From assembly GCA_965277445.1 (NCBI GenBank), contig CBDICY010000016.1, positions 441,604-505,603 of the forward strand: a DNA stretch of 64,000 nt, given 5' to 3'. Both the position numbers and the translations under genes were made by a program. Numbering within the stretch: position 1 is the first letter of the stretch; each line of letters starts with the position of its first letter. This document shows positions 1 through 64,000 of the stretch, in pieces. The DNA is from Saprospiraceae bacterium. GTDB taxonomy: Bacteria > Bacteroidota > Bacteroidia > Chitinophagales > Saprospiraceae. The notes beneath the pieces are model-generated. The model was not told the origin of the DNA and made no database searches. It saw only the letters and a list, made by a program, of their open reading frames with translations.

Positions 1-1747
1 ATTGGCTATTAAATCTAGCGGTGGCAATAAAACCTGCAACATCTGTAGCTGAATCCCCAGTAACCAATACAAATTCAGGTACTGCTGGAAAAGCGGTCAA
101 TACGCCAAAATAATCTTTTTTACTATCCAAAGCTCCTTGACCTATTCCCCCTAAGATACTTTGATTAATATCCGATTGGATCGTGCGATTAATTTGAGGT
201 AATAAAGTAGTAACCGTTTCGGCAAGACTAGCTTCGGTTATTTTAAAGAGACCATTTTTAGATACACTACCTCTGGCTAAAAATTTCTTTAAACTAATTT
301 CGGTAACGTTTCTTAAAATTTGAGTAATGATTCCGTCTAAGCGACCTTTACTCAATTTATTTGAAATGTCCTTCGTTATCTCGGTCATTTTTTTGGTAGA
401 AATCTTGCTAAGAACACGTTGGGTAATTTGATCAATTTGATCTGCTCTTCGGTCTGCTTCCGTTGTTGCTTCGTCGGCTTCGGGCAAGGCCAAATTTCCA
501 GTTTCGATTTCGTCAAGGAGTTCTGTTTTAACTGTATCTAAAAGTCCTTTAGCGATTTGAATTGGACTGTATTGAGGTCCAACCTCCGTAATAATAGCTT
601 TTGCCGCTAGCTCATTTGGACGGTCAAAGTCATAAATATTTACACCGATTGGCTGATGGCCAGCAGTAACCGTTCCATTGGTCGTAGCGGTTGTTGATAG
701 ACCATGAATAGCCCCGACACCTACTGCCCAAGTACCATCTTCAAACTTTATTTCATATCTTTCAGGACTACCCATGGGGGTACCTTCCAAAAATCTAGTA
801 AAGGCGCTCAAATCTCCAACTACCTCAAATTGTGGCGTTTGAGGATGATCCTTTGCTATTCTACTAACTGCATTTCTAGTCCGAATTAATAAATCCGCAT
901 AATTGATAATTCCTTCTTGGTTTTCTAGAATGTCAATTAAACTATTCGTAAAAAAACCACCATTTTCCTCCCCTGCTAATTGTAAATTAGAGCAAGCAGT
1001 CATTACCATGTGAGTAGATCTAGGAATGACCGATTGGTTTTGCTGACTATCAGTTGTTTTGAAATAATGGGTATCAAAACCAAGGTAGGTTTCAATAGGT
1101 CTAGGACCTGCATTGTCCGATACTTCCTGATTCCGTACCGTTGGACCATCTTCATCTCTAGTAAGCCCTCCAGAATGGCAACTATCAATGGTCACTATAA
1201 TATGAGGTGTGCCTCCACTACCTTCGGAGACTTCATGCAATAAGACGGCTAATTCTTTATCTGCTAAGATCTTATCATAAACGCCATTTTCTTGATTGAT
1301 ACAATCGTGACACATCAAGCCTTGATCTTTATTATTTTCTAAGGCTGAAAATTCGGTAGCAGTAGGTGTTTCTGTACCATGGCCACTAAAATGAAACCAA
1401 ACTCGGTCTGCGGCACTTACAGATTGAAAAAAACTTCGGAAAGTGTCAATAATTCCTTCATAAGTAGCCGCCTCATTTTCGAGCCGACAAATTTTTAAAT
1501 TATTATAACCTTCTTCTGTTACTTTATAGGAGGTGACATTTCCATTGGTAATGCTAGTCGCATCGTCACCAATGTCAAAACGTTCTTTGAGAAATCCTTC
1601 TACTCGGTTGAGGTCATCAATACAGCCATTTAGATTTCTAATATTCGCATAGTCGTTGATACCTACTAAAAGGACCAGGATGTCTCCGTCGCCTGGGCGT
1701 TTGCCTGTAGGAGGAGGAGGTGGTGGTAGTATTGGATTATCTGGCAT
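1..1747 (-). CDS. Caspase-like (peptidase C14) domain protein; C-terminus lies outside the window
   Basis: ATG at complement 1747-1745, frame open to position 2, so the ORF track does not list it. My translation begins MPDNPILPPPPPPTGKRPGDGDILVLLVGINDYANIRNLNGCIDDL. The GINDY, HFSGHG and DSCHSGG motifs match the caspase His/Cys dyad. The C-terminal ~300 aa visible here match no family I recognise. Confidence 0.7.
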   Translation of the reverse strand, partial: MPDNPILPPPPPPTGKRPGDGDILVLLVGINDYANIRNLNGCIDDLNRVEGFLKERFDIGDDATSITNGNVTSYKVTEEGYNNLKICRLENEAATYEGIIDTFRSFFQSVSAADRVWFHFSGHGTETPTATEFSALENNKDQGLMCHDCINQENGVYDKILADKELAVLLHEVSEGSGGTPHIIVTIDSCHSGGLTRDEDGPTVRNQEVSDNAGPRPIETYLGFDTHYFKTTDSQQNQSVIPRSTHMVMTACSNLQLAGEENGGFFTNSLIDILENQEGIINYADLLIRTRNAVSRIAKDHPQTPQFEVVGDLSAFTRFLEGTPMGSPERYEIKFEDGTWAVGVGAIHGLSTTATTNGTVTAGHQPIGVNIYDFDRPNELAAKAIITEVGPQYSPIQIAKGLLDTVKTELLDEIETGNLALPEADEATTEADRRADQIDQITQRVLSKISTKKMTEITKDISNKLSKGRLDGIITQILRNVTEISLKKFLARGSVSKNGLFKITEASLAETVTTLLPQINRTIQSDINQSILGGIGQGALDSKKDYFGVLTAFPAVPEFVLVTGDSATDVAGFIATARFNSQ

Positions 1748-2008
1748 GATATTTTAAATTTTGAGGTTAAAAAATAGTATGATAGTCTAAATTAGTTAAA
1801 AAGGTTTTTTGTTTTTTTATAAATTCTACAGCGTTTGCTAATTGTAACATAGCTTTCTTCCTTAGGTATATATGCGCTGTTTGGAAAAAATTAATGGCTT
1901 GAATCTATAGGCTATTTTAAGTATGTTGAGTGTCAACAAAAATCTACTCATCCCTAACCCTTCTCTTCAAAAAGAAGGGAACTAATTTTTCGGTATAAAT
2001 GAGAGTTT

Positions 2009-4039
2009 TTAATTTTTCTTCAACTTATAAGGAAACTGTAAAATCACCCGAGTCCCACAAGGTTCCCCCAATTCATCCATTAAATCTTCAATTTTTATTT
2101 GTGAACCTTTAATGCGCCCCATTCCTTTTAATCGTTCTTCTGTAATTTGCATGCCCATGGATTTATGTTGCAAGACCGAGGCCTTTTGCATTTTATAAGC
2201 CGCTGCTCGACCAATGCCATTGTCTTCTACAATACAGCGTAATTTTTTTCCTACTTTCTGCACTTGAATCAATACCTTCCCGCCTGTTTGTTTGGGCTTT
2301 ATCCCATGCCAAATCGCATTTTCTACATAAGGTTGTAAAATCATGGCAGGAACAAGTACTAAGTCCTGATTAATATCTTCGGCAACGGCTGTCTCGTATG
2401 TTAATTTATCTCGAAAACGCAATTGTTCTAAGGCTAAAAAATGTTGGAGTGTCTTTAATTCTTCTGATAAAGAAGTAGTGGCGGTTCGAGAACCATTCAA
2501 TATCTGTCGAGACAATCTAGAGAAGTGCACTAAATATTTTGCGGCTGCTTTGGCATTCCCTAAATTAACTAAGCTTTCGATAGCATTCAAACTATTGGAT
2601 ATGAAATGAGGATTTATTTGTGCTCGTAAGGCTTCCATTTCTGCTTTTAAGCGACGGTTTTGTTGCCCTTGTAAAAGGACTAAGAAGATAGCACCAATTG
2701 CTCCTAAAATACCCAAACCAATATATAATTGATTTTTTCTGGTGTTGGCAGCATTAACTCGAATATCTCTTTGTTCCACCTTATTAATTCGTTGAAAAGC
2801 AGATTTAGAGTGGGTAGTAATCGTATCTAATAAGGCGGAATAGTTGGTATTTATAAAAATTAGTGCTGCATCTCCCAGAATGGTTTCACAATTAATCTCC
2901 TTTGGTTTAGCACATAAGATGGTCAGATTCGCACTTGCGCTTTTTAAATTTGATTCGGCCCCCTTTTCCCTTGCATTTATGATAGCTAGTTTATAATAAT
3001 AGGCGGCGGAATCAATATTAGGTTTAAGTATTTCATTATTTGACATATAGTGAAAAGCTGCACCAATCATCTGATAAATAAAATATTTTATTTCTTTTTC
3101 GTATTCCAAGCTCTTTTTAAATGTAGCAATTGTTTTATCAAAATATTGAAAATCTCCTGTTTCATGAAGCTGATAGGAATACATATAACCTCTTGATTGA
3201 TAGACTCTCGAAAGCAAAAAATTCTCTTGGTTGCCTTCATAGAAATTAATGCAAAGATTATATAAAGAATCTGCTTGATGATAATTTTTTTCAGCCTGAT
3301 GCACAAGTGCCCAATCGTTCCATAAACTTACAAAGTCTTCCTCATTTGCTGGAAAGCTATGTAATAAACTATCACATTGAGTAAAATAAAGAGCAGCTTC
3401 TGGTACTGCACCTTGGAAATAATAATTAATCCCTAGATTCTGTAATACTTTTGCCTTGTTTTTATTAACAATTTGTTTGCTTGTTTTTGAATTTTCAATT
3501 TTTTTGAGGGCTTGATCGAAATTATCCTGAGCTAAATCATATGCTCCTTTTTGTTGAGATAGAACGCCCAATAGATTATGAATATGGATTTGCCAATCTA
3601 ATCTATTAAATTCCTTTAATAAACGTTCACTTATTCTAGCATCTACTAGTGCATCTTCTATATCTTCTTCATAGAATGATTTCCGACTTTTAATTAAGGC
3701 TATTTGATAGGCACTCACTCCTCGTGGAAAATTCAAATTTTCCTCTGTCGCCAAATCATACCCCATCTGTGCATATACTAAAGAAATATCCTCTTTATAA
3801 TCTTTTACCCACTCGGCATAATATAATAAGCTATCCAACTGTTTTTGAGTAGCCGAATATTGCGCTATTTGTGGTAAAGTAATACTAGTATCTGCTAATA
3901 TTTTTAGCCGAGCTTCTGATTGCGCCTCAATCGTATCCAAACTAAAATCTTTCATCTCAGAACTACCACAACCCATCCATAAACATATTGTTATAGAGAA
4001 TACTAGCAGTAGAGAAAAGTTAGTTGGGGCTTTGGTCAT
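2009..4039 (-). CDS. TPR-repeat sensor histidine kinase, LytS/YehU type (His_kinase pfam06580 + HATPase_c)
   Basis: N-terminal signal/TM segment, a long TPR-like helical region, a TM segment, then INPHFISNSLNAIESL (His kinase internal region) and a C-terminal HATPase_c (GIGRAAAYKM...). Partners of this kinase type are usually LytTR regulators. Confidence 0.85.
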   Translation of the reverse strand: MTKAPTNFSLLLVFSITICLWMGCGSSEMKDFSLDTIEAQSEARLKILADTSITLPQIAQYSATQKQLDSLLYYAEWVKDYKEDISLVYAQMGYDLATEENLNFPRGVSAYQIALIKSRKSFYEEDIEDALVDARISERLLKEFNRLDWQIHIHNLLGVLSQQKGAYDLAQDNFDQALKKIENSKTSKQIVNKNKAKVLQNLGINYYFQGAVPEAALYFTQCDSLLHSFPANEEDFVSLWNDWALVHQAEKNYHQADSLYNLCINFYEGNQENFLLSRVYQSRGYMYSYQLHETGDFQYFDKTIATFKKSLEYEKEIKYFIYQMIGAAFHYMSNNEILKPNIDSAAYYYKLAIINAREKGAESNLKSASANLTILCAKPKEINCETILGDAALIFINTNYSALLDTITTHSKSAFQRINKVEQRDIRVNAANTRKNQLYIGLGILGAIGAIFLVLLQGQQNRRLKAEMEALRAQINPHFISNSLNAIESLVNLGNAKAAAKYLVHFSRLSRQILNGSRTATTSLSEELKTLQHFLALEQLRFRDKLTYETAVAEDINQDLVLVPAMILQPYVENAIWHGIKPKQTGGKVLIQVQKVGKKLRCIVEDNGIGRAAAYKMQKASVLQHKSMGMQITEERLKGMGRIKGSQIKIEDLMDELGEPCGTRVILQFPYKLKKN

Positions 4040-4629
4040 TTATTTTTAAGAATTAGTCTTTAGGAGATTTAGTTATTTAATTAATACGGGCACAAGGTCT
4101 GTCATTTTTAAGCAAAGGACTAGCACAAATTTGACAAAAATCTTCACTTTTTGAACAATCCTAGCAAAAATCATCGAATATTGTTTTTTTCTGCCCAGTT
4201 ATTTGGTTTAAGCTACTGCTTAATTTGACTTCAGACTTTTAGTCAATAAAAGGTTTGCCCAAGTAAGGAAATTTTTAGCGAAAAAATGCAAGTCTAAAAA
4301 CATATATGTTTCATGAATAGGTTTTGGTTGAATGTATTTGAGGATATTATATGATAGTTGGGTGAATTAATAGTGTTTATTCTGAAATTATTCGTGTGGT
4401 AGCCCTCTCGCCATTAACCCTTTGCCTTTCGCCGAATAAAGTCTAATAATTAACTTTTATGCCTCAAATCATAATCTGAGTCGTGTCAAATCATAATATG
4501 CAGCGATCACACCGATAAATTGATTGAAATTTGTTGAAAATAGTAGGCGGAGTGCATTGGCAAAGGGCAGAGGAATAACACCCCCTCCCAAAAATCCTCC
4601 GCAATTTATCAATCAAAAATCTAGTCATC

Positions 4630-5520
4630 ATGAAAATCACTCAATTGTTAGTCGTCATCTGTTTAATCGCCACTTCTTTAACCGCTCAAAAAAATGGAAA
4701 TGGGCAATTAAAAACAAAATCCATTTCACTCGCCGATTTTTCCGAAATCCGGGTAAACTTTCCGGTCACCGCCACCATTGATTGCGGCACAACAACTGCT
4801 TTAAGCATGACCACCGACGACAATTTATTTGAGCATATAGGAATAGAAGTGGAAGACGATATTTTATACATTCAACAAAAAGGTTGGGTGGAAGCAACTA
4901 AAGTAGAATTGACCATTGGCGCGCCCAATTTGAAGCGATTACAAGCAGGCGGCTATGGCAATTATACCGTAAAAAATATAGCTGCCAATGAATTTCGAGT
5001 GACCAATAATGTCGGACTAGTCAAATTATTTGGCAAAGCGAATACCTTAAGATTTGGTATTGAAACAGGAACAATTGATGCAACGGGATTAGTTGTTCAA
5101 GAAGTGTACGCCAATATTTGGAGTCATGGAAAAGCTAAGGTCAATGCGGTTCAATTATTAGATGGAAAAGTAAAGAATGGGGGCGATATTATTTATACCA
5201 ACGCACCTGTAAAAAATCGCATTAAAATAAAAGGTGATAGTCAAGTCTATTCTTCGGCGGAAGCTAAGGCAGCGATCAAAAAAATAGATTTTATCGACTT
5301 TAAACTATTCAATAACAGCGGCACAAGAATCCAAGCGTATGTGAAAGGGCCTAGAGGTCAAAAATTTAGTTATGGCTTCCCTTTAAATCCATTACAAAAG
5401 CGCAACAAGCATTGGCCAGTTGGCAGTAAAGTTTATAAAGTGAGTAAAGTAGGCACTCGAACTTTATTGGCGACGATTGAAGCGGATAATGCAGATAGTG
5501 TGGTGAAATTATTTGATTAG
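4630..5520 (+). CDS. Secreted protein, possibly head GIN/DUF2807-like beta-rich adhesin domain
   Basis: Signal peptide MKITQLLVVICLIATSLTAQ followed by a repetitive beta-strand-like sequence (GTIDATGLVVQEVYANIWSHGKAKVNAV...). The family assignment is tentative. Confidence 0.5.
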   Translation: MKITQLLVVICLIATSLTAQKNGNGQLKTKSISLADFSEIRVNFPVTATIDCGTTTALSMTTDDNLFEHIGIEVEDDILYIQQKGWVEATKVELTIGAPNLKRLQAGGYGNYTVKNIAANEFRVTNNVGLVKLFGKANTLRFGIETGTIDATGLVVQEVYANIWSHGKAKVNAVQLLDGKVKNGGDIIYTNAPVKNRIKIKGDSQVYSSAEAKAAIKKIDFIDFKLFNNSGTRIQAYVKGPRGQKFSYGFPLNPLQKRNKHWPVGSKVYKVSKVGTRTLLATIEADNADSVVKLFD

Positions 5521-5599
5521 CCAGTTTTTTAACGATATAGGTAATCAGATAAAGAATTGATACTACAGAAGATATTAGTACAAGCTAATTTAGTCTAAT

Positions 5600-5663
5600 A
5601 TCCGTGTCCCTTTACTTATCCGCGGTAGCAATCAATACCACGGATAAGTGAAGGGACACGGAT
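5600..5663. repeat. REP-like palindromic element, copy 1 (26-bp stem with loop tagcaatcaatac)
   Basis: atccgtgtccctttacttatccgcgg...ccacggataagtgaagggacacggat, lying between convergent genes. A near-identical copy is at 53399-53463. Confidence 0.7.
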
Positions 5664-5887
5664 ATGTATTACTTTTTTAACTGACACCTATAAAGTAAAA
5701 ACTATATGCACTTAAGTACCAACACACAATTATTATTAATTTTCAGCGGCTTCTTTTTCCGCTATTTTCCTCTAAAAAATCAAGCCGTAGCGGTGCTATG
5801 ACTGGATTTTTTAAAGAAAACTATCGAAAAAATAATCTCCCTGAAATTTTAAACTAATTATGAGTTGGTACTTAAATGACTAGATGG

Positions 5888-6142
5888 TTAAACAAAATTA
5901 CCTACAAATAAACCCATAAAAGTCCATGCCAATACGCCAATAATGATGAATAGAAAGGTACTAGAATAATTGATAACTTCCGTTTCTTTTTCATTGACCA
6001 ATTCTTTTGGGTTCGTTTCAGCTTCGTTAATTTCCTCCATCGTTGCATCACTTACCACTTTTAAAGCAGCACTCCAGAAATAGATAAAATAACTGACTCC
6101 TGCGGCAATAATTAGGTATAAAAGGGCTAGTAGAAAGTTCAT
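5888..6142 (-). CDS. Small membrane protein (2 TM helices), hypothetical
   Basis: Hydrophobic N- and C-terminal segments with an acidic central loop. No family recognised. Confidence 0.4.
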   Translation of the reverse strand: MNFLLALLYLIIAAGVSYFIYFWSAALKVVSDATMEEINEAETNPKELVNEKETEVINYSSTFLFIIIGVLAWTFMGLFVGNFV

Positions 6143-6605
6143 CGATGAAATATTATTTTAAGGACTTGATTTGCCAAATCTAATAATTTTAGTAGTGGTT
6201 TTCAATTTTTTTAGAAATGTATTATCGAATTTATTTGATGGGTACAGATAAATTTTTAGCAGATTTCAAAGACGAATTAGACGGGATAGGCTGTACAGGT
6301 GGAGCGGATTGGGCGGATATTATACGGATTTTTCTAAATAAGATGATAAATCTGTACCAAAATCCGCCTAATCCGCATAACCTACCTTCTCAGTTAAGAA
6401 AATTAGCATTTGATCTGTACTCGTCGAATTCACCGAAACGAATTGAAAACCTAGCAAATTCTGCGAACTTCCACCTTTTGTAAAATAGCCTTATTATATT
6501 TGCGTTCCTAATTTAGGGTAGAAGTTGTAAGTCACTCATTATTTTTATAAAACTGACAACTGACAACTCACAACTGACAACTCGTAACTAAATAACAACC
6601 ACAAT

Positions 6606-7994
6606 ATGCAAAAAGTACAAACGTATATCAATAAAAATAAGCAGCGATTTTTAGACGAATTAATCGAAATTTTAAAAATCCCATCTATTAGTGCTGATCC
6701 AGCATACAAAGAAGAGGTTGCTAAAACAGCAGTTTTTACCGCAGAGAAGTTAAAAGCAGCAGGGGCAGAAAATGTAGAAATTTGCCAAACCGCAGGTCAC
6801 CCAATTGTCTATGGTGACAAATTGATAGACCCTGCCTTACCAACGGTTTTGGTCTACGGGCACTACGATGTGCAACCACCAGACCCATTGGAATTATGGA
6901 CAACTGGACCATTTGAGCCAGTTATTAAACCAACAAAAGTACATCCAGACGGCGCTATTTTTGCCCGTGGTTCTGCCGATGATAAAGGACAATTTTATAT
7001 GCATGTGAAAGCCTTTGAAGCCATGATAGCGGAAGATGTTTTGCCTTGTAATATAAAGTTTATGATAGAAGGAGAAGAAGAAGTAGGCTCGGATAATTTA
7101 GGTACTTTTTGCCAAGCGAATAAAGAAAAATTAGCTTGTGATATGGTGATGATTTCGGACACGTCGATTATTGCCAATGATTGCCCATCCATTTCTGTGG
7201 GCTTAAGAGGCTTAAGTTATTTAGAAGTAGAAGTAACGGGACCAAATCGAGATTTACACTCAGGCGTATATGGTGGTGCGGTAGCCAATCCGATTAATAT
7301 TTTGTGTAAAATGATTGCGTCGATGCACGATGAAAACAATCACATTACCATTCCAGAATTTTACGATGATGTCGCAGAAGTAACGAAAGCGGAGCGAAAA
7401 GCGATGAACGAAGCGCCGTTTGACATCCATGCCTATAAAGATGATTTAGATATTTTCCAAGTACGTGGCGAAAAAGGCTATACCACTTTAGAAAGAACGT
7501 CTATTCGACCAACCTTAGATGTAAATGGTATTTGGGGTGGTTATATTGGCGAAGGGGCAAAGACTGTTTTACCATCAAAGGCCTTTGCTAAAATCAGCAT
7601 GCGGTTAGTGCCTAACCAAAATTCGGATAAAATCACCGAAATCTTCACCAAGCATTTCAAGAAAATTGCGCCTAAATCTGTAAAGGTTCAAGTTCGCCCA
7701 CATCATGGTGGAGAACCAGCCGTTACACCAACGGATACAGTAGAATACAAAGCAGCGGCGAAGGCCATGAAAACGACTTTTGGTAAAGAACCGATTCCTC
7801 AAAGAGGTGGCGGCAGTATTCCAATTGTGGCACTTTTTGAAGAAGTATTGGGCGTTAAATCTGTCTTGATGGGTTTTGGGTTGGATTCTGATGGCTTACA
7901 TTCACCAAACGAGCATTATGGTTTATTTAATTATTATAAAGGGATAGAGACGATTCCTTATTTCTTTCAGTATTATGCGGAGATGAAGCAATAG
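6606..7994 (+). CDS. M20 family metallodipeptidase (CNDP/PepV-like)
   Basis: HYDVQPPDPLELW and GSADDKGQ metal-binding motifs with a dimerisation insert. Length 462 aa fits M20A dipeptidases. Confidence 0.9.
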   Translation: MQKVQTYINKNKQRFLDELIEILKIPSISADPAYKEEVAKTAVFTAEKLKAAGAENVEICQTAGHPIVYGDKLIDPALPTVLVYGHYDVQPPDPLELWTTGPFEPVIKPTKVHPDGAIFARGSADDKGQFYMHVKAFEAMIAEDVLPCNIKFMIEGEEEVGSDNLGTFCQANKEKLACDMVMISDTSIIANDCPSISVGLRGLSYLEVEVTGPNRDLHSGVYGGAVANPINILCKMIASMHDENNHITIPEFYDDVAEVTKAERKAMNEAPFDIHAYKDDLDIFQVRGEKGYTTLERTSIRPTLDVNGIWGGYIGEGAKTVLPSKAFAKISMRLVPNQNSDKITEIFTKHFKKIAPKSVKVQVRPHHGGEPAVTPTDTVEYKAAAKAMKTTFGKEPIPQRGGGSIPIVALFEEVLGVKSVLMGFGLDSDGLHSPNEHYGLFNYYKGIETIPYFFQYYAEMKQ

Positions 7995-8221
7995 GAGAAG
8001 TGAGCAGCGAGAAGTCAGAAGTCAGACCATTTCATTGTCAGACCGTAAACTGTCAGATTGATTTATGTTTAATCTGACTGCGATATTTTCAGTCTCCAGA
8101 CTGGAAATCGGCATCTTGTCGTCTCCAGACGACCGAAAACAGTACTAACGGTCGTCTGGAGACTTAATTCATCGAATTTAACTCTTTTTTAGCTTCAGGA
8201 GCGATAGCAACAAATAGCAAA

Positions 8222-9199
8222 ATGAAAAAGAAAGCGGAAGGTAAGAAGGCGATAAAATCCAAACTTCATCCTAGAAACAAACATCGACAAAGCTATGATT
8301 TCAAGGAATTAATAGCCACGCTTCCAGATTTAGCTCCTTTTGTGGCGCCTAATAAATATGGGGACGAATCCATTGATTTTTTTAATCCAGCAGCCGTAAA
8401 AATGCTCAATAAAGCTTTATTGTTGCATTATTATGGAATTGACTATTGGGAGATTCCACCGAATTATTTGTGTCCACCGATTCCCGGTCGAGCGGATTAT
8501 ATCCATCACATTGCTGATTTATTGGGCAGTTCTAATGGTGGAAAAATTCCTGCGGGCAAGACGATCAACTGCTTAGACATTGGCGTTGGGGCAAATTGCG
8601 TTTATCCAATCATTGGGCACCATGAATATGGTTGGTCTTTTAGAGGCACAGATGTTGACCGAACAGCTATCCAAGCAGCGAATAAAAACATTGAAAATAA
8701 CGGGACCTTAAACCAAGTGATCAAGTTCAAATATCAAATCAATCCAACGGATATCTTTTATGGTATTTTGGACAAAAAAGAATATTTTGATTTAACGATT
8801 TGTAACCCTCCTTTTCATACCTCCGCTTTGGAAGCGCAGTCAAGTGCTATCCGAAAAGTCAAAAATTTAACGGGCAAAAAGAGTGTAACGGTCACCCCCA
8901 GTTTTGGTGGTCAACCCAAAGAATTATGGTGCCCAGGAGGAGAGAAGCAATTTATTAAAAGGATGGTTCAGGAAAGTAAAAAGTTTGCACCGAATTGTCT
9001 CTGGTTTTCTACTTTAGTCTCCAAAGAATCTAATTTGATTGGCATCAAACGAGCCTTAAAAAAAGCCGTTGCTACAGAAGTGAAAATCATTGAAATGGGA
9101 CAAGGGCAGAAAAAAAGCCGAATTGTAGCTTGGTCTTTTTTAAAAGAAAAACGCCGAGATCAATGGGTGGCTAAACGGTGGAAAATGGAAGAGGACTAG
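8222..9199 (+). CDS. rlmF: 23S rRNA (adenine1618-N6)-methyltransferase
   Basis: LHPRNKHRQSYDF...LAPFV...LCPPIPGRADYIHHIADLL...DIGVGANCVYP...NPPFH is collinear with RlmF/YbiN signature blocks. Confidence 0.9.
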   Translation: MKKKAEGKKAIKSKLHPRNKHRQSYDFKELIATLPDLAPFVAPNKYGDESIDFFNPAAVKMLNKALLLHYYGIDYWEIPPNYLCPPIPGRADYIHHIADLLGSSNGGKIPAGKTINCLDIGVGANCVYPIIGHHEYGWSFRGTDVDRTAIQAANKNIENNGTLNQVIKFKYQINPTDIFYGILDKKEYFDLTICNPPFHTSALEAQSSAIRKVKNLTGKKSVTVTPSFGGQPKELWCPGGEKQFIKRMVQESKKFAPNCLWFSTLVSKESNLIGIKRALKKAVATEVKIIEMGQGQKKSRIVAWSFLKEKRRDQWVAKRWKMEED

Positions 9200-9247
9200 G
9201 TTCTAAACCATTTTGAAAATTGAAAATTATAAATTGAGAATTGAAAA

Positions 9248-10054
9248 TTGCTTTTGATGATATTATCCACTCTAAGACTAAGAAACTACCCAGAAGCCGA
9301 AGCCGATACCTTCCCGTGGAACCTCCCCCTTATCAAAAACTTAGAAACGCTACAATTTGAAAAGAACATCAGCTTCTTTGTCGGTGAAAATGGCAGCGGT
9401 AAATCCACGATTTTAGAAGCCATTGCTGCGTATACGGAAGTTCCACTAGCGGGAAGTCTTCGATTAGTCGATGATGAATCACTTGCCGCTTCTAATCGTT
9501 TGGCCGATTATTTGAGTTTGCGGTATGCCGAAAAAACACGGCACGGCTTTTTTGTTAGAGCCGAAGATTTTATTGGGTTTTCTAGGAGTATCAAACGACA
9601 GATTCGAGAACTAGACGAAGAAATTGCGGAGGTGAAAGCCACGTTTACGGGCGGCGATATAAAGCTGACTTTAGGCACCTTAGAAGGCGAGCGAAACAGT
9701 TTTATCCAACGGTATTCCAAAGACTTAGAGGCGATGTCACACGGCGAAGGGTTTATGAAATTTTTCACGTCTCGAATTACAGGCAAAGGCTTGTATTTAA
9801 TAGACGAACCAGAAGCGGCACTTTCCCCTGCTCGACAATTGAGTTTATTGTCGTTGATTTTAGAAAAAGTTAAAAAGACGGGCGCACATTTTATCATTGC
9901 CACTCATTCGCCCATCATTATGGCAGCACCTGATTCCGAGGTGTTTTATTTTCAAGAAGGACAGATTGCCAAAGTAGATTATCGAGAAACAGAGCATTAT
10001 TTATTGACCAAGGCGATATTGGATAGACCTGAGTTGGTGATGAAGGAATTGTGA
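9248..10054 (+). CDS. AAA_21/ABC-type ATPase domain protein
   Basis: Walker A GENGSGKST, Walker B LYLIDEPEAALS, and the signature ATHSPIIMA at the C-terminus. Confidence 0.8.
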   Translation: MLLMILSTLRLRNYPEAEADTFPWNLPLIKNLETLQFEKNISFFVGENGSGKSTILEAIAAYTEVPLAGSLRLVDDESLAASNRLADYLSLRYAEKTRHGFFVRAEDFIGFSRSIKRQIRELDEEIAEVKATFTGGDIKLTLGTLEGERNSFIQRYSKDLEAMSHGEGFMKFFTSRITGKGLYLIDEPEAALSPARQLSLLSLILEKVKKTGAHFIIATHSPIIMAAPDSEVFYFQEGQIAKVDYRETEHYLLTKAILDRPELVMKEL

Positions 10055-10080
10055 CAAGAAAGAAGAACGAAGTCAGGCTC

Positions 10081-10989
10081 CTAGCCTCTCTTTTTTACTG
10101 ACTGAAGAGAAATATTATCCTTTAATATTTCGATAAATTTCCGCAATGGCGTTGATTGTAATTCATTTTTTAAAGTAGCTATATACCATTTACGTTTTAA
10201 ACCAGATTTTCCCAGCGGAATCATTTTAATAGTACGGGCATCAACATAAGGCTCAATTAACCATTTGGCCATAACGGTAATGCCTAAACCTTCTCTAACC
10301 ATTTCTAGAACAGCTTCGGTTAATTGAATATACATCACTTGTTTTGGCGTAATTTGCTCAGGACGAAGGAATTGTTCAAAAAATATACTTTCTTGGAGTA
10401 CTTTAGAGTGCGTAATATAAGTCGCTGCTTCAAAATCTGATGGGGTCAAATAACTCTTTTTAGCCAGCGGATGTGCCACAGGAAGGAGCGCAACTACATC
10501 ATCAGTAAAGAGTTCTGTAAAAACGATATTTTTATCATGGCTTTGTCGATAAACGATGGCCAAATCAATCTTTCCTGTTAACAGTTGTTCCAGCGGCGGC
10601 ATAGTCCCATTGGTTTCCAATCTGAATTCAATATTAGGAAATGACGCTCGATGTAATTTCAAGATTTGGGGCAACCAATGATAACAAGTATTGCATTCTG
10701 TGCCTAGTCGAATCGTACCTGATTCACCTTTTAATTGTTTAATGATTTCATTCGTCACCCGATCAACTTCTGGTAAGATAACGGTAGAAGATTGTAATAA
10801 CAATTTGCCGATATCTGTCAGAATAAGGTGCTTATTGATTCTATGAAAAATTTTAGTGTTGAGTTGACTTTCTATTTCCTTGAGTTGATGACTCAAAGCC
10901 GAAGGTGTCAAAAAAAGTTTATCCGCAGCTTTCGCTAAACTGCCTTCTGCAACGATAGTGGCGATTAATTTAAAGTATTTTAGTTCCAA
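10081..10989 (-). CDS. LysR-family transcriptional regulator, MetR-like
   Basis: HTH LAKAADKLFLTPSALSHQLKEIE, and the effector domain block TECNTCYHWLP resembles the MetR IECHSCIQWL block. Confidence 0.85.
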   Translation of the reverse strand: MELKYFKLIATIVAEGSLAKAADKLFLTPSALSHQLKEIESQLNTKIFHRINKHLILTDIGKLLLQSSTVILPEVDRVTNEIIKQLKGESGTIRLGTECNTCYHWLPQILKLHRASFPNIEFRLETNGTMPPLEQLLTGKIDLAIVYRQSHDKNIVFTELFTDDVVALLPVAHPLAKKSYLTPSDFEAATYITHSKVLQESIFFEQFLRPEQITPKQVMYIQLTEAVLEMVREGLGITVMAKWLIEPYVDARTIKMIPLGKSGLKRKWYIATLKNELQSTPLRKFIEILKDNISLQSVKKRG

Positions 10990-11013
10990 ATTTTAGCGTA
11001 TCAGTTAGAAAGA

Positions 11014-11679
11014 TTAAGCATTCATGAGTTCAGCGACCGCTCCAATGTTAGGAATTAGAAAATCGGGATCCCCTTGGGCCAATAAACTTTTAGGCTGAGT
11101 TCCCGAAAGCACCCCTACTGTTTTTACACCAGCATTTTTACCTTCTTCTATGTCTGCTAAAGTATCCCCTACTTTCAAGAATCTTTGCTTATTCGTAAGA
11201 CTTAATGATTGCATCATATCTAAAATCATGACTGGATGAGGGCGTGCTTTTCCCAATTCGCTAGAAATACCAATATAATCAAAATTATCGGTTTCCCATG
11301 CCAAATGCTCGATTATCTTATCGGCCTGTGCTCGGGGCAAACCAGTTCCTATACCTATTTTAATGCCTTTATTTTTTAAGGTATCAAATAACGCCTTTAC
11401 GTGATTGGCATTTGCAAAATTATCCAGATGGGCATTGATGTTTTGTTGAAAAGAGACAAAAATTGGCCATGCCAAATTGGGTGGATGATTGCCTTGTTCG
11501 AGTATAATATTAATCATGACCATTTTGTCTTTGCCTCTATTGGCTTTGATAACGGCATTATCAGGTGTTACACCATGCTTCTCAAAAGCCCATCTAAAAC
11601 AGTTTCGGATGGTGTTGGGCACTTTTTCTTGGACAGTAGTGCCAATCATATCAAAAAGAACGGCTTGTATATTCATCAT
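11014..11679 (-). CDS. HAD-IA hydrolase, phosphonatase (PhnX)-like
   Basis: Motif I AVLFDMIGTTV, GIKIGIGTGLP, and motif III/IV KVGDTLADIEEGKNAGVKTVGV. The start was chosen at MMNIQ, just after the upstream gene's stop. Confidence 0.8.
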   Translation of the reverse strand: MMNIQAVLFDMIGTTVQEKVPNTIRNCFRWAFEKHGVTPDNAVIKANRGKDKMVMINIILEQGNHPPNLAWPIFVSFQQNINAHLDNFANANHVKALFDTLKNKGIKIGIGTGLPRAQADKIIEHLAWETDNFDYIGISSELGKARPHPVMILDMMQSLSLTNKQRFLKVGDTLADIEEGKNAGVKTVGVLSGTQPKSLLAQGDPDFLIPNIGAVAELMNA

Positions 11680-11686
11680 TTTTAAA

Positions 11687-12166
11687 TTAAAGTTTCCAGA
11701 CGCTATTCGCATATTTAGCAGCGGACAGCAGGTTTGTAATTTCAAGCTTCAAATCATTAATATCTTTCTTCGTCAGGGGGGCAAGATTTTTATAAGAGTC
11801 AGGATGTTCTTCCTTATGCGGGAAATAGCAAGCTTGTCCGTACTTTTGTTGAACAGCACTTTTGGCTCGACCATATAAATGAAAATGTTGATAAGGGCCT
11901 TTTGGTTTAAATACGCCCCAATTGCCATTGTCTTGGTAATTAATTCTCCCTATATCCACTCCGTTTCGATTTAAAACCATCTTCATCGCATCCCCAACGA
12001 CCATTAATAATCGCATTAATTCAATGGCCGTTGTCGCATTAAATTGTTGTAAATTACTAACCCTGACTTTTGGGTTAATGACAATATGACCTCCATCACT
12101 TCTGCCTACAAGTGGCTCATCTGCTGCTTCAACTAGGAAATTTTTAGCTTCATAAATTAATGCCAT
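11687..12166 (-). CDS. HIT-like domain protein (degenerate histidine triad HFHLY)
   Basis: GGHIVINPKVRV resembles the HIT nucleotide-binding strand, and QHFHLYGR resembles HxHxH with the third His replaced by Tyr. Confidence 0.5.
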   Translation of the reverse strand: MALIYEAKNFLVEAADEPLVGRSDGGHIVINPKVRVSNLQQFNATTAIELMRLLMVVGDAMKMVLNRNGVDIGRINYQDNGNWGVFKPKGPYQHFHLYGRAKSAVQQKYGQACYFPHKEEHPDSYKNLAPLTKKDINDLKLEITNLLSAAKYANSVWKL

Positions 12167-12174
12167 AGGTAATC

Positions 12175-13386
12175 TTATTTAAGTTCGTTTTTTTTCAATT
12201 TACCAAGTGCTATTGTTAACCTGTTCATAGCTTCTAACAAATCTGCTTTCGAGCAAGCATAGGAAATTCTCACACAAGCATCTTCTCCAAAGGCGAGACC
12301 AGGAACGAGCGCAATATTAGCTTCTTCTAACAGATAAGTACAGAGATCAATTGAATTATTGACCTGTTTTCCTTTAAACCACGTTCCATAATAATGACTA
12401 AGGTCTGGGAATATATAAAAGGCGCCACTTGGCAAATTAACTTTAATGCCAGGGATTTCAGTTAGCTTGGCGTAGATAAAGTCTCTTCGACTTTGGTATA
12501 CTTGCACCATTGCTTGAACAGTATCCAGACCGCTCTTAATTGCCGAAAAAGCAGCCCGTTGGGCGATAGAACTATTGGCAGAAGATAAATGACCTTGAAG
12601 TTTGGTGACTGCTTTGGCAATCCACACAGGTGCAGCAAGATACCCTACTCGCCAACCAGTCATCGCATAGCATTTACTAAAACCATTGATGGTAACCGTT
12701 CGATTAAACATGTTCGGTAAAGCCGCAAAGCTGATTCGATTGGAGGTATAGTTGATATGTTCATAAATCTCATCTGCAATGACTATCACCTTCGGGTAAT
12801 TAACAACTAATTTGGCTAAAGCAGCTAACGCTTCTCGATGATAAACGAGCCCTGTCGGATTGCTTGGGGAGGAGAAAATAATGGCTTTGGTCTTTTTAGA
12901 AATGGAGTTTTCTATTTGTTGAATGCTAACTTTAAAATTATTTTCAGCAGCTCCTTTTAATATAATCGGTTTTGCCCCAGCTAATTTAACTTGGGCTAGA
13001 TAGCTGACCCAAAATGGGGCAAAAATAAGGACTTCATCACCTGGGTTTAAAATAGAGAGCATGACATTTGATAAAGCTTGTTTCCCTCCATTGGAAACGA
13101 CAATGTTTTCTGCTTTATAAGGCACCTTATTTTCGGTGGCATATTTCAGGGCAATGGCAGTCCGTAAATCTAAATAACCAGCCGTAGGAGGATAAGAAAA
13201 GTAGTTGCCAGAGTCGATGGCTTCCTTTGCGGCATCACAGATATAAGGTGGAGTTTTAAAGTCAGGTTCTCCATGGCTGAGGCTAATGACATCAACCCCC
13301 TTCGCTTTTAATGCCCGTGCTTTTGCGGTCGTACCAGAAGTAGCAGAAGCTTCAATTGACAATACTCTTTTAGATAGTAAATTCAT
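12175..13386 (-). CDS. Class I/II PLP-dependent aminotransferase (AspAT-like)
   Basis: SLSHGEPDF, and SKCYAMTGWRVGY with the Schiff-base Lys. Confidence 0.9.
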   Translation of the reverse strand: MNLLSKRVLSIEASATSGTTAKARALKAKGVDVISLSHGEPDFKTPPYICDAAKEAIDSGNYFSYPPTAGYLDLRTAIALKYATENKVPYKAENIVVSNGGKQALSNVMLSILNPGDEVLIFAPFWVSYLAQVKLAGAKPIILKGAAENNFKVSIQQIENSISKKTKAIIFSSPSNPTGLVYHREALAALAKLVVNYPKVIVIADEIYEHINYTSNRISFAALPNMFNRTVTINGFSKCYAMTGWRVGYLAAPVWIAKAVTKLQGHLSSANSSIAQRAAFSAIKSGLDTVQAMVQVYQSRRDFIYAKLTEIPGIKVNLPSGAFYIFPDLSHYYGTWFKGKQVNNSIDLCTYLLEEANIALVPGLAFGEDACVRISYACSKADLLEAMNRLTIALGKLKKNELK

Positions 13387-13675
13387 CGTTCATGCTTTAA
13401 TCTATGCTAAGTGTTAAATAACTCAACACAAAGATTAGGATTAAATCATTAAAAGAAAAGGTATTTTTTCTAATCGAAACCATGAGGAAATTTAAGGTTG
13501 GTAACTATGAAGTGGTCGGACGAAATTAAATTTATAATTAGGTGTCGGGTACTAGGTTTTAGGTATAACACAAATACATCAAGCCTGAAACCTAGTACCC
13601 GATACCTGTTACCATTTTTTTAAAACTTAAAATTGTCCACTTATTTGGTCTGGAGAAAAGACGACCTATAGTAGA

Positions 13676-14176
13676 TTAAGCATTTAAGACACCCAGTAAT
13701 TCCATATCTTTATTGCGTAAATCCAACCCACCTTCCATAATTGACTTTAAATTCGTTAAATAAAAAGTCCAACCGTAACCACATTGCACGTATAAATTTT
13801 CGTCAGGATTTTCTTTAAACACGACTTCTTCTTGCGTTAGTGTCAATAAACAATAATCGGCTTTTTCTTCAATATGGACGGTCACTACACAACCTTCAAA
13901 ACCAAATTTAAAATAGTCGATGCCATTGCTGTCCAATACTTCGCTTTTTTCAAAAACAGCATCTGAATGCCCGTGCCAAACCCAATGATATTTCCCTTTT
14001 TTAATAGGGGTAGTTGAAGATAATTTGGTTCCATCCTCCTCCCAGTAAGTACATTTTCTTAGAAACCAAGCATTAATACCATCGGCAGTAGCCCAAGCAT
14101 TATATAAAGCTATTTTAGATACTTTGATAGGAATTCGAAGAACAAACTTATGCCAAGGAGAGGTAGAGGTCGTCAT
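13676..14176 (-). CDS. SRPBCC/AHSA1-like domain protein
   Basis: 166 aa. VQCGYGWTFYLTNLKSIMEGG resembles the AHSA1 C-terminal block. Confidence 0.55.
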   Translation of the reverse strand: MTTSTSPWHKFVLRIPIKVSKIALYNAWATADGINAWFLRKCTYWEEDGTKLSSTTPIKKGKYHWVWHGHSDAVFEKSEVLDSNGIDYFKFGFEGCVVTVHIEEKADYCLLTLTQEEVVFKENPDENLYVQCGYGWTFYLTNLKSIMEGGLDLRNKDMELLGVLNA

Positions 14177-14220
14177 GATGTTAAGCGATTTTATAATTTT
14201 CTAATAGTTGATTTTTAAAT

Positions 14221-14880
14221 TTATGCTAATAGCTTTTTCAATTCCTCCACTATACCCGCCTCATGAGGATGTGCGCTAGTTGCCACCATTTCCCAAGTAG
14301 TGAATTCGCCACCATAAACGTTCATTTTAGCATTTTTATCTGCACCAGCCTCCAATAAGAATTGGACGATTTTGGGTAAATTATAAGGGGTTTGTTGTCG
14401 CCACATTTCTACCCCATTGCTGCCCGCATAATGCAATAAGGTGGCTTGATGACCATACGGAGAGCGAAGCGTTAATAATTCAGGTTGTTGGGTTATTTGT
14501 TGTTTTAAATGAGGTAAGTCTCCTGCTAAAAGCGTATCGACTGCTTGCTCAAAAGCTATATTAAATGTTGTTTCTCCTTGTCTAGCAACCGCTTCCCAAT
14601 TTGCATAACCACAATCTTTGGCTATGGACAAACGAGCATCAGCTAAGGTGAAATTTGCCTTAAAAATAAAGTCTACATCTTTACCAATAAAATCGGGGTG
14701 CCAGTTATTAATTTGTCCTTTGCAGACAGGGTTTTTAGCGATCCACGCAGCAAAAAGATTGTCTGCGAAGGCGGTTAACTGTGTTAAAATGGTCGTGTTT
14801 TTATCAATTTCTTCAATGGCTTTTTTATGAAGGTTATAGACCTTTTCGGTATTTTCGTGGATGTAGATTTTAGGCTTCAT
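14221..14880 (-). CDS. Hypothetical protein with C-terminal ankyrin-like repeat
   Basis: TLLHYAGSNGVE...LPKIVQFLLEAGADKNA. The start was chosen at MKPKIY. Confidence 0.45.
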   Translation of the reverse strand: MKPKIYIHENTEKVYNLHKKAIEEIDKNTTILTQLTAFADNLFAAWIAKNPVCKGQINNWHPDFIGKDVDFIFKANFTLADARLSIAKDCGYANWEAVARQGETTFNIAFEQAVDTLLAGDLPHLKQQITQQPELLTLRSPYGHQATLLHYAGSNGVEMWRQQTPYNLPKIVQFLLEAGADKNAKMNVYGGEFTTWEMVATSAHPHEAGIVEELKKLLA

Positions 14881-15032
14881 ATTTTGTGTTTTTATACATA
14901 GGCACATAGTAGATTCACATAGTGCATATAGTTTTAACAGAATTTGCTAACGTATATTAAGTACACCGTTCAGAAAATTTCTCGTAATTCTGACGTGTCC
15001 CCCGAGCGCAGCTATGCTGCTACTCGTAAGAT

Positions 15033-15094
15033 TTTAAAGGGAGCGATTTTTTTGATTTTTCCACGGAAAAATCAAAAAAATCGCTCCCTTTAAA
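15033..15094. repeat. Near-perfect 28-bp AT-rich inverted repeat (hairpin with loop ccacgg)
   Basis: ttttaaagggagcgatttttttgattttt ccacgg aaaaatcaaaaaaatcgctccctttaaaa. Confidence 0.8.
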
Positions 15095-15271
15095 ATCCCT
15101 TTGCGAGGCGGCATGAATGAACGATTCCGTAGGATGAAAGTCTAGTAGACTTTCAAGTGAAAGAACCGTGCAACGGGTGGGTGAGCCGCCGATCAAAACA
15201 TGAAATAACTTTTTGAACGATGTATTAAGCTATACTCGTAAAAAACTATGTGGACTTTGTGAACTATGTAT

Positions 15272-16027
15272 CTATGTGGTAAAAAAAGTAGGGTTTAATT
15301 CTTCCCACATCATCTTCACCTGCAAATCCCCAAACCCGTAAATTCCTGCTTCCTTTGCAAACTGCTGAAAAATCAACTCAAAATCATCCGTCTGTAAGGT
15401 TGCTTGAATAGCCATTAATTGTCGTTGCGGTCTACCCAATTGTTCATCAGTAGGAAAGCGATCAATATGCGCTTGGATTACTTCTTGTAGAACGGGGAAA
15501 TTAGCCGTTTTAGTAGTCGCTAAAATTTTTAATTGTGCCAAATCATTTTGTTGAAAAGCTTCCCAGAAGGCTAACATCAATTGAAATTCGGAAGCGGTCA
15601 TCGCTTGTCGATTTTCGTAAGCAGTCACCAATTCTGCTTTAGACATGCCGCCGAATTCGTGCCAATTATTTCGTTGTGCTTTGACCAAATTAATGTTTGC
15701 TCGATGACCGATAATATCCAAGAGAGAAACAATAAAGCATAAGTTCATTTGACAAAAAAGATCATCTCCAAACCATAAATTCATGACTTCATTTGGAGCG
15801 AGGGACAATACTTTTTGAAACTGTGGTAAAGCATAATCATTATAGCGTCTTTTTTTACCATAATTTTTTTCTATAAAACTGGCTCTATTATCCCAAAATT
15901 CTATTAGGGAATCTCCTTGGATATTGCCGTCAATCAAACATTCTCTACAGATGATAAAATGACCTTCAATTGCATCAGTCGGAAATTGTTCCATTAAAGC
16001 GTCGCCATTTAGAATGTGGTGCTCCAT
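15272..16027 (-). CDS. DUF1835 domain protein
   Basis: N-terminal HILNGD...G pattern typical of DUF1835. I am recalling the family from memory. Confidence 0.5.
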   Translation of the reverse strand: MEHHILNGDALMEQFPTDAIEGHFIICRECLIDGNIQGDSLIEFWDNRASFIEKNYGKKRRYNDYALPQFQKVLSLAPNEVMNLWFGDDLFCQMNLCFIVSLLDIIGHRANINLVKAQRNNWHEFGGMSKAELVTAYENRQAMTASEFQLMLAFWEAFQQNDLAQLKILATTKTANFPVLQEVIQAHIDRFPTDEQLGRPQRQLMAIQATLQTDDFELIFQQFAKEAGIYGFGDLQVKMMWEELNPTFFTT

Positions 16028-16039
16028 TTTTATATAAAC

Positions 16040-16200
16040 GATTAAATGTTTTTTAAAAAATATAAAAATACAAAAAGTTTTTTAAACCTGTTGGTTACTT
16101 CAATAGTTAAAGCATTGGTGATGTGTCAAAATGGTTGATAAGTGCAAGTTAATGGTGGGCGATACTTTCAAAGTATCGCCCACCATTAACGACTTTAATA
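16040..16200 (-). terminator. Intrinsic terminator hairpin (17-bp stem)
   Basis: taatggtgggcgatactttcaaagtatcgcccaccatta, just downstream of the MocR gene stop. Confidence 0.6.
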
Positions 16201-16213
16201 CACGACCAAAGCA

Positions 16214-17653
16214 TTAATTACCTAGAGCTAATTGCTTTTCGGCTAATATTCCTAGTTGTTTGATCCCTTCTTCAATGGCTTCCGTAAAAGGCTCCGCAAA
16301 ACTCAATCTAATATAATTTTTATAATTGGATTCTACCGAGAAAATTTGCCCAGGTGCAATTCCAATTTGTTGATTTTTGGCGGCTTTGAATAATTCGTAA
16401 CTATCAAATTGTTTAGGGAACTCTATCCAAAAATTAAAGCCACCTTCGGGAACGCTAAAATAAATGCCTACAGGAAAATACTGTAAAATACATTGACTAT
16501 AGCGCAAGGCTTGGGTATGTAAGGCTGTTCGCAATTTTCGGAGATGGAAATCATAGCGCCCTTTTTGGAAAAAATTTAATAAAGCAGCTTGAGGCAAAGA
16601 ACTGGTAGATAAAGATAATATTCGTTTTTGATGCGCAAACTGTTCCACAAAACGCCCCGGTTGACAATAACCGATTCGATAACCTGGGGCAATGGTTTTA
16701 GATAAAGAAGAGCAATATAAAACCCAACCTTCGGTATCATAAAACTTACAAGTACTCGGTCTATTTTTACCAAAATATAACTCCCCATAAATATCATCTT
16801 CAATAATAGGAATCTGTTTAGCCGTCATTAATTCGACCAATTCTTTTTTTTGCGCATCGGGTATACAAACACCTGTTGGATTATGAAAATTAGTTACAAA
16901 AAGTCCTGCTTTGATGGGAAATTGTTCAATCGCTTTTTTCAAAAAAGGAATATCTAAACCCTTGGATGTAACAGGAATTGAAACGGCTTTTAAACCCAAT
17001 CGCTCCACCGCTTGATGAATACTAAAATAGGTCAATTCATCAATGGCAATCACATCACCTCGTTGGGTTAAAATCATCAAGCTAATATTCAATGCTTCCA
17101 TACAACCCGCAGTAATGACCAAGTCTTCTGCTCTAAAATTGCCTCCCCAATTGAGTAATTGTTGTGCAATCACTCGGCGCAATTCTGGATTGCCCTGTGG
17201 ATGCGTGTATTTCAACAAAAAATTCTTTTCGGTCCGAACCGCTTCTCCGATAGATTTATTTAGTCGAGCTATCGGCAATAATGCTGGAGCAGGCACGGCA
17301 GAGGATAATTTCAGGATGCTTTCAGAATTCCTTAACTCTTCTAATTCTTTGATAATTTCACTTGTATCAATCGCTTTTGCATTCGGCTGTATGGTCGAAA
17401 CTACCGAAGGCGCTGCTCTTTCTGCATGTCGAAAACGCACATAATAACCCGATTTTGGACGAGCTTCTATCAAACCTTTTGCTTCTAATTGATAATATGC
17501 TTTGAAAATAGTACTAGGACTGACATGCTGTTGTTTGCTCAATAAACGAACCGACGGTAATTTTTCGCCTACTTTTAAAATATTGTTTAAAATGCTGTCT
17601 TCTAGTTGATTAGCAATTTGGTCGTAACGGAATTGTTTATTTGTTGAAACCAT
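16214..17653 (-). CDS. MocR/GntR-family PLP-dependent transcriptional regulator
   Basis: N-terminal GntR winged HTH (KLPSVRLLSKQQHVSPSTIFKAYYQL) fused to a class-I aminotransferase fold (479 aa). Confidence 0.9.
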   Translation of the reverse strand: MVSTNKQFRYDQIANQLEDSILNNILKVGEKLPSVRLLSKQQHVSPSTIFKAYYQLEAKGLIEARPKSGYYVRFRHAERAAPSVVSTIQPNAKAIDTSEIIKELEELRNSESILKLSSAVPAPALLPIARLNKSIGEAVRTEKNFLLKYTHPQGNPELRRVIAQQLLNWGGNFRAEDLVITAGCMEALNISLMILTQRGDVIAIDELTYFSIHQAVERLGLKAVSIPVTSKGLDIPFLKKAIEQFPIKAGLFVTNFHNPTGVCIPDAQKKELVELMTAKQIPIIEDDIYGELYFGKNRPSTCKFYDTEGWVLYCSSLSKTIAPGYRIGYCQPGRFVEQFAHQKRILSLSTSSLPQAALLNFFQKGRYDFHLRKLRTALHTQALRYSQCILQYFPVGIYFSVPEGGFNFWIEFPKQFDSYELFKAAKNQQIGIAPGQIFSVESNYKNYIRLSFAEPFTEAIEEGIKQLGILAEKQLALGN

Positions 17654-17825
17654 ATATTGAGTTGTAAAAGCTGATTAAATTAGAGATTCTGAAAGGGAGA
17701 TAGTTGAACTGATTGAAATCTGATATGCTTAAAATAGTTAAAACTGAATCTGTTTCTTTTTTACAAACATATCTACTTTTGTGTTCAAATGAAAGTTTAT
17801 TTCTAAATTTTAAAAATAAAAAATT

Positions 17826-18533
17826 ATGAAAACCATTGGCTTAATTGGCGGCATGAGTTGGGAATCTTCCAAATTATATTACGAACTACTCAACGAAAAA
17901 GTAAAGGCAGAATTGGGTGGTTTTCATTCTTGTAAAAGCATTTTGTATACCGTACAATTTGACGAAATCCACCGACTACAAGGAGCAGGAGATTGGGCAG
18001 CTTTAGATAAAATTATGGTCAATGCTGCACAAAGTTTGGAAAAAGCGGGGGCAGATATTATCTTGATTTGTGCCAATACGATGCATCTTTGTAGTCCAGC
18101 GATTATTAAGAATGTGCAAATTCCCTTATTACATATTGCAGAAGCTACGGGACAAGCCATTAAAATAAAAGGGTTGTCCAAAGTAGCTTTGCTAGGCACT
18201 AAATATGTCATGGAAAAAGATTTCTATAAAGACCTTTTAACCAATAAATTCGGCATAGAAGTATTGATCCCAACTGCCCAAGAAAGAGACTTTGTCCACG
18301 AAGTCATTTATGGCGAATTAGTACAAGGCGTTATTACAGATGCTTCCAAAGCAGGCTATAAAGAAATCATCCAAAACTTAGCAGATCAAGGGGCAGAAGG
18401 AGTTATATTAGGGTGCACAGAAATTCCTTTGTTAATCAAACCTGACGATGTAACGATCCCTACTTTTAATACCACCAAAATTCATGCAGAGCAAGCCGTC
18501 GCATGGGCATTAGCAGGAGAAATGGTGAGTTAA
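17826..18533 (+). CDS. Aspartate/glutamate racemase family protein
   Basis: MKTIGLIGGMSWESS...ILICANTMH...LGCTEIPLL carries both catalytic Cys blocks. Confidence 0.9.
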   Translation: MKTIGLIGGMSWESSKLYYELLNEKVKAELGGFHSCKSILYTVQFDEIHRLQGAGDWAALDKIMVNAAQSLEKAGADIILICANTMHLCSPAIIKNVQIPLLHIAEATGQAIKIKGLSKVALLGTKYVMEKDFYKDLLTNKFGIEVLIPTAQERDFVHEVIYGELVQGVITDASKAGYKEIIQNLADQGAEGVILGCTEIPLLIKPDDVTIPTFNTTKIHAEQAVAWALAGEMVS

Positions 18534-18976
18534 TGGATTATCAATTTACTCCCTTTCAATCAAGAAAAACGACTTTTGTAAATCTACTACAGCACGGAGA
18601 TTGGCGTATAAAATTATACACGATTAACGCAAAGGAGAAAGTCGATACCGCCGCAGTTTTAGAAAAAGCACTCAGTCAATTACCAACTCCAGCATTGACT
18701 CAAAATCGGTATGGCGTTGGTTTTTTGATTATTCATCAAGGCGTAGTTGCCAATTGGTTTCTTTTGAATTGGTGGGGCTACGAAGATATTCTTCATCAGA
18801 AATTGTTTAGTTCGCCAATTGATGATTTTGCGGCGATAAAAAATGCGGAAGATAAAACCATCATGGCTTGTATTCACGAATTAGTCATTCATCACTTTGA
18901 AGTGAAAGCGTGGAAAAAATGGGTTTTGTCTACCGAAACACCAGATTTTGAGGAATATTTGAAAATGGTTTTGTGA
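18533..18976 (+). CDS. Hypothetical protein (TAATG-coupled to the racemase gene)
   Basis: The ATG overlaps the racemase stop. No family recognised. Confidence 0.45.
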   Translation: MDYQFTPFQSRKTTFVNLLQHGDWRIKLYTINAKEKVDTAAVLEKALSQLPTPALTQNRYGVGFLIIHQGVVANWFLLNWWGYEDILHQKLFSSPIDDFAAIKNAEDKTIMACIHELVIHHFEVKAWKKWVLSTETPDFEEYLKMVL

Positions 18977-18987
18977 TTCAGCGGAAA

Positions 18988-19134
18988 AACTGGTAGCATC
19001 CCGATAATTATCGGGATCAGGCTTTCCCGTCACCGACCTTCAGGTCGGAATATTTTCCTTAGAAGATTAAATTATCTATTTAAAAACAGGTCTAAAGACC
19101 TTTGACCCGAAAGCCTAAAGGCTTTACTACCAGT
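18988..19134. repeat. ~145-bp multi-hairpin repeat element, copy A
   Basis: Outer stem ctggtag/ctaccag with nested hairpins (atcccgataattatcgggat, ccgaccttcaggtcgg, ggtctaaagacc, agcctaaaggct). It is homologous to 31289-31405 in inverted orientation. Confidence 0.7.
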
Positions 19135-19140
19135 TAAATC

Positions 19141-19923
19141 ATGCAAATCACACTTTACCAAATAGACGCCTTCACGCAAAAAGTATTTGGCGGTAATCCT
19201 GCAGCAGTTTGCCCCTTAGACGAGTGGATTTCCGAAGAACTAATGCAGCAAATTGCCATTGAAAATAACTTAGCAGAAACTGCCTTCTTTGTTAAGAAAG
19301 AAGACATTTATGAAATCCGTTGGTTTATGCCAAGTGGAGAAATCAACCTTTGTGGGCATGCGACTTTAGCTTCTGCTTATGTTATTTTTAATGAATTGAA
19401 TCACCCGACTGACGAAATATGTTTTTCATGCCTAAGTGGAGAATTAGGGGCAAGGCATTCTGAAAATGGACAAATTACCCTTAATTTTCCCGTTTGGAAA
19501 CCCAAAAGAGTTGCCATACCGCCAGAAATTTTTGAAGCTTTTAACCATGATCCAATTGCTGCTTACGCCAGCCGAGATTTAATGTTGATTTTTGAAAATG
19601 AACAACAAATTTTAGAATTGAATCCCAATCTACCCATGGTCAAACATCTGCCTTACTTGGGGCTTAATTGCACCGCCAAAGGAAATGAAGTAGATTTTGT
19701 ATCCAGGGTTTTTGATGCCAATGACCCCATTTCAGAAGACCCTGTAACAGGTTCTGCGCATTGTGGATTTGTGCCTTTTTGGGCAGGTCAATTGGGTGAA
19801 ACAAGGTTACACGCCAGACAATTATCTGCCAGAAGAGGCGAGTTGTTTTGTGAATTAAAAGGCGATAGAGTTTTTATTAGCGGCTATGCGGTGGGGTATA
19901 TGAAAGGAATAATAGACGTTTGA
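19141..19923 (+). CDS. PhzF-family isomerase
   Basis: MQITLYQIDAFT...GNPAAV...AETAFF is the PhzF N-terminal signature. Confidence 0.9.
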   Translation: MQITLYQIDAFTQKVFGGNPAAVCPLDEWISEELMQQIAIENNLAETAFFVKKEDIYEIRWFMPSGEINLCGHATLASAYVIFNELNHPTDEICFSCLSGELGARHSENGQITLNFPVWKPKRVAIPPEIFEAFNHDPIAAYASRDLMLIFENEQQILELNPNLPMVKHLPYLGLNCTAKGNEVDFVSRVFDANDPISEDPVTGSAHCGFVPFWAGQLGETRLHARQLSARRGELFCELKGDRVFISGYAVGYMKGIIDV

Positions 19924-20025
19924 TTTTGTCCAGTAACTTCCCGTTACTGGACAAATTTTGATACCAAAAATATAAGTGTCTTTGACAATTTTGGCAAAAG
20001 CTACTTTTTCTATCTCATCGGACGG

Positions 20026-20090
20026 CACAGCCATCCGACGAGATGAGTACGAGATGAGTATTTCCGTCGGATGGCTGCGCCGTCCGATGG
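20026..20090. repeat. GC-rich 26-bp inverted repeat (1 mismatch)
   Basis: catcggacggcacagccatccgacg ... ccgtcggatggctgcgccgtccgatgg. Confidence 0.7.
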
Positions 20091-20202
20091 AAATACAGGA
20101 CAAATTTCGACACAAAAATTATAATCAAAAGAATCATCTAAAACTTTTGAACTGCTCCGAAAGATTAGTGACCTGGAGGAGCAGCTTTTAATCGGACTAA
20201 TT

Positions 20203-20634
20203 ATGAAAAACTTAAGCCGTCTCTATAAAATTTCAATGTTAATTGCCTTGATAGGGTGGATTGCCTTAATTGGATTCCCCGCATCCAATTTTACAGACTC
20301 TTTTATCATGCAAATCATTGTTTTGCTTCTATGTGGTATTTATACTTACTTGCTATTTGTCCAAAAAACACCGAAGGGGGAATGGTATCCAAAAGGTAAT
20401 TTTAAGGACTTTCAAGGCATTGTCAATTTTTTTAAAAATCCTAAAGTTGTATTAGTAGGTTGGGTTCATTTTTTAGCATTTGACCTAATGGTCGGGTTGT
20501 ATATTAAAAATGACGCTTTGGCAAATGACTTTAGTTTTTGGTGGGGCATCCCCTCCTTACTATTGACGATATTATTTGGTCCACTAGGCTTACTATCTTA
20601 CTTTTTATTACGCTTTTTACTCTTACAATTCTAA
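20203..20634 (+). CDS. Membrane protein, DUF4281/ABA4-like
   Basis: Four predicted TM segments and ~140 aa. Family recalled from memory. Confidence 0.5.
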   Translation: MKNLSRLYKISMLIALIGWIALIGFPASNFTDSFIMQIIVLLLCGIYTYLLFVQKTPKGEWYPKGNFKDFQGIVNFFKNPKVVLVGWVHFLAFDLMVGLYIKNDALANDFSFWWGIPSLLLTILFGPLGLLSYFLLRFLLLQF

Positions 20635-20638
20635 GATT

Positions 20639-21094
20639 ATGTTAATAGACATCCTGCAAACTCTTTTTAAAAGAGACTTAACCAAACTCAAAAAAGAAAT
20701 AGCCGCCTATCAAGACGAAGCCAACATCTGGGTAGTAGATAAAAATATTACCAATTGTGGTGGCAATCTCTGTTTACATTTAGTGGGCAACCTCAATCAT
20801 TTCATTGGAATGACCCTAGGCAAAACAGACTATGTTAGACAAAGAGATTTAGAATTTTCTGCTAAAAATATACCTAGAGCGACCCTTATTCAGCAAGTAG
20901 AAGAGACGATAGAAATGGTAGAAAAAGTATTAAGTCAATTAAGTGCGGCTGATTTAACCAAAGACTATCCAATTATTGAATTCAAAGAAAAGATGTCCAC
21001 AGGTTTTTTCCTAGTTCATTTGACCACCCATTTGACTTATCATTTAGGGCAGGTGAATTATCATCGACGGTTGCTAGATGAAGTGAAATCGTAG
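20639..21094 (+). CDS. DinB_2/DUF1572 superfamily protein
   Basis: Four-helix-bundle signature with the His triad positions (HLVGNLNHF...HLTYHLGQ). Confidence 0.7.
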   Translation: MLIDILQTLFKRDLTKLKKEIAAYQDEANIWVVDKNITNCGGNLCLHLVGNLNHFIGMTLGKTDYVRQRDLEFSAKNIPRATLIQQVEETIEMVEKVLSQLSAADLTKDYPIIEFKEKMSTGFFLVHLTTHLTYHLGQVNYHRRLLDEVKS

Positions 21095-21139
21095 CTTGGA
21101 CATTCTTACTATTTTAAAAAGCTATTAAAAAAGAAAATA

Positions 21140-22558
21140 ATGCAAAAGAACAAAACGCTACAAGATAAAATGTTTGCAGAAATGCAAGATAAAACCCTTT
21201 TCAAAAAGGCAGAAAGCTATGCTTTTGATTATTTGAACAAAGCCTTTGATAGACATATATTTCCAACCGAAGCAGCCTTAAATGACCTATCAAAATTTGA
21301 AGAGTCGATGCCTGAAAAAACAGGAGACGGGGAGCAAATTATTGACCTCTTACATGAATATGGTTCTCCTGCGGTAGTGCCGTATGTTGGTGGCAGGTAT
21401 TTTGGCTTTGTCAATGGCAGTATGATTCCAGCGAGTTTAGCGGCTAAAAATTTAACTATTTACTGGGATCAAAATGCAGCGATGCAAGTAATGTCTCCGA
21501 TTGTTGGAAAATTAGAAATAATTGTACAGAATTGGTTGGTGGACTTATTTGGGTTACCCAAAAATACAGTAGCTGGCTTTGTAAGTGGAACGTCTATGGC
21601 TAATTTGGCGGCCTTAACTGCCGCACGCTACCGCATTTTAAAAAATAAAGGTTGGGACGTGACCGAACAAGGGTTATTTGGTGCGCCAAGAATCAGAGTC
21701 GTGACGCATACCCATATTCATTCCAGTATACTAAAAGCGATTTCCTTAGCTGGGTTTGGCAAAGGGAATATTGAAATGGTGGAATGTGACGAACAAGGTC
21801 GAATTATTTCATCTGCTATGCCAGAAATAGATGACAATACGATTTTGATATTACAAGCAGGAAATGTCAGTAGCGGTGCTTATGATGATTTTGCTACTAT
21901 TTGTAAAAAGGCAAAGGAAAAAGGGGCTTGGATACATATTGACGGTGCTTTTGGTTTATGGGCAGGGGCAACTAAACGACTAAAGCATTTAACAAAAGGA
22001 TTTGAGTATGCCAATTCTTATGCGGTAGATGGACATAAGACCTTGAATACACCTTATGATTCAGGGATTATTTTATGCCAAGATGAAGAGGCTTTGGTTT
22101 CTGCTTTGCATACGAGTGCCAGTTATCTTATTTCTAATGAAGCAAGGGAAGGCATGTATTACACGCCAGAAATGTCCAAACGAGCAAGAGTAGTGGAATT
22201 ATGGGCCGCACTTAAATATTTGGGCAAAGAGGGGGTGGATGAAATGGTTTATGGAATGCACGAAAGAGCTAAACAATTTGCGACTGCTTTTGAAAAAACA
22301 GATGGTTTTACGGTTATAAACGAAGTTGTTTTTAACCAAATAATTATCCAATGTGCAACCGATGAAATGACAACTGCAGTGATGCATAAAGTGCAGGCAT
22401 TAAGAGACTGCTGGGCTGGTGGTGCAATTTGGGAGGGGCGACAAGTGATTCGGATTAGTGTCTGTTCTTGGGCGACGACGACCGAAGATATTGAGCGGTC
22501 TGCGGCTTCTTTTGCCAAGGCTTACGAATTAGTTCAATTAGAAATGGCTGCTGTTTGA
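21140..22558 (+). CDS. Group II PLP-dependent decarboxylase (aromatic-L-amino-acid/glutamate decarboxylase family)
   Basis: GTSMANL, SYAVDGHKTLNTPYDSG (PLP Lys), 472 aa. Confidence 0.9.
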   Translation: MQKNKTLQDKMFAEMQDKTLFKKAESYAFDYLNKAFDRHIFPTEAALNDLSKFEESMPEKTGDGEQIIDLLHEYGSPAVVPYVGGRYFGFVNGSMIPASLAAKNLTIYWDQNAAMQVMSPIVGKLEIIVQNWLVDLFGLPKNTVAGFVSGTSMANLAALTAARYRILKNKGWDVTEQGLFGAPRIRVVTHTHIHSSILKAISLAGFGKGNIEMVECDEQGRIISSAMPEIDDNTILILQAGNVSSGAYDDFATICKKAKEKGAWIHIDGAFGLWAGATKRLKHLTKGFEYANSYAVDGHKTLNTPYDSGIILCQDEEALVSALHTSASYLISNEAREGMYYTPEMSKRARVVELWAALKYLGKEGVDEMVYGMHERAKQFATAFEKTDGFTVINEVVFNQIIIQCATDEMTTAVMHKVQALRDCWAGGAIWEGRQVIRISVCSWATTTEDIERSAASFAKAYELVQLEMAAV

Positions 22559-22690
22559 TTAAATTTTATTCAGCGAAAGGCCTGTCATACAAATAATTTC
22601 AGCATAAATATTATTAAATAGATAGATAATAGCGTAATTGGGATTTGTTCCCAACGTGCCGTAGGTACGAAAGATCGGTAGTAAAAAAAT

Positions 22691-23488
22691 ATGGAGATAC
22701 TCAAAATCAGAGGCAATAAAATAGTTTTCAAAGACTTAAATCAAGAAAAGCAAGAAGTCATTTTATTGGTGCATGGACATCCATTTGACCATACCATGTG
22801 GAAATACCAAGAGGAAGCCTTAAAAGATTTTCGCTTATTGCTGCCTGATTTAAAAGGATATGGTGCATCCAACGCCGATTTTGATAAAATATATATAGAA
22901 GAACAGGCATTGGATTTGGCATTGTTGTTAGATGAATTGGACATTAAGAAAGTACACCTCATTGGTTTATCTATGGGCGGGCAAATTATCGTAGAATTCC
23001 AACGATTATTTCCAGCAAGGGTAAAATCGCTTATCATTGCTGCTAGTACGCCTACAGCAGAAACTACAGAAAGTTATGCTAATCGCTTACAAGTAGCGGA
23101 GACCATTCAAAAAATAGGGATGTTGACTTACACACAAAAAGACATCCATAAATACATCAATTTAGCTTCAATCCGAGGAGATTCGGACGTTTATCAACAT
23201 CTGTTTCAGATGATGACTAGAACCAAAGTGACTGGGGCAGTAGCTTCCCATAAAGGCAGGGCAGAAAGAAGAAATAATTTTGACTATCTAAAAAATATCG
23301 AGCTACCAGCCTTAGTTATTGCAGGAGAAAAAGATTACTTTTTTAGTGTAGAGGTTGTAGAAAAAGTAGCAAAGGAAATACCTAATGCTCAATTTGAATT
23401 GATTAAAGATTCAGGCCATTTACCGAATATGGAAAAGCCGAAACACTTCAATGAATTGATAACGAAATTTTATCAAGCCCTAAAATAA
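22691..23488 (+). CDS. Alpha/beta hydrolase
   Basis: HGHP oxyanion block, GLSMGG nucleophile elbow, C-terminal DSGHLP His. Confidence 0.85.
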   Translation: MEILKIRGNKIVFKDLNQEKQEVILLVHGHPFDHTMWKYQEEALKDFRLLLPDLKGYGASNADFDKIYIEEQALDLALLLDELDIKKVHLIGLSMGGQIIVEFQRLFPARVKSLIIAASTPTAETTESYANRLQVAETIQKIGMLTYTQKDIHKYINLASIRGDSDVYQHLFQMMTRTKVTGAVASHKGRAERRNNFDYLKNIELPALVIAGEKDYFFSVEVVEKVAKEIPNAQFELIKDSGHLPNMEKPKHFNELITKFYQALK

Positions 23489-23496
23489 ATAGGAAT

Positions 23497-23931
23497 ATGG
23501 TTTATGAAATCGTCAAAGAAGACTACACCATTAGTACCGATAAACGGAAGTTAAATATTGCCACTATTCATGGCTACCTGAAAGACGCCTATTGGTCTAA
23601 AAATAAGCCATTTTATTTGGTTAAAAAGTCTATTAAAGGATCGATTTGTTTTGGTGTGTATCATCACAAAAGACAAGTAGGGTTCGCTAGAGTGATTACG
23701 GATTTAACCACCTTTGGTTATTTGGCAGATGTTTTTATTATTCCTGAGTATCAAGGAAATGGGCTAGGAAAATTTTTGCTAAAAACAATTATAGAATGTC
23801 CCGATTTTCAAGGCTTTAGAAGTTGGTCATTGGCGACTAAGGACGCACATGGATTGTATGCAAAGTTTGGATTTAAGGAAATGGATAACCCGAAAATATG
23901 GATGCGAAAGGTGAATTTTAGTGAATATTGA
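23497..23931 (+). CDS. GNAT family N-acetyltransferase
   Basis: The acetyl-CoA motif QGNGLGKFLL. Confidence 0.8.
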   Translation: MVYEIVKEDYTISTDKRKLNIATIHGYLKDAYWSKNKPFYLVKKSIKGSICFGVYHHKRQVGFARVITDLTTFGYLADVFIIPEYQGNGLGKFLLKTIIECPDFQGFRSWSLATKDAHGLYAKFGFKEMDNPKIWMRKVNFSEY

Positions 23932-23933
23932 TT

Positions 23934-24413
23934 TTATTGTTTTTGATAAAGCATCAACTGTCCATCAAAAGGCCGTTCATCAAAAAACATAAATTCATTA
24001 CAAAAAATATCCATATTTAGTGCATAATGATTGGGTTCAGTTTTGAACCTATAGGTGGCTTTTTCTTCTAGCGTATTGGTTATTTGTTCCAATCGCCAAT
24101 CAAAAGCCAATAAGGTATCGCCATCAAAATCATCTCTATAGGCTAATAAACCTCTAGTTTCAGTTAATGTGAGCGTTGCTTCTGGTGGGTCGTGAGGGAC
24201 ACAAAAACCACAACCATAACCAACTAATTTCCAATCACCCACCAAGTTAGCGGCTATTTCTGATGCTTCTGGTAATATATTATCTCGGCAACTGTTTAAT
24301 GCGGCAAAAGTTGCTTCTTGTGATAAGATACAATTAGTTGTGGAGGCTTCTTTATTACATTGACAAAAGAATAAACCTGTTAACAAGAAAATTAAGGAAT
24401 GATATTTTTGCAT
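23934..24413 (-). CDS. Lipoprotein, paralog 1 of a tandem pair
   Basis: Lipobox LFFCQC. About 45% identical to the adjacent ORF, and the C-terminus MDIFCNEFMFFDERPFDGQLMLYQKQ is shared. Confidence 0.6.
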   Translation of the reverse strand: MQKYHSLIFLLTGLFFCQCNKEASTTNCILSQEATFAALNSCRDNILPEASEIAANLVGDWKLVGYGCGFCVPHDPPEATLTLTETRGLLAYRDDFDGDTLLAFDWRLEQITNTLEEKATYRFKTEPNHYALNMDIFCNEFMFFDERPFDGQLMLYQKQ

Positions 24414-24433
24414 CTCGTCGAGTTTTTATAAAA

Positions 24434-24943
24434 TTATTGTTTTTGATAAAGCATCGTATACCCATCATAGGGTCTATTATTAAAAAACATAAATTCACTA
24501 CAGAAAATATCCATTTTTAGGTAGGCATGACTTGGTTCTGTTCTAAAAATAAAGGCACTCTGAGGGTCAAAACGATTATTATGTGCTTCTAGTTTCCAAT
24601 CAAATTCAAAGTAGGAATCAATGTCATCACATATAGCCAATATGCCTTTATTTGCTTCCAATGTTAGGGTAATTTTATCTGTTCTATCTGCGCCTACACA
24701 ATTTCCACAACCGTAGGCAATCAACTCCCATTCTCCTATTAAATTAGTTCCTATTTCTTTGGAATCGATGATGCCTGCTTCTAAGCACTCGGTTATGGTC
24801 GGAAACATTGCTTCAATAGAGATAAACTTTGCTCCATCAGCAGTTTTGCAATTATTGAAAATAGCTGTTTCTTCTGCAATATTGTCCTTTTTCTTACATT
24901 GGATAAAACAGAGCAAGCCTATTAAGAATAGTAAATATTTCAT
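24434..24943 (-). CDS. Lipoprotein, paralog 2 of a tandem pair
   Basis: Lipobox LCFIQC, with the C-terminus MDIFCSEFMFFNNRPYDGYTMLYQKQ. Confidence 0.6.
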   Translation of the reverse strand: MKYLLFLIGLLCFIQCKKKDNIAEETAIFNNCKTADGAKFISIEAMFPTITECLEAGIIDSKEIGTNLIGEWELIAYGCGNCVGADRTDKITLTLEANKGILAICDDIDSYFEFDWKLEAHNNRFDPQSAFIFRTEPSHAYLKMDIFCSEFMFFNNRPYDGYTMLYQKQ

Positions 24944-25123
24944 AACAGTAGGTTAATTTAGTACCTCTATAACCTAAGACTATGATTTTAATTAAAATGG
25001 TTGGTTGGAAATCAAAAATTATATTTATCCCTCCTTCTAGTAAAACTAAGCTGTACTCGTCAAAAACTATGTGAACTATGTGTGCTATGTGGTAAAAAAC
25101 ATTAACCTAGTTTGTCAAACGAC

Positions 25124-26128
25124 TCATTCCTCATAATGCTTATTAGCCCGCCGCAATTTATTCCAAATTCGATCCTTCAAAGCTTGTGGTTTCAAAACAA
25201 TCATCGCATCTCCAAACCCCAAAATCTCTCGTTCCAATTCATAATTAATTTGCACTGTAATGGAAATGATGATCCCTTTATCCTGCCGTTCAATCAATTC
25301 TTGACTAGGATGCAAAGGCTTGGTCAGCACATAAGGCGCATTGCTATGATAAACAAATAGGTGAATAATCTGAGGGCTTAAAGTCTCACTAACGGTTACA
25401 CCAATAACATCTTGGTAAAAATTGCTTAAATCATAATTGGTATTTTCTCGAAAAGGGATATTAGACGTTTCAATGGCTTTCATTCTATCCAATGCCAAGG
25501 TCATCATTCTTGGCGCACCTTGTTTGATGCCTAGTAAAAACCAGCGATTGCGGTATTCTTTTAATAAATAAGGAAAGAAGATAATTTCGCCAGGTTGTCG
25601 AGCCTTAAAGGATTGGTAAGTAATGGATAAAGTTTGCTTTTTCTGAACTGCTTGATAAATGGTATCTAAGTATTCCAAGCCTTGCAAACCTTCATTTTTT
25701 TCAAAATCAATAATGCGTTCTTGTTTATTTTTAGAAGTATAAACCTTGTCTTCTAATTTTTGCACCATGCCACTCAATTCCTGAAAATGCGAAAAGCCTT
25801 TGAATTGCTTTAATATTTCTACGACTTCCGTCAGCCGATTTAAATCTTGGTCGGTCAATGGAATATTAGTGATGCTATATTCAGGGTCTTCGTAAGTGTA
25901 ATATTTTTTATCCACCACAATAATCGGCGCATTATAGCCCAATTTATCCGATCGCATGAGTTGAATATCGGCTTGGACGGTTCTTTTACTCACACCTTTG
26001 TCGATGCCTTCATATTCGTAAAGGGTATCAGAACAAGCATTAATGAGGTCGTCTAAAGTCCATTTTCGGAAGCGATTGCGGAGACAATTGTCGATTGTTC
26101 GGAAGCGGATGAGTGCGTTTTTATTCAT
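25124..26128 (-). CDS. WYL-domain transcriptional regulator (wHTH + WYL + WCX)
   Basis: N-terminal HTH (LIRFRTIDNCL...) and a central WYL-type block NRWFLLGIK. Length 334 aa. Confidence 0.85.
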   Translation of the reverse strand: MNKNALIRFRTIDNCLRNRFRKWTLDDLINACSDTLYEYEGIDKGVSKRTVQADIQLMRSDKLGYNAPIIVVDKKYYTYEDPEYSITNIPLTDQDLNRLTEVVEILKQFKGFSHFQELSGMVQKLEDKVYTSKNKQERIIDFEKNEGLQGLEYLDTIYQAVQKKQTLSITYQSFKARQPGEIIFFPYLLKEYRNRWFLLGIKQGAPRMMTLALDRMKAIETSNIPFRENTNYDLSNFYQDVIGVTVSETLSPQIIHLFVYHSNAPYVLTKPLHPSQELIERQDKGIIISITVQINYELEREILGFGDAMIVLKPQALKDRIWNKLRRANKHYEE

Positions 26129-26164
26129 TGGTTGATTTATTAATTCGTAATCGCCAAATTCATG

Positions 26165-26485
26165 TCATGCGCTGTAATGTTGTAGCCAAACTAATCGACA
26201 AAAAGTTGTGGCTGTTTACTGATATTACTTAACCCCAAGGGGGTGATATATGATAACCTAGGGCGAAAAGCCCTAGGAATAAATCTAATATAATGGTCTC
26301 AAAACCCCAACGGGGTGACATAAATTCATCCTTTATGTCGCTCTTTCAGAGCTTAACCGAGCGAGCGTTATGCTCTAATCATAGGGCTGTGCCCCATGTT
26401 ATTATATTTCACTCCTTTGAAGCTAAGATTAGATAGTCACAATTCTCTGTCGGTTTAATAGTCACAACATTACGCCGCAAGACAT
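26165..26485. ncRNA. Candidate structured non-coding element (~320 nt) bracketed by a long-range inverted repeat
   Basis: tgcgctgtaatgttgta at 26168 pairs with acaacattacgccgca at 26468 (15/17). Inside are ccccaagggggtg and ccccaacggggtg hairpins, the ctagggcgaaaagccctag hairpin, and duplicated agtcacaa. No ORF is present. Confidence 0.4.
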
Positions 26486-26848
26486 TCATTTGGCGGTTAC
26501 TTATGATTTGTTATTCTTTAAAGGAAAATTGGTTTTTTGAAAATAATTACAAACTTTAATAATTTTTTATTTTGGTTTTAAGTATTTGATAGTCAGGGTT
26601 TTAGTAAAAGGATTGGCGATTTTGTAATAAATAGTTTTACGAAAAAACAAAAAAATATTTAACTACGCAAATATACTGCGCACTACCTTCCCAACTTTGT
26701 ATCATCAAACAACAAAAAAGAAATCTACTTTAATAAAAAAGATTTTTTTTTACTCGTTTGGAACTTTATTCAACAAATTAGAATTATTACTCCTCGGAAA
26801 GACCAAGCATTAAAAATCTTGCCTTTCCGAAACCAAATACCAACAATC

Positions 26849-28369
26849 ATGAAATTCAATTTATTAAAAAGAAAGACGAAGCAAATTACTAATTATCAAG
26901 GTGCAAAGGCATGGACGTTAACACCTGAATTAGCATTGTACACAGCAGTTGTGACCGCTAGTTTGACCAATAAATTTTATGAAAAAGAAGGGGAGCGATT
27001 GGCAAGAATCAAACAATTGATTGAAAAGTGTGACCCTACTTTTGTAGCCAAATTAGCCGTTTACACTAGAGAAAAAATGTATTTGCGGTCGATTCCAATT
27101 GTGTTGGTTGTAGAGTTAGCGAAGCTTCATAGCGGAGATAGTTTGGTGAGAAATACCGTGGCAAGAGTCGTCAAAAGAGCCGACGAAATCATGGAATTAT
27201 TGGCTTACTACCAATTTGCGAATGATAGAAAAGACACCAAAAAATTGAACAAATTGTCGAAGCAAATCCAAAAAGGATTAGGTGTCGCTTTCAATAATTT
27301 TGATGAATATCAGTTTGCTAAATATAACCGAGCAGGAACCGTGACCTTAAAAGATGCTTTGTTTTTAGTTCACCCAAAAGCAAAGGATGAAGTGCAACAA
27401 GCGATTTTTAATAAGATAGTGAAAGATACCTTGACCACACCTTATACTTGGGAAGTGGAGTTGTCCAAATTAGGGCAAGAAAAATATCCTTCTGCTACTG
27501 CTAAAGCAAAAGCAGTAACTGCCAAATGGGAAGAATTGATTGATAGCGGAAGATTGGGGTATATGGCATTGATGAGAAATTTGCGAAATATTTTGCAAGC
27601 AGATGTGAGTGCTGACCATATCAAAAAAGTAGCGCGTTTTTTAGGCGATGCAGAAAAAGTGAGCCGTGCGAAACAATTGCCTTTCAGATTCTTATCAGCA
27701 TATAGAGAATTAGAGCAATTGAAATTGCCTTATGTGAATTACTTATTAACAGCATTGGAAAAAGCGGTGAAGGCAAGTGCTAAAAATATTAAAGGATTTG
27801 GTTTGAAAACCAAGGTAGTTTTAGCCTCGGACGTATCAGGTTCTATGTATTCCCAAATTTCTCCAAAAAGCAAAATTCAATGCTATGACATCGGATTAAT
27901 GTTGAGTATGTTGATGAGAAATCGTTCTAAAAATGTCTTCACAGGAATTTTTGGCAATACTTGGGAAATGATGAATTTACCAGCGGATAACATTTTAGCC
28001 AACACGATGAAATTGCGAAAAATGGAAGGTAGAGTTGGTTATTCAACGAACGGCTATAAAGTGATTAACGACTTAATTAAGCGAAAATTGAAAGTTGATA
28101 AAGTCTTAATCTTTACCGATTTGCAATTATGGGATAGTCGAAATGACGGAAATAGTTTGCAAAGTTCGTGGGCAGAGTATACCCAAAAGTATGCGCCAAA
28201 TGCCAAAATTTATTTATTCGACTTACAAGGCTATGGACAATCGCCTTTGCGAATTCCATCCAGAAATGTCCACTTAATTGCTGGCTGGTCGGATAAAGTG
28301 TTTGAGGTATTGGAGGCTATTGAGAATGGGGGAGATGCTATTACTGAAATCAACAATATTACTTTGTAA
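26849..28369 (+). CDS. rsr: Ro60-like ribonucleoprotein (TROVE domain + C-terminal vWA)
   Basis: TROVE-like helical repeat N-terminal region and a C-terminal vWA with the MIDAS motif DVSGSM. Size (~506 aa from MKFNLL) matches bacterial Rsr. Confidence 0.85.
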   Translation: MKFNLLKRKTKQITNYQGAKAWTLTPELALYTAVVTASLTNKFYEKEGERLARIKQLIEKCDPTFVAKLAVYTREKMYLRSIPIVLVVELAKLHSGDSLVRNTVARVVKRADEIMELLAYYQFANDRKDTKKLNKLSKQIQKGLGVAFNNFDEYQFAKYNRAGTVTLKDALFLVHPKAKDEVQQAIFNKIVKDTLTTPYTWEVELSKLGQEKYPSATAKAKAVTAKWEELIDSGRLGYMALMRNLRNILQADVSADHIKKVARFLGDAEKVSRAKQLPFRFLSAYRELEQLKLPYVNYLLTALEKAVKASAKNIKGFGLKTKVVLASDVSGSMYSQISPKSKIQCYDIGLMLSMLMRNRSKNVFTGIFGNTWEMMNLPADNILANTMKLRKMEGRVGYSTNGYKVINDLIKRKLKVDKVLIFTDLQLWDSRNDGNSLQSSWAEYTQKYAPNAKIYLFDLQGYGQSPLRIPSRNVHLIAGWSDKVFEVLEAIENGGDAITEINNITL

Positions 28370-28389
28370 AATAGATACACGTATCGGAT

Positions 28390-28445
28390 ACTTTGAAAGC
28401 CTGCCTGACGGTAGGCAGGTATCTGATACGTTTTCCGAAAAGCTG
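28390..28445 (+). terminator. Intrinsic terminator of rsr
   Basis: acgtatcggatac...cctgcc tgacggt ggcagg...tatctgatacgt followed by ttttcc. This is a long interrupted stem. Confidence 0.7.
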
Positions 28446-28468
28446 AATGAAACAAAAGACATAAGAAA

Positions 28469-28592
28469 AGTGCCGTAGAACAACGTTACTTCGACTCTTA
28501 ATCGGGAGGTTGTAGGTTCGAGTCCTACTATTGCTGGCAACAGCGATATAGCTCAATTGGATAGAGCGCCATGAACGTTATTCGATTTTTGC
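28469..28592 (+). ncRNA. Permuted tRNA-like unit U1 (candidate YrlA-type Y RNA)
   Basis: T-arm gtagg-ttcgagt-cctac, closed acceptor hairpin tattgct-ggcaac-agcgata, ta, D-arm gctc-aattggata-gagc, then a tail. Confidence 0.55.
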
Positions 28593-28679
28593 CTTCTCTT
28601 TTTACAGGATAACAGGATTATGGAGGATTCACAAGATTTAGTAGGACGTAATTTCTATCCTGTAAATCTTGTAATCAAT

Positions 28680-28757
28680 AGTGCCGTAAAGCAATGTTAC
28701 TTCGCTTTGATTGGATCTGTGGGTTCGAATCCCACCATGTCATTGCTTGCTTTTGCC
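28680..28757 (+). ncRNA. tRNA-like unit U2 (head + T-arm gtggg-ttcgaat-cccac + cattgct; no D-arm)
   Basis: Same head motif. It looks like a tRNA 3'-portion. Confidence 0.4.
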
Positions 28758-29040
28758 TATTGGCTTTTGAAAATAAAAAAATGATAATAAAAAGGGTGTC
28801 GTAAAATAGGCTTACTTCGATTTACTTGCGATCACTTGATTGTGGCTTTTATGGAGTTTTGTTTTCCACATCAAAAAGATAGACAAAAAGAAACAGAAAA
28901 TGCTCACTTGTTGGGTAATCCAAAATTGACTATTTGAATTTAACCCCTTTTTAAGAAAAAGAGGTGTCGTCTAAAAGTCTTACTTCGCTAGAAAATCGGA
29001 ACAAACTAGACTTTTAAAATGGTTACCCTCTTTCTAAAAT

Positions 29041-29114
29041 GCTTCCGTGGACAAACTGGTTAAGTCGCTGCTCTTTCACAGCAGAGATTGCGGGTTCGAG
29101 CCCCGTCGGGAGTA
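29041..29114 (+). tRNA. tRNA-Glu(TTC), no encoded CCA
   Basis: Acceptor gcttccg/cgggagt (two G-U pairs), 3-bp D-stem gac/gtc, anticodon arm ctgct-cTTTCac-agcag, T-arm gcggg-ttcgagc-cccgt, discriminator A. Confidence 0.8.
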
Positions 29115-29287
29115 CATCTACAGGATGACAGGATTATGCAAGATTTACAGGATGAAAGTAGGACGTAAATGGAATTAGCAGAATTCTGTTAACTTAGAGA
29201 AATCATACTATATTTTTGAAGTATAGTTGGAAAAAGATGTGTTGTATTTTGTTAAGTTAGTAGAGTTTACTATGTTAGTAGCTTTTA

Positions 29288-29677
29288 ATGAGAAAACTAA
29301 CAAAAATGAAATACGAAAAAATGACGGGAGATATTATTGGTGCAGCCTTTAAAGTACACAATAAACTAGGGTATGGTTTTAAAGAAAAACACTACCAAAG
29401 AGCGATGATTATAGAATTAGAGAAATTGGGATACCATGTAGAAGAAGAGCTGTATTTGAATATTTACTATGACGATAAAGTAATAGGAAAAGATAGAGCC
29501 GATTTATTTGTAAATAAAACCATTTTAGTAGAATTGAAAACACTAAAAGAGTTAGCTAAAAATGATGAAATTCAATTGGTTAATTATTTAAATGCTACAA
29601 GAGTAGAAATAGGGTTATTAATCAATTTTGGGCAGAGTGTAACCGTTAAAAGAAAATTTAGAGATTACAAAAAATGA
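29288..29677 (+). CDS. GxxExxY family protein
   Basis: TGDIIGAAFKVHNKLGYGFKEKHYQRAMIIELEKLGY...VNYLNAT. This family typically sits inside tRNA/rRNA clusters in Bacteroidota. Confidence 0.8.
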   Translation: MRKLTKMKYEKMTGDIIGAAFKVHNKLGYGFKEKHYQRAMIIELEKLGYHVEEELYLNIYYDDKVIGKDRADLFVNKTILVELKTLKELAKNDEIQLVNYLNATRVEIGLLINFGQSVTVKRKFRDYKK

Positions 29678-29746
29678 TGACTTGATTTTATAAATAGGAA
29701 ACCTATCCTGTAAATCTTGAAAAATCTTGTCATCCTGTAAGAGAAG

Positions 29747-29871
29747 AGTGTCGTAGAGCAACGTTACTTCGATTGTCACTCGGGAAGTTGCAGGTTCGAA
29801 CCCTGCCATTGCTAAATATAGTAATGTAGTTCAATTGGATAGAACACCTTGTACGTTATTCGGTTTTTACC
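29747..29871 (+). ncRNA. Permuted tRNA-like unit U5
   Basis: T-arm gcagg-ttcgaac-cctgc, acceptor hairpin cattgct-aaatat-agtaatg (one G-U), ta, D-arm gttc-aattggata-gaac, tail ccttgtacgttattcggtttttacc. Confidence 0.55.
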
Positions 29872-29903
29872 TTTTCTTTTTTGAGCATATAAAAAAAGTC
29901 AAT

Positions 29904-29988
29904 AGTGCCGTAGAGCGATGTTACTTCGATTCAATTGGTTATTATAGGTTCGAATCCTATTCGTTTATAGCACATTGTTCGTTTTTGC
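29904..29988 (+). ncRNA. tRNA-like unit U6 (head + T-arm atagg-ttcgaat-cctat + tail; no D-arm)
   Basis: Head agtgccgtagagcgatgttacttcga, tail ttgttcgtttttgcc. Confidence 0.4.
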
Positions 29989-30013
29989 CTATTGAGTTTT
30001 AAAGACATTAGAA

Positions 30014-30145
30014 AAGTGCCGTAGTAGCATCCTACTTCGATAGGAATTTGGAGGTTACAGGTTCGAGCCCTGTCATTGCTGAGGAATTGGCAATGTAGTG
30101 CAAATGGATAGCACACCAAACAAAGAAGATACTGCGACTTTTGCC
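30014..30145 (+). ncRNA. Permuted tRNA-like unit U7
   Basis: T-arm acagg-ttcgagc-cctgt, acceptor hairpin cattgc-tgaggaattg-gcaatg, ta, D-arm gtgc-aaatggata-gcac, tail ...cttttgcc. Confidence 0.55.
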
Positions 30146-30184
30146 TTTTCTTTTTTGAAAATTTTAAATTGAAAAATTATTAAC

Positions 30185-30259
30185 GGTCTATTGGGGTAAT
30201 GGTTATCCTCCTCGGTTGTCTCCCGAGTGATATGAGTTCGATTCTCATATAGACCGCCA
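30185..30259 (+). tRNA. tRNA-Asp(GTC) with encoded CCA
   Basis: Acceptor ggtctat/atagacc, D-loop aatggtt, anticodon arm ctcgg-ttGTCtc-ccgag, T-arm atgag-ttcgatt-ctcat, then G-CCA. A T at position 37 is unusual. Confidence 0.75.
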
Positions 30260-30338
30260 AACAATTTACAAGATAACAGGATTAATTAGATTAACAGGAT
30301 ATAAGAATCTTGTAAATCTTGTCATCCTGTAAAACAAG

Positions 30339-30506
30339 AGTGCCGTAGAATATAGCGTTACTTCGATTCCAGATCCGTAGGTCGTGGGTTCAAATCCCTC
30401 CATCGCTGCTGTAACACAACTCTCCGAGTTGTGAAATTTTATAAAAAACAGCGATGTAGCTCAGCGGTTAGAGCAACGTAACAGTCGCTTTTCGAATGTT
30501 GCCTCC
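30339..30506 (+). ncRNA. Permuted tRNA-like unit U8 (acceptor hairpin has a long loop containing an 8-bp sub-hairpin)
   Basis: T-arm gtggg-ttcaaat-ccctc (one mismatch), acceptor catcgct...(cacaactc tcc gagttgtg)...agcgatg, ta, D-arm gctc-agcggtta-gagc. Confidence 0.5.
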
Positions 30507-30712
30507 TGTTTTTCTCTTTTAACTTCAACGGGAAGTGCCTTGCAAAGAGGTTCGGTTCGATTCCGAGAAAGAGAACAAGTGCTTTGCACAAAAATGACAA
30601 TCACTTGGTAATGATAGACCAGATGAGGGTTTCTGTATAGCCTCGTAGTGTTCGCCCAGTTGGGTGGAATATGCTGCTACTTTATTGAGTATTGTAACCA
30701 AAATTTGTGTGT

Positions 30713-30955
30713 CGGAGGTTCGATTCCTCCTTCTGGTAATTTACCAGAATAGCTCAGTTGGAAGAGCAACAAATTTCACCCTGTAGGTCGAGGGTTCGAC
30801 TCCCTCCTTAATCTTTGGGATTAAGTAGTTCAGTTGGTTAGAACGACAGATTCTGAATTTCCAGGTTCGAGTCCTGGTTCCGATACGTCGGAATGGCGGA
30901 ATTGGTAAACGCAATGGACATTAAATCCATCATTCTTTGAAGGAGAAAGCCACTT
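30713..30955 (+). ncRNA. Three contiguous permuted tRNA-like modules U9-U11; U11 ends in a tRNA-Leu-like D-arm, anticodon-like hairpin and variable-arm-like hairpin
   Basis: U9: ggagg-ttcgatt-cctcc, ttctggt-aattt-accagaa, ta, gctc-agttggaa-gagc. U10: gaggg-ttcgact-ccctc, cttaatc-tttgg-gattaag, ta, gttc-agttggtta-gaac. U11: ccagg-ttcgagt-cctgg, ttccgat-ac-gtcggaa, tg, gcg-gaattggtaaa-cgc, atgga-cattaaa-tccat, cttt-gaaggag-aaag. Confidence 0.55.
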
Positions 30956-31288
30956 CTTAAAAAATAGGCTAATAACGTTAATGCAAAGGCATTTCTGAGT
31001 TTGTTGCTCTTCGGAAATAACAAACTGATTCGGTAGTTGCTTTGAAGGATTTAGGATACCGTATTGGCTATTTTAGCAGCCTGTTTTTAATTGAAAATGT
31101 TTACCTGCCGATAGGTAGGTAAAATTTAAAAATCAAAATCGAAGAGTAGGACTTCGGTTCTAACTTGAATGTATTGGATTTTTAACTCCATTTTTGTAAA
31201 AATAGCCTGTTTTTGTAAAAGATACTTAATAAATTTTCCGCTGCTATTGAATGGAAATGCGGATGCATTATTTTACAAAAGATTAGAA

Positions 31289-31405
31289 AACTGGTAGAAA
31301 AGCCTTCAGGCTTTCCTGTTCAAGACCTTTAGGTCTGTCATTTCATAAGTAGATTCTTTCTAGCCTAAAGGCTAGTGACGGGAAAGCCTGAAGGCTTTTC
31401 TACCG
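31289..31405. repeat. Multi-hairpin repeat element, copy B (inverted relative to copy A at 18988-19134)
   Basis: 24-bp outer stem ggtagaaaagccttcaggctttcc/ggaaagcctgaaggcttttctacc, with inner hairpins gacctttaggtc and tagcctaaaggcta. Confidence 0.7.
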
Positions 31406-31451
31406 ATGAAAGCATACGACATTTTAAAATCAAATTAGAAAAACAAGTATC

Positions 31452-32549
31452 ATGAAACGTGTACAAATTTATGCTTACAAAGTAGGATTAGTGTTTAGAA
31501 ATGGAAATTTTCTAAAAGTATTGACCGAAGGAAAATATTGGGTCAGATGGGGAGATGAAGTACAGGAATTTAATCTAAATATTCCTTTTATGGCCCCTTG
31601 TGAACTTAATGTTTTATTGGAAGATAAGACATTGGCGGAGCTATTGAACGTCATCATTGTAAAGGATAATGAAATTGGAATGGTCTTTAAAGAAGGCATT
31701 TTTCAAAAGGTATTAATCCCAGGAAGATACGCTTATTGGAAAGGCATTGTCAAATATGACTTCCCTATATTTGATTTGAATGAACTGGAAATTCCAGCAA
31801 GTATTGATAAAAAGTTACTGACCAAACCAAGTTTGTATGGATTCGTTCGGACCAGTATCGTTGAATCTTATGAAGCAGGTTTATTGTTCGTAGAAGGGCA
31901 ATTTGTCAAGGAATTATCTGCGGGCACTTATCGTTTTTGGAATAACGATAAAACAATCAATGTCCTAAAAACCGATTTAAGAGCGCAGCAAGTAGAACTA
32001 GCAGGTCAAGAAATATTGACGAAAGACAAAGCGGCTTTGCGGATTAATTTCTTTGCTCAATACCAAGTTATTGATGTGGAAAAAGCATTGGTAGCTACCA
32101 ATAATTTCAGCAAACAACTTTATATTTTAATTCAGTTGGTGCTACGAGAATATGTAGGCACATTGACTTTGGATGAATTGTTGGCAAAAAAAGAAACAGT
32201 ACAAGGCTATGTCTTAAAAGCGATTGCAGAAAAAGCAGCAGATTTAGGCGTAAAAATCACCGATTGCGGTATCCGAGACATTATCCTACCTGGAGAAGTC
32301 AAAGATATTATGAATCAAGTCTTGGTTGCTGAAAAAAGAGCGCAAGCTAATATTATTACCCGTAGAGAAGAAACAGCTTCTACGAGAAGTTTGCTCAATA
32401 CGGCTAAATTGATGGAGGATAATGAGATGTTATTCAAGCTCAAAGAAATGGAATATGTGGAAAAGATTGCGGAGAAAATTAATACGATTTCTGTTTCTGG
32501 CGGCGGACAAATAGTCGAACAATTGAAGACTATTTTTACGAGAAATTAA
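31452..32549 (+). CDS. SPFH/Band-7 domain protein with three N-terminal partial repeats
   Basis: C-terminal SPFH core (LREYVGTLTLDELL...RAQANIITRREETAS). The N-terminus has three copies of G[LM][VL]F..G.F.K.L..G.Y..W. Confidence 0.75.
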   Translation: MKRVQIYAYKVGLVFRNGNFLKVLTEGKYWVRWGDEVQEFNLNIPFMAPCELNVLLEDKTLAELLNVIIVKDNEIGMVFKEGIFQKVLIPGRYAYWKGIVKYDFPIFDLNELEIPASIDKKLLTKPSLYGFVRTSIVESYEAGLLFVEGQFVKELSAGTYRFWNNDKTINVLKTDLRAQQVELAGQEILTKDKAALRINFFAQYQVIDVEKALVATNNFSKQLYILIQLVLREYVGTLTLDELLAKKETVQGYVLKAIAEKAADLGVKITDCGIRDIILPGEVKDIMNQVLVAEKRAQANIITRREETASTRSLLNTAKLMEDNEMLFKLKEMEYVEKIAEKINTISVSGGGQIVEQLKTIFTRN

Positions 32550-32670
32550 AATAAATTAAATAAGGTTAGTTGAAGCCAATTTGATAGTTCTTTGACTATT
32601 GAATTGGCTTTTTATTTTAAATAATTCAATTAGGTAGGTTCAGTAGTAATTTTATTACTGAGTTGATGAT

Positions 32671-33321
32671 TTAATCTTCATCATCTATAAGAATGGATAA
32701 ATCAAATTTAAAACCTGGTAGCACCGTTTCTCCTGTTAGAATAGCATTCATTCCTTTAATTTTTTCTTGACTACCATCTATTCTGAAAACCCAATGTACT
32801 TTATCAATTGGGTCAATTAGCCAGGCTAGTCGAACGCCATTTTTGATCCAAATATTTTTAATTTTTGCTTTTAAATCTTTGGGTTTGTCTGTTGGACTAC
32901 GCACTTCTACAATAAAATCTGGGACTATTTTGGCAATTTTTTTTCGTTGCCACTTACTAAGTTTTTTGACTTTTTCTTTGCTTATCCAAGCCGCATCGGG
33001 CATTCGTTTTTCTTTGTCAGGTAAGATAAACATAGTTGAAGAGGAAAATGTCTTCCCTGATTTAGCTTTACGGTTCCAGATGGTCAAATCAGCATTGACT
33101 TCATTTTCATGACTTCCTGAATCAAAAGATACTGGGGACATAATAATAAGATTTCCGTTTTTGTCTTGTTCGATTTTTAAATTGGGGTTATGTAAGCAAA
33201 AATCAATAAACTCCTCTTCTGATAAATCGGGAATTAAATGTACTATTTCTAAATCATCAAGTCGTAAAACTCTATTTTTAGATTCCGATTTTTTTAAATT
33301 TATGGTAGAAGTTGCTGTCAT
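32671..33321 (-). CDS. Uma2-family (DUF820) endonuclease
   Basis: PD-(D/E)xK-like blocks PDAAWIS...PDFIVEVRSP...WLIDP. Confidence 0.75.
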   Translation of the reverse strand: MTATSTINLKKSESKNRVLRLDDLEIVHLIPDLSEEEFIDFCLHNPNLKIEQDKNGNLIIMSPVSFDSGSHENEVNADLTIWNRKAKSGKTFSSSTMFILPDKEKRMPDAAWISKEKVKKLSKWQRKKIAKIVPDFIVEVRSPTDKPKDLKAKIKNIWIKNGVRLAWLIDPIDKVHWVFRIDGSQEKIKGMNAILTGETVLPGFKFDLSILIDDED

Positions 33322-33395
33322 TTTAAGCTTAATTTTTTATAAAGATAAGTCTTTTTTACGATAAAAGAAACTTGCGATATACTAACAAATCTATA

Positions 33396-34310
33396 TTAAT
33401 AACTCACCATAAAACGCCCTTCCGTCAAACTAGCTTTAGCACTCCCAGCCAACTCAGCCCCCTCAAAAAAGAAAGTCCCTTCAATAATTTTCACCCCTTT
33501 ATCGTGCTTCGTAACGGTCACTTGCCCACTTTCAGCCCCTAAAAAAGTCATATCATCAATATTGTATTGAGCGCCATAATCTGCAAAACCTGGCGTCCCT
33601 AAACCATAAGTACCTTCCGTAATATCTCTAGGTAAATAAAGCGCAACAGATGGAATACCTGCTGCTGCGGTGCCAACAATCGCAATATTATTCGTAAACG
33701 GGTCAATCATAGCCGTGACTGCTTCTGGTTCAAAGAAAATACTATCGACCTTGACGAAGATGGTATTAAAATCATTTACAGAACCTAATTCTGTTCGGAC
33801 GGGAATTTTATTGAATTGACCGATTTCTATTTTGACTTCTCCTGCGGGTATGGCTCTTGCACCTGTAAAGAAAAATGTACCTGACATCGTTGAATCTTGC
33901 CAATTGAGTTCAGCAATTTCTACTTTTCCACCTTCCATACTAGTATTGGAGGTAAAAGCATTGGAATTATCCCCAAGCGTATAAGCACCTGCACTTAAAC
34001 TATTTTCAGTTAGTTCATAAACACCTTCTCCTTTGTCTTCTAAACTTAGGATAATAATAGAACCATCTGCAGCTAATCCAGAAATACCGATTCTATTGAC
34101 TTGAATTAATGCCCCTGCGGCTGTTGCGGACCAGTCCATGTTATTTATTTGAGCCGTCATTAGACTAGTACTCGTATCCATCGGCATTTCAGTCATTGGA
34201 TTTTCTTCTTCTGGTGGTGCGACATTGGTATCCAAAAAAGCATCATCGCAACTAAATAATAAACTAAAGATGACCAAACTAATGAAAAAGGAAACTAAAT
34301 TTATCCGCAT
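33396..34310 (-). CDS. Lipoprotein, hypothetical
   Basis: Signal peptide with lipobox LLFSCDD. Gly/Thr-rich beta-type sequence. Confidence 0.5.
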   Translation of the reverse strand: MRINLVSFFISLVIFSLLFSCDDAFLDTNVAPPEEENPMTEMPMDTSTSLMTAQINNMDWSATAAGALIQVNRIGISGLAADGSIIILSLEDKGEGVYELTENSLSAGAYTLGDNSNAFTSNTSMEGGKVEIAELNWQDSTMSGTFFFTGARAIPAGEVKIEIGQFNKIPVRTELGSVNDFNTIFVKVDSIFFEPEAVTAMIDPFTNNIAIVGTAAAGIPSVALYLPRDITEGTYGLGTPGFADYGAQYNIDDMTFLGAESGQVTVTKHDKGVKIIEGTFFFEGAELAGSAKASLTEGRFMVSY

Positions 34311-34605
34311 GATTGTTTATTTGTCATTATTGAGAATAGAGAAAAGAGATTTAAACTGGAATTTTGTCAAGGTACTGCTTGTTTTTACTGACCTTAGCCG
34401 TTTTATCTTTATTCTCCCAATGAAATGGTCTCTAATTTCTATTTTATTGAATACTTCCAATACAGCAATAATCCTACTAAAAACCATTTCAAGCAACCTA
34501 TAAACGTTTATTTTTAAAAAATAATTATAAAAAATGAAGGTTTTATTTAACTGCGCAAAATAATTGCGTAGAGGTGTCTTAACTTGCAATCAAAATTAAG
34601 GAACA

Positions 34606-35622
34606 ATGAATATTTCAGCATTAGAAAAGATGATTACCGCAGGTTATGTAAAAAAGCAAAAGCATCCAACTGCGGATTTGTTAATTTATAATTATTCTGA
34701 AACGGCACAGTTTGAGCGAGTTTGGAATGAAGTGACTTTGCAATGCCGAGGTTTGATTTTAGATGGAGAGGGTAGGGTAGTAGCACGTCCGTTTCCAAAG
34801 TTTTTTAATTTAGAAGAGTTGGTTAATAAACCGATTCCAAATTTACCCTTTGAGGTGTATGAAAAAATGGATGGTTCATTAGGGATTAGCTATGTGGTAA
34901 ATGAAGAAATTTTTATAGCCACTAGAGGATCATTTACTAGCGAGCAATCGGTGAAAGCCAATGAATTATTGAATACTAAATATGCTGCTGCCAAAGCCCA
35001 AATGAATCCAGCTGTTACTTATTTATTTGAAATTATTTATCCCGAAAATCGGATAGTATTGGATTATGGACCTCAAGAAATCTTGGTTTTATTAGGCATT
35101 ATAGAAACGGCAACCCGAAAGGAATTGCCTTTAGTGGATATTGGTTTTCCAGTTGTTAAAAAATACAATGGGGTAAAAGATATTCATCAATTAAAAGCCT
35201 TAGCTTATGATAATAAAGAAGGTTTTGTGATTCGTTTTGCTAATAATTACCGTATCAAAGTGAAATTTGAAGAATATGTGCGGATTCACCGAATTATCCA
35301 GCAAGTATCGAGCATCACCATTTGGGAAAATTTAATGGCTGGACAACCTTTTACAGAAATATTAGAACAAGTACCTGATGAATTTTATACTTGGGTAAAA
35401 GTGACCAAAGCAAAATTAGAAGCAGATTATTTAGTCATTGAAAATATTGCGAAAAGTGAGTATAAAGAATTAGCAACACGGAAAGAAACGGCTTTGTATT
35501 TTCAGACTTGTCAATATCCAAAAATTCTTTTTTCTATGTTGGATGGGAAGGATTATTCGGAGACGATTTGGCGGTATATTCGACCTGTTTATGAGCGTCC
35601 TTTTACACACAGGATAACATGA
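34606..35622 (+). CDS. ATP-dependent RNA ligase (Rnl/T4 RnlB-type nucleotidyltransferase, pfam09414-like)
   Basis: Motif I KMDGSLG (KxDG), motif IV EGFVIR, motif V RIKVKF. Length 338 aa, comparable to Rnl2-type ligases. Confidence 0.75.
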   Translation: MNISALEKMITAGYVKKQKHPTADLLIYNYSETAQFERVWNEVTLQCRGLILDGEGRVVARPFPKFFNLEELVNKPIPNLPFEVYEKMDGSLGISYVVNEEIFIATRGSFTSEQSVKANELLNTKYAAAKAQMNPAVTYLFEIIYPENRIVLDYGPQEILVLLGIIETATRKELPLVDIGFPVVKKYNGVKDIHQLKALAYDNKEGFVIRFANNYRIKVKFEEYVRIHRIIQQVSSITIWENLMAGQPFTEILEQVPDEFYTWVKVTKAKLEADYLVIENIAKSEYKELATRKETALYFQTCQYPKILFSMLDGKDYSETIWRYIRPVYERPFTHRIT

Positions 35623-35857
35623 TTATGCTGGATTAACAGGATTTGACGAGCTAGGAGGATGAGCGAGCAAAAAAGCCCAAGAGGACTATTTTGTGAAGTG
35701 AACTGTGAAACAGGTGGGATTGCAAACGGATTCAGACGGATTGAACGGGTAGGAACGGATTTTACATGTGGTTCGTAAAATCTGTTCCAATCAGTTAAAT
35801 CTGTTCCAATCAGTTAAGAATCCTATCTATTTAAAAACCATTATTAAAACTTAAAAC

Positions 35858-36748
35858 GTGAAACAAGTTATTATATTAAGAGGCTTACCAGCTTCAGGAA
35901 AATCAACCTATGCAAAGGATTTAGTGAAAGCGAATCCAAATATGTATAAGCGCATTAATCGAGACGATATGCGAGAAATGTTAGACGGGTATCAGTTTTC
36001 AAAAAGCAATGAAAAATTTGTCAAGAAATTAAGAGATTGGTTGATTGTAGAAGCCTTACGAGATGGAAAACATGTGATTGTGGATGATACCAATTTGTCA
36101 CAGAAAAACATTAATCGCATTAATGATTTAGTCAACGGCTATAAAAAACAAACAGGGCATCAAGTAAATGTGGTGGTTAAAGAATTCACGATTGAATTGC
36201 AGGAAGCAGTAGAACGAGATGCTAAGAGAAAGCGACCTGTAGGTCGCAAGCAAATTGAAAAATTGCACCGTCAATTTTATGCACCTGATGATAAAAAAGG
36301 ACGAGGACCATATTATATGGAACAAGATAAAGCTTTGGCAAAGGCAATTATTTGTGATATAGATGGAACGTTGGCAATCATAGAAGGACGTTCGCCATTT
36401 GATGCTACTTTATGTGAACAAGATGCCTTGAATGAACCAATTGCAAATATTGTCAAGGACGAATACGCAAAAGGGACACATATCTTTTTGTTTACAGGGA
36501 GAAAGGATTCGACCAAAACACAGACCCTAAATTGGTTGAAGAAATTTGAGATTCCATTCCACGAAATCGTCATGCGAAAGCATGAAGATAATAGAAAGGA
36601 TTCCATTGTGAAAACCGAATTTTTTGAGGCGCACATCAAAGACCAGTTCTTTGTGAAATATGTCTTAGATGACCGAAATCAGGTAGTCGATATGTGGCGT
36701 TTGGATATTGGTTTGCCTTGTTTGCAGGTGAATTATGGGGATTTTTGA
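35858..36748 (+). CDS. Polynucleotide 5'-kinase/3'-phosphatase (T4 PseT-like: P-loop kinase + HAD phosphatase)
   Basis: N-terminal Walker A GLPASGKST. The C-terminal HAD motif I ICDIDGTLA and ...DDRNQVVDMWR...VNYGDF match the T4 Pnkp phosphatase organisation. Confidence 0.8.
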   Translation: MKQVIILRGLPASGKSTYAKDLVKANPNMYKRINRDDMREMLDGYQFSKSNEKFVKKLRDWLIVEALRDGKHVIVDDTNLSQKNINRINDLVNGYKKQTGHQVNVVVKEFTIELQEAVERDAKRKRPVGRKQIEKLHRQFYAPDDKKGRGPYYMEQDKALAKAIICDIDGTLAIIEGRSPFDATLCEQDALNEPIANIVKDEYAKGTHIFLFTGRKDSTKTQTLNWLKKFEIPFHEIVMRKHEDNRKDSIVKTEFFEAHIKDQFFVKYVLDDRNQVVDMWRLDIGLPCLQVNYGDF

Positions 36749-36900
36749 GGCGAGTTTTCGAGTTGCGGGTTACGAATTGCGAGTTGAAAATAGAAGCTAT
36801 GTTTGATATGTAGACATAAATCTAATTCTAGTATTTTGTCCGAATAATAAACAGTAGCAGTATCCAACCCGCGACCCGTAATTCGCAACCCGTACCTCGT

Positions 36901-38238
36901 TTAATCCACAATCGCTTGATAAACCAAATTATGAAACTTCTCCCGCGCCTGTAAATGATTATAAGGCATTACTTGAATCATCATCAAAATAGCTAAGTCT
37001 TCTTTGGGGTCAATTCTAAAATAAGTGCCTGCTGCACCGCCCCAACCGTACATACCTTCAGAACCTAAGGCTTCAGTAGCCGCTAAATCAGTCGTAACCG
37101 AAAAGCCTAAACCAAAAGCCGTTCCTCTACCGGGTAGTACAATTGGTCCGCCTGCATGTGGTGTTTTTTGAGTATGGTCACTTGTCATTAATGCTAAGGT
37201 TTTAGGGCTGACCAAACGATGACCATTTAAGGTGCCTTTATTTAAAAGCATTTGACAGAATTTTAAGTAATCGTTAGTCGTAGAAACCAATCCACCACCG
37301 CCAGAAAACATCGTCACTTCTTTACAATATTTACTCATAGAAGGGTGGTCAATCGCTTGTAAACTGCCATCGGTTTTTTTATGCGTATAATTAGTGATGA
37401 AACGATCATCTTTAACATCAGGAACTTCAAAATGCGTATCATTCATACCCAATGGTTGTAGAATACGTTCTGCTAAAAATTCATCCAAAGGCTGATTGGC
37501 GATAATTTCTAATAAAGCACCCGCTACATCGGTAGAAACACTATATCTCCAACCACTTCCAGGTTGATGGTATAAAGGCAAAGTACTCATAGCTCTTAGA
37601 AATTCTCGATTGGTAGTTCCCACTCTTTTAGCGCCTACCTTATAAAGAGAATCTACATGATTAGCAGGAAAACCCCAACCGTAGCCAAAACCAGTAGTAT
37701 GCCGCAAAACATCAATAATGCGAATCGGTCGTTTGGCAGGTTCTGTTTTGCCATCCCCAATATGTACTTGCATGTTCTTGAATTCTGGTGCATATTTATG
37801 CAAAGGATCATTCAATTGAAATAAGCCTTCTTCATACAACATCATCAAACCAATCGAAACAATCGGTTTGGTCATCGAATATATACGGAAGATACTATTA
37901 TCTTTTAAAGGGTCTTTGCTGTCTACATCTTCATACCCATACGTATCAAATTGCACAACTTTTCCTTTTCGGATAACAGCAGTTTGCACACTAGCTAATT
38001 GCCCTTTGTCTACATATTCGTGCATTTTGGCCTCCATCATTTTTAAACGTGCGGAAGACATACCGACGGATTCAGGGGGAGCAGTTGGTAAGTTAATCGT
38101 AGTAGTTGATTTATCGGTAGTGACGGAGTTTTGTGCTACCAAATCAACGGTATTGCTGATTATACAGATTAATAAGGCTAAAAATAGTAGGGATTTGATT
38201 TTCATATCTTTGATATTTAATTTTTTGCTAAACGTCAA
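36901..38238 (-). CDS. Serine hydrolase, class C beta-lactamase/PBP family
   Basis: Signal peptide, then SMTK (SxxK), a YSV (YxN-like) motif and GGG. Confidence 0.9.
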   Translation of the reverse strand: MTFSKKLNIKDMKIKSLLFLALLICIISNTVDLVAQNSVTTDKSTTTINLPTAPPESVGMSSARLKMMEAKMHEYVDKGQLASVQTAVIRKGKVVQFDTYGYEDVDSKDPLKDNSIFRIYSMTKPIVSIGLMMLYEEGLFQLNDPLHKYAPEFKNMQVHIGDGKTEPAKRPIRIIDVLRHTTGFGYGWGFPANHVDSLYKVGAKRVGTTNREFLRAMSTLPLYHQPGSGWRYSVSTDVAGALLEIIANQPLDEFLAERILQPLGMNDTHFEVPDVKDDRFITNYTHKKTDGSLQAIDHPSMSKYCKEVTMFSGGGGLVSTTNDYLKFCQMLLNKGTLNGHRLVSPKTLALMTSDHTQKTPHAGGPIVLPGRGTAFGLGFSVTTDLAATEALGSEGMYGWGGAAGTYFRIDPKEDLAILMMIQVMPYNHLQAREKFHNLVYQAIVD

Positions 38239-38265
38239 AGATAATGAATTGAAATTAAAAATAAT

Positions 38266-39237
38266 TTATTCTTTCACAAAAAGAAACTGTACCGATTTAG
38301 GCGAAAACCGAATATTTTTAACTTCGGATGGTTGCTTAGTGAGAGAGATAGGAGCGGTATTATTGACTTGGTTAATAGGAATACCCTTTAAATCGACTTC
38401 TAGTTGAAAATCTTTTTCGGAAATAGTATCATAGCGACTTAGTCCAACCACAAAACTTGTCTTGACTTTGTTGGGAAAAACTTTCAAACTATCAGGTGCA
38501 TTTTTGACGGTAACGGGTAAAAAGATGGATTTTTCTGTAAATTGTTCTACTGGGATTTTTACTTGCACCATAGAAGTAGACAACGCAATCTGAGATTTGG
38601 TATTTGGTTGCAAAGTCAACGGACGACTCACCGAATTTTTTAAATTTTCTAAGACTAATAGGGTAGTGGACCAAGAATCATAGTCTACTAAAAGCTCACT
38701 TGGACCGCTAATGATAATGCTATCTGGTAGGATTTCAATGGGCGATTTTAATTGATGTTCTGGCGCAAAACTTAATTGTTGATCTAAAACAACAGGTATT
38801 TTTTTACTAGCGCTTTCCCCCAATTCAACGGTAATATAATCGAAACTCATATCTGCTACGGTTACGTTAGAAGATTGCGCATTTTCGACCATTTTCCCTT
38901 TTAATTGATTATTGGTAATCGTCTGACTGGGTAAACTAGCGAGGTCAAAATTGATTTGACTGTTTCTGCCGCCAAAAAAATCGTACATCAAATCCCAGCC
39001 TCTTCCAGAAAGGGTCACCCGTACTTTTTTAGGTGGGATGGTGACATAAGACATATTTGCGGGCAAGGAATAAGTGATGGTAACTTCTCGATTGGCTCTA
39101 TGGTTTTGCGATAATTTAATCAAAAACCAAAACAATAAAGAAATCCCCATACTGATAAGGAGAATTCCATTATCCGTTTTCAAAAAAGCTTGAATATCAG
39201 CCCTGTCTATATTTATTTTAGGTAATTTAAATTTCAT
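38266..39237 (-). CDS. YbbR-like domain protein
   Basis: N-terminal TM segment followed by repeated beta-rich modules. Family recalled from memory. Confidence 0.45.
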   Translation of the reverse strand: MKFKLPKINIDRADIQAFLKTDNGILLISMGISLLFWFLIKLSQNHRANREVTITYSLPANMSYVTIPPKKVRVTLSGRGWDLMYDFFGGRNSQINFDLASLPSQTITNNQLKGKMVENAQSSNVTVADMSFDYITVELGESASKKIPVVLDQQLSFAPEHQLKSPIEILPDSIIISGPSELLVDYDSWSTTLLVLENLKNSVSRPLTLQPNTKSQIALSTSMVQVKIPVEQFTEKSIFLPVTVKNAPDSLKVFPNKVKTSFVVGLSRYDTISEKDFQLEVDLKGIPINQVNNTAPISLTKQPSEVKNIRFSPKSVQFLFVKE

Positions 39238-39453
39238 TGATTCAATTCATCGTTCACTATTTATATTAAGAAGGGTACGAAATTTATGAAAATTGATGAA
39301 ATTTTTCGTTTTCTGCAGATTTGGTAGGGGCAATTCCTTTGTGGTTGCCCAATCTAGTGCAATATCTCGCAAAAAGGGCAAGCACAAGGTATTGCCCCTA
39401 CAAAAAAACGTCAATATTGAAAACTTCGTACAACCTTTATTTATATTTCATCA

Positions 39454-40581
39454 TTATTGGGTAACAAACAAATCCATAGCAATCTTATCGGCTAAGAGTT
39501 TCCCTGTATCTGTTAAGGTAAAAATATTGCTTTTTTGTTGAATATAGCCTGCGGTTATATAATCTAGACTAATTTTTTGAAAATGTTTTTCAAAATCACT
39601 TCCCCAAGTAGCAATCTTTTGGAGACTGCAACCCCATTTAGTACGCAGGGCAGTTAAAATATATTCATTATACTGCTGTTCTTTGCTTAATATTTCTTTT
39701 TCAAAAGCAGGCTGATTGTTGGTAATGGCTTGCATGTACTTGGCATTATTCGCAACATTCCATTGGCGACTAATCCCATTAAAAGAATGCGCTGCTGGGC
39801 CAATGCCTAGATAAGTTGCCCCTAACCAATAATTAGAGTTATGTCGAGCATGCCAATCGGGTTTTGCAAAATTCGATATTTCATAATGTTCATATCCCGC
39901 TGTCCTTAACGTAGTCATTAATATTTCAAACTGTTGAGCCGCTTTTTCTTCATCAACGGGTGCCGCTTTTCCTTTTTTAACAAAATAATCCAAAGCTGTA
40001 TTGGGTTCAACGGTCAAGCAATAGCAGGAAATATGTGGAATGTCAAAATTGAGTACCGTTTGAATATTTTGTTGCCAATGTTCGTGACTAGTGGTTGGTG
40101 ATCCATAAATCAGGTCAATTGTGAGGTTATTAAAACCAATGGACTGAGCATTTTGAATACAAGTTTTGGCTTCTTCTGCATTATGCGCTCGATTCATAAA
40201 TTGTAAATCGGCTTCAAAAAAAGATTGTACACCAATGCTTAGTCGATTAATCGGCGTATTTTTTAATTCGATTAATTTCTCTTTAGATAAATCATCGGGA
40301 TTGGCTTCTAAAGTAATTTCTGCCTTTTCATCAACCTTGTATAGCTGACTGATTTTATCAAAAATAAGCCCTAAATCTGTTTGCGTTAATAAAGAAGGCG
40401 TACCTCCACCAAAGTAGATGGTATATAGTATTTCTCCTCCGATGTACGCTTTTCGCAAGACTAATTCTTGTAAAATAGCTTGTACCATCACCTCTTTCTG
40501 CTTCAAAGAAGTAGAAAAATGAAAATTGCAATAATGACAAGCTTGTTTGCAAAAGGGAATATGTATATAAAGTCCAGCCAA
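39454..40581 (-). CDS. hemW: Radical SAM heme chaperone HemW
   Basis: MAGLYIHIPFCKQACHYCNF (CxxxCxxC), 375 aa. Confidence 0.9.
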   Translation of the reverse strand: MAGLYIHIPFCKQACHYCNFHFSTSLKQKEVMVQAILQELVLRKAYIGGEILYTIYFGGGTPSLLTQTDLGLIFDKISQLYKVDEKAEITLEANPDDLSKEKLIELKNTPINRLSIGVQSFFEADLQFMNRAHNAEEAKTCIQNAQSIGFNNLTIDLIYGSPTTSHEHWQQNIQTVLNFDIPHISCYCLTVEPNTALDYFVKKGKAAPVDEEKAAQQFEILMTTLRTAGYEHYEISNFAKPDWHARHNSNYWLGATYLGIGPAAHSFNGISRQWNVANNAKYMQAITNNQPAFEKEILSKEQQYNEYILTALRTKWGCSLQKIATWGSDFEKHFQKISLDYITAGYIQQKSNIFTLTDTGKLLADKIAMDLFVTQ

Positions 40582-40590
40582 ATTTTTAGG

Positions 40591-40640
40591 TGTTTGAAAT
40601 TGAAATTGAAATTGAAATTGATGTTGATGTTGATGTTGCT
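40591..40640. repeat. Hexanucleotide microsatellite (GAAATT)4(GATGTT)3
   Basis: ttgaaattgaaattgaaattgaaattgatgttgatgttgatgttg, lying 10-60 bp upstream of the hemW start codon and abutting the stop of the EEP gene. Confidence 0.9.
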
Positions 40641-40644
40641 AAAC

Positions 40645-41526
40645 TCATTTCACCGAAACCTCCACAAAAACAGGTAAATGATCAGAAGGATATCGACAAT
40701 CTTTTGAATCACTCAAAGTCGCATATTTTAAAATATTCACTTGATTCGTATCTGCAAAGATATAATCAATTCGACGAGTTAAGGGTTGTTGAAATTTAAA
40801 ACCATTAAAAGTACCTTCATTACCAAAAGCAGGAAATTGACTCACCATTTTGGTATCTGCTAACCCATCAGTTAAAATCGTATAAACAGGATCAGTTGGT
40901 TCGACATTAAAATCGCCCATTAAAATAACGGGTAAATTCGCCGTATTGAGTTGTTTGATTTTTTTCAAAATTAAAGAAGACGCATTTCTCCTAGCCACTT
41001 TTCCTCTATGATCAAAATGGGTATTAAAAACCCAATATTTTTGCTGACTTTGTTGAGCTTCCAATAACAAATAAGTACAGGTTCGATTACAAACTGCATC
41101 CCAACCCATTCCAACGGTATCGGGTGTTTCGGATAACCAAAAAGTACCTTCTTTTAGTAATTTGAATTTATTGGTATTATAAAAAATGGCGGTATATTCT
41201 CCTTTGGTTTGTCCATCATCTCGACCAATGCCTTTATAGTCATACCCAACTAATCCTGCTTGCAAATAATCTAATTGATGTTTCAAGCCTTCTTGCGTCC
41301 CCATAATATCTGGCTGATAAAACTGGACTTGGTTGCGTAAAAAAGCTTTTCGATGTGTCCAAGCATCTAAAGAATCTCTATCCGTATCATAGCGGATATT
41401 ATAACTCATTAAGGTGATAGACTGCGCTAAAATCAGGATTGGTAGGCTAAGTAATAATAAGGAAGCGATAGTTTTTTTCATTAGTTGTGGTCTTATAATC
41501 TTATAAAAAGATAAGTTTTTTGACAA
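40645..41526 (-). CDS. Endonuclease/exonuclease/phosphatase (EEP) family protein, secreted
   Basis: Signal peptide and a C-terminal SDHLPVFVEV catalytic His block. Confidence 0.85.
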   Translation of the reverse strand: MSKNLSFYKIIRPQLMKKTIASLLLLSLPILILAQSITLMSYNIRYDTDRDSLDAWTHRKAFLRNQVQFYQPDIMGTQEGLKHQLDYLQAGLVGYDYKGIGRDDGQTKGEYTAIFYNTNKFKLLKEGTFWLSETPDTVGMGWDAVCNRTCTYLLLEAQQSQQKYWVFNTHFDHRGKVARRNASSLILKKIKQLNTANLPVILMGDFNVEPTDPVYTILTDGLADTKMVSQFPAFGNEGTFNGFKFQQPLTRRIDYIFADTNQVNILKYATLSDSKDCRYPSDHLPVFVEVSVK

Positions 41527-41544
41527 TTTTTGCTAAATCAAGTG

Positions 41545-41660
41545 GATGGTTGACCTTCAGTCAACCGAAAATGTTGACTTTTAAAAAGGTAACAGGTTGA
41601 CTGAAGGTCAACCATCCAATAAAATGTAAAAATTGTCAAAGCACCAAAAGATATTGTTAC
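41545..41660. repeat. ~115-bp nested palindrome with TTGAC boxes
   Basis: tggatggttgaccttcagtcaacc ... ggttgactgaaggtcaaccatcca (24/24), flanked by gacaatttttgc/gtaaaaattgtc. Confidence 0.8.
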
Positions 41661-41852
41661 TTAAACTTGCTTCAAAAGTCTAACTTTATGAAGCATTAAT
41701 CTAATTAATGTTGCTTTTTTTTAAAAAGACCTTATCTTTCGAGTAAAAACTAAAATACGTATTTATACGTTTTAAGAAAGCATTATTTCACTAAATAGGA
41801 TTGTCCGTAGTGATTACATCTTGTAAATCCTGTATAATTCTGTCATCCTGTA

Positions 41853-42251
41853 ATGAATATGAAATTGAAGAAAATAATAGAAAAATATAAGAATCGCTTT
41901 TCAGAGGTAAAACTTTGGAGTAAACTAAAAAACTACGCTCAACAAGCAGGTTTGAAAACGGTTTATTCTGCTTTATTGCTATTTTATGCCTATAAAAGAA
42001 GTGATACGCCCGCTTGGGCAAAAAGGGTCATTTTCGGTGTATTGGGTTATTTTATTGCACCTATTGATATTATTCCCGACTTAACCCCGCTTATTGGTTA
42101 TACCGACGATATTGGTATTTTAGGTTTAGGTTTAGCGACCATTGCCTTTTATATTAACGATGAAGTAAAAACGAATGCTCGGGCGCAACTGGATAAATGG
42201 TTTGGAGATTATGATGAGGATGAGTTGAGAGAGGTGGATGATCAACTTTAA
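41853..42251 (+). CDS. DUF1232 (YkvA) family membrane protein
   Basis: IAPIDIIPDLTPLIGYTDD is the defining motif. Confidence 0.8.
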   Translation: MNMKLKKIIEKYKNRFSEVKLWSKLKNYAQQAGLKTVYSALLLFYAYKRSDTPAWAKRVIFGVLGYFIAPIDIIPDLTPLIGYTDDIGILGLGLATIAFYINDEVKTNARAQLDKWFGDYDEDELREVDDQL

Positions 42252-42391
42252 TACACTTAAAAAGGTCAGACTCTCAATATAGAATCTGACCTTTTCATTA
42301 TCAGTTTAAATAGTAATGGAAATCTAAAATAGGAAAATCCGTGGGGGAATAAATCCGTGGGGAATCTAAAATAAGCAACTCTTATCTGTTA

Positions 42392-43183
42392 CTAAGTAAT
42401 CATATGCCCCCCATCCGCATCAAAAATTCCACCAGTACAATAGCTACTAGCATCAGATGCTAAAAACAAAGCCAATCCTGCCATTTCATCAGGTTGCGCC
42501 ATTCGACGTAAGGGTAAATGATTTTCGACAGTTTTTAAAACCTTTTCATTCTGCCAAAGGGCTGCACTAAACTTGGTTTGAATTAAACCAGGGCAAATCG
42601 CATTGACTCGAATGCCATCTTGCCCCCATTCTTTTGCTTGACTTTGAGTCAGCATAATCAAAGCAGCTTTACTGACACTATATAAACCCAATCCTGCACT
42701 TGGTTTGTGACCTTCTACCGAACTAATGTGGATGATCGCTCCACCGCCTTGTTTTTTCATAATTGGATAGACCATATTAGAAAAAGCAAAAGGTGATTTT
42801 ACATTAATCCCCATTATTTTATCAAAAATAGTACCTTCGACTTGTGCAATGGGGGCGAAAACAGGGTTAGTAGCTGCATTATTGACGATGATGTCAATTC
42901 GCCCATACACTTCCATCGTTTTATCTACCAAATTTTGCAATTGCGCTTCATCTCCTACATGACAAGCAATGCCCGTTGCTTCCAATCCATCCGCTTTAAA
43001 TCCTTCGGCTACGGCGTCAACGGCGGCTTGTTTTCTACTACTAACGACTACTTTTGCTCCTGCTTCTGCCATTCCTCTAGCGATAGATTCGCCGATGCCT
43101 TTACTTGCACCCGTAACAATGGCTACTTTGCCTTCGAGACTAAAGCGTTTAGTAATTCTTGTATTTTGTGTATTGGTATTCAT
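42392..43183 (-). CDS. SDR family oxidoreductase
   Basis: TGASKGIGES, NNAA, YSVSKAA. Confidence 0.9.
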   Translation of the reverse strand: MNTNTQNTRITKRFSLEGKVAIVTGASKGIGESIARGMAEAGAKVVVSSRKQAAVDAVAEGFKADGLEATGIACHVGDEAQLQNLVDKTMEVYGRIDIIVNNAATNPVFAPIAQVEGTIFDKIMGINVKSPFAFSNMVYPIMKKQGGGAIIHISSVEGHKPSAGLGLYSVSKAALIMLTQSQAKEWGQDGIRVNAICPGLIQTKFSAALWQNEKVLKTVENHLPLRRMAQPDEMAGLALFLASDASSYCTGGIFDADGGHMIT

Positions 43184-43349
43184 GAAAATCTATTTTTTAC
43201 TGATAATTACACGCTAAACGAGATAAAAAAGTGATTTTTAAAATGATTGTTTGATGCCGATAGCTATCGGCAGATTGTTTGATTGTCAATGTGATACAAG
43301 CCATCTAGCAATCAAACCATCTAACAATTTTACACCGTGTGAAGTATAC

Positions 43350-44417
43350 TTACGCTTGATCTTTAAACTTTACCCGATTAAAAGACATCGCCTTAATGAG
43401 CCAATTGGGTAAAGGTTTACGAGGATCTCGTTTTTTCATATTAATCGACCAACCAATTTTTTTGACTAGCGGAATTTTAAGCGCTTCTACAAATTCGATT
43501 AAAGTACCATCTGGATCTTCTAAATACCCCCATTTGCCATTAGCATCCCCCATGTCAAATTCTTCTGCTACTAATACAGAAAATGGAAAACCTGCTGCTT
43601 TGCAATCCCTTACGACCGCATCCATATTTCGGACATCAAAGCATAAATGGATAAAACCAATATCTCCCCAATATCTATCTGCAAATATTTTTTTAGGCGT
43701 TCGAGAAGTTACTTGCACTAATTCCAATTGGCTAGAGCCAAATAACTTAGAAAAGCCTCCTCTTTTTTCCTGTTTTTGTAGGACGATTCTTCGGAAAGTC
43801 TCGTCGCCACCAGCTAATGGAGCATAGTCTTCAAATGGGCCAGTTTTATCATATACAACCGCGTTATAACCTAAAACCTTGACGTATAATTGTTTAGCCG
43901 CTTCTATATCTGTTACCCCAATGGTACAACCGCATACACCGCCCATATTTTTCCCTGTGCCATACCAGTTATTATATTCTTGGACTTGCACAATATTTCC
44001 ACAAGGGTCTTTGACATAAAAAGATTTGGTGCCATTAGGGGAGACGACCATCTCAGACATGGGTACAACCCCTTTTGTTTTAATATCAGCTAATGCCTTA
44101 TAAGCGTTTCTAGTTTTTACTTTGATCGAAAAAATACCCGTATCTCCTAATAGGATAGGGTCTTTAGGTGGTTGTGGCACTCTATCTTCAAATTGCCAAA
44201 TTTCATAACCACTTCCTCCTTGCATATTCATGGCTAAGATGGCTCTTTTATCATGCGCTTCTCCACCCATATAAGGCGCCATATGCGTGGCGGTATTATT
44301 ATCATCAAAAACTTTGACATCTGCACCTAACTTGGTCGCATACCATTCAAAAACTTTTGCTGCATCATCAACACCAACACCTATTTGTTGGATACCATAA
44401 ATAAATTTCTCAGTCAT
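43350..44417 (-). CDS. Two-domain VOC (glyoxalase/dioxygenase) family protein
   Basis: Tandem betaalphabetabetabeta modules, 355 aa. Confidence 0.65.
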   Translation of the reverse strand: MTEKFIYGIQQIGVGVDDAAKVFEWYATKLGADVKVFDDNNTATHMAPYMGGEAHDKRAILAMNMQGGSGYEIWQFEDRVPQPPKDPILLGDTGIFSIKVKTRNAYKALADIKTKGVVPMSEMVVSPNGTKSFYVKDPCGNIVQVQEYNNWYGTGKNMGGVCGCTIGVTDIEAAKQLYVKVLGYNAVVYDKTGPFEDYAPLAGGDETFRRIVLQKQEKRGGFSKLFGSSQLELVQVTSRTPKKIFADRYWGDIGFIHLCFDVRNMDAVVRDCKAAGFPFSVLVAEEFDMGDANGKWGYLEDPDGTLIEFVEALKIPLVKKIGWSINMKKRDPRKPLPNWLIKAMSFNRVKFKDQA

Positions 44418-44631
44418 GCTTTATTGCTTATTTCAGTATGAAAATTTTAGTGGGGCAAGATACAAGGTATTTTATGGTTTATTAACCAAAAAGGATTTTA
44501 ATTGTTTTGTTTTTTTTAATTCTTATTTATTCTTAGTGTAGAAGCAGTATTTTTGTAGGATTCAAACAGGGAAAAGATTGCGTAATTGATGTATTAACCT
44601 TTATTTCCGTTTCCCGTTGAATATCTAAATA

Positions 44632-46248
44632 TTGATAAAAAACAATTGCCTAATGACTAAAATAAGCCAATTAATTTTACTGTGCCTTTTATGGACATCT
44701 AGTATAAATGCCCAAAAAGCGACTGATTTCCAACTATCTGCACCAAATGATCCCGTTCCATTTGCAGAAACTATTACCCAAGCAGACATGCGAACGATTT
44801 TGACCGTCTTATCAGCCGATGATATGGAAGGCAGAGAAACAGGTACGCCCGGCAACGACAAAGCTGCGGAATATATCGCTAGTCAATTAGCCAGTAAAGG
44901 CATTCCAAAAGTAGATAAGTTAGGCGGATACTTTCAAAATATCGCATTTACAGCGGAATTATGGGAAGACATCAATTTAAAAGTAGGCGGAAAACCCTTT
45001 CGGCATTTATGGGATTATTATGCTTTTGCAAATTTGAACAGTAATCGTGCTGCCCAAAATATTAAAGAGGTGGTATTTCTAGGATATGGCATTGATGATG
45101 CGAATTATAGTGATTATAAAGGGAAAAATGTCAAAGGCAAAACCATTTTGATTTATGATGGCGAACCGCAAAAAAATGGTGTTTCTTATATTACTAAATC
45201 TAAAGAAGTATCTGATTGGACAACGGATCGCAAAAAGAAATTAGCGACTGCTTATAAAAATGGCGTTTCGACGGTATTAATTGTAGATGGAAATTTAAAA
45301 CAAAATTTAGGGGAATTAAGAGGGCAATTATTAGATGGTCGGATGAAAATGGGCGCAGGGGAAAAGACGAGTGAATTATATGCTAATAGTATCTACATTT
45401 CCTCTGAGGTAGCTAAAGAAATTATTGGCAAAAAGTCTAAGAAATTTATCAAAGCCAGAAAGAAAATTGAGAAAAAAGGAAAGGCTCGTTCCCTAACGTT
45501 GCCAACATCTATTGCTTTAACCCAATCTAAAAAAGTAAATCAATTATTGGGTAGAAATATCATCGGATTCATCGAAGGAACTGATCCTGAGTTGAAAAAA
45601 GAAATCGTAGTAGTATCGGCACATTATGACCACATTGGTAGAAGAGGCAATGCGATTTATAATGGAGCCGATGATAATGGTTCTGGTTCGACGACGGTTT
45701 TAGAAATTGCCGAAGCATTTACCAAAGCAAAAGCAGCGGGTGTCGGACCCCGTAGAAGTGTGATGACTATATGGGTAACGGGCGAAGAAAAAGGCTTGTT
45801 GGGGTCTGAGTATTATTCAGAATTTCCTGTTTTTCCTTTGGAGAATACCATAGTGGATGTGAATGTAGATATGATTGGCAGAGTACATGAAAAATATACG
45901 GACAACCCAAATTATATTTATGTGATTGGAGCAGATCGGTTGAGTACCGAATTGCATAAAATCAATGAAGCGGCAAATGATAAATATAGCAATCTAGTTT
46001 TAGATTATACCTATAATGAAGAGAGCGATCCGAATCGTTTCTATTATCGGTCGGATCATTATAATTTTGCTAAAAAAGGGATTCCTGCCATCTTTTATTT
46101 TAATGGCACGCATGCGGATTATCACCGGACTTCGGATACGATAGAAAAGATCAACTTTGAAAAAATGGAAAAAATTGGTCGCTTAATTTTTCATACCGCT
46201 TGGGAGTTAGCAAATCGAGATAAGCGAATTGAGGTAGATGTGAAGTAG
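44632..46248 (+). CDS. M28 family aminopeptidase with PA domain
   Basis: Signal peptide, HYDHIGRRG and DDNGSGSTTVLE zinc-binding blocks. Confidence 0.9.
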   Translation: MIKNNCLMTKISQLILLCLLWTSSINAQKATDFQLSAPNDPVPFAETITQADMRTILTVLSADDMEGRETGTPGNDKAAEYIASQLASKGIPKVDKLGGYFQNIAFTAELWEDINLKVGGKPFRHLWDYYAFANLNSNRAAQNIKEVVFLGYGIDDANYSDYKGKNVKGKTILIYDGEPQKNGVSYITKSKEVSDWTTDRKKKLATAYKNGVSTVLIVDGNLKQNLGELRGQLLDGRMKMGAGEKTSELYANSIYISSEVAKEIIGKKSKKFIKARKKIEKKGKARSLTLPTSIALTQSKKVNQLLGRNIIGFIEGTDPELKKEIVVVSAHYDHIGRRGNAIYNGADDNGSGSTTVLEIAEAFTKAKAAGVGPRRSVMTIWVTGEEKGLLGSEYYSEFPVFPLENTIVDVNVDMIGRVHEKYTDNPNYIYVIGADRLSTELHKINEAANDKYSNLVLDYTYNEESDPNRFYYRSDHYNFAKKGIPAIFYFNGTHADYHRTSDTIEKINFEKMEKIGRLIFHTAWELANRDKRIEVDVK

Positions 46249-46339
46249 TGCAGAGATGCTTGTCTGTAAAAAAGAAGGAACAAGTAAATGAGAAATGGGT
46301 TAACTTGAATTTCACAACTGGTCAAAACGAACCACACAC

Positions 46340-47614
46340 ATGCAAAGTAAAACCTACCGAGACTATGTCTTATTAGTCCTAACAGGCGTCTATACCTTCA
46401 ATTTTATCGATCGCCAAATCCTAGTCATTTTACAGGAATCAATCAAGGCAGATTTGGGTTTATCAGATACGCAATTGGGCTTATTGACAGGTTTTGCTTT
46501 TGCGCTATTTTATGTAACCTTGGGCATTCCAATTGCCAGATTTGCAGATAGAAGTAATCGAAAAAACATCATCGCGGTGTCCTTAACGGTATGGAGTGCG
46601 ATGACGGCACTTTCTGGTTTTGTGCAAAATTTTTGGCAATTATTATTAGCCAGAATCGGGGTAGGTGTTGGAGAAGCAGGCGGCAGCCCGCCAGCCCATT
46701 CCATTATTTCGGATTATTTTCCCGCAGAAAAACGAGCCACAGCACTCTCCATTTATTCGATGGGAATTTACATCGGTATTCTATTTGGCTATTTAGCAGG
46801 CGGTTGGATCAATCAATATTTTGGTTGGCGGATGGCTTTTATGGCGATTGGTATTCCTGGAGTAATCTATGCTTTGGTGGTGTTTTTTACGGTAAAAGAA
46901 CCTGTTAGAGGACAAGCGGATAAAACACCTCAAAAGGTGAAAGACGTAGCGGGTTTAATAGCGGTCACCAAGCACTTATTATCCTATAAAACCTTTGTTT
47001 ATTTAGCCTTTGCTTGCGGATTAACGACTTTTGGTTCCTATGGAGTCGGTAACTTTACGCCTCCTTTTTTAGCTAGAGTACATGGTTTAGATAGTGCGAC
47101 TATTGGCACTTGGTTGTCCTTGACTTCTGGTATTGGCGGCGGATTAGGTACTTTTTTAGGCGGTTATATAGCGGATAAATTAGGGCGAAAAGATGTCCGT
47201 TGGTATTTATGGATTTCGATTATAGCAGGTGGGTTTAAGTTAATTCCTGCTACTATTTTTTTCTTTAGTGAGAATGCACAACTGGTACTCATTGCTACTT
47301 TCTTTTCCACCTTTGCAGTAGGAATTTTTTTAGGCCCATCTTTGGCAGTTATCCATAATTTGGTGACGGCTAAAATGCGGGCTTTTGCTTCGGCTATTCT
47401 ATTTTTTGTCCTCAATTTGATTGGACTGGGATTTGGCCCAATGGTTATTGGAATGCTTAGTGATTTTCTAGAACCTACTTATCAACAATATTCTTTAAGA
47501 TGGGCTTTTACAATTACTTACCTTACTGGAATTGGGGCGATGTTTTTGTATTATAAAGCTTCGCAGCATTATACAGCTGATTTGGCTGCTTCTCGGTTGC
47601 AGGTTGAATCTTAG
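46340..47614 (+). CDS. MFS transporter
   Basis: Twelve TM segments and the motif A-like GFVQNFWQLLLARIGVGVGEAG. Confidence 0.9.
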   Translation: MQSKTYRDYVLLVLTGVYTFNFIDRQILVILQESIKADLGLSDTQLGLLTGFAFALFYVTLGIPIARFADRSNRKNIIAVSLTVWSAMTALSGFVQNFWQLLLARIGVGVGEAGGSPPAHSIISDYFPAEKRATALSIYSMGIYIGILFGYLAGGWINQYFGWRMAFMAIGIPGVIYALVVFFTVKEPVRGQADKTPQKVKDVAGLIAVTKHLLSYKTFVYLAFACGLTTFGSYGVGNFTPPFLARVHGLDSATIGTWLSLTSGIGGGLGTFLGGYIADKLGRKDVRWYLWISIIAGGFKLIPATIFFFSENAQLVLIATFFSTFAVGIFLGPSLAVIHNLVTAKMRAFASAILFFVLNLIGLGFGPMVIGMLSDFLEPTYQQYSLRWAFTITYLTGIGAMFLYYKASQHYTADLAASRLQVES

Positions 47615-48039
47615 GCAATTTTGTATCCTAAATAGTTGAAGATATGGGGATTTCAATATATAGTACGACTCAGGAGGAGTCGTATTATAGATTCATCGTA
47701 CTGTAACAGAATGCTCTTGAGTGATGTATTTTTACCGACTAAACAAATTAAAAATAGGCACATCAATTGAAGCAGTAATCCCAAATTTCCAAGCACTCGA
47801 ATTCAATTCCGTTTCATTGATCGTAATTTTCCGAACTTGTGGACCATACTGCGCCCCGAATCCAATGGAAAAGGGTGATTTGGAGGTAAATACCACTAAT
47901 AAAAAACTGATTCTCGTCATAGATGTTTGTCTTTTAGGGTTTTCTATCGTAATATTTAAACAAGTATAAGAAAAATATTGGGGTTTATAACAAAATGCAC
48001 AGAAGATGTAGTATAAGTTGTTAAAACATACTAAAAAAC

Positions 48040-48066
48040 AGGGCTGTCCCATGACAGCCCTGCCCT
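48040..48066 (-). terminator. Hairpin terminator downstream of the T9SS cargo gene
   Basis: cagggctgtc ccatga cagccctg (10-bp stem). Confidence 0.6.
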
Positions 48067-48077
48067 AACTATCTTTT

Positions 48078-51000
48078 CTACATCCTCACAAAACGCCGAA
48101 CCGCCATTTTATCTTTAGACCGAATCTCCACAAAATAATTACCCGCTTCCAAATTGGAAATATCCAACTGCATCGTTGCTGAATTTAGCGGAGTAGTCAA
48201 CAAGATTCTGCCATAAATATCTCTGACATAAACTTGAACGGCTCTTTCTCCTAGATTCAAGGTGGTCAATCTTAACCAATTGTGCGCAGGATTTGGACTG
48301 ATTTGAATCGCTGATTGTGGCCATGTTTCAATCGAAGTGGTGGTCGTCGAAATATTAATCGTTACCAGACTATCACAACCCGTAGCAGTCACAAACGATT
48401 CCGTCAAAACCGTATCGGCAGTTATGGTAAGATCATTATACATTCCACCCACTTCGATAACCGTATCAATGATGGTCTCGATTTGATCAGTTAACGTAAT
48501 GGTAATGCTGCTTTCTAGCACAGTTCCACAAGCATCTGTAATCGTTAGAGGGAAAGTGGTCGTCTCATTAATCATGACCGTTTGAGCAGTCAACTCTGTA
48601 TCTACAATGCCGTTTCCTATCATCCAATTATATTGATAAGTCGGAGCAGCGGTTAGTTTAAATGCCATCGCACTTGGGCGCTTAAACTCAATGGCTTCAG
48701 AGAATACTTGAGTTGATTGGAAAGTATTTTTGTCTAATGCTAAATATTCCAACAAAGTAAATCCTCGTAAGCCAACGCCAACACTTACCATACCGTACAA
48801 CTTATCCGTATTGGGGTCAATTTCTAGATTTAAAAAACCTAAATTAATGGATGTTTGCGAACCGATTTGGGTCAGCTCACCCGAATCTATATCGAATTTG
48901 TAGATTTCTATAGCTGTTTCTCCAAAACTTCGGAAAAATAACATGCCTGAATTATCAATAGCGCCATTACTGACATTATCCAAACCGATTGCTCTAACGA
49001 AGGTGGTGGTGTTCATTGTCAAATCAATTTCATAAATATTTCCTGTACTTGCCGTTACATATAATTTTTCCCTAGCAGGGACATAACTTAAATCAGCAGG
49101 CGAAACAAAGCCTCCTTCTCCTAAGTCTAAAGTACTCAATAAGGTAGTTGTCCCTGAATCTGTGGCTATTTGGTAGAAATTGCCTTCAAAATCGACTCCG
49201 TATAACGTTTCTCCTACAAATTCCATTTCTCCTAAGCGAGGAGCCTCTCCAACAAAAAAGGTATCTACGACGCTTGGATTTTGTACAAAGGTTTTGCCAT
49301 AACTCTGTACCTCAAAATTTACCTGATTTTGGAAGAATAGATTCTGTTCGCTAAATGGAATCCCGCCAACTGGATTTGGACTAATTGTCAGTTCGCTTGC
49401 TTCACAGATTGTCTGGTCTGTATGACTTGCTTGAATAGCGCCATTGGCGGAAGTTGCTATCGTTATTGCTTCTACTACGGCTTCTCCACATTGGTCTGTC
49501 ACCGTTACTAGATAATCACCAGCAGCCACATTTCCTAAAAGGATAGGCGTTGTTTCTCCCGTATTCCAGACATAAGTATATTCGCCAGCTCCTCCATTTG
49601 TCCCCAACGCAATGCTTCCATTCGTATCACCAGGACAGGCAGGTGCAGTAAATACAGGACTAACGGTAATCGGGGTTGATTCCAAAAGAGAGACGGCAAG
49701 GCTAAAATCTCCTTGGCCAGCAATAGGATCAAAGAAAAAAGAATCCGCACCATCTACTAGTAAATAATAGGTTTGATTACCTGCTAAACAAAAAGCGGTG
49801 GTATTTGGATGAACATTTAATCCAAAACCTGCAAAACGATTATCGGCAGCAGTCACCAAAGAAAAAGAGCTAAAATCTGCACAATCGCCCGCTTCATAAA
49901 GGGCAATTTGGCTATTAAATCCACTTACTAAATTACTAGAACTAGATAAATCAATCGCAATATTGCCGCCTTCGGGTGGGGTGGTAAAAGTAAACCAAAC
50001 AGAATTATCAATCGACGGTGGTACTGCCCAACCATTACCTTCCAAGGCGATAGGCGTAGGTGCGTTTGGTGGTGTAATACTGGCTTCATTTTCCTGCGTA
50101 GTTGCGCCCAGATTAGAAAAGGTTTGAGCGCCTGCGCCCAATTCAAGGGAAATAGCATTACATACATCATCATTAGCAGGAGCAGCAGTAATTTCTTTGA
50201 TGGTCAAACAACCCGTTCCACTACTGAGAAAAGGGAAAGGATTAAATTCATCCGCCAGAAACCATTGCCCTGAAATTTGGAGATAATAAGTGGCTCCTTC
50301 GGTTAAATCAGCGACCAAAGATGGTGCAATCAGTAAATTAGTAGGTGGGGTGTTACAAGCAATATTTTCCAAATTGCTTAAATCCGTACAATCTTCGTTG
50401 GCGGCAAATAGATTCATTTGGAATAAACCTGTTCCTTGATCAGGCGTAAATGTTAGGAAAACAGGATTGGCTGGTGCAACAAAACTATACCAAACGGAAG
50501 CACTAACGGAATCCGTTCCTCTTGCACAAGCGACTTTTGGTTCATTCAATTGAGCCGTTGCGCCAATTAAGTCTACATTTGCGACTTCCCCGCAGGCAGC
50601 GCCAATCGTCAAGGCAGTTGCATTGCATAAATCATCATTCGCTGGCGGCGGTGGTACGGTAGTGACGGTGGTTGTAACGATGCTATCACAACCATTGGCG
50701 GTTACAAAAGTTTGCATGACAACGGTGTCGCTGTTAATCGGAATACCATTAAAATCCGTCCCGATAATCACCGTAGCTTCGGCAGTTGTCTGGATATTTT
50801 CTACTAGATTAACCCTTAAAGGCAATGCTGTTGTTGTTCCGCAAGCATCCGTAACAGAGACGATAAAATCAGTCGTTTCATTCACCATTACCGTTTGGGT
50901 TGCCAAACTTGGGTCGGTTATCCCGTCGGCTGCCGCCCAACTGTATTGATAGGCTGGGGCTTCAGCAGCTTTAAAAGCAAAAGAAATCGGCCTTGCACTA

Positions 51001-53021
51001 TTCGATAAATCACTAAAGGTATTAGTGACTTGTAGGATCGTTTTATCCCATTCGGTGTATTCCAGATAAGTATGATCCCCAATCCTTTTACTATTCATTG
51101 CATATAATTTATCCGTAGAAGGGTCTACTTCTAAGGCGATAAATCCTAAATCGCTTCTTGTGGAAGGGGCAATCGTCGTTAAAGTTCCTGTGGCTAGGTC
51201 TACTTTAAAAATACCTTGTGGTTGTCCAGCAGTCGTCTGACCATAAATAGTCCCAGAATTATCTATTGCCATCTGAAGAATGCCTGTGATACCCGTGGAT
51301 AAAACCAATGTGGTTTCCCCTGTTGCCCAATTTAAATCATAAACATCGCCATTAGAAGAAGTGACATATAATTTTACTTGGGATGGAACAAAACTTAAAT
51401 CTGCAACTCTTACAAATTCGTCATCGCCCAAATCTAAAGTATCTACTAGCGTAAGGTCGCCTGTATTGGTATCAATCCTAAAAAGTTCATTCCTAAAATT
51501 AATTCCATATAATTGTTCGCCTACAAACTCCATCTCAAATACTCTAACGTCCTCTGTTGTGTTGGAACTAATGATATCCGCCATAGCGGGTTGTTGGACA
51601 AAAATCTTATTTAAATTAATGTTGGGAAAACCAGGTAGGTCTTGATAGTAAAGATTTTTCGTACCCAAAGTAATGCCTCCAGTAGGTACAGGGGTTAAGG
51701 TAACTGAACCAGCCGCACAAATCGTTTGGTCACTATTGGTTAAAGTAACAGGGCCGTTTGCCGTATTGGGTACTTCAAAAGTTTCCACTAATTCCACGCC
51801 ACATTGATCCGTAACCGTAAGCGTATAAGCACCTGCTGTTAAAGTGCCAAGTAAATTCGGTATCGAATCGCCTGTGCTCCAAGCATAAGTATATCCGCCT
51901 GCGCCTCCTGCTACACCAATGGCTATACTACCTTCATTGCCACCAGAACATTCGGGACCAGAAATGACCGATTGTAGGCTAATTGGTTCAACCTCTAAAG
52001 TAGATAGTGCTACCGAAAATTCTCCTTGATCTGTAATTGGTCGAAAGAAAAAGGTACTGCCTCCATCTACTAATAGATAATATGTTTTATCTCCCGGCAA
52101 ACAAAAAGCCGTTGTTTTAGGGTGGGCAATCACGCTACCGAAACCACTAGGATCTTGTAGGAAGCCATCATCTGCGGCAGTAATGAGGGTATAAGAACTG
52201 AAATCGGCACAATCTCCTACTTCATAAAGCGCAACTTGACTATTAAAAGAACTTGCTAAATCAAGAGAACTTTCCAAATCAATGACAACATTAGCGCCTG
52301 CTGATGGCGTTGTAAACGTAAACCAAACAGAGTTGTCAATTACAGGTATATCTGACCAACCACTACTATTTGGATCAAAAAAACTACCCGCTGGAGGGGT
52401 AATTGATGCTTCATTTTCTTGACTAGTTGCACCAAGATTGGAGAAAGTTTGAGCGCTTGCGCCTAATGTTAGGGGCGTTGCATTACATGCATCATCATTG
52501 GCAGGTGTGGTAATTTCGGCGATGGTCAAACAACCTGTTCCAACATTAGGGACAGGTTCTTGTCCTTCAAAAAAACGACCTGATACTTGCACATAGTAGG
52601 TCGTGCCTTCGGTCAAAGTTGCAATGATACTTGGTGCAACCAATATATTCGTAATAGGGGTATTACAACTAACCAAAACTAATGAATCTAAATTGGTGCA
52701 GTTGCCATTTAAAGTAAATAAATTCATCTGAAACCCAATATTTGGGTTGTCTGGTGTTGCCAAGATATAAACAGGATTGGCACCTGCTACAAAACTGTAC
52801 CAGACGGAATTACTCACGACTGGTGTACCTTCTGCACAGGATACTTCTGGTTCGTTGGCTTCGGCGGTGGCGGTAGTGTTGTCAATATTTGGTACATCGG
52901 TACAAGTTGCGCCGATTTCGATGGCCAAGGCGTCGCATAAATTATCGTTGCTTGCTTGGGCGTAAATACTTGCTGAACTTAAAAAGAATAGCAATAGGAA
53001 AAGGATGAAACTTCGGTTCAT
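48078..53021 (-). CDS. Giant secreted protein with C-terminal T9SS (Por) sorting domain and internal ~800-aa tandem duplication
   Basis: Signal peptide. Two paralogous halves begin DNLCDALAIEIGATCTDVPNIDNTTATAEANEPEVSCAEGT... and DDLCNATALTIGAACGEVANVDLIGATAQLNEPKVACARGT.... C-terminus LDISNLEAGNYFVEIRSKDKMAVRRFV. Confidence 0.85.
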   Translation of the reverse strand: MNRSFILFLLLFFLSSASIYAQASNDNLCDALAIEIGATCTDVPNIDNTTATAEANEPEVSCAEGTPVVSNSVWYSFVAGANPVYILATPDNPNIGFQMNLFTLNGNCTNLDSLVLVSCNTPITNILVAPSIIATLTEGTTYYVQVSGRFFEGQEPVPNVGTGCLTIAEITTPANDDACNATPLTLGASAQTFSNLGATSQENEASITPPAGSFFDPNSSGWSDIPVIDNSVWFTFTTPSAGANVVIDLESSLDLASSFNSQVALYEVGDCADFSSYTLITAADDGFLQDPSGFGSVIAHPKTTAFCLPGDKTYYLLVDGGSTFFFRPITDQGEFSVALSTLEVEPISLQSVISGPECSGGNEGSIAIGVAGGAGGYTYAWSTGDSIPNLLGTLTAGAYTLTVTDQCGVELVETFEVPNTANGPVTLTNSDQTICAAGSVTLTPVPTGGITLGTKNLYYQDLPGFPNINLNKIFVQQPAMADIISSNTTEDVRVFEMEFVGEQLYGINFRNELFRIDTNTGDLTLVDTLDLGDDEFVRVADLSFVPSQVKLYVTSSNGDVYDLNWATGETTLVLSTGITGILQMAIDNSGTIYGQTTAGQPQGIFKVDLATGTLTTIAPSTRSDLGFIALEVDPSTDKLYAMNSKRIGDHTYLEYTEWDKTILQVTNTFSDLSNSARPISFAFKAAEAPAYQYSWAAADGITDPSLATQTVMVNETTDFIVSVTDACGTTTALPLRVNLVENIQTTAEATVIIGTDFNGIPINSDTVVMQTFVTANGCDSIVTTTVTTVPPPPANDDLCNATALTIGAACGEVANVDLIGATAQLNEPKVACARGTDSVSASVWYSFVAPANPVFLTFTPDQGTGLFQMNLFAANEDCTDLSNLENIACNTPPTNLLIAPSLVADLTEGATYYLQISGQWFLADEFNPFPFLSSGTGCLTIKEITAAPANDDVCNAISLELGAGAQTFSNLGATTQENEASITPPNAPTPIALEGNGWAVPPSIDNSVWFTFTTPPEGGNIAIDLSSSSNLVSGFNSQIALYEAGDCADFSSFSLVTAADNRFAGFGLNVHPNTTAFCLAGNQTYYLLVDGADSFFFDPIAGQGDFSLAVSLLESTPITVSPVFTAPACPGDTNGSIALGTNGGAGEYTYVWNTGETTPILLGNVAAGDYLVTVTDQCGEAVVEAITIATSANGAIQASHTDQTICEASELTISPNPVGGIPFSEQNLFFQNQVNFEVQSYGKTFVQNPSVVDTFFVGEAPRLGEMEFVGETLYGVDFEGNFYQIATDSGTTTLLSTLDLGEGGFVSPADLSYVPAREKLYVTASTGNIYEIDLTMNTTTFVRAIGLDNVSNGAIDNSGMLFFRSFGETAIEIYKFDIDSGELTQIGSQTSINLGFLNLEIDPNTDKLYGMVSVGVGLRGFTLLEYLALDKNTFQSTQVFSEAIEFKRPSAMAFKLTAAPTYQYNWMIGNGIVDTELTAQTVMINETTTFPLTITDACGTVLESSITITLTDQIETIIDTVIEVGGMYNDLTITADTVLTESFVTATGCDSLVTINISTTTTSIETWPQSAIQISPNPAHNWLRLTTLNLGERAVQVYVRDIYGRILLTTPLNSATMQLDISNLEAGNYFVEIRSKDKMAVRRFVRM

Positions 53022-53398
53022 AAGAGGTTTTTAAAATGTAAAAAATGAGAAAAACACATCCATCCTGCAAAAGACGAAATTGGTGAAGCGTAGGTAAATT
53101 TGAATCCATTAAGAAAATCGCCTATTTGCTCAGATTAGCTGGTTTTTGTTGTGAGTGATGAAAAAATTAAATAGCCTTCTCAATTGAAAGCTGTTTATAG
53201 TGGTTAAATGCAGGTTTTAAAAACAGCCCAACGGCGATAAAACCGTTGAGCCTTTATCTTCTGGGGTTATGCAGAAGGTAGTATCGGATTCCTATTAGTT
53301 AGAAATGTCAGTAGATGCTAGGATAGAATTGTTATATTGTTAAGATTGTTTTATTGTTATTGTAATGTATTTAGAGCGTCAGGTAAAAAATGATGAAC

Positions 53399-53463
53399 AT
53401 CCGTGCCCCTTCATCTATCCGTGGTAGCAATTAATACCACGGATAGATGAAGGGACACGGATA
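53399..53463. repeat. REP-like palindromic element, copy 2
   Basis: atccgtgccccttcatctatccgtggtagcaattaataccacggatagatgaagggacacggat. Confidence 0.7.
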
Positions 53464-53638
53464 TTGGATATTCTTTAATTCTATTATTAATTTTCATAAT
53501 ATCATTTTTCAATCTGTTTATCTATTGCGACACAACAATATAGCCATCAAACAATTCAACAATTATTATTCATTAGACCTGTTCGAGCACTTAAGTGTTT
53601 AGAGAGTAATAAATTACTTCATCAACCCGCAACTCGCT

Positions 53639-53968
53639 TCACAATCGAATAAATTTTTGGGTAAAGCTGCTTTTACAAGCTCTTGAAATAGGTAATTTTT
53701 GTCCATTGCTCAGAACGACTGATTCTCTTTCATCATATTTTTTAAGATGTTCGAGATTAATCAGATGAGAGCGATGAATGCGGATGAAATTTTTGTTGGG
53801 AAGTAGTTGGTCAACTTGTTTGAGTTTGCGGAGTATTTTGACGGAGCGATCATTCGTTAAATGGATAATGGTGTAATTGCCATCAGCCAAGGCGTAAATA
53901 ATTTCTTTTGGATTAACAAAAATGGTTTCGGCTAATCCCCGTAAAGATACACTAGGGTAGTCGGTCAT
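53639..53968 (-). CDS. Stand-alone LytTR DNA-binding domain protein
   Basis: ALADGNYTIIHL...FIRIHRSHLINL is the LytTR core. There is no receiver domain. Confidence 0.8.
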   Translation of the reverse strand: MTDYPSVSLRGLAETIFVNPKEIIYALADGNYTIIHLTNDRSVKILRKLKQVDQLLPNKNFIRIHRSHLINLEHLKKYDERESVVLSNGQKLPISRACKSSFTQKFIRL

Positions 53969-54223
53969 AATGTATGAATTTTTTAGGGTAATGTTTACTT
54001 ATAAATCAATCGCTACCGTTTATAAATACTGATGGCAAGTTATACACTATTTATAGGTTAAACAAAGACATAAAAACTAAATAATTCTAAAAACAAAGTA
54101 TAATTGATACAAATAATTATGTATAAATATTTGATAATTAGTGTTTTGTGAGAATGAAAATAGTACGGAATAATTCCAAATAATTGTGTAAATTGTGGCG
54201 TAGAAAACTCCAAAATAAACGGT

Positions 54224-55684
54224 ATGCAATCGAGCAAATTATTAACCTTAATCAGCGGTTTAGACACTTCGGAATTTAGGTGGTTACACAAATTTTTAAA
54301 ATCCCCTTTTTATAATACCAATGAAAAGGTACTTCGCCTTTTTGAATACATTAAAAAGTATTATCCTGACCTAGCTTCACCTAAATTAGCCAAAGAAATA
54401 ACTTTCCAATACCTCTTCCCCAAAGAAAAATTTTCGCCACAAAAAATGCGGAAACTCATGCACGAATTAGCGACTTTAGTAGAGGATTTTATGGTAGCGC
54501 AACATTTCCAAAAGCATAAATTTGCACGCAAAAAAATATTGACAAAGGAATTGGGGCAGCGAAATCTATATGGCTTGTTTGAAAAAAATAGCGAGGAACT
54601 AACAAGTGATTTAGATAAATTACCTTACCGGGATAAGGATTATTTTTTGGAGCAGTATCAGAATGCTTATCAACTTTTTGCACATCCTTCTACTAATCCT
54701 CAACAAGATTTTATTCCGAAATTATTCCAAATGTCGGATAAGTTAGATCAGTTTTATTTTTTACAAAAAATGCAGTTGAATAGTGTTTTGGAATCGGCAA
54801 AGCATATCTATCAAGTAAAGGAAACATTGCCTTTTTATGAACCTATTGCTCAAGAAATAAAAAATAGGGAACTTGAAAAGACTTCTGTCTTCCATTTGTA
54901 TTCATTGGTCATTCAGCTATTTCAAACACAAGATACCGAGGAAATTTTTAATCAATTGTATGATGCTTTTTTTGATAAAAAAGATAATTTAGGAGAAAAG
55001 GATAAGACGTTTATTTTGAAATATTTAATCAATTTTGTATTAGGAAAAACGAACGAAGGAAATGAAGAATATGTGGAGAAAGGTCTCACTCTTTATAAAG
55101 TTGGTTTGACTGACAATCTCTTAATTACAAAAAATAGAATGACAGAAAGAACTTTTATTAATATTGCGTGGTCTAGTTCTTTTTTAAGAGACTTTGAATT
55201 CACATTAGATTTTATTAAAAATTATAAGCAGTTCTTAAACGAAGAAAGAAGAGAAGAGATTGTAATATTAACTAAAGCTAACCTATATTTTAATTTAGAA
55301 GACTATAATTATGTCATTGAATTGTTATCTATAAATTCATTTTCAATCATTGTTGATAAGTTACGCTGTAAATTATTGTTGCTTAAATCTTATTTTGAAT
55401 TATATCTTCAAGATGAAAGCTATCATAATTTCACAGTTACGCAGATAGAAAATTTTGAAAGAAATATCAGAAGAGAAGAAAAGATTTCATCGACTAAAAA
55501 ATTGGGTTATCTCAATTTTTCAAAGTTTTTTAAAAAGTTAATTGATTTTAAGACTCAAAAAATAAGTTTATCGAAATTTGAGTACGATTTAGAAAAGACA
55601 GCTACTATCTCTAATAGACCTTGGATAAAAAATAAAGCTAATTGGATAGCAAGAATCCAGAATGAATTTGTAGGAGAAACCTAA
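54224..55684 (+). CDS. Hypothetical helical protein (486 aa)
   Basis: Long ORF with no recognisable motifs and Lys/Glu/Phe-rich helical composition. The upstream region is AT-rich. Confidence 0.5.
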   Translation: MQSSKLLTLISGLDTSEFRWLHKFLKSPFYNTNEKVLRLFEYIKKYYPDLASPKLAKEITFQYLFPKEKFSPQKMRKLMHELATLVEDFMVAQHFQKHKFARKKILTKELGQRNLYGLFEKNSEELTSDLDKLPYRDKDYFLEQYQNAYQLFAHPSTNPQQDFIPKLFQMSDKLDQFYFLQKMQLNSVLESAKHIYQVKETLPFYEPIAQEIKNRELEKTSVFHLYSLVIQLFQTQDTEEIFNQLYDAFFDKKDNLGEKDKTFILKYLINFVLGKTNEGNEEYVEKGLTLYKVGLTDNLLITKNRMTERTFINIAWSSSFLRDFEFTLDFIKNYKQFLNEERREEIVILTKANLYFNLEDYNYVIELLSINSFSIIVDKLRCKLLLLKSYFELYLQDESYHNFTVTQIENFERNIRREEKISSTKKLGYLNFSKFFKKLIDFKTQKISLSKFEYDLEKTATISNRPWIKNKANWIARIQNEFVGET

Positions 55685-56153
55685 CCGTTTCTCCTACATA
55701 AATTGATTAAATATCAATACTATCCTCAATAATAATCCGATACGCTCCCAATCTAACAGCAGTTAATAAAGCAACATTTTCTTGAGCATTTTGATTCTTT
55801 AAATTTTTCATCTTTACATAGATTTTTAGGTCTTGCAGGATGCAAGACGTGAATAAATAGGCCCTTTCCTGCGTGGAAAGCGGCGAATCTATTGGCGAGT
55901 AAAAAGGGTTTTTTGAGGTTTTTTTATTTCCCTATTTTCTGACCAATTTGATTAAAAAAAGTGATGGTGCAAAGATGTGGGCAAAAGCAGGAAACTCCTT
56001 TTGCTAAAGCGTTCAAAAATTGTGGTATTGGTTGCGGAGGGGAAAAAAAGATTGTGCTATTGGTTGCATTTTGGAGGTGCGACGACTTGGTAAGTTTCTG
56101 ATTATTAATTGGTTGTAGGTTGCATTAATAGGATTCGATATGATAGAGAAAAT

Positions 56154-57584
56154 TTAAGCAGTAAAAAATATATCCATTCCAAAATCGGCATTAATCAAAC
56201 CTAAACTATGTTTATTAGATTTTAAACCAAAAGTAGAAATAAGGACCATTTGGATTTGTTTTTTAGGCTTTTCCGTTTCTTGAAAAACTCGAATCTTGTC
56301 TCTTAACGTTTGTGCATAGTCTTTGGTAATAGTAAATTGAACATTATAGAATTTAACTTCGGCTAAATTGATAATATGGTCATTTCTGTCAATCACCAAA
56401 TCAATTTGAGTGCCTTTATTCGTGTCATTTCCTTTTGTATAAAAAGTAGAGACCGTTGCGTAAACACCGCCAATTTCTAAGGCTTTTTTGATAGCAGGAA
56501 GGTGTTTTAAACAAATATTTTCGTAAGCATAACCACACCAAACTTTATAGGATTGGGTTTGGCTTAAGCTTGACCAACTTGGCGGATTACGCAAATTCTT
56601 TTCAATAAATCGCAAATAAAACATCGAGTATTCATCAATTAGCCGATACAATTGCCCCTTTTTCTTTTTGCCGAAAGGTGTATATACTTGCACAAAACCC
56701 GATTGCATTAATTCGTCTAGTACCTTAGTCAAATGCCCTCCTTCGGTTAACTTAGCTTTTTGCAAAATTTCTCCTCTAGTCAGGCCATTATGCTTAGTGG
56801 CTAAGGTTCGAATAATCGCTAAATGATATTCTGACCGATTAAATAGGGCGGGATATAAACTTAGGAATTCGTCTCGTAGTAAACCATCTTCCTTAAAACA
56901 GATATTTTCAATATTTTGCACTGCACTTTTTCCATTTTTCAATTCTTTAAGATAATGAGGAATCCCTCCCATCACCATATATAATTGAAGTAATTGATAA
57001 TGGTCAAAATAAACAGAGCGACTTTCTAAATAGGCTTTAGTTTCCACTAAGGAAAAAGGTTGTAATCTAATTCTTTTGGTCACTCGATTATGTAAGCCCC
57101 CTTTATTACGTAAGATTTTCTGAATCATCCAGGAAGCCGCTGAACCACAAAGTACGACTACCATATTTTGTCGAACTGCCCAAGAATTCCAAAAATAACT
57201 TAATCCCTTTAAGAAACCTGATTTTTGAGTCGCCATCCAAGGGACTTCATCAAAGAAAACAACGGTCTTTTTTATTGTTTTCCGATTCCTCAATAATCTA
57301 ACCAATAGGAAAAAAGCATCTAGCCAATCTTTAGGAACTTGCATAGCTTCATCTGGAAAAAATTCTAACAGTCGCTCCGTAAAATTTCGGAGTTGCTCAG
57401 ATTTATCCGCATCTTGTAAGCCTGAAACTTCAAAGATAATATGCTGTTGATATACTTGTTGCACTAAAAAGGTTTTCCCCACTCGTCGCCTTCCAATGAT
57501 AGAAATCATTTCGGCTTCTTCCGATTGTAAAGCTTCTTTTAATAGTGAAATTTCCTGTGTTCGACCAATTAATTGAGTTGCCAT
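56154..57584 (-). CDS. ATP-binding protein (archaeal-type AAA ATPase + DUF234)
   Basis: IGRTQEISLLKEAL...IGRRRVGKTFL Walker A, DEVP Walker B, and a C-terminal DUF234-like region. Confidence 0.85.
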   Translation of the reverse strand: MATQLIGRTQEISLLKEALQSEEAEMISIIGRRRVGKTFLVQQVYQQHIIFEVSGLQDADKSEQLRNFTERLLEFFPDEAMQVPKDWLDAFFLLVRLLRNRKTIKKTVVFFDEVPWMATQKSGFLKGLSYFWNSWAVRQNMVVVLCGSAASWMIQKILRNKGGLHNRVTKRIRLQPFSLVETKAYLESRSVYFDHYQLLQLYMVMGGIPHYLKELKNGKSAVQNIENICFKEDGLLRDEFLSLYPALFNRSEYHLAIIRTLATKHNGLTRGEILQKAKLTEGGHLTKVLDELMQSGFVQVYTPFGKKKKGQLYRLIDEYSMFYLRFIEKNLRNPPSWSSLSQTQSYKVWCGYAYENICLKHLPAIKKALEIGGVYATVSTFYTKGNDTNKGTQIDLVIDRNDHIINLAEVKFYNVQFTITKDYAQTLRDKIRVFQETEKPKKQIQMVLISTFGLKSNKHSLGLINADFGMDIFFTA

Positions 57585-57687
57585 TTAGCAAAGATAATCA
57601 TTATTTTCCTTCGGAATGTATCTTTTTTTAATAGATTCCGAAGGAAAATAATTGAATCTTTGAGAGTTTTCGCAAAAAGTGACGGTA

Positions 57688-60600
57688 TTATCCAGTAATA
57701 CTACTAGCCGAAACCCCAAACTCCTCCTGAAAAACTTTAGAAAAATGCGCTAAATTCACAAAACCCGTTTCCCATGCCACTTCTGATACATTTAGCTCCC
57801 CTTTTTCTAATAAGGCTTTCGCTTTATTCAATCGGAAAGACCGTATATAAGCAGATGGAGAAGTATCGACCAATGCCTTTAATTTTCGGAACAACTGTGA
57901 TCGACTCATACCGATTTTTTGACAGAGTTGAGGTAAACCGAAGGTATTGTCTGCATAATGCTTTTCCAAGATAGCGTTGACTTTTTGTAAAAATTCATTT
58001 TCTACCGCTACAATCATTTGTGTCTCTGCATCTAGCGCAGCGGTATTTTCTATGATCTTTTCTTGGGGCTTTATAAAGTATTGCTGTAATTGTGCTTGCT
58101 TTTTCAATAAAGCTTCCAAACGAACGAGTAATTCTTCTTTGTTAAAGGGCTTAGATAAATAGGCATCTGCGCCTCTTTTTAGTCCTGCAATTTTAGAAGC
58201 GACATCTGCTTTGGCGGTCAATAAAATAAAAGGAATATGACTAGTCCGAGCCTCATTTTTGAGTATATCGCAAACTTCAAAACCATCTTTTTCGGGCATC
58301 ATCACATCACTAATGATTAAATCAGGGATATTTTCTAAGGCCTTTTCTACTCCAATTTTGCCATTATAAGCAATTTCCAATTGGTAAAAATCAGCTAAGC
58401 AGGATTTTAGATAAATGACGACATCTGGATTGTCTTCGATGATTAATAATTGGGGGAGTTGACCATTGGTAGGTTTTGTTTGCTCAAAGGTAATTGCTGC
58501 TGCTGAGGCGGACGTTATGGTATTTACTGTATGAGTAGTTTTAAAATTACTAATCGCCTCAATTTTTTCAATTAATTGAGCCGTATTTCGAATCGGTAAG
58601 TTGACTTTAAAAGAAGTACCTTTCCCTAATTCACTTTGCACGTCGATTTGTCCTTGCATCAATTTGACCAGTTCTTTGGTATGTGATAAGCCAATACCTG
58701 TACCTTCTCGCTTTCTAGTAATCGAGCCATCTACTTGGAAAAAGCGGTCAAATAAATAAGACATGTCTTTTTCGGCGATTCCGATGCCATTGTCTTCTAC
58801 TTCAACGGATAATTCATTTTCCTTTCTTTGTACCCGAACCATTACACTCCCACCTGAAACGGTAAATTTCAAAGCATTGGAAATCAAATTAGTCATGATT
58901 TGCTTAGTCTGTTCTATATCATAATCCATGACCAAATTTTCTACATTGCTAAAAAAACGTAGGGATAGATTTCTACTATTGGCAGTAGAATGAAAAGACT
59001 CCGTTAAATATTGTAAATAAGGAATGATGTCGGCCTGTTGGTACTGGAGTTGAAAGGCATTATTTTCTAGTTTGGAAAGGTCCAATAATTGATTAATCAA
59101 TTGCAGTAAATTCTGTCCATTGCGGCGAATGAGTAACAACCCATCCTGCAAAAACCGCTTTGGTTCTGCATGAATTTGATCTGCCATCCCCATGATAACA
59201 GTCAACGGTGTACGAAATTCATGGGTTAGATTGGTGTATAATTTGGTTTTAAAACTATCTAATTCTTTGAGGCGACTAGCTTCGGATTTTTCTAATTGCA
59301 ATTCGTATTGCAATTCTTGCCGTTTTAATAAGGTTCGATAAATAAGGTATAAAATGGTTAAGGTTAATAAAGCATAAATTGAATAGGCCCAATTGGTTCT
59401 CCACCAAGGCGGCAAAACGGTCATTTTAAGTTGTGTGCCTGTTTCATTCCAAACCCCATCATTATTACTCCCTTTGACTTGCAAGGTGTAATTACCCGAA
59501 TTTAAATTGGTAAACGTAATCTCTCTTTTTGTGCCAATATTGACCCAATTATCATTAAATCCGTCTAGTTTATAAGCATATTGATTTTCATTGGCTGCTT
59601 GAAAATTAAGGGCGGCAAATTGAAAAGCCACCATATTTTGTTGGTAGGAGAGGGTAATTTTTTCTTTATAATCAATTCCTGTAATATTGGTGGCTACCGT
59701 TTCCGTGGCTCCTTCTGTATAAATTTGTAACCCTGTGATAGCAACAGGTGGCACAAAATCATTTTCTCGGAGGTTATCTGGGTGAAAAATACTGATACCT
59801 TCCGTTCCACCAATATAAATTTGCCCTGTCTCCTTAGACTTTAAGAATGCGCTACTTCTAAAATTAGCATTTAATAATCCATCTTTTTCCGTATACAATT
59901 TTGTACTTCTAATGCTAGGATGATAATGCACAACCCCTTTTTTGGTACTTAACCATAATTGATTTTTTTCATCGACTTTGATACTTTCTATCTTTCCATC
60001 TAATAACCCATTTTCAGTTCTGACCGATGTAAAAGCCTGCTCATCATCTATCCATTTGTTTAAACCACTTTCTGTACCTATCCATAATTGTTGATGCTGA
60101 TCTTCCTGAATGGAGAGAATCTGATTGCCATTGACGGATTGTCGTTGTTGAATGTTATGTTGATAAATGGTAAAATTATCTTGCGCTCGATTGTATAAGT
60201 GTAAGCCATCAAGCGTTCCAAGCCAGATTTGTCCATTTTGTCTTTGGTAGAGACAAGTGACACGGGGATGATTTAGGCTAGTCGAATCTGTAGCATCGGG
60301 CAAATAGCGTTTAAAAATTCCTTGCTCAATTGCTGCTGCATCCGATAAAACGGATAAGCCTGTAGTCGTAGCTACCCAAATTTCTTGTTCTTGCGTCTCT
60401 AAGATTTGACTAATAAATTTGTCAGATAGGGTTGCATCGTTTTTATATTCATAACGCAAATACCGAAGGGTCGCATTTTTAGCATCATAAATAGTTAGCC
60501 CTCTTCCCCAAGTACCTAACCAAACATTATCTTTACTATCCTTATAAACCGTACCGTATTCTAAAGTAAGCAAGCCTTCTGGAAAAGATAAGGGATAAGG

Positions 60601-61845
60601 TGTGGGCTGAAAGGTTTTATTTGTTTTATCAAATAGTTGTAATCCTTGTCTTCTAGTACTCACCAAAAGGTGATTTTTATCTAATTCAATTAAACCAGTT
60701 ATCGGCGGGCGCTTTTTTTCTGTATTATCTGAATTAGCAATATTTGTAAAAGGGTTCTTTCGTGTCTGTAAATGAAAAAGCCCTGCCTCTATTGTGCCAA
60801 ACCAAATATCTCCTGCTCGGTCTAGTATAATTGGTTTGATGGTATTATGATTAGGATTAGAAAGACCAGGACGAAATTGTTCTAATAAAGTAAGGTGCTC
60901 GTCAAATATTCGAAGCCCCTTTTCTGCATAACTTCCACCTAATACATATTGCTTAGATGGAGTTGAAGCAAAACTAATAACGTGTTTTCCTAATTCGGTG
61001 CCTTCTCCCCAAAGTTGAGTTAATTGATTATCGGAGTCATACTGAAAGATTTTTCCACCTGCGATAACCCAAATGATTCCGTTTTCATCTTTTAATATAT
61101 CATCTGTAGTGAGCCCCAACCCCAATTGCTCCGTTGATCCTCTGACGGTAATTTGCTCAAAGGTTGCTTTTTTCTTATCAAAAAGCATCAATCCCATTCC
61201 CCAATAACCAATAATTAATTTTCCTGGCGCTGCTTCAAATATTTTGCTAATCACCTGTGAAGGTTTGGTTTCATAATACCTTACATGGGTGGCTTTGTGT
61301 TGATGTAATTGGAAAGTCTTATTGGTTGTATCAAATTTATTAAGCCCATTTTGCGTACCAAACCATAGTATACCTTCCGAATCTTCATAAATCGCTTGCA
61401 CTTGATTATGACTTAGGCTATTTGCTACCGTAGGGTCGTGTTGAAAATGTTGAAAAGTTTCGGTAATAGGGTCAAAAAGATTAACCCCTCCACTCGTTCC
61501 AATCCATAATTGTCCATTTCTATCCTCGAATAATTCATTAATGATATTATTACTTAAACTAGTGGTAACATTAGGCCGGTATTTAAAGTTCTTAAACTGG
61601 TAGCCATCAAACCTATTCAAGCCATCTTTTGTGCCTATCCATATATAACCTTTCTTATCTTGTAGTAGATCTGTTATAATATTATCTGATAAACCTTCAT
61701 TGATGGTGTATTGCCTAATAGGATACTGTTGTTTTTCTGAAAAAATAATTCGTTTATTCAGGGTAGTCTCCATTTGTGCGGACAAACTGATGGAGTTAAA
61801 AAATAGCAAGAGGCTTAGGATAGTGTGAAAATAATATTTCATCAA
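57688..61845 (-). CDS. Hybrid sensor histidine kinase/response regulator with Y_Y_Y beta-propeller sensor and AraC-type HTH
   Basis: Signal peptide, repeated two-component-regulator propeller repeats, TM, HisKA (LTHEFRTPLT), HATPase_c, receiver (IIEDNPDV...DVMMP) and a C-terminal HTH_AraC. Confidence 0.9.
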   Translation of the reverse strand: MMKYYFHTILSLLLFFNSISLSAQMETTLNKRIIFSEKQQYPIRQYTINEGLSDNIITDLLQDKKGYIWIGTKDGLNRFDGYQFKNFKYRPNVTTSLSNNIINELFEDRNGQLWIGTSGGVNLFDPITETFQHFQHDPTVANSLSHNQVQAIYEDSEGILWFGTQNGLNKFDTTNKTFQLHQHKATHVRYYETKPSQVISKIFEAAPGKLIIGYWGMGLMLFDKKKATFEQITVRGSTEQLGLGLTTDDILKDENGIIWVIAGGKIFQYDSDNQLTQLWGEGTELGKHVISFASTPSKQYVLGGSYAEKGLRIFDEHLTLLEQFRPGLSNPNHNTIKPIILDRAGDIWFGTIEAGLFHLQTRKNPFTNIANSDNTEKKRPPITGLIELDKNHLLVSTRRQGLQLFDKTNKTFQPTPYPLSFPEGLLTLEYGTVYKDSKDNVWLGTWGRGLTIYDAKNATLRYLRYEYKNDATLSDKFISQILETQEQEIWVATTTGLSVLSDAAAIEQGIFKRYLPDATDSTSLNHPRVTCLYQRQNGQIWLGTLDGLHLYNRAQDNFTIYQHNIQQRQSVNGNQILSIQEDQHQQLWIGTESGLNKWIDDEQAFTSVRTENGLLDGKIESIKVDEKNQLWLSTKKGVVHYHPSIRSTKLYTEKDGLLNANFRSSAFLKSKETGQIYIGGTEGISIFHPDNLRENDFVPPVAITGLQIYTEGATETVATNITGIDYKEKITLSYQQNMVAFQFAALNFQAANENQYAYKLDGFNDNWVNIGTKREITFTNLNSGNYTLQVKGSNNDGVWNETGTQLKMTVLPPWWRTNWAYSIYALLTLTILYLIYRTLLKRQELQYELQLEKSEASRLKELDSFKTKLYTNLTHEFRTPLTVIMGMADQIHAEPKRFLQDGLLLIRRNGQNLLQLINQLLDLSKLENNAFQLQYQQADIIPYLQYLTESFHSTANSRNLSLRFFSNVENLVMDYDIEQTKQIMTNLISNALKFTVSGGSVMVRVQRKENELSVEVEDNGIGIAEKDMSYLFDRFFQVDGSITRKREGTGIGLSHTKELVKLMQGQIDVQSELGKGTSFKVNLPIRNTAQLIEKIEAISNFKTTHTVNTITSASAAAITFEQTKPTNGQLPQLLIIEDNPDVVIYLKSCLADFYQLEIAYNGKIGVEKALENIPDLIISDVMMPEKDGFEVCDILKNEARTSHIPFILLTAKADVASKIAGLKRGADAYLSKPFNKEELLVRLEALLKKQAQLQQYFIKPQEKIIENTAALDAETQMIVAVENEFLQKVNAILEKHYADNTFGLPQLCQKIGMSRSQLFRKLKALVDTSPSAYIRSFRLNKAKALLEKGELNVSEVAWETGFVNLAHFSKVFQEEFGVSASSITG

Positions 61846-62167
61846 CTCGATTAAAAAGTAGTTTTGTTGGGAAAATGGTTTAAAGTCATCGCTTTTTATT
61901 AGAATTATTGGTCTTTAAAAAATAAAGCGCATCATAAAACGGTATTGGTTATACTTAAATGTGAAATTGTTTTGTCTTTAAGTACAAATAGTAGAGAGGA
62001 AGAAAAATGACTGATAAACCTATTTTAAAAACCTATTAATTTTGTGATAGTTGTAGGAAAGCCAAATATAAATAATAGCTTTAAGTATTAATAGATAAGC
62101 AATATTTTAATAAGCTTTTACTCCTTTAACGACTGAAATTAATTGGAACTAAATTAATATATTTTTT

Positions 62168-63234
62168 TAGATAATCAGATAAAGAATTAATAATTCGCAC
62201 GGTTGTTGAACTAGTTATATAAAAAATTATATGACTAAATTAGAAAGAAACAAATCGATTTATGAATGTCACAAGAAAGGTATGTCCCAAACAGAGATTG
62301 GCGAAATATTCTTTATTGGACAAAGTGCTGTTAGTCAGATAATTACAGCCATAAAAAATGGAGGTTTAGAAGAAGAAACAACAAAAACAGGCCCCAAATC
62401 AAGGCTAACGAATACAGAAAAAGAACAATTAAAATCACTTTTATTAGAATCACCAAAAGATTATGGTTTTTTCACATGGGATAAATGGAGTATAAAATCT
62501 TTGATTAAACAAGAATTTGAGGTCGATTACCACGAAAATTATATATGGTACTTAATGAAATGTATAAATTATACTTCTCAGAAACCGCAAGTGAAAGATT
62601 ACCGAAAAGATGCTGAAAAAGTAGAGGTTTTCAAATCAAAAACGGCAGTTGATATAAAAAAAAGCCGAAGATGAAAATAGGCGAATAATTTTTCAAGATG
62701 AATCAGCAGTACGTTTACTACCTTGTATAGCAAAGACTTATGCGCCAAAAGGTGAAACGCCCGAATTAGAATGCGATTCAAAAAACAAAGCATTTGTTAG
62801 TATATCAGGAGGAATTTCACCTGATGGCTATTCTTATTTTGAAATCAGGGAAAGCGAAGGCTTTAAACAACTAGGACTTACTCGATTTATAGATAATGTA
62901 GTAGCGGATTGTAGAGATAAAATATCCATGATATGGGATAATGCGCCTGCTCATCATTCAAAAACAATGAAAGCCTATTTGATGAATCAAAATCAAGATA
63001 ATCCGATTGTATGGTTAAGCAATATCCCACCATATAGCCCCGAATTTAACCCAATTGAACAAGTTTGGGGCTATTTGAAAAAGAAATTAGCCAATCAATT
63101 TGTAAAAACAACCAGCGAACTCAAAGAACTTGTCACAAAAACGCTAAATGAAATGAAAAATGACACGGAACTTATCAAGAGTTTTTTCAAACATCCAGAC
63201 ATGGCTTGTTATCAATTTTCTATCTGATTATCTA
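62168..63234 (+). mobile_element. IS630-family insertion sequence with TA target duplication and A8 slippery site
   Basis: TIRs tagataatcagata (left, 62168) and atctgattatcta (right, 63222-63234), TA on both flanks. The transposase is split at the aaaaaaaa run (62661-62668) between the HTH part (62231-62674) and the DDE part (~62650-63227). Confidence 0.75.
62231..63227 (+). CDS. IS630-family transposase (two frames joined by putative programmed frameshift)
   Basis: N-terminal HTH (GMSQTEIGEIF...) and DDE_3 (RIIFQDESAV...MIWDNAPAHHSK...YSPEFNPIEQVW). Confidence 0.7.
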
Positions 63235-63517
63235 TTGCTCAATAACTTATTTAATAACAACTCACTAAATATTTTATTAAACAATAATTGATATGCTTTT
63301 TCAGAATTATTGCATTTTTTTGTCCTTCGTTTACGTAGCGATTTTGTATAAATTGCATCCAATTATTTACAAATTGTAAGTATTGCTTTATAAAGAGAAG
63401 TGATACTTAAATTTAATGTATAAATAAAAGATTGATGTATGCTGTATTATAAGTTGCTTCAATCAGTATTGCAGATAACTCCTATCTGTTCTTTCTTTTT
63501 ACAAAAACCTTAAATTA

Positions 63518-64000
63518 TGCCAACACCAACCCCATTTTTTCAAATTCCATGGCGTTCCTTTTGTTTACTTTTAGTAACTGCTATTTTTCTTTTCTCCGCT
63601 TGTCAGAAAGAAACGCTCCAACAAACAAGTATTGAAGAAGTACCTGTAGAACAGCAGGAACTAAATGATGCGAAGTTACGCCAATTAGTTCTAACTCAAG
63701 CTTTTGATATTCCAACTACTAAAATGGAACACCCTAAAATGCAGCAACTGGCGAATGATTTTATTGATAATTTATCTTCGGAAGAACGGCGAATTCTACC
63801 AACCGAAATTCAAGCTTTACAAAAAGCACCATTGCCTACTACTGCTAGTAATAGAGGCGCACCGACTCCTCAAACTATTTCCGCTACTAGTAGCCTGCAA
63901 TTTGGGCAAAGCTTAGCTCAACAAGGAGATTTTTTATTTGTAGGGGATAATGGGGCGGTACATATTTACCATCAAAGTAATGGCAAATACACCGAGCAGC
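63518..64000 (+). CDS. Lipoprotein, N-terminal fragment (runs off the window)
   Basis: MPTPTPFFQIPWRSFCLLLVTAIFLFSAC has a lipobox, and the frame is open to position 64000. Confidence 0.5.

What the first reader, a model, noticed from the sequence alone, without database searches (positions are those of the whole stretch)
25124..36748. RNA-centred island: WYL regulator, structured element, Ro60 (Rsr), tRNA-mimic array, RNA ligase and Pnkp
A TROVE+vWA Ro60 ortholog sits beside a dense array of tRNA-like RNAs, and within 6 kb downstream there is an Rnl-family RNA ligase with a T4-type polynucleotide kinase-phosphatase (a healing-and-sealing pair). A divergently oriented WYL-domain regulator lies upstream. 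Known bacterial rsr loci encode Y RNAs and often an RtcB ligase under RtcR control. Here the ligase is the Rnl/Pnkp type and the candidate regulator is a WYL protein. I do not recall either combination being described for rsr loci. The extra genes (GxxExxY, SPFH, Uma2 endonuclease) and the real tRNA-Glu and tRNA-Asp inside the array suggest an RNA damage, repair or quality-control module. It could act in tRNA repair after nuclease attack, or it could be phage-derived.
Basis: partly seen in the sequence, partly recalled or inferred. Interest (0 to 1): 0.9.

Follow-up and report, generated by a model that had tools for sequence, protein, structure and literature searches.

The report
WYL-controlled Ro60/Y-RNA RNA-repair island
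This is a bacterial RNA damage-response locus in which a Ro60 protein, eight tRNA-mimicking Y RNAs, two real tRNAs, a membrane-scaffold protein with its own tRNA-like RNA, and a phage-T4-type "heal and seal" enzyme pair appear to be switched on together by one regulator; it is a new variant of a known kind of system, not a new kind.

Summary
The "tRNA-mimic array" is eight YrlA-type Y RNAs, two real tRNAs and a second, SPFH-linked tRNA-like RNA.

Across 80 Bacteroidota rsr loci the conserved core is a divergent WYL regulator, rsr and a same-strand Y-RNA array (median 4 units). The repair cassette varies:
- RtcB in 39 loci.
- Rnl1(+T4-type Pnkp) in 9 of 81 with the window, never together with RtcB. 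In Flavobacterium it sits in the same slot as RtcB.
- Pnkp-Hen1 in 4 loci.

A palindromic box, ACTGCGCA-N7-TGCGCAGT, precedes rsr, the ligases, RlaP and the SPFH RNA. In the window its core occurs exactly twice, before rsr and before Rnl1. This argues for co-regulation even though two unrelated opposite-strand genes separate them.

Not part of the system:
- The "structured element" is a MITE-like insertion.
- GxxExxY, Uma2 and DUF6252 are not conserved partners.
- The nearest relatives lack SPFH, Rnl1 and Pnkp at this locus.
- A phage origin is not supported.

Later papers cite Burroughs & Aravind 2016 for WYL regulators in RNA repair. From memory, that survey also covers Ro and SPFH scaffolds and ligase swapping.

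Verdict: a new variant of a known kind, of moderate interest.

The parts
25124..26128 (-). WYL-WCX transcription factor, the candidate regulator of the island. The N-terminal HTH is detected only weakly.
   Evidence: PF13280 WYL 48.9 bits and PF25583 WCX 41.5 bits. HTH_11 is only E = 0.035. Best solved relatives are WYL proteins 7u02, 7tzv and 8tp8. An ortholog lies divergent from rsr in 51 of 81 loci.
26152..26495 (.). MITE-like insertion with about 32-nt terminal inverted repeats.
   Evidence: Inverted repeats 26152-26183 and 26464-26495. The segment is absent from the closest relative L001. It holds a near-threshold Acido-Lenti-1 match, 36 bits against a gathering score of 37.
26662..26699 (+). 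Box 1, ACTACGCAAATATACTGCGCACT (core 26666-26680), followed by a Bacteroidetes-type -7-like element CAACTTTG (26692-26699). Proposed WYL operator and rsr promoter.
   Evidence: This is one of only two exact core matches in the 64 kb. The same box lies upstream of rsr in most of the 81 loci, typically 57-106 nt from the start.
26849..28369 (+). rsr, the Ro60 ortholog: TROVE ring plus vWA domain with a DxSxS MIDAS motif.
   Evidence: PF05731 108 bits and PF25045 29.5 bits. 4629 homologs at E <= 1e-20. D328, S330 and S332 are invariant in alignment A1.
28460..28605 (+). Y RNA 1: YrlA type, with Ro-binding stem, T arm, acceptor-like hairpin and D arm.
   Evidence: Model R1, 136.1 bits, E = 9e-29. 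Covariation shown.
28671..28769 (+). Y RNA 2: Ro-binding stem plus T arm only.
   Evidence: R1 54.1 bits, E = 1.9e-10. The minimum-free-energy fold closes the basal stem.
28786..28957 (+). Y RNA 3: Ro-binding stem with a non-tRNA-like interior.
   Evidence: R1 50.9 bits, E = 9.5e-10, full-length model match.
28955..29037 (+). Y RNA 4: minimal stem-only unit.
   Evidence: 5' motif at 28964. The minimum-free-energy fold is a closed bulged stem. Not listed by R1 in the window, but the orthologous L001 unit at 6899-6983 scores 43.1 bits, E = 1.2e-6.
29041..29115 (+). tRNA-Glu(UUC), with a G1-U72 pair.
   Evidence: ARAGORN. Rfam tRNA 58.6 bits.
29119..29739 (+). GxxExxY (PD-(D/E)XK) ORF at 29288-29677, carried inside an 'acaggat' spacer hairpin with arms 29119-29153 and 29705-29739. 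It is a passenger, not a conserved component.
   Evidence: PF13366 126 bits and TIGR04256 122.6 bits. The arms are 91% complementary over 35 nt. The ORF is absent from L001 and found in only 1 of 80 loci.
29738..29883 (+). Y RNA 5: YrlA type.
   Evidence: R1 130.9 bits.
29895..30001 (+). Y RNA 6: stem plus T arm.
   Evidence: R1 57.7 bits. Fold.
30006..30157 (+). Y RNA 7: YrlA type.
   Evidence: R1 117.5 bits.
30185..30259 (+). tRNA-Asp(GUC), with an unusual U at position 37.
   Evidence: ARAGORN. Rfam tRNA 53.2 bits.
30330..30515 (+). Y RNA 8: YrlA type with a long acceptor-like hairpin.
   Evidence: R1 108.2 bits. This unit was not in the seed alignment.
30702..30950 (+). SPFH-associated tRNA-like RNA: three T-arm / hairpin / D-arm modules, then an anticodon-like stem-loop. 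It has no Ro-binding stem.
   Evidence: R1 matches cover only model positions 37/41-127. Rfam tRNA hits are partial. A homologous RNA lies 430-740 nt upstream of SPFH in the SPFH loci examined. 26 of 33 pairs show compensatory changes.
31452..32549 (+). SPFH/Band-7 protein.
   Evidence: PF01145 98.1 bits. Recurs in 10 of 81 rsr loci and in WYL-SPFH-Rnl1-Pnkp loci that lack rsr.
32572..32611 (+). Strong intrinsic terminator. Proposed end of the transcription unit running from rsr through the Y RNAs to SPFH.
   Evidence: 18-bp stem followed by a T tract.
34550..34587 (+). Box 2, ACTGCGCAAAATAATTGCGTAGA (core 34554-34568), followed by a -7-like TAACTTGC. It lies 52 nt before the Rnl1 start.
   Evidence: This is the second of the two exact core matches in the window. 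Boxes sit 52-72 nt before Rnl1 in L021, L026, L047 and L078, and the four core-positive metagenomic loci L087, L088, L090 and L093 have a core match 52-94 nt upstream.
34606..35622 (+). T4 Rnl1-type ATP-dependent RNA ligase, the sealing enzyme.
   Evidence: PF09511 69.8 bits. T4 Rnl1 structure 2c5u at E = 4.7e-16, with KMDGS, EGFV and KVKF aligned to the catalytic motifs.
35858..36748 (+). T4-type polynucleotide kinase-phosphatase, the healing enzyme.
   Evidence: PF25109 165 bits and AAA_33 71 bits. Capnocytophaga Pnkp1 4xrp at E = 3e-56 and T4 Pnkp 1ltq at 3e-37. The P-loop GLPASGKST and the DIDGT motif are intact.

Best explanation
The locus is one permutation of a modular RNA-damage regulon found across Bacteroidota.

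Proposed regulation (inferred):
- A WYL-domain transcription factor is proposed to bind the palindromic box ACTGCGCA-N7-TGCGCAGT.
- The box sits just upstream of a Bacteroidetes-type -7 promoter element, in place of the usual upstream promoter element.

Proposed transcription units in the window (inferred):
- Box 1 drives a long unit: rsr, eight Y RNAs interleaved with tRNA-Glu and tRNA-Asp, a three-module tRNA-like RNA, and the SPFH gene. The unit ends at the terminator at 32572-32611.
- Box 2 drives Rnl1 and Pnkp.

Proposed function (inferred):
1. Cleavage of tRNAs or other RNAs by ribotoxins or stress produces a nucleic-acid ligand.
2. The WYL domain senses that ligand and the regulon is induced.
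3. Pnkp removes the 2',3'-cyclic or 3' phosphate and phosphorylates the 5'-OH.
4. Rnl1 reseals the break.
5. Rsr-Y RNA particles and the SPFH-RNA particle act as scaffolds or quality-control platforms. Their tRNA-like modules engage tRNA-specific partners.
6. The co-transcribed tRNAs top up species that anticodon nucleases typically target.

What is shown and what is inferred:
- Shown: gene identities, intact catalytic motifs, RNA structures with covariation, conserved synteny, box positions, and mutually exclusive ligase cassettes.
- Inferred: that WYL binds the box, the direction of regulation, the inducing ligand, the extent of the transcripts, and Rsr binding to these RNAs.
For: Domains and catalytic motifs are established.

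Y RNAs:
- 344 model hits at E <= 1e-3 in 80 loci. Every hit listed is on the rsr strand.
- 95.3% of cells are paired, 31 of 32 pairs show compensatory changes, and slid controls give 39-49%.

Synteny:
- WYL is divergent from rsr in 51 of 81 loci.
- RtcB occurs in 39 loci and Rnl1(+Pnkp) in 9. The two never occur together within 10 kb.
- Flavobacterium loci read Rsr - Y RNAs - RtcB - TatD, or Rsr - Y RNAs - Rnl1 - Pnkp - TatD.

Box:
- The window has only two exact core matches, before rsr and before Rnl1, and they share the flank ATTTAACTRCGCAAA.
- There are 126 core matches in 1.49 Mb of loci. Almost all are intergenic. Most lie 40-100 nt upstream of rsr, RtcB, Rnl1, RlaP or Hen1; others lie at the head of the Y array, ahead of the SPFH RNA, or beside WYL.
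- Viral Rnl1 loci have only 3 matches in 0.8 Mb.

Converse test:
- Close Rnl1 homologs found independently show WYL, box, Rnl1-Pnkp or WYL-SPFH-Rnl1-Pnkp arrangements without rsr.

Other:
- The SPFH RNA shows covariation.
- There is a terminator after SPFH and no convincing one before it.

Literature:
- WYL- and CARF-domain transcription factors are said to sense RNA with cyclic ends and to regulate RNA repair pathways (PMC9503650).
- SPFH is embedded in the P. aeruginosa rtc locus (PMC13086221).
- The Anabaena TrcR regulon joins a tRNA array, rtcB and a slipin (PMC8421152 and PMC10272220).
Against: - In the window, Rnl1-Pnkp is separated from the rsr unit by two opposite-strand genes and a terminator. 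Linkage here therefore rests on box 2 and on other genomes.
- The nearest relatives (L001, L161-L166) lack SPFH, Rnl1 and Pnkp at this locus.
- Some loci, such as the Chryseobacterium ones, have the box but no WYL gene within 10 kb. WYL-box binding is therefore correlative.
- The closest solved WYL relatives are, from memory, DriD, which senses ssDNA. The signal could be DNA damage rather than RNA ends.
- The Y RNAs score below Rfam's YrlA gathering threshold: 32-38 bits against 69.
- No expression data or binding data were available.
Confidence: 0.65

Rival explanations
1. In this genome the Rnl1-Pnkp pair only happens to lie near rsr. It would be an independent, horizontally acquired healing-and-sealing cassette, possibly with its own WYL-type control elsewhere. 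The rsr/Y-RNA/SPFH unit would then work without a dedicated ligase.
For: - Uma2 and DUF6252 on the opposite strand, plus a strong terminator, separate the two units.
- The closest relatives have no Rnl1 or Pnkp within about 8 kb of rsr.
- Rnl1-Pnkp with WYL exists as a stand-alone module without rsr.
Against: - The same box, with the same extended flank, precedes both rsr and Rnl1 and occurs nowhere else in the 64 kb.
- Rnl1-Pnkp lies within 10 kb of rsr in 9 of 81 loci from several families. It replaces RtcB in the same slot and never co-occurs with it.
Confidence: 0.2
2. The island is phage-derived or a mobile defence / anti-defence element. T4-like Pnkp and Rnl1, tRNAs and Ro are all known in phages.
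For: - The Rnl1 family is abundant in viral contigs: 412 confirmed relatives at 40-54% identity.
- Literature notes Ro/TROVE, Rnl1 and kinases in jumbo phages (PMC7824862).
- Array content differs between close strains.
Against: - There are no phage structural or integrase genes around the locus. The flanks are metabolic genes.
- The rsr side of the locus and the genes beyond WYL are syntenic in relatives.
- Viral Rnl1 loci lack the box, WYL and rsr, and rarely carry Pnkp: 2 of 80.
- Bacteroidota chromosomal homologs are closer (56-64% identity) than the best viral ones (54%).
Confidence: 0.07
3. The 'array' is only a decaying tRNA gene cluster, made of pseudogenes, with no Ro-related role.
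For: - Rfam tRNA gives partial hits at 26-31 bits.
- Many rsr loci carry long arrays of real tRNA genes, some with odd anticodons.
Against: - Each of the eight units has a closing stem with the conserved GUGYCGUAG / UUUUKCC module, which is absent from tRNAs.
- The order of elements is permuted: T arm, hairpin, D arm.
- 31 of 32 pairs covary across 150 sequences.
- The units are tied to the rsr strand and position.
Confidence: 0.03

Closest known systems
Salmonella rtcR-rsr-yrlBA-rtcBA RNA repair operon (Chen 2013/2014; Hughes 2020, PMC7790460)
   Same: Rsr sits next to same-strand YrlA-type Y RNAs with tRNA-like domains. It is linked to an RNA ligase and a divergently transcribed ligand-sensing regulator.
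   Different: - The regulator here is a WYL factor paired with a palindromic box, not the sigma-54 CARF activator RtcR.
- The ligase is ATP-dependent Rnl1 plus Pnkp, not RtcB/RtcA.
- There are eight Y RNAs rather than two.
- Real tRNAs and an SPFH module are included.
Comparative-genomic scheme of modular RNA repair systems (Burroughs & Aravind 2016, NAR 44:8525). The paper was not readable here. It is recalled from memory and from citations seen.
   Same: It describes a ligase (RtcB or ATP-dependent), end-healing kinase/phosphatase, Rot/TROVE with Y RNAs and SPFH/Band-7 with a tRNA-like RNA as scaffolds, displacement of one ligase by another, and WYL or CARF sensors.
   Different: I could not verify whether that survey describes the Bacteroidota box, the multi-copy Y-RNA arrays, the embedded tRNAs, or the exact rsr-Rnl1-Pnkp combination.
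Phage T4 Pnkp + Rnl1 tRNA repair pathway
   Same: The same two enzyme families, with catalytic motifs intact. The same healing-then-sealing chemistry is expected.
   Different: - The genes are chromosomal and regulated by a cellular box.
- The ligase is 338 aa, and its C-terminal region does not align with the T4 Rnl1 C-domain.
- It scores below the NCBIfam equivalog cut-off: 73.6 bits against 242.
Capnocytophaga gingivalis Pnkp1-Rnl-Hen1 complex (PMC4411300; PDB 4xrp, 4xru)
   Same: Pnkp is closest to Pnkp1 (E = 3e-56). Both are a Bacteroidetes two-gene ligase + Pnkp1 unit.
   Different: - The ligase here is T4-Rnl1 type and does not match the Cgi Rnl chain.
- No Hen1 lies in the 64-kb window. 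Related loci L081 and L084 do carry a Hen1-like gene between Rnl1 and Pnkp.
Anabaena TrcR translational-stress regulon (PMC8421152, PMC10272220)
   Same: One transcription factor with a shared promoter motif co-regulates a tRNA gene array, an RNA ligase (rtcB) and a slipin/SPFH protein.
   Different: - The regulator family differs (RHH repressor against WYL).
- The motif differs.
- That system has no Ro60 or Y RNAs, and it is cyanobacterial.

Membership tests
Ro60/Rsr | TROVE (HEAT-repeat ring) domain followed by a vWA domain with a MIDAS DxSxS motif | tested here: met
   PF05731 108 bits and PF25045 29.5 bits, both above their cut-offs. DVSGS is invariant in A1. The NCBIfam Rsr equivalog model scores only 30 bits against a 900 cut-off, so this is a divergent lineage.
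Ro60/Rsr | Binds Y RNAs encoded nearby | not testable with these tools
   Only co-location and strand bias can be shown.
YrlA-type Y RNA (Rfam RF02553) | Reaches the Rfam gathering score | tested here: not met
   Best hits are 32-38 bits against a gathering score of 69.
YrlA-type Y RNA (Rfam RF02553) | The 5' and 3' ends pair into a stem carrying a conserved Ro-binding motif (GNCGAAN0-1G in PMC4201824). The interior has a T arm, an acceptor-like hairpin and a D arm. The RNA is encoded within 4 kb of rsr on the same strand. | tested here: met
   The architecture and covariation are shown. The motif here is GYCGUAG, one base off the published consensus. Units 2, 3, 4 and 6 lack part or all of the tRNA-like domain.
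T4 Rnl1 RNA ligase family | Nucleotidyltransferase motifs I (KxDG), IV (EGxV) and V (KxK) | tested here: met
   KMDGS, EGFV and KVKF align to T4 Rnl1 structure 2c5u. PF09511 scores 69.8 against a 28.3 cut-off.
T4 Rnl1 RNA ligase family | Equivalog-level similarity, including the tRNA-specific C-terminal domain | tested here: not met
   TIGR02308 scores 73.6 bits against a 242 cut-off. The alignment ends at residue 265 of 338.
T4 Pnkp / Pnkp1 | N-terminal P-loop kinase and C-terminal HAD (DxDxT) 3'-phosphatase | tested here: met
   GLPASGKST and DIDGT are present. The protein aligns full-length to 4xrp (3e-56) and 1ltq (3e-37). PF25109 scores 165 bits.
HTH-WYL-WCX transcription factors (PafBC / DriD / BrxR class) | WYL and WCX domains | tested here: met
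   PF13280 48.9 bits and PF25583 41.5 bits.
HTH-WYL-WCX transcription factors (PafBC / DriD / BrxR class) | N-terminal winged HTH that binds an inverted-repeat operator | tested here: inconclusive
   HTH_11 is only E = 0.035, at 14.4 bits against a 25 cut-off. A conserved palindromic box lies beside the gene. Binding was not tested.
RtcR-regulated rtcBA operon | RtcR (CARF, sigma-54 AAA+), RtcB and RtcA | tested here: not met
   No RtcB homolog anywhere in the window by tblastn, and none of the ORFs scanned in or beside the finding matched RtcB, RtcA or an RtcR-type activator. The locus works like this operon but is not a member of it.
Pnkp1-Rnl-Hen1 system | Hen1 methyltransferase and a Pnkp-ligase-domain-type Rnl | tested here: not met
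   No Hen1 in the window. The ligase does not hit the Cgi Rnl chain. A hen1 gene elsewhere in the genome cannot be excluded.
SPFH/Band-7 RNA-repair scaffold with tRNA-like RNA | SPFH domain protein next to a tRNA-like ncRNA in an RNA-repair neighbourhood | tested here: met
   PF01145 98 bits. A conserved tRNA-like RNA lies upstream in the SPFH loci examined, with covariation. Whether it is the RNA described in 2016 could not be checked.

The most novel reading that the evidence does not exclude
The long transcript that starts at rsr is an inducible battery of tRNA mimics and spare tRNAs.
- Many paralogous Y RNAs, and the SPFH-linked chained tRNA-like RNA, act as decoys or adaptors for tRNA-targeting nucleases and tRNA-repair enzymes.
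- The embedded tRNAs replace the species that anticodon nucleases destroy. Those embedded singly across loci are mostly Glu-UUC, Lys-UUU, Asp-GUC and Asn-GUU.
- All of this is switched on by a WYL sensor of broken nucleic acid through one phylum-wide operator.

If so, this would be a previously uncharacterised RNA-level SOS-like regulon in Bacteroidota.
Probability: 0.25. Interest if true: 0.8.

Novelty: new variant of a known kind. Interest (0 to 1): 0.55.

Why it matters
Bacterial Ro60/Y-RNA biology has been studied mainly in Deinococcus, Salmonella and Mycobacterium smegmatis. The function of the tRNA-like domain of Y RNAs is still open.

This locus and its 80 relatives offer a testable handle on that question:
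- A defined operator-like box and a candidate WYL regulator.
- Natural swaps of ligase chemistry in one slot: RtcB, which joins 3'-P to 5'-OH, against Pnkp plus Rnl1, which join 3'-OH to 5'-P.
- Arrays of up to about ten structurally graded Y RNAs, ranging from a full tRNA mimic to T-arm-only to stem-only.
- Embedded tRNAs of the kinds that anticodon nucleases attack.

The analysis also yields a covariance model for Y RNAs that the Rfam YrlA model scores below its threshold, at least for the units in this window. It further yields a second conserved RNA tied to SPFH proteins, whose role in RNA repair is unknown.

Tried and rejected
- Rfam at gathering thresholds finds only tRNA matches. YrlA appears only below threshold, so I built my own model.
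- Burroughs & Aravind 2016 and the 2020 Annual Review on bacterial Ro60 are not held in the library. The supplements of Chen 2014 are not held either. Prior description of Bacteroidota Y RNAs or of WYL-rsr pairing could therefore be judged only indirectly.
- The upstream 'structured element' was rejected as a regulatory RNA. It is a MITE-like insertion absent from L001.
- GxxExxY, Uma2 and DUF6252 were rejected as system components. They occur in 1, 0 and 0 of the 80 loci.
- My first guess for the 3' end of Y RNA 3 (about 28875) was wrong. The model places it at 28957.
- Several ARAGORN 'tRNAs' with odd anticodons, for example in L022, L025, L032, L051 and L054, lie inside Y RNAs. I discounted them as tRNA-like modules.
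- The sigma-70 promoter scan is uninformative for Bacteroidota: 43 sites found against 37 expected.
- Prophage origin was rejected.
- I did not resolve whether loci with the box but no nearby WYL gene, such as Chryseobacterium, encode the regulator elsewhere.

Full report
**1. Observation**

- WYL+WCX regulator, 25124-26128 (-).
- Ro60/Rsr with TROVE and vWA domains, 26849-28369.
- GxxExxY nuclease-fold ORF, 29288-29677.
- SPFH protein, 31452-32549.
- Uma2, 32671-33321 (-).
- DUF6252, 33396-34310 (-).
- T4 Rnl1-type ligase, 34606-35622.
- Kinase + HAD-phosphatase Pnkp, 35858-36748.

ARAGORN and Rfam confirm tRNA-Glu(UUC) at 29041-29115 and tRNA-Asp(GUC) at 30185-30259. Rfam also gives two partial tRNA hits near 30.8 kb. 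With relaxed thresholds Rfam's YrlA model hits six places between 28.5 and 30.9 kb. These score only 32-38 bits against a gathering score of 69.

**2. What the array is**

Eight units begin with (A)GUGYCGUA...UUACUUCG, at 28470, 28681, 28796, 28964, 29748, 29905, 30016 and 30340. All are on the rsr strand.

I fetched 80 rsr loci from across Bacteroidota. I aligned 21 full-length units taken from the window and 18 of those loci. RNAalifold then predicted the following structure:
- A basal stem formed by the two ends.
- A conserved G-C / Y-R pair step.
- An upper stem.
- A T arm, a variable acceptor-like hairpin and a D arm.

26 of 32 pairs showed compensatory changes. This is the YrlA architecture described in PMC4201824. 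The motif here is GYCGUAG, where the published motif is GNCGAAN0-1G.

A covariance model built from this alignment gave these results:
- In the window it finds nine matches, all on the + strand between 28460 and 30855.
- In the 80 loci it finds 344 matches at E <= 1e-3, and every hit listed is on the rsr strand.
- On the 150 best matches, 95.3% of cells are paired and 31 of 32 pairs have compensatory changes. Slid controls give 39-49% paired. That alignment is fitted to the model, but the signal is far larger than such a bias could produce.
- The 5' motif occurs at 1.10 per kb in the 3.5 kb after rsr, and at 0.05-0.06 per kb elsewhere. The median is 4 units per locus and the maximum is 10.

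The window's units are graded:
- Y1, Y5, Y7 and Y8 are full tRNA mimics.
- Y2 and Y6 keep only a T arm.
- Y3 and Y4 have no tRNA-like part.

Multi-copy Y-RNA arrays are therefore a lineage-wide feature. The window's array of eight is at the high end.

**3. A second RNA, tied to SPFH**

Two model hits, 30702-30773 and 30774-30855, match only the T-arm / hairpin / D-arm part and lack the Ro-binding stem. A chain of T and D arms lies 430-740 nt upstream of the SPFH gene in the SPFH loci examined.

An alignment of nine such RNAs folds as T1 - hairpin - D1 - linker - T2 - hairpin - D2 - anticodon-like stem-loop. 26 of 33 pairs show compensatory changes. The window's copy has three modules, spanning 30702-30950.

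From memory, Burroughs & Aravind 2016 named SPFH/Band-7 as a scaffold with 'a novel tRNA-like molecule'. I could not open that paper. An SPFH gene embedded in the P. aeruginosa rtc locus is documented in PMC13086221.

**4. Gene neighbourhoods**

I ran tblastn of the window's proteins against the loci, clustered the ORFs, and ran Pfam on cluster representatives.

The core is a divergent WYL gene (51 of 81 loci), rsr, and the Y-RNA array. On the rsr strand the repair cassette varies:
- RtcB in 39 loci.
- Rnl1, usually with T4-type Pnkp, in 9 of 81 counting the window (one, L018, is a weak 26-28% match).
- Bacterial Pnkp + Hen1 in 4 loci.
- RlaP nucleotidyltransferases in 10 loci.
- SPFH in 10 loci.
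- RNase T-like exonucleases in 11 loci.

Rnl1 and RtcB never co-occur within 10 kb. Some Flavobacterium genomes read Rsr - Y RNAs - RtcB - TatD and others read Rsr - Y RNAs - Rnl1 - Pnkp - TatD. That is a clean displacement of one ligase chemistry by the other in one slot.

GxxExxY is present in only one other locus. Uma2 and DUF6252 are present in none.

**5. A shared operator-like box**

The sequence upstream of rsr is ATTTAACTACGCAAATATACTGCGCACT. The sequence upstream of Rnl1 is ATTTAACTGCGCAAAATAATTGCGTAGA. The two share a palindrome.

In the window:
- The core CGCAAA-N5-TGCG occurs with no mismatch only at 26666 and at 34554. These lie 183 nt before the rsr start codon and 52 nt before the Rnl1 start codon.

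Across the 81 loci:
- There are 126 matches to a relaxed form of the core (CGCA[A/T]-N6-TGCG), almost all intergenic.
- Most lie 40-100 nt upstream of rsr, RtcB, Rnl1, RlaP or Hen1.
- Others lie immediately after the rsr stop at the head of the Y array in Flavobacterium, ahead of the SPFH RNA, or 40-70 nt from the WYL start.
- The extended consensus is ACTGCGCA-N7-TGCGCAGT. It is followed after roughly 10-14 nt by a ...CTTTG element resembling the Bacteroidetes -7 box.

An independent search started from Rnl1 found two arrangements that lack rsr:
- WYL, box, Rnl1-Pnkp.
- WYL-SPFH-Rnl1-Pnkp.

In four of these loci (L087, L088, L090, L093) a core match lies about 52-94 nt before Rnl1. Viral Rnl1 loci have 3 core matches in 0.8 Mb and no WYL or rsr.

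The simplest reading is a WYL-controlled regulon in which rsr/Y RNA, SPFH/RNA and the ligase cassette are interchangeable modules. That WYL binds the box is an inference from co-occurrence and palindromy. Chryseobacterium loci have the box but no WYL gene within 10 kb.

**6. Enzymes**

The ligase aligns to T4 Rnl1 (2c5u, E = 4.7e-16). KMDGS, EGFV and KVKF sit at motifs I, IV and V. Its C-terminal part does not align, and it falls below the NCBIfam equivalog cut-off.

Pnkp aligns end to end with Capnocytophaga Pnkp1 (4xrp, 3e-56) and with T4 Pnkp (1ltq, 3e-37). The P-loop and DxDGT motifs are intact.

The Capnocytophaga system uses a different ligase and a distant hen1 gene (PMC4411300). No Hen1, RtcB or RlaP is present in the 64-kb window.

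**7. Limits for this particular genome**

The closest relative is L001, with Rsr 94% identical. Six contigs carry a WYL protein 97% identical to the window's. These relatives share the WYL - rsr - array arrangement, but the content of the array differs from the window's:
- They have an extra 263-aa ORF after rsr.
- They lack Y7 and tRNA-Asp.
- They lack GxxExxY.
- They have a deletion from 30776 to 32479 that removes most of SPFH.
- To the right they have glycosyltransferases instead of Uma2, DUF6252, Rnl1 and Pnkp.

In the window a strong terminator follows SPFH at 32572-32611, and two opposite-strand genes intervene before Rnl1. The link between rsr and Rnl1-Pnkp in this genome therefore rests on box 2 and on the recurrent synteny seen elsewhere. 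It does not rest on a shared operon.

**8. Comparison with the literature**

| Known | Source |
|---|---|
| Rsr with YrlA-type Y RNAs in the RtcR-controlled rtcBA operon | PMC7790460, PMC4201824, PMC3854526 |
| WYL and CARF factors sense RNA with cyclic ends and regulate RNA repair; Burroughs & Aravind 2016 cited for WYL factors | PMC9503650 and PMC7824862 |
| T4 Pnkp/Rnl1 and Capnocytophaga Pnkp1-Rnl-Hen1 | PMC4411300 |
| Co-regulation of a tRNA array, rtcB and a slipin by TrcR in Anabaena | PMC8421152 and PMC10272220 |

I could not find the following in the readable literature:
- The specific box.
- The multi-copy graded Y-RNA arrays.
- The embedded tRNAs.
- The Rnl1-Pnkp-for-RtcB swap next to rsr.

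**9. Verdict**

This is a real, coherent RNA-repair and quality-control island. It is a new variant of a known kind. I score interest at 0.55.

Noticed in passing
L011 12033-18025; L021; L023; L034; L048; L053; L062; L067; L072; L079; L080: About a quarter of the Bacteroidota rsr loci examined carry long same-strand arrays of 9-23 tRNA genes, interleaved with or next to the Y RNAs. Some arrays hold tandem repeats (five tRNA-Met in L011) or odd anticodons (Ser-ACU, Asn-AUU, Phe-AAA). They resemble the stress-induced L-arrays described in cyanobacteria.
   Followed up: partly
window 29041-29115 and 30185-30259; L001, L003, L015, L029, L062, L070, L072, L075: tRNAs embedded singly in the Y-RNA arrays are mostly Glu-UUC, Lys-UUU, Asp-GUC and Asn-GUU, about 14 of 18. 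These are the classic targets of anticodon nucleases. The window's tRNA-Asp has a pyrimidine (U) at position 37, and its tRNA-Glu has a G1-U72 pair.
   Followed up: partly
orthologs of window 25124-26128, e.g. P0145, P0157, P0161, P0188 (Rufibacter, Adhaeribacter, Pontibacter); L020, L025: Many Cytophagales orthologs of the WYL regulator are proteins of about 579 aa with a C-terminal PhyH-type Fe(II)/2-oxoglutarate dioxygenase domain (PF05721) fused to WYL-WCX.
   Followed up: no
window 26152-26495: A MITE-like element with 32-nt terminal inverted repeats is inserted between the WYL gene and the rsr promoter box. It is absent from the closest relative. It contains hairpins that nearly reach the Rfam Acido-Lenti-1 threshold, 36 bits against 37.
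   Followed up: yes
window 28603-28671, 29119-29168 / 29705-29739, 30263-30335, 35609-35642, 41814-41855: A dispersed 'ACAGGAT...ATCCTGT' hairpin repeat separates Y RNAs. One copy carries the GxxExxY ORF in its loop. Other copies lie just after the Rnl1 stop codon and at 41.8 kb. It may be a REP-like or RNA-processing element.
   Followed up: partly
window 31293-31404, with partial copies at 19017-19135: A long, near-perfect hairpin of about 110 nt lies between the SPFH RNA and the SPFH gene. Part of it is repeated 12 kb upstream. Its function is unknown.
   Followed up: no
window 23934-24413 and 24434-24943 (- strand): Two tandem paralogous ORFs of 159 and 169 aa, 43% identical to each other, lie next to the WYL gene and have no Pfam match. 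The relative L001 has only one of them.
   Followed up: no
L081 and L084, about 11.8-13.6 kb: In some metagenomic loci a Hen1-like gene, 29-30% identical to bacterial Hen1, sits between Rnl1 and Pnkp. It is followed by TatD and RlaP. This is an Rnl1-based counterpart of the Pnkp1-Rnl-Hen1 system.
   Followed up: no
L009, L010, L022, L024, L031, L036 and others, about 9260-9880 (- strand): In Flavobacterium a conserved 204-aa protein with no Pfam match lies between the WYL gene and rsr, 39-40 nt from the box in most of these loci.
   Followed up: no
L001 6076-6867: The closest relatives carry a 263-aa ORF of unknown function immediately after rsr. The window lacks it.
   Followed up: no

Follow-up and report, generated by a model that had tools for sequence, protein, structure and literature searches.

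The non-coding gap between a WYL regulator gene and rsr in the window analysed here (the whole 64-kb stretch of DNA) contains a 354-nt imperfect palindrome that is very probably degenerate, non-autonomous mobile DNA, a palindromic MITE of REPIN- or PATE-like character. The element consists of two inverted arms, each carrying an outward-pointing two-hairpin module of the Acido-Lenti-1 type, with a central hairpin between them. Its position is 3' of TGAA, within the loop of the palindrome GCCAAA-TGAA-TTTGGC that forms the end of an older, unrelated resident MITE-like element, and it is not conserved at this locus. A MITE had been one of the alternatives entertained in the earlier note on this DNA, and it is now supported by presence and absence among relatives with an empty site, by a homologue in an unrelated context, by terminal inverted repeats (TIRs) together with a 4-nt direct repeat, and by a module family linked to Y1 transposases.

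The gap spans 26129-26848, the rsr start being set by comparison with relatives. It separates a gene for a WYL+WCX regulator on the minus strand (25124-26128) from rsr on the plus strand, which encodes a TROVE/vWA Rsr protein with a conserved start ATG at 26849 and a length of 506 aa, as in relatives. Pfam agrees with the earlier note on the identity of both neighbours, and the gap it described is real, while its limits (26130-26818, 690 bp) are displaced by the conserved rsr ATG. The element lies upstream of the WYL gene, and the 354-nt feature begins 19 nt from the start codon of WYL. On the other side, between the element and rsr, lies the conserved control region of rsr. Here a palindrome (TACGCAAATATACTGCG, 26664-26680) that is kept in relatives marks a control region shared by WYL and rsr, and the gap's sole perfect Bacteroidetes -7 box (TAnnTTTG) falls within this palindrome (26675-26668, minus strand). 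A relaxed -7-like box (TGAATTTG, 26162-26155) is found at the junction of the element and its flank. A sigma-70 promoter scan of the gap, using a consensus that is wrong for Bacteroidota, returned 2 sites against 3.8 expected, and the promoter/terminator scan detected no terminators. A retron, a riboswitch and a leader of rsr were set aside as explanations, since the element precedes the conserved control region of rsr and has no gene for a reverse transcriptase next to it in the window.

The palindrome extends from 26147 to 26500, and its centre is non-palindromic and made of local hairpins. The structure reported earlier as a 320-nt element is therefore present but longer than stated, at 354 nt overall with an inner part of 322 nt. 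The long-range inverted repeat quoted for it, GCGCTGTAATGTTGT (26169-26183) and ACAACATTACGCCGC (26465-26479), also exists; it is complementary at 13 of 15 positions and forms the core of longer, 37-nt arms (26147-26183 and 26464-26500) that are 84% complementary. Complementarity of about 70% continues across roughly 135 nt of each arm (26147-26281 against 26376-26500), with 124 identities over the 199 columns of the arm-to-arm alignment. The smaller repeats were recovered as described: two AACCCCAA[G/C]GGGGTGA hairpins at 26231-26246 and 26303-26318 (2 matches against 0.02 expected), a third hairpin (CCTAGGGCGAAAAGCCCTAGG, 26257-26277) and the duplicated AGTCACAA, which occurs within ATAGTCACAA at 26433-26442 and 26458-26467. 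As RNA the plus strand folds to -121.8 kcal/mol (z = -11.1) and the minus strand to -115.0 kcal/mol (z = -8.1), none of 100 shuffles being as good in either case, so that the plus strand (the rsr strand) is the more stable by 6.8 kcal/mol. As single-stranded DNA the element folds to -65.7 kcal/mol (z = -8.6). Its longest ORF is 47 aa, and its stop-free frames of 35-59 aa are interrupted by indels between copies.

Two sets of ends can be distinguished. The outer set is a 12-nt inverted repeat, GTAATCGCCAAA on the left (26147-26158) and its partner TTTGGCGGTTAC on the right (26489-26500), and represents the terminal palindrome of the older X-type MITE-like element, of which only these arms remain in the window. 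Immediately inside them are 4-nt direct repeats TTCA (TGAA on the minus strand) at 26159-26162 and 26485-26488, which are either a target-site duplication or a target/cleavage tetranucleotide. These enclose the inner palindromic, non-coding MITE/REPIN-like element of 322 nt (26163-26484), bounded by its own TIRs (26163-26183, TGTCATGCGCTGTAATGTTGT, and 26464-26484; 18 of 21 positions matching), so that on the minus strand the layout is GTAACCGCCAAA-TGAA-(inner element)-TGAA-TTTGGCGATTAC. Written in degenerate form, the TIR is TGKYWTGCG...TAATGTTGT. The element accordingly has the TIRs, the flanking direct repeat and the small non-coding size by which MITEs are recognized. As read from the sequence, the terminal hairpin of an older MITE-like element has thus received a second, unrelated one, the inner element at 26163-26484.

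Within the inner element, the left Acido-Lenti-1-like module (26231-26277, minus strand) points outward towards the left end and is made up of a CCTAGGGC..GCCCTAGG hairpin, a TTATCATATAT linker and a CACCCC..GGGGTT hairpin. The right module (26380-26424, plus strand) points outward towards the right end and is degenerate, and the arm-to-arm alignment places it opposite the left module. Between the modules a central hairpin (26303-26352; CCCCAACGGGG and GACATAAA, a loop, then TTTATGTC and GCTCTTTCAGAGC) appears in both the RNA and the single-stranded DNA folds. It is kept in the full-length homologue on contig L142 described below, and its equivalent on contig L157 is a perfect hairpin with 21-nt arms.

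The same site was compared in relatives retrieved as WYL homologues from Bacteroidota/Cytophagia metagenomes (loci L001-L009, L130 and L131); seven lineages with WYL proteins 86-97% identical were fetched. The block around the TACGCAAATATACTGCG palindrome is conserved in all seven lineages, and the rsr leader is conserved in those with contigs extending to rsr, but the element is absent from the orthologous WYL-rsr gap of all these loci. In L001-L004 (WYL 97% identical) both flanks align to the window, with 84% and 92% nucleotide identity, and window positions 26160-26488 are replaced by a 76-nt remnant bounded by X-type arms. In L005-L007 (WYL 95%) the same outer arms enclose a different palindromic multi-hairpin insert of about 300 nt, termed X, which is also strongly folded (z about -9), and these loci show a clean empty site (GCCAAATGAATTTGGCGGTTAC). 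The unoccupied site of L006 reads GCCAAA-TGAA-TTTGGCGGTTAC, with a single TGAA. The remaining loci (L130, L131, L008 and L009) contain nothing similar to the element, and a 198-aa gene occupies the corresponding place in L008, L009 and L130. The locus therefore displays insertion polymorphism between close relatives, as is characteristic of MITEs. In the same orientation the loop reads TTCA in the window where L006 has TGAA, and this difference in loop orientation indicates that the insertion history was not a simple one-step event.

A full-length homologue was found on two contigs, L142 (5514-5719) and L163 (2957-3162), both retrieved by the module-pattern scan of JGI metagenomes described below. 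It is 77-78% identical to the window element over 189-228 nt, depending on the query, and the match includes the palindromic counterpart. The two contigs look like one locus sampled twice, which makes this the only other independent full-length locus; a shorter relative of the element is present on L149 and L157. The L142 contig, 9.3 kb long, yielded no WYL gene, no rsr and nothing YrlA-like. The neighbours of the homologue there include a 478-aa ORF that matches no Pfam family and, 4.5 kb off, a reverse-transcriptase ORF, and the only other similarity between this contig and the window is one 40%-identical protein segment, located in the window 28 kb from the element.

The L142 copy is better preserved at its ends and repeats the nesting seen in the window. 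It has a perfect 24-bp TIR (TGGTATGCGACATAATGTTGTAGC, 24/24) and is flanked on either side by TGAA inside the palindrome GCCAAA...TTTGGCGATTACG. Between X-type arms at 5364-5381 and 6031-6048 there is an X-like body with 68% identity to the insert of L006, and the window-type element is nested beside one end of this body. As single-stranded DNA the L142 copy folds to -94.7 kcal/mol (z = -16.1). The weaker z-score of the window copy (-8.6), its TIR match of 18/21 compared with 24/24 and the erosion of one of its modules mark it as the more degraded of the two, and it is probably decayed and now immobile. Searches for further copies gave no second copy in the 64-kb window, no match by blastn of the element against plasmids and phages, and no match to a 24-nt degenerate TIR pattern in JGI metagenomes. 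A 16-nt TIR pattern, which is too short to be selective, gave at least 120 single chance matches in reference genomes, none of them with the element by BLAST. Viral contigs contained no match for two TIR/linker patterns, for two blocks conserved between the window and L142, or for the module pattern (the last in IMG/VR).

The modules connect the element to a described RNA family. In local searches the left module scores 36.0 bits against the Acido-Lenti-1 model RF01687 (E = 1.2e-6; gathering score 37), in an alignment that spans the full 46-nt model with its CCUAG...CUAGG hairpin, UA..UAU linker and second hairpin, and the right module scores 17.5 bits (E = 0.13). Both window modules thus fall below the gathering score that defines membership, and no Rfam family reaches its gathering score within the element; weak matches to AaHKsRNA22, lysM-Prevotella and other families (local E >= 0.05) were treated as chance. 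The homologous copies exceed the RF01687 gathering score in both arms (48.5-51.1 bits for the L142/L163 modules, 45-56.8 bits for those of L149/L157). The likeness to Acido-Lenti-1 therefore consists of full coverage of the model by the left module and supra-threshold homologues, while the differences are the 1 bit by which the left module falls short and the Bacteroidota host of the window. RF01687 is listed as a candidate sRNA from Acidobacteria and Lentisphaerae (Weinberg et al. 2010; PMC2864571), so these modules extend its range to Bacteroidota, and a 2026 preprint still lists it as of unknown function (10.64898/2026.02.09.704811).

The distribution of the module is that of a repeat. A scan of JGI metagenomes with the pattern CCTAGGGC-N4-7-GCCCTAGG-N-TA-NNN-TAT returned 72 contigs where about 2 were expected by our own chance estimate, with dozens of nearly identical instances coming from single metagenomes. 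Many instances form inverted pairs with spacings of 50-130 nt, and inverted pairs are present on L142, L149, L157, L144, L147, L148 and L185. Tandem arrays are seen as well, and 20 of the 88 instances are no farther than about 200 nt from the end of a locus. The second module hairpin shows compensatory changes across instances, with double changes in 6 of 13 pairs, which fits an RNA hairpin as well as a single-stranded DNA hairpin. The context of the modules argues for a DNA-level repeat over an sRNA gene.

Clustering of the ORFs near modules identified one recurrent small protein, encoded on L166, L193, L177 and L141 by ORFs of 126-151 aa that adjoin modules. All four match Pfam Y1_Tnp (E 1e-24 to 1e-25) and the NCBIfam IS200/IS605 transposase model (63-72 bits, cutoff 55), and they reach only 23-29 bits, against a cutoff of 80, with the model for REP-associated tyrosine transposases (REP_Tyr_transpos). 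On L166 the Y1 gene lies between inverted flanks of about 110 bp with three hairpins each, in which Acido-Lenti-1-type modules point outward; this is the layout of the window element plus a central gene. By tblastn there is no Y1 transposase in the 64-kb window, and no autonomous partner sharing the TIR of the window element was identified. The Y1 genes recovered belong to sub-families with modules unlike those of the window, so that a Y1 protein is only the presumed mobilizing enzyme of the window element. Taken with the context of the module instances, these associations suggest that the Acido-Lenti-1 "sRNA" would be a subterminal hairpin module of widespread IS200-like Y1 transposons and palindromic MITEs, and the behaviour of RF01687 argues for its reclassification as a transposon-end or REP-like DNA motif. 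No paper linking RF01687 to transposon ends was found in a literature search of incomplete coverage.

Because intact relatives of the hairpin module flank Y1 genes, we infer that the element would have moved as a folded single strand, acted on by an IS200-like Y1 (HUH) transposase supplied in trans. Both independent copies have TGAA in the loop of a hairpin, which is consistent with cleavage and insertion by Y1 TnpA on single-stranded DNA 3' of a specific tetranucleotide, and mobilization through single-stranded hairpins would account for both copies lying 3' of TGAA in such a loop. At this locus one hairpin element is inserted in the loop of the hairpin that ends another, a natural case of targeting to hairpin loops.

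Palindromic elements derived from IS200, like MITEs and REPINs, are already well known (PMC3116915, PMC5581495, PMC3733652), and the window element shares features with them. As in REPIN/RAYT systems (PMC3116915, PMC5581495), two inverted hairpin modules build a long non-coding hairpin, and the module family is dispersed and flanks a Y1 gene in inverted orientation (L166). It differs from them in length, at 322-354 nt compared with 20-40 bp for REPs (PMC3733652), a REPIN being two REPs and a short spacer, and in arm structure, each arm having two hairpins plus an outer arm of about 70 nt with its own TIR. The module instances inspected also have no GTAG or CGTC tag (PMC3733652); they start with CCTAGGGC, and the bases before it vary (e.g. 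ATAG, TTAG, GAGC). The module-associated Y1 proteins, in turn, score as IS200/IS605 rather than as members of the RAYT clade. With IS200 and the MITE-like derivatives of IS200/IS605 elements (PATEs) the window copy shares subterminal hairpins, an association with a Y1 TnpA of about 150 aa and insertion beside a specific tetranucleotide (TGAA), and it is non-autonomous, without a gene. The ends of IS200/IS605 elements are usually not inverted repeats and their hairpins are in direct orientation, whereas the ends of the window element are long inverted repeats.

This last difference bears on a fair, if unlikely, rival for the mechanism, namely that the element is a MITE dependent on a DDE transposase (e.g. 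IS3- or IS5-type), with a 4-bp target duplication and with the Acido-Lenti-1 modules as passengers. IS200/IS605 elements are normally without TIRs and without target duplications, while TG...CA termini, the perfect 24-bp TIR of L142 and a 4-nt direct repeat in both independent copies make up a classic DDE signature; a TIR with a 4-nt flanking repeat fits DDE-type transposition equally well. However, both copies lie in the same palindrome loop beside the same tetranucleotide, which fits single-stranded insertion 3' of a specific tetranucleotide, and only Y1-type transposase genes were found beside the module family. Moreover, a palindromic doublet of inverted modules yields apparent TIRs by itself, as REPINs do (PMC3116915). 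That the modules are instead genuine small RNA genes, and the element a locus expressing them, has the curation of RF01687 as an sRNA candidate (PMC2864571) and the double changes in 6 of 13 pairs in its favour. We consider it very improbable, as the modules are dispersed, often inverted or in tandem, frequent at contig ends and found flanking Y1 genes, as covariation is equally expected of single-stranded DNA hairpins recognized by a transposase, and as the window modules are under the gathering score with one of them badly degenerate.

Readings that give the element a function at this locus meet the evidence from relatives. The earlier note had allowed for a regulatory leader, which is made unlikely by the finding that close relatives have no element or a different insert and that the copy is decaying. 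An exapted form of this idea, in which a MITE has become a cis-regulator as a long structured 5' UTR of WYL (minus strand) or as an insulator or terminator between WYL and rsr, is improbable. The element does begin 19 nt from the start codon of WYL, a WYL transcript from the -7 box at 26675-26668 would cross it, and either strand folds into a very stable hairpin. Yet close relatives do without the element or carry the other insert, the copy is decaying and not conserved, no terminator-like site was detected, and the -7-like box TGAATTTG at the junction means that the WYL promoter may be proximal. Co-option by a WYL/Rsr stress module, whether as a structured 5' UTR, an insulator or a source of nucleic-acid ligand for the WYL domain, is more doubtful still. 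Related proteins, PafBC and DriD among them, have WYL domains that bind single-stranded DNA. The interpretation of Acido-Lenti-1 as a Y1-transposon module is better supported than this co-option. As a decayed palindromic MITE, the element appears to have no dedicated role in the Rsr system, and its effects would likely be incidental: the WYL gene would be placed about 330 nt farther from the conserved control region (palindrome 26664-26680), and any transcript crossing the element would contain a very stable hairpin.

The earlier note had also raised the possibility of a Y RNA, and the element can hardly be one, or a Y-like RNA bound by Rsr with the terminal stem as the Ro-binding helix and the internal hairpins as the effector module. 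It shares with YrlA (RF02553; PMC4201824) a position beside rsr and a long closing stem enclosing internal hairpins, and the rsr strand folds 6.8 kcal/mol better than its complement. It differs in having no match to RF02553 or RF00019 within 26100-26560 at E <= 10, no tRNA-like domain, and a length of 322-354 nt where characterized Y RNAs are 80-130 nt (PMC4201824), making it about three times too long. It is located less than 4 kb from rsr, but its strand is undefined and it is not conserved with rsr, being placed ahead of the conserved control region of rsr and missing from every related WYL-rsr locus fetched, and its homologue lies on a contig where no rsr was found. The structure beside rsr is thus better regarded as selfish DNA, and neither a Y RNA annotation nor inclusion in the Rsr system is warranted.

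Finally, YrlA-like sequences are found in the expected place, downstream of rsr. Six sub-threshold RF02553 matches on the plus strand (starts 28505, 29766, 30049, 30360, 30706 and 30782; span 28505-30851) score 32-38 bits with local E values of 4e-6 to 2e-4 and include the T-arm/D-arm tRNA-like core. Among them lie genes for tRNA-Glu(UUC) and tRNA-Asp(GUC) and a PDDEXK_3 ORF. Chen et al. (2014; PMC4201824) reported YrlA genes on the rsr strand at distances of up to 4 kb from rsr, and the position and strand of the six modules correspond to this arrangement, which makes them the Y RNA candidates worth study. The same YrlA-like arrangement downstream of rsr is present in the relatives L001, L131 and L008.

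Hairpin modules of the Acido-Lenti-1 type (RF01687), the two-hairpin unit present in each arm of the MITE between the WYL regulator gene and rsr, flank IS200-like Y1 transposase genes (126-151 aa) in four metagenome contigs: L166 (6260-7040), L193 (360-1150), L141 (7380-8010) and L177 (133-1123). The flanks of the L166 gene form inverted repeats of roughly 110 bp containing three hairpins in each. The association of the modules with Y1 genes points to RF01687 being a DNA motif of the REP-like or transposon-end kind and not an sRNA. The module is additionally found in tandem, as three copies with a 72-nt period in L136 (2020-2192) and three with a 153-nt period in L177 (133-470).

In the 95%-identical relatives L005, L006 and L007 the same site upstream of WYL is filled by the X-type element, a palindromic, multi-hairpin sequence of ~300 nt with ends GTAATCGCCAAA...TTTGGCGGTTAC that is unrelated to the window-type element (the MITE). 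An X-type copy in L142 (5720-6048, 68% identical) is itself host to a nested window-type element. The X-type site is also the end point of three contigs.

Downstream of rsr, an array of six YrlA-like (RF02553) tRNA-mimic modules spans 28464-30879 on the plus strand, with sub-threshold scores of 32-38 bits (gathering score 69), and interspersed among them are tRNA-Glu(UUC) (29041-29115), tRNA-Asp(GUC) (30185-30259) and a PD-(D/E)XK_3 ORF (29288-29677). YrlA-like matches 3' of rsr are also seen in the relatives L001, L131 and L008. For a Y-RNA-like cluster the array is unusually large, and it is the real candidate for the partner of Rsr.

Within the WYL-rsr gap, the palindrome TACGCAAATATACTGCG (26664-26680, in a block of about 26655-26710) is kept in every related WYL-rsr locus, and the sole perfect Bacteroidetes -7 box (TAnnTTTG) of the gap lies inside it on the minus strand (26675-26668). 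The palindrome is probably the operator/promoter that the divergently oriented WYL and rsr units share, and it may also be the site bound by the WYL regulator.

The rsr 5' leader (26793-26831) contains a conserved hairpin, CTCGGAAAG..CTTTCCGAA, that recurs in the rsr leaders of L001, L131 and L009 with a loop of variable length; in the relatives this loop holds CCAAATGAAAA, similar to the MITE target GCCAAATGAA. On the WYL side, several relatives carry a 198-aa gene in an operon-like arrangement 8 nt upstream of WYL (L008 2578-3174, L009 2005-2601, L130 323-919), which has no Pfam match and is absent from the window, L001, L006 and L131. Many WYL regulator homologues in Cytophagales carry a fused PhyH dioxygenase domain.

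Two further long, near-perfect hairpins in the window (31293-31405 and 15030-15100) give spurious miRNA-model matches on both strands. One is located a short way upstream of the SPFH/Band-7 gene (31452), and in the other, arms of 35 bp enclose an ACGG loop. Possibly these hairpins are terminators or additional palindromic repeats.

What the first reader, a model, noticed from the sequence alone, without database searches (positions are those of the whole stretch)
28469..30955. Circularly permuted tRNA-like modules with compensatory acceptor-hairpin changes
In at least seven units the order is T-arm (canonical TTCGANT loop on a 5-bp stem), then the 3' acceptor strand, a short loop, the complementary 5' acceptor strand, then TA or TG (tRNA positions 8-9), then a D-arm with the GG D-loop. 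This is a tRNA opened at the anticodon and closed at the acceptor end. The acceptor hairpins differ between units but stay complementary within each unit: TATTGCT/AGCGATA, CATTGCT/AGTAATG, CATTGC/GCAATG, CATCGCT/AGCGATG, TTCTGGT/ACCAGAA, CTTAATC/GATTAAG, TTCCGAT/GTCGGAA. That covariation argues for selection on the hairpin and against ordinary tandem tRNAs. Neighbouring units cannot be read as conventional tRNAs, because their acceptor halves and anticodon stems fail to pair. This is the architecture expected of the tRNA-mimic domain of YrlA-type Y RNAs, and it sits next to rsr. Multiple divergent copies in one array, with U9-U11 packed using only 16-21 nt linkers, is unusual.
Basis: partly seen in the sequence, partly recalled or inferred. 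Interest (0 to 1): 0.9.

Follow-up and report, generated by a model that had tools for sequence, protein, structure and literature searches.

The report
Ro60 and Band-7 tRNA-mimic RNA genes
The seven "inside-out" tRNA-like modules are real: four sit in Y RNAs, the partner RNAs of the Ro60-like protein Rsr, and three are strung together in a separate RNA that always precedes a Band-7 gene, all inside an RNA-repair gene cluster, so this is an unusually rich example of known kinds of RNA rather than a new kind.

Summary
Seven modules on the + strand have the order T-arm, closed acceptor hairpin, U8-R9, D-arm. All seven acceptor hairpins pair 7/7.

Comparison with about 100 Bacteroidota rsr loci shows strong covariation in the acceptor hairpin, the closing stem and the 15:48 Levitt pair.

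The refinement is that the array holds two RNA kinds.
- **Y RNAs.** Eight Y RNAs (28464-30508) share an Rsr-type head (N7-U-G-Y-CGUAR) and a matching tail. Four carry a full YrlA-type tRNA-like domain, two only a T-arm, and two neither.
- **Chain RNA.** Modules 9-11 have no such head. They belong to a separate RNA of about 480 nt (30512-30995). It is conserved directly upstream of the Band-7/SPFH gene in nine other loci, with or without rsr, and carries one to three modules. Its last module usually adds an anticodon-like arm. This is probably the predicted "band-7-associated tRNA-like RNA".

One operator motif precedes both rsr and the Rnl1-PNKP genes.

Function is inferred, not shown: these RNAs probably serve as cofactors or decoys in RNA repair. 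I rate this a new variant of known kinds.

The parts
26664..26712 (+). Operator-like motif CTACGCA-N7-TGCGCA followed by a CTTTGTAT -7-type box, upstream of rsr
   Evidence: The same motif is found in 75 of 109 related sequences, usually just upstream of rsr. In loci without rsr (L195-L197) it lies upstream of the chain RNA. Binding by the divergent WYL regulator is inferred.
25124..26128 (-). WYL/WCX-domain regulator, divergent from rsr
   Evidence: Pfam WYL plus WCX. A homolog is present in 56 of 99 rsr loci and next to Band-7 in L195 and L197, with a WCX-domain gene in L196.
26819..28369 (+). rsr (Ro60 ortholog). The likely true start is the ATG at 26849.
   Evidence: Pfam TROVE 1e-30 and vWA_Ro60. 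Homologs align from residue 10-11.
28464..28598 (+). Y RNA U1, with a full YrlA-type tRNA-like domain (module 28503-28573)
   Evidence: Head AGAAAAG-U-GC-CGUAG and tail GC-CUUCUCU. R1 64 bits. Rfam YrlA 35.8 bits.
28675..28762 (+). Y RNA U2, with a T-arm only (GUGGG UUCGAAU CCCAC) and no D-arm
   Evidence: Head and tail pair 7/7. Sequence read and fold.
28790..28950 (+). Y RNA U3, with no tRNA-like element
   Evidence: Head AAAAGGG-U-GU-CGUAA and tail AC-CCCUUUU, 7/7.
28958..29032 (+). Y RNA U4, short, with no tRNA-like element
   Evidence: Head and tail 7/7. 90% identical homolog in L001.
29041..29115 (+). tRNA-Glu(UUC), conventional
   Evidence: ARAGORN. Rfam tRNA 58.6 bits.
29119..29739 (+). 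35-nt inverted repeats (29119-29153 and 29705-29739) enclosing a PDDEXK_3 ORF (29288-29677). Empty versions of the same hairpin lie at 28603-28674 and 30265-30335.
   Evidence: the repeat finder I1, 91% complementary. Pfam PDDEXK_3 1e-36. Direct-repeat families D8, D11, D13.
29742..29876 (+). Y RNA U5, with a full tRNA-like domain (module 29781-29851)
   Evidence: Head GU paired with tail AC, a compensatory change relative to GC/GC. R1 65.6 bits.
29899..29994 (+). Y RNA U6, with a T-arm only
   Evidence: Head and tail 7/7. The aligned stretch 29747-30003, which includes U6, is 96% identical to L001.
30010..30150 (+). Y RNA U7, with a full tRNA-like domain (module 30048-30120)
   Evidence: Head and tail 7/7. 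R1 64.3 bits.
30185..30259 (+). tRNA-Asp(GUC) with a non-canonical anticodon loop UUGUCUC
   Evidence: ARAGORN and Rfam 53 bits. The loop is identical in L191, L192 and L193.
30334..30508 (+). Y RNA U8, with a full tRNA-like domain and a 42-nt insertion in the acceptor loop (module 30375-30480)
   Evidence: Head and tail 6/7. R1 62 bits. Homologs with a long acceptor arm in L001 and L191-L193.
30512..30575 (+). Start of the chain RNA: a small cloverleaf with a 9-bp closing stem and three hairpins, the last being UCGG-UUCGAUU-CCGA (T-loop like)
   Evidence: RNAalifold on three sequences gives 25 pairs, 4 of them compensatory. This evidence is weak.
30610..30690 (+). Conserved two-hairpin 5' domain of the chain RNA (GAUGAG-hairpin-CAUAGUG-hairpin-AUAUGCUG)
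   Evidence: Alignment A4 of 10 sequences: 16 pairs, 8 with compensatory change. Among 96 sequences searched (the window, rsr loci and three viral loci), model R2 hits only the window, L001 and L050.
30705..30773 (+). Chain module 9 (closing stem UUGU/ACAA, acceptor UUCUGGU/ACCAGAA)
   Evidence: R1 73 bits. The closing stem covaries, being UUGC/GCAA in L194.
30781..30850 (+). Chain module 10 (closing stem CUGU/ACAG, acceptor CUUAAUC/GAUUAAG)
   Evidence: R1 67 bits. The acceptor is UCCCGAU/AUCGGGA in L191 and L192.
30852..30930 (+). Chain module 11: T-arm, acceptor UUCCGA-UACG-UCGGAA, a Leu-type D-arm, then a 5-bp anticodon-like stem (30914-30918 with 30926-30930) and a 7-nt loop CAUUAAA
   Evidence: R1 49.9 bits. 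The anticodon-like stem covaries, AUGGA/UCCAU against AUAGA/UCUAU, and the loop varies.
30931..30995 (+). 3' element of the chain RNA: hairpin GAAG..CUUC, an A-run, then a conserved hairpin AAUGC-AAAG-GCAUU followed by UUCU (terminator-like)
   Evidence: Conserved in L191, L193 and L194, with L192 divergent in the GAAG..CUUC hairpin. L050 has the GAAG..CUUC hairpin plus A-run.
31452..32549 (+). Band-7/SPFH (slipin) gene that the chain RNA precedes
   Evidence: Pfam Band_7 8e-28. The chain lies upstream of the homolog in L050 and L191-L197.
34552..36748 (+). Second copy of the operator motif (34552), followed by an Rnl1-type RNA ligase (34606-35622) and PNKP kinase-phosphatase (35858-36748)
   Evidence: Operator. 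Pfam RNA_lig_T4_1 and HAD_PNKP plus AAA_33. Same layout in L191 and L194. In L193 the operator precedes Hen1-Pnkp.

Best explanation
The 2.5 kb after rsr is a battery of small-RNA genes of two related, already described kinds.

(1) Eight Y RNAs. Each is closed by a terminal stem (N7 with N7') next to a conserved head U-G-Y-CGUAR and a tail R-C. This resembles the 5' GNCGAA motif proposed as the Ro60 contact. The inferred role is to dock each RNA on the Rsr ring. Four of the eight present a YrlA-type tRNA mimic. In it, the T-arm and D-arm form the tRNA elbow, the acceptor stem is capped by a loop, and a 3-4-bp stem replaces the anticodon stem. The other four present a T-arm alone or unrelated inserts.

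(2) One head-less RNA of about 480 nt that goes with the Band-7/SPFH gene. It consists of a small cloverleaf, a conserved two-hairpin domain, and three tRNA mimics in a row, each closed by its own short stem. The last mimic keeps a Leu-type D-arm and a complete anticodon-like stem-loop.

Two conventional-looking tRNAs (Glu, Asp) are interleaved with these genes.

The same operator motif precedes rsr and the Rnl1-PNKP genes. I infer that the neighbouring WYL regulator binds it, so the RNAs are probably made together with an RNA ligase and an end-healing enzyme.

Most likely mode of action (inferred): the tRNA-shaped modules are handles or decoys. They may bring tRNA-recognising proteins (repair enzymes, modification enzymes or tRNA-cutting toxins) to the Rsr ring or to the Band-7 assembly, or compete with real tRNAs for such toxins.

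Shown here: anatomy, covariation, synteny and the shared operator. Not shown: expression, processing, protein binding and function.
For: - Seven modules confirmed.
- rsr identity.
- Module covariation in 37 sequences: all 7 acceptor pairs covary, and the closing-stem inner pairs, which the scanner did not select for, are paired in 35/37 and 32/36 sequences with four pair types.
- Levitt 15:48 pair: C:G 24, U:A 12, no mismatch. This is the diagnostic Chen et al. 2014 used for YrlA (PMC4201824).
- Unbiased acceptor test: 70/83 against 8% in the control.
- Head and tail: 303 heads, 246 with a matching tail against 35 in a shuffled control. Y:R covariation is C:G 163, U:A 69, U:G 13, mismatch 1.
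- Rfam YrlA hits at E about 1e-5.
- Chain RNA upstream of Band-7 in L050 and L191-L197, including three loci with no rsr within the 5 kb of sequence fetched on each side.
- The chain's 5' domain is found only where Band-7 is near.
- Operator motif upstream of rsr, Rnl1, Hen1 and the chain RNA.
- Rnl1 and PNKP in the window.
- Literature: Band-7 protein with a predicted tRNA-like b7a-tRNA, and YrlA sometimes next to Band-7 (10.1101/312249). Y RNAs next to tRNAs, and the model that YrlA arose from a two-tRNA (dimeric) transcript.
Against: - No expression or end-mapping data. The unit boundaries are inferred from stems and U-runs.
- Rfam YrlA's gathering score is not reached.
- The head is GYCGUA, not the published GNCGAA.
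- I could not read Burroughs and Aravind 2016, so equating the chain RNA with their b7a-tRNA is an inference. That RNA is described as strongly resembling an authentic tRNA, which the permuted chain does not.
- The chain might be a cis-acting leader of the Band-7 mRNA rather than a free RNA.
- The small cloverleaf rests on three sequences only.
Confidence: 0.8

Rival explanations
1. The modules are decayed remnants of a tandem tRNA gene array: the T-arm of one tRNA plus the D-arm of the next, with no present function.
For: - rsr loci do carry real tRNA arrays: 14 tRNAs in L007, 11 in L014, 6 in L010.
- tRNA-tRNA junctions can score up to 61 bits with model R1. Chen et al. 2014 warn about this artefact.
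- The last chain module carries a Leu-type or Asn-type tRNA 5' part, which fits the published model that YrlA arose from a two-tRNA (dimeric) transcript.
Against: - Acceptor strands pair only in the permuted reading: 7/7 against 2/7 and 4/7.
- Compensatory changes maintain the permuted hairpins, the closing stems and the 15:48 pair across about 100 loci.
- Six of the seven modules lack an anticodon arm.
- ARAGORN calls no tRNA there.

This is a plausible origin, not a present identity.
Confidence: 0.04
2. The three-module chain is a cis-acting leader of the Band-7 mRNA. It might be an RNase P or RNase Z processing and stability signal, or a sensor, rather than a separate trans-acting RNA.
For: It always lies directly upstream of Band-7 on the same strand, 300-520 nt from the start codon. 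In L195-L197 the operator and promoter precede the chain, and no second operator lies before Band-7.
Against: A conserved hairpin plus U-rich tract ends the RNA at about 30995 in the window and in L191-L194. L001 kept module 9 after losing most of the Band-7 gene. The two roles are not mutually exclusive.
Confidence: 0.12
3. The modules are circularly permuted tRNA genes that are matured into working tRNAs, as happens in the red alga Cyanidioschyzon.
For: The last chain module has all four arms, including a 7-nt anticodon-like loop. RNA ligase genes are nearby.
Against: - Six of the seven modules have no anticodon arm.
- The loop triplet is not conserved among close relatives, and the window's loop has A at position 33.
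- The acceptor loops are only 2-8 nt, apart from a 42-nt insert in one module.
- No CCA and no discriminator context.
- No bacterial precedent is known to me.
Confidence: 0.02

Closest known systems
YrlA-type bacterial Y RNAs (Chen et al. 2014, PMC4201824; Rfam RF02553; structure in Wang et al. 2018, 10.1101/312249)
   Same: - Encoded within 4 kb downstream of rsr on the same strand.
- Order is T-arm, capped acceptor-like stem of variable length, D-arm.
- The 15:48 Levitt pair covaries.
- D and T stems are nearly invariant.
- A short conserved motif sits near the 5' end.
- Several copies per locus and neighbouring tRNAs have been reported.
   Different: - The head is G-Y-CGUA-R rather than GNCGAA(N)G.
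- Rfam scores are about half the gathering score.
- There are eight Y RNAs in one array, the most among the 100 sequences compared. They form a graded series: a full tRNA mimic, a T-arm only, or neither.
- Long inverted-repeat hairpins fill some of the spacers.
Band-7-associated tRNA-like RNA (b7a-tRNA), predicted by Burroughs and Aravind 2016 and known to me only as cited in 10.1101/312249
   Same: A tRNA-like non-coding RNA next to a Band-7/SPFH gene in an RNA-repair neighbourhood, sometimes together with Rsr and Y RNAs.
   Different: - The RNA here is not a conventional cloverleaf. It is a chain of one to three circularly permuted modules behind a conserved two-hairpin domain.
- The ligase here is Rnl1-PNKP or Pnkp-Hen1, not RtcB.
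- I could not check the original description.
Deinococcus radiodurans Yrn1 and Salmonella YrlB
   Same: Y RNAs that carry only a T-arm-like hairpin (Yrn1) or no tRNA-like domain (YrlB), like units U2 and U6 and units U3 and U4.
   Different: No sequence similarity. The only Rfam Deinococcus_Y_RNA hit is an 18.7-bit match on the chain's small cloverleaf.
Tandem tRNA gene arrays of bacteria and phages
   Same: Same building blocks. Real arrays occur in related rsr loci, and a phage contig with 29 tRNAs plus a tmRNA holds a two-module permuted chain (L174).
   Different: The pairing register is shifted by half a tRNA, and most modules have no anticodon arm.

Membership tests
YrlA-type Y RNA | Encoded near rsr (within about 4 kb) on the same strand | tested here: met
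   rsr is at 26819-28369 and the modules lie 28503-30918 on the + strand. The same holds in about 100 related loci.
YrlA-type Y RNA | tRNA-like domain in the order T-arm, capped acceptor-like stem, D-arm, closed by a stem in place of the anticodon stem | tested here: met
   Scanner and model R1. Covariation in all four helices.
YrlA-type Y RNA | Compensatory G15:C48 / A15:U48 Levitt pair | tested here: met
   C:G 24, U:A 12, no mismatch in 36 sequences. All seven window modules comply.
YrlA-type Y RNA | Conserved 5' motif GNCGAAN0-1G, the proposed Ro60 contact | tested here: inconclusive
   Eight units carry G-Y-CGUA-R, one position off the published motif, with a covarying tail. Modules 9-11 have no such head.
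YrlA-type Y RNA | Score at or above the Rfam RF02553 gathering threshold (69 bits) | tested here: not met
   32-38 bits, E 4e-6 to 2e-4. In four of the six hits only the tRNA-like core aligns (model positions 23/24-84/88); the other two align end to end.
YrlA-type Y RNA | Bound by Rsr, and modified by TruB and DusA | not testable with these tools
   Needs immunoprecipitation and modification mapping.
Band-7-associated tRNA-like RNA (b7a-tRNA) | tRNA-like RNA gene adjacent to a Band-7/SPFH gene | tested here: met
   The chain lies upstream of Band-7 in the window, L050 and L191-L197.
Band-7-associated tRNA-like RNA (b7a-tRNA) | Linked to RNA-repair genes (an RNA ligase and end-healing enzymes) | tested here: met
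   Rnl1 plus PNKP in the window, L191 and L194; Hen1 plus Pnkp in L193. They share an operator motif. No repair gene was seen within 5 kb in L195-L197.
Band-7-associated tRNA-like RNA (b7a-tRNA) | Strong resemblance to an authentic (conventional-order) tRNA | tested here: not met
   ARAGORN calls no tRNA in the chain regions. The order is permuted and multi-module.
Conventional tRNA genes | The 5' and 3' acceptor strands of one unit pair, and an anticodon arm is present | tested here: not met
   2/7 and 4/7 pairs in the conventional reading. Rfam tRNA gives only truncated hits at 29.6 and 31.4 bits.

The most novel reading that the evidence does not exclude
The head-less chain may be an undescribed class of multivalent tRNA mimic: one to three permuted tRNA bodies on a conserved two-hairpin base, dedicated to the Band-7/SPFH scaffold. 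Its terminal anticodon-like loop changes quickly between close relatives (CAUUAAA, CUUAUAA, CUUCCAA, UUUAGGU, CUGAGAA, CUGUUAA) while the stem is kept by compensatory changes.

On this reading it is a bait or sensor for anticodon nucleases. Cleavage or occupancy of the bait would be coupled, through the WYL regulator and the shared operator, to induction of Rsr, the Y-RNA battery, spare non-canonical tRNAs and the Rnl1-PNKP repair enzymes.

The sister Y RNAs, one subtype of which in relatives carries a sense copy of a 23S rRNA segment, would then be a set of adaptors. Each would imitate a different RNA of the translation machinery.
Probability: 0.15. Interest if true: 0.85.

Novelty: new variant of a known kind. 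Interest (0 to 1): 0.6.

Why it matters
What the tRNA-like domain of bacterial Y RNAs does has been open since 2014, and the Band-7-associated tRNA-like RNA has never been validated experimentally.

This locus and its relatives give a compact natural experiment:
- A graded series of Y RNAs (full mimic, T-arm only, none) next to one Rsr.
- A second, structurally distinct tRNA-mimic RNA tied to Band-7.
- A shared operator that links both to an RNA ligase and kinase-phosphatase pair.

Several relatives are cultivable: Chitinophaga pinensis, and Pedobacter, Flavobacterium and Niastella strains. Binding partners, processing and induction signals can therefore be tested directly.

The chain of modules also gives concrete living examples for the proposal that YrlA arose from dimeric tRNA transcripts.

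Tried and rejected
- **Single-sequence folding.** Minimum-free-energy folding of single units was uninformative for most units (z-scores -0.2 to -2.2, and -3.1 for the whole chain region) and often broke the tRNA-like arms. I relied on comparative evidence instead.
- **nhmmer.** Searches with the chain's 5' and 3' parts found only the near-identical L001/L052. The more distant members came from gene context (the Band-7 protein) and a covariance model.
- **Viral contigs.** A scan for a D-arm followed closely by a T-arm gave 89 stretches (80 fetched and searched with R1). Only one clear permuted chain emerged, L174. The Rsr protein found two viral loci of no further use.
- **rRNA mimicry in the window.** Units U3 and U4 and the chain's 5' region have no similarity to E. 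coli sequences.
- **Hammerhead or C/D-box k-turn.** I considered and dropped these readings of the conserved GAUGAG...CUGA motif. The GAAA core element is absent and I did no test.
- **A Y-RNA head for the chain.** AAGUGCCUUG at 30527 lacks the CGUA and YUAYUUCG parts and is not conserved in L193 or L001.
- **Literature.** Burroughs and Aravind 2016 and the 2020 Annual Review on bacterial Ro60 are not in the library. The supplement of Chen et al. 2014 is not held. I therefore could not check whether any Bacteroidota arrays or the permuted b7a architecture were already listed.


Full report

Yes. Reading 27800-31600 shows repeated T-arms, each followed by a short hairpin and a D-arm. I wrote a scanner for this layout: a 5-bp T-stem, a TTCRANN loop, a 7-nt strand that pairs with a 7-mer 2-60 nt downstream, then TA or TG, then a D-arm with GG. 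It finds seven hits in the 64-kb window, all on the + strand between 28512 and 30912. Every acceptor hairpin pairs 7/7. 200 Markov simulations of the whole window gave 0.64 hits on average at the laxer 6/7 threshold.

ARAGORN and Rfam at gathering thresholds see only two conventional tRNAs, Glu 29041-29115 and Asp 30185-30259, plus two truncated tRNA hits at the threshold. In the conventional reading, neighbouring acceptor halves pair 2/7 and 4/7; in the permuted reading they pair 7/7.

**2. What surrounds it**

- ORF 26819-28369 is an Rsr/Ro60 ortholog with TROVE and vWA_Ro60 domains. The likely start is the ATG at 26849.
- A WYL/WCX regulator lies divergently upstream.
- Downstream of the array come a Band-7/SPFH gene (31452-32549), Uma2, DUF6252, an Rnl1-type RNA ligase (34606-35622) and a PNKP kinase-phosphatase (35858-36748).

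This is an RNA-repair neighbourhood.

**3. Comparison with Rfam and with related loci**

With relaxed thresholds, Rfam YrlA (RF02553) matches six modules at 32-38 bits (E 4e-6 to 2e-4). That is below its 69-bit gathering score, and in four of the six hits only the tRNA-like core aligns.

I fetched 51 genome loci and 48 metagenome loci encoding Rsr relatives. Most are Bacteroidota: Saprospiraceae, Chitinophagaceae, Sphingobacteriaceae, Flavobacteriaceae and Prevotella.

I built covariance model R1 from 37 modules.
- It scores the seven window modules at 50-73 bits.
- It finds one to four modules just downstream of rsr in most loci.

On the 37-sequence alignment:
- All seven acceptor pairs covary.
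- The two inner pairs of the closing stem, which my scanner never required, are paired in 35/37 and 32/36 sequences with four pair types.
- The tertiary 15:48 Levitt pair is C:G in 24 sequences and U:A in 12, with no exception. Chen et al. 2014 used this very covariation to argue that YrlA folds like tRNA.

I also ran a test that does not presuppose acceptor pairing. It detects T-arms and D-arms by sequence alone and excludes ARAGORN tRNAs. It gives at least 6/7 acceptor pairs in 70 of 83 units, against 8% when strands of different units are combined.

**4. The Y-RNA scaffold**

Eight units in the window begin with N7-U-G-Y-CGUAR...YUAYUUCG. Across 100 sequences there are 303 such heads.
- 246 have a downstream tail R-C-N7' whose 7-mer pairs with the 7-mer before the head. 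A shuffled control gives 35.
- The Y of the head covaries with the R of the tail: C:G 163, U:A 69, U:G 13, one mismatch.

This defines eight Y RNAs:

| Unit | Coordinates |
|---|---|
| U1 | 28464-28598 |
| U2 | 28675-28762 |
| U3 | 28790-28950 |
| U4 | 28958-29032 |
| U5 | 29742-29876 |
| U6 | 29899-29994 |
| U7 | 30010-30150 |
| U8 | 30334-30508 |

U1, U5, U7 and U8 contain full tRNA-like domains. U8 has a 42-nt extension of the acceptor loop. U2 and U6 contain only a T-arm. U3 and U4 contain neither.

G-Y-CGUA-R resembles the GNCGAA(N)G motif proposed as the Ro60 contact. Binding to Rsr is inferred.

Arrays of such units are common. 78 of 100 sequences have 1-6 units, and the window is the maximum with 8. 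A close relative, L191, has a comparably expanded array, with seven strong R1 module hits.

**5. Modules 9-11 are something else**

They have no head, and they sit 1-7 nt apart by model coordinates. The 94%-identical-Rsr relative (L001/L052) has only module 9. That module is followed by a fragment of the Band-7 C-terminus, which indicates a deletion there.

L050 (Foetidibacter) has a two-module chain directly upstream of a Band-7 gene that precedes rsr. I therefore searched for homologs of the window's Band-7 protein and looked up seven of their contigs. Every one has R1 modules directly upstream of Band-7 on the same strand:

| Locus | Modules | Note |
|---|---|---|
| L191 | 3 | |
| L194 | 3 | |
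| L192 | 2 | |
| L193 | 2 | |
| L196 | 2 | no rsr within 5 kb |
| L197 | 2 | Chitinophaga pinensis CP001699; no rsr within 5 kb |
| L195 | 1 | no rsr within 5 kb |

All share a two-hairpin domain of about 80 nt upstream of the first module, GAUGAG-hairpin-CAUAGUG-hairpin-AUAUGCUG. It has 16 predicted pairs, 8 with compensatory changes. A model of that domain (R2) hits only the window, L001 and L050 among 96 sequences searched (the window, rsr loci and three viral loci). Those are exactly the ones with Band-7 nearby.

Within the chain:
- Closing stems covary: UUGU/ACAA, UUGC/GCAA, CUGU/ACAG, CCAU/AUGG, CAAUCU/AGAUUG.
- Acceptor hairpins are replaced wholesale while staying complementary. At the second position, for example, CUUAAUC/GAUUAAG becomes UCCCGAU/AUCGGGA.
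- In eight of the nine loci (all but L197), the last module carries a D-arm of Leu type (or a type I D-arm with a GUU loop) plus a 5-bp stem and a 7-nt loop. The stem covaries and the loop varies.

A small cloverleaf with a T-loop hairpin may open the RNA at 30512-30575, but it rests on three sequences only. A conserved hairpin plus U-tract near 30995 probably ends it.

A phage contig with 29 tRNAs and a tmRNA also holds a two-module chain.

**6. What is known**

- Chen et al. 2014 described YrlA, its location near rsr, multiple copies per locus and the dimeric-tRNA artefact.
- Wang et al. 2018 report the crystal structure of the YrlA tRNA-like domain and discuss the dimeric-tRNA origin model. 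They also cite Burroughs and Aravind 2016 for a Band-7 protein with a predicted tRNA-like "b7a-tRNA", which sometimes occurs with Rsr, and for YrlA sometimes lying next to Band-7.
- Hughes et al. 2020 suggest that the YrlA domain might inhibit an anticodon nuclease.

The chain RNA is therefore most probably the Bacteroidota form of the Band-7-associated tRNA-like RNA. I could not read the original description. The RNA here is permuted and multi-module rather than an authentic-looking tRNA.

**7. Regulation**

A motif CTRCGCA-N7-TGCGYA, followed about 12 nt later by CTTTGT, occurs twice in the window: upstream of rsr (26664) and upstream of the Rnl1 ligase gene (34552). It occurs in 75 of 109 related sequences, mostly just upstream of rsr. 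In L195-L197 it lies upstream of the chain RNA, and in L193 upstream of Hen1. With the conserved divergent WYL gene, this suggests one regulon. This is an inference.

No further operator lies between rsr and Band-7. Long ACAGGAT/ATCCTGT hairpins fill three of the spacers between RNA genes exactly, and one of them encloses a PDDEXK_3 ORF. The stretch may therefore be a processed polycistron. This is also an inference.

**8. Mechanism and rivals**

The best-supported reading is that these are RNA cofactors of two scaffold proteins, Rsr and Band-7, in an RNA-repair system. Their tRNA-shaped modules would act as handles or decoys for tRNA-recognising proteins.

- Decayed tRNA arrays fit the origin but not the present selection pattern.
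- A cis-leader role for the chain cannot be excluded.
- Maturation into real tRNAs is very unlikely.

**9. Verdict**

The objects belong to known kinds. The new points are:
- The split into two RNA classes.
- The concatenated permuted modules with a variable anticodon-like loop.
- The size and graded make-up of the Y-RNA battery.
- The shared operator.

Interest is moderate to high.

Noticed in passing
L001 7069-7305 (also L052, L003 near 9010, L029 near 7650, L191 near 3030, L193 1-70); absent from the window: A conserved Y-RNA subtype. Directly after the Rsr-type head it carries a sense copy of a 23S rRNA segment, TAACTATAACGGTCCTAAGGTAGCG... The 31 nt in L001 are 100% identical to E. coli 23S rRNA. 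About 170 nt of conserved sequence follow, then the usual tail. In the window the same slot, between tRNA-Glu and U5, holds the PDDEXK_3 cassette.
   Followed up: partly
window 26664-26712 and 34552-34600: The operator-like motif CTRCGCA-N7-TGCGYA plus a CTTTGT box occurs upstream of rsr and again upstream of the Rnl1 ligase gene. It is found in 75 of 109 related sequences, including upstream of Hen1-Pnkp (L193) and of the Band-7 RNA (L195-L197). It is probably the site of the divergent WYL regulator.
   Followed up: partly
window 30185-30259: The array-borne tRNA-Asp(GUC) has a non-canonical anticodon loop UUGUCUC (U32 and U37) and an encoded CCA. The loop is identical in three relatives (L191, L192, L193). 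It may be a spare or nuclease-resistant tRNA.
   Followed up: partly
window 28603-28674, 29119-29153 with 29705-29739, 30265-30335: Long ACAGGAT/ATCCTGT inverted-repeat hairpins exactly fill the spacers between RNA genes. One of them encloses a PDDEXK_3 (GxxExxY-type) ORF at 29288-29677. Similar elements occur in L193 and L194. They may be RNase III-type processing stems or a small mobile cassette.
   Followed up: partly
L007 1-1430, L014 4090-5240, L010 5457-6795: Some rsr loci carry large arrays of conventional tRNA genes: 14, 11 and 6 genes. In L010 they are interleaved one-to-one with Y RNAs. In L014, three successive tRNAs (Ile, Met, Asn) share nearly the same acceptor stem.
   Followed up: no
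L174 5300-5439 (- strand), viral contig IMGVR_UViG_3300039286_000350: A phage contig with 29 tRNA genes and a tmRNA contains a two-module permuted tRNA-like chain (closing stems UCGG/CCGA and CCGG/CCGG, one acceptor capped by a UUCG tetraloop) and a further single module at 5931-6012.
   Followed up: partly
window 31296-31401: A near-perfect hairpin of about 105 nt lies between the chain RNA and the Band-7 start codon. It matched a plant microRNA model on both strands only because it is a long hairpin. Its function is unknown.
   Followed up: no
L193 3004-6972 and L192 7547-8073: In close relatives the Band-7 gene is followed by a Hen1-Pnkp RNA-repair pair, or by PNKP-ligase fragments, instead of Rnl1-PNKP. 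The repair module is swapped within one conserved context.
   Followed up: no
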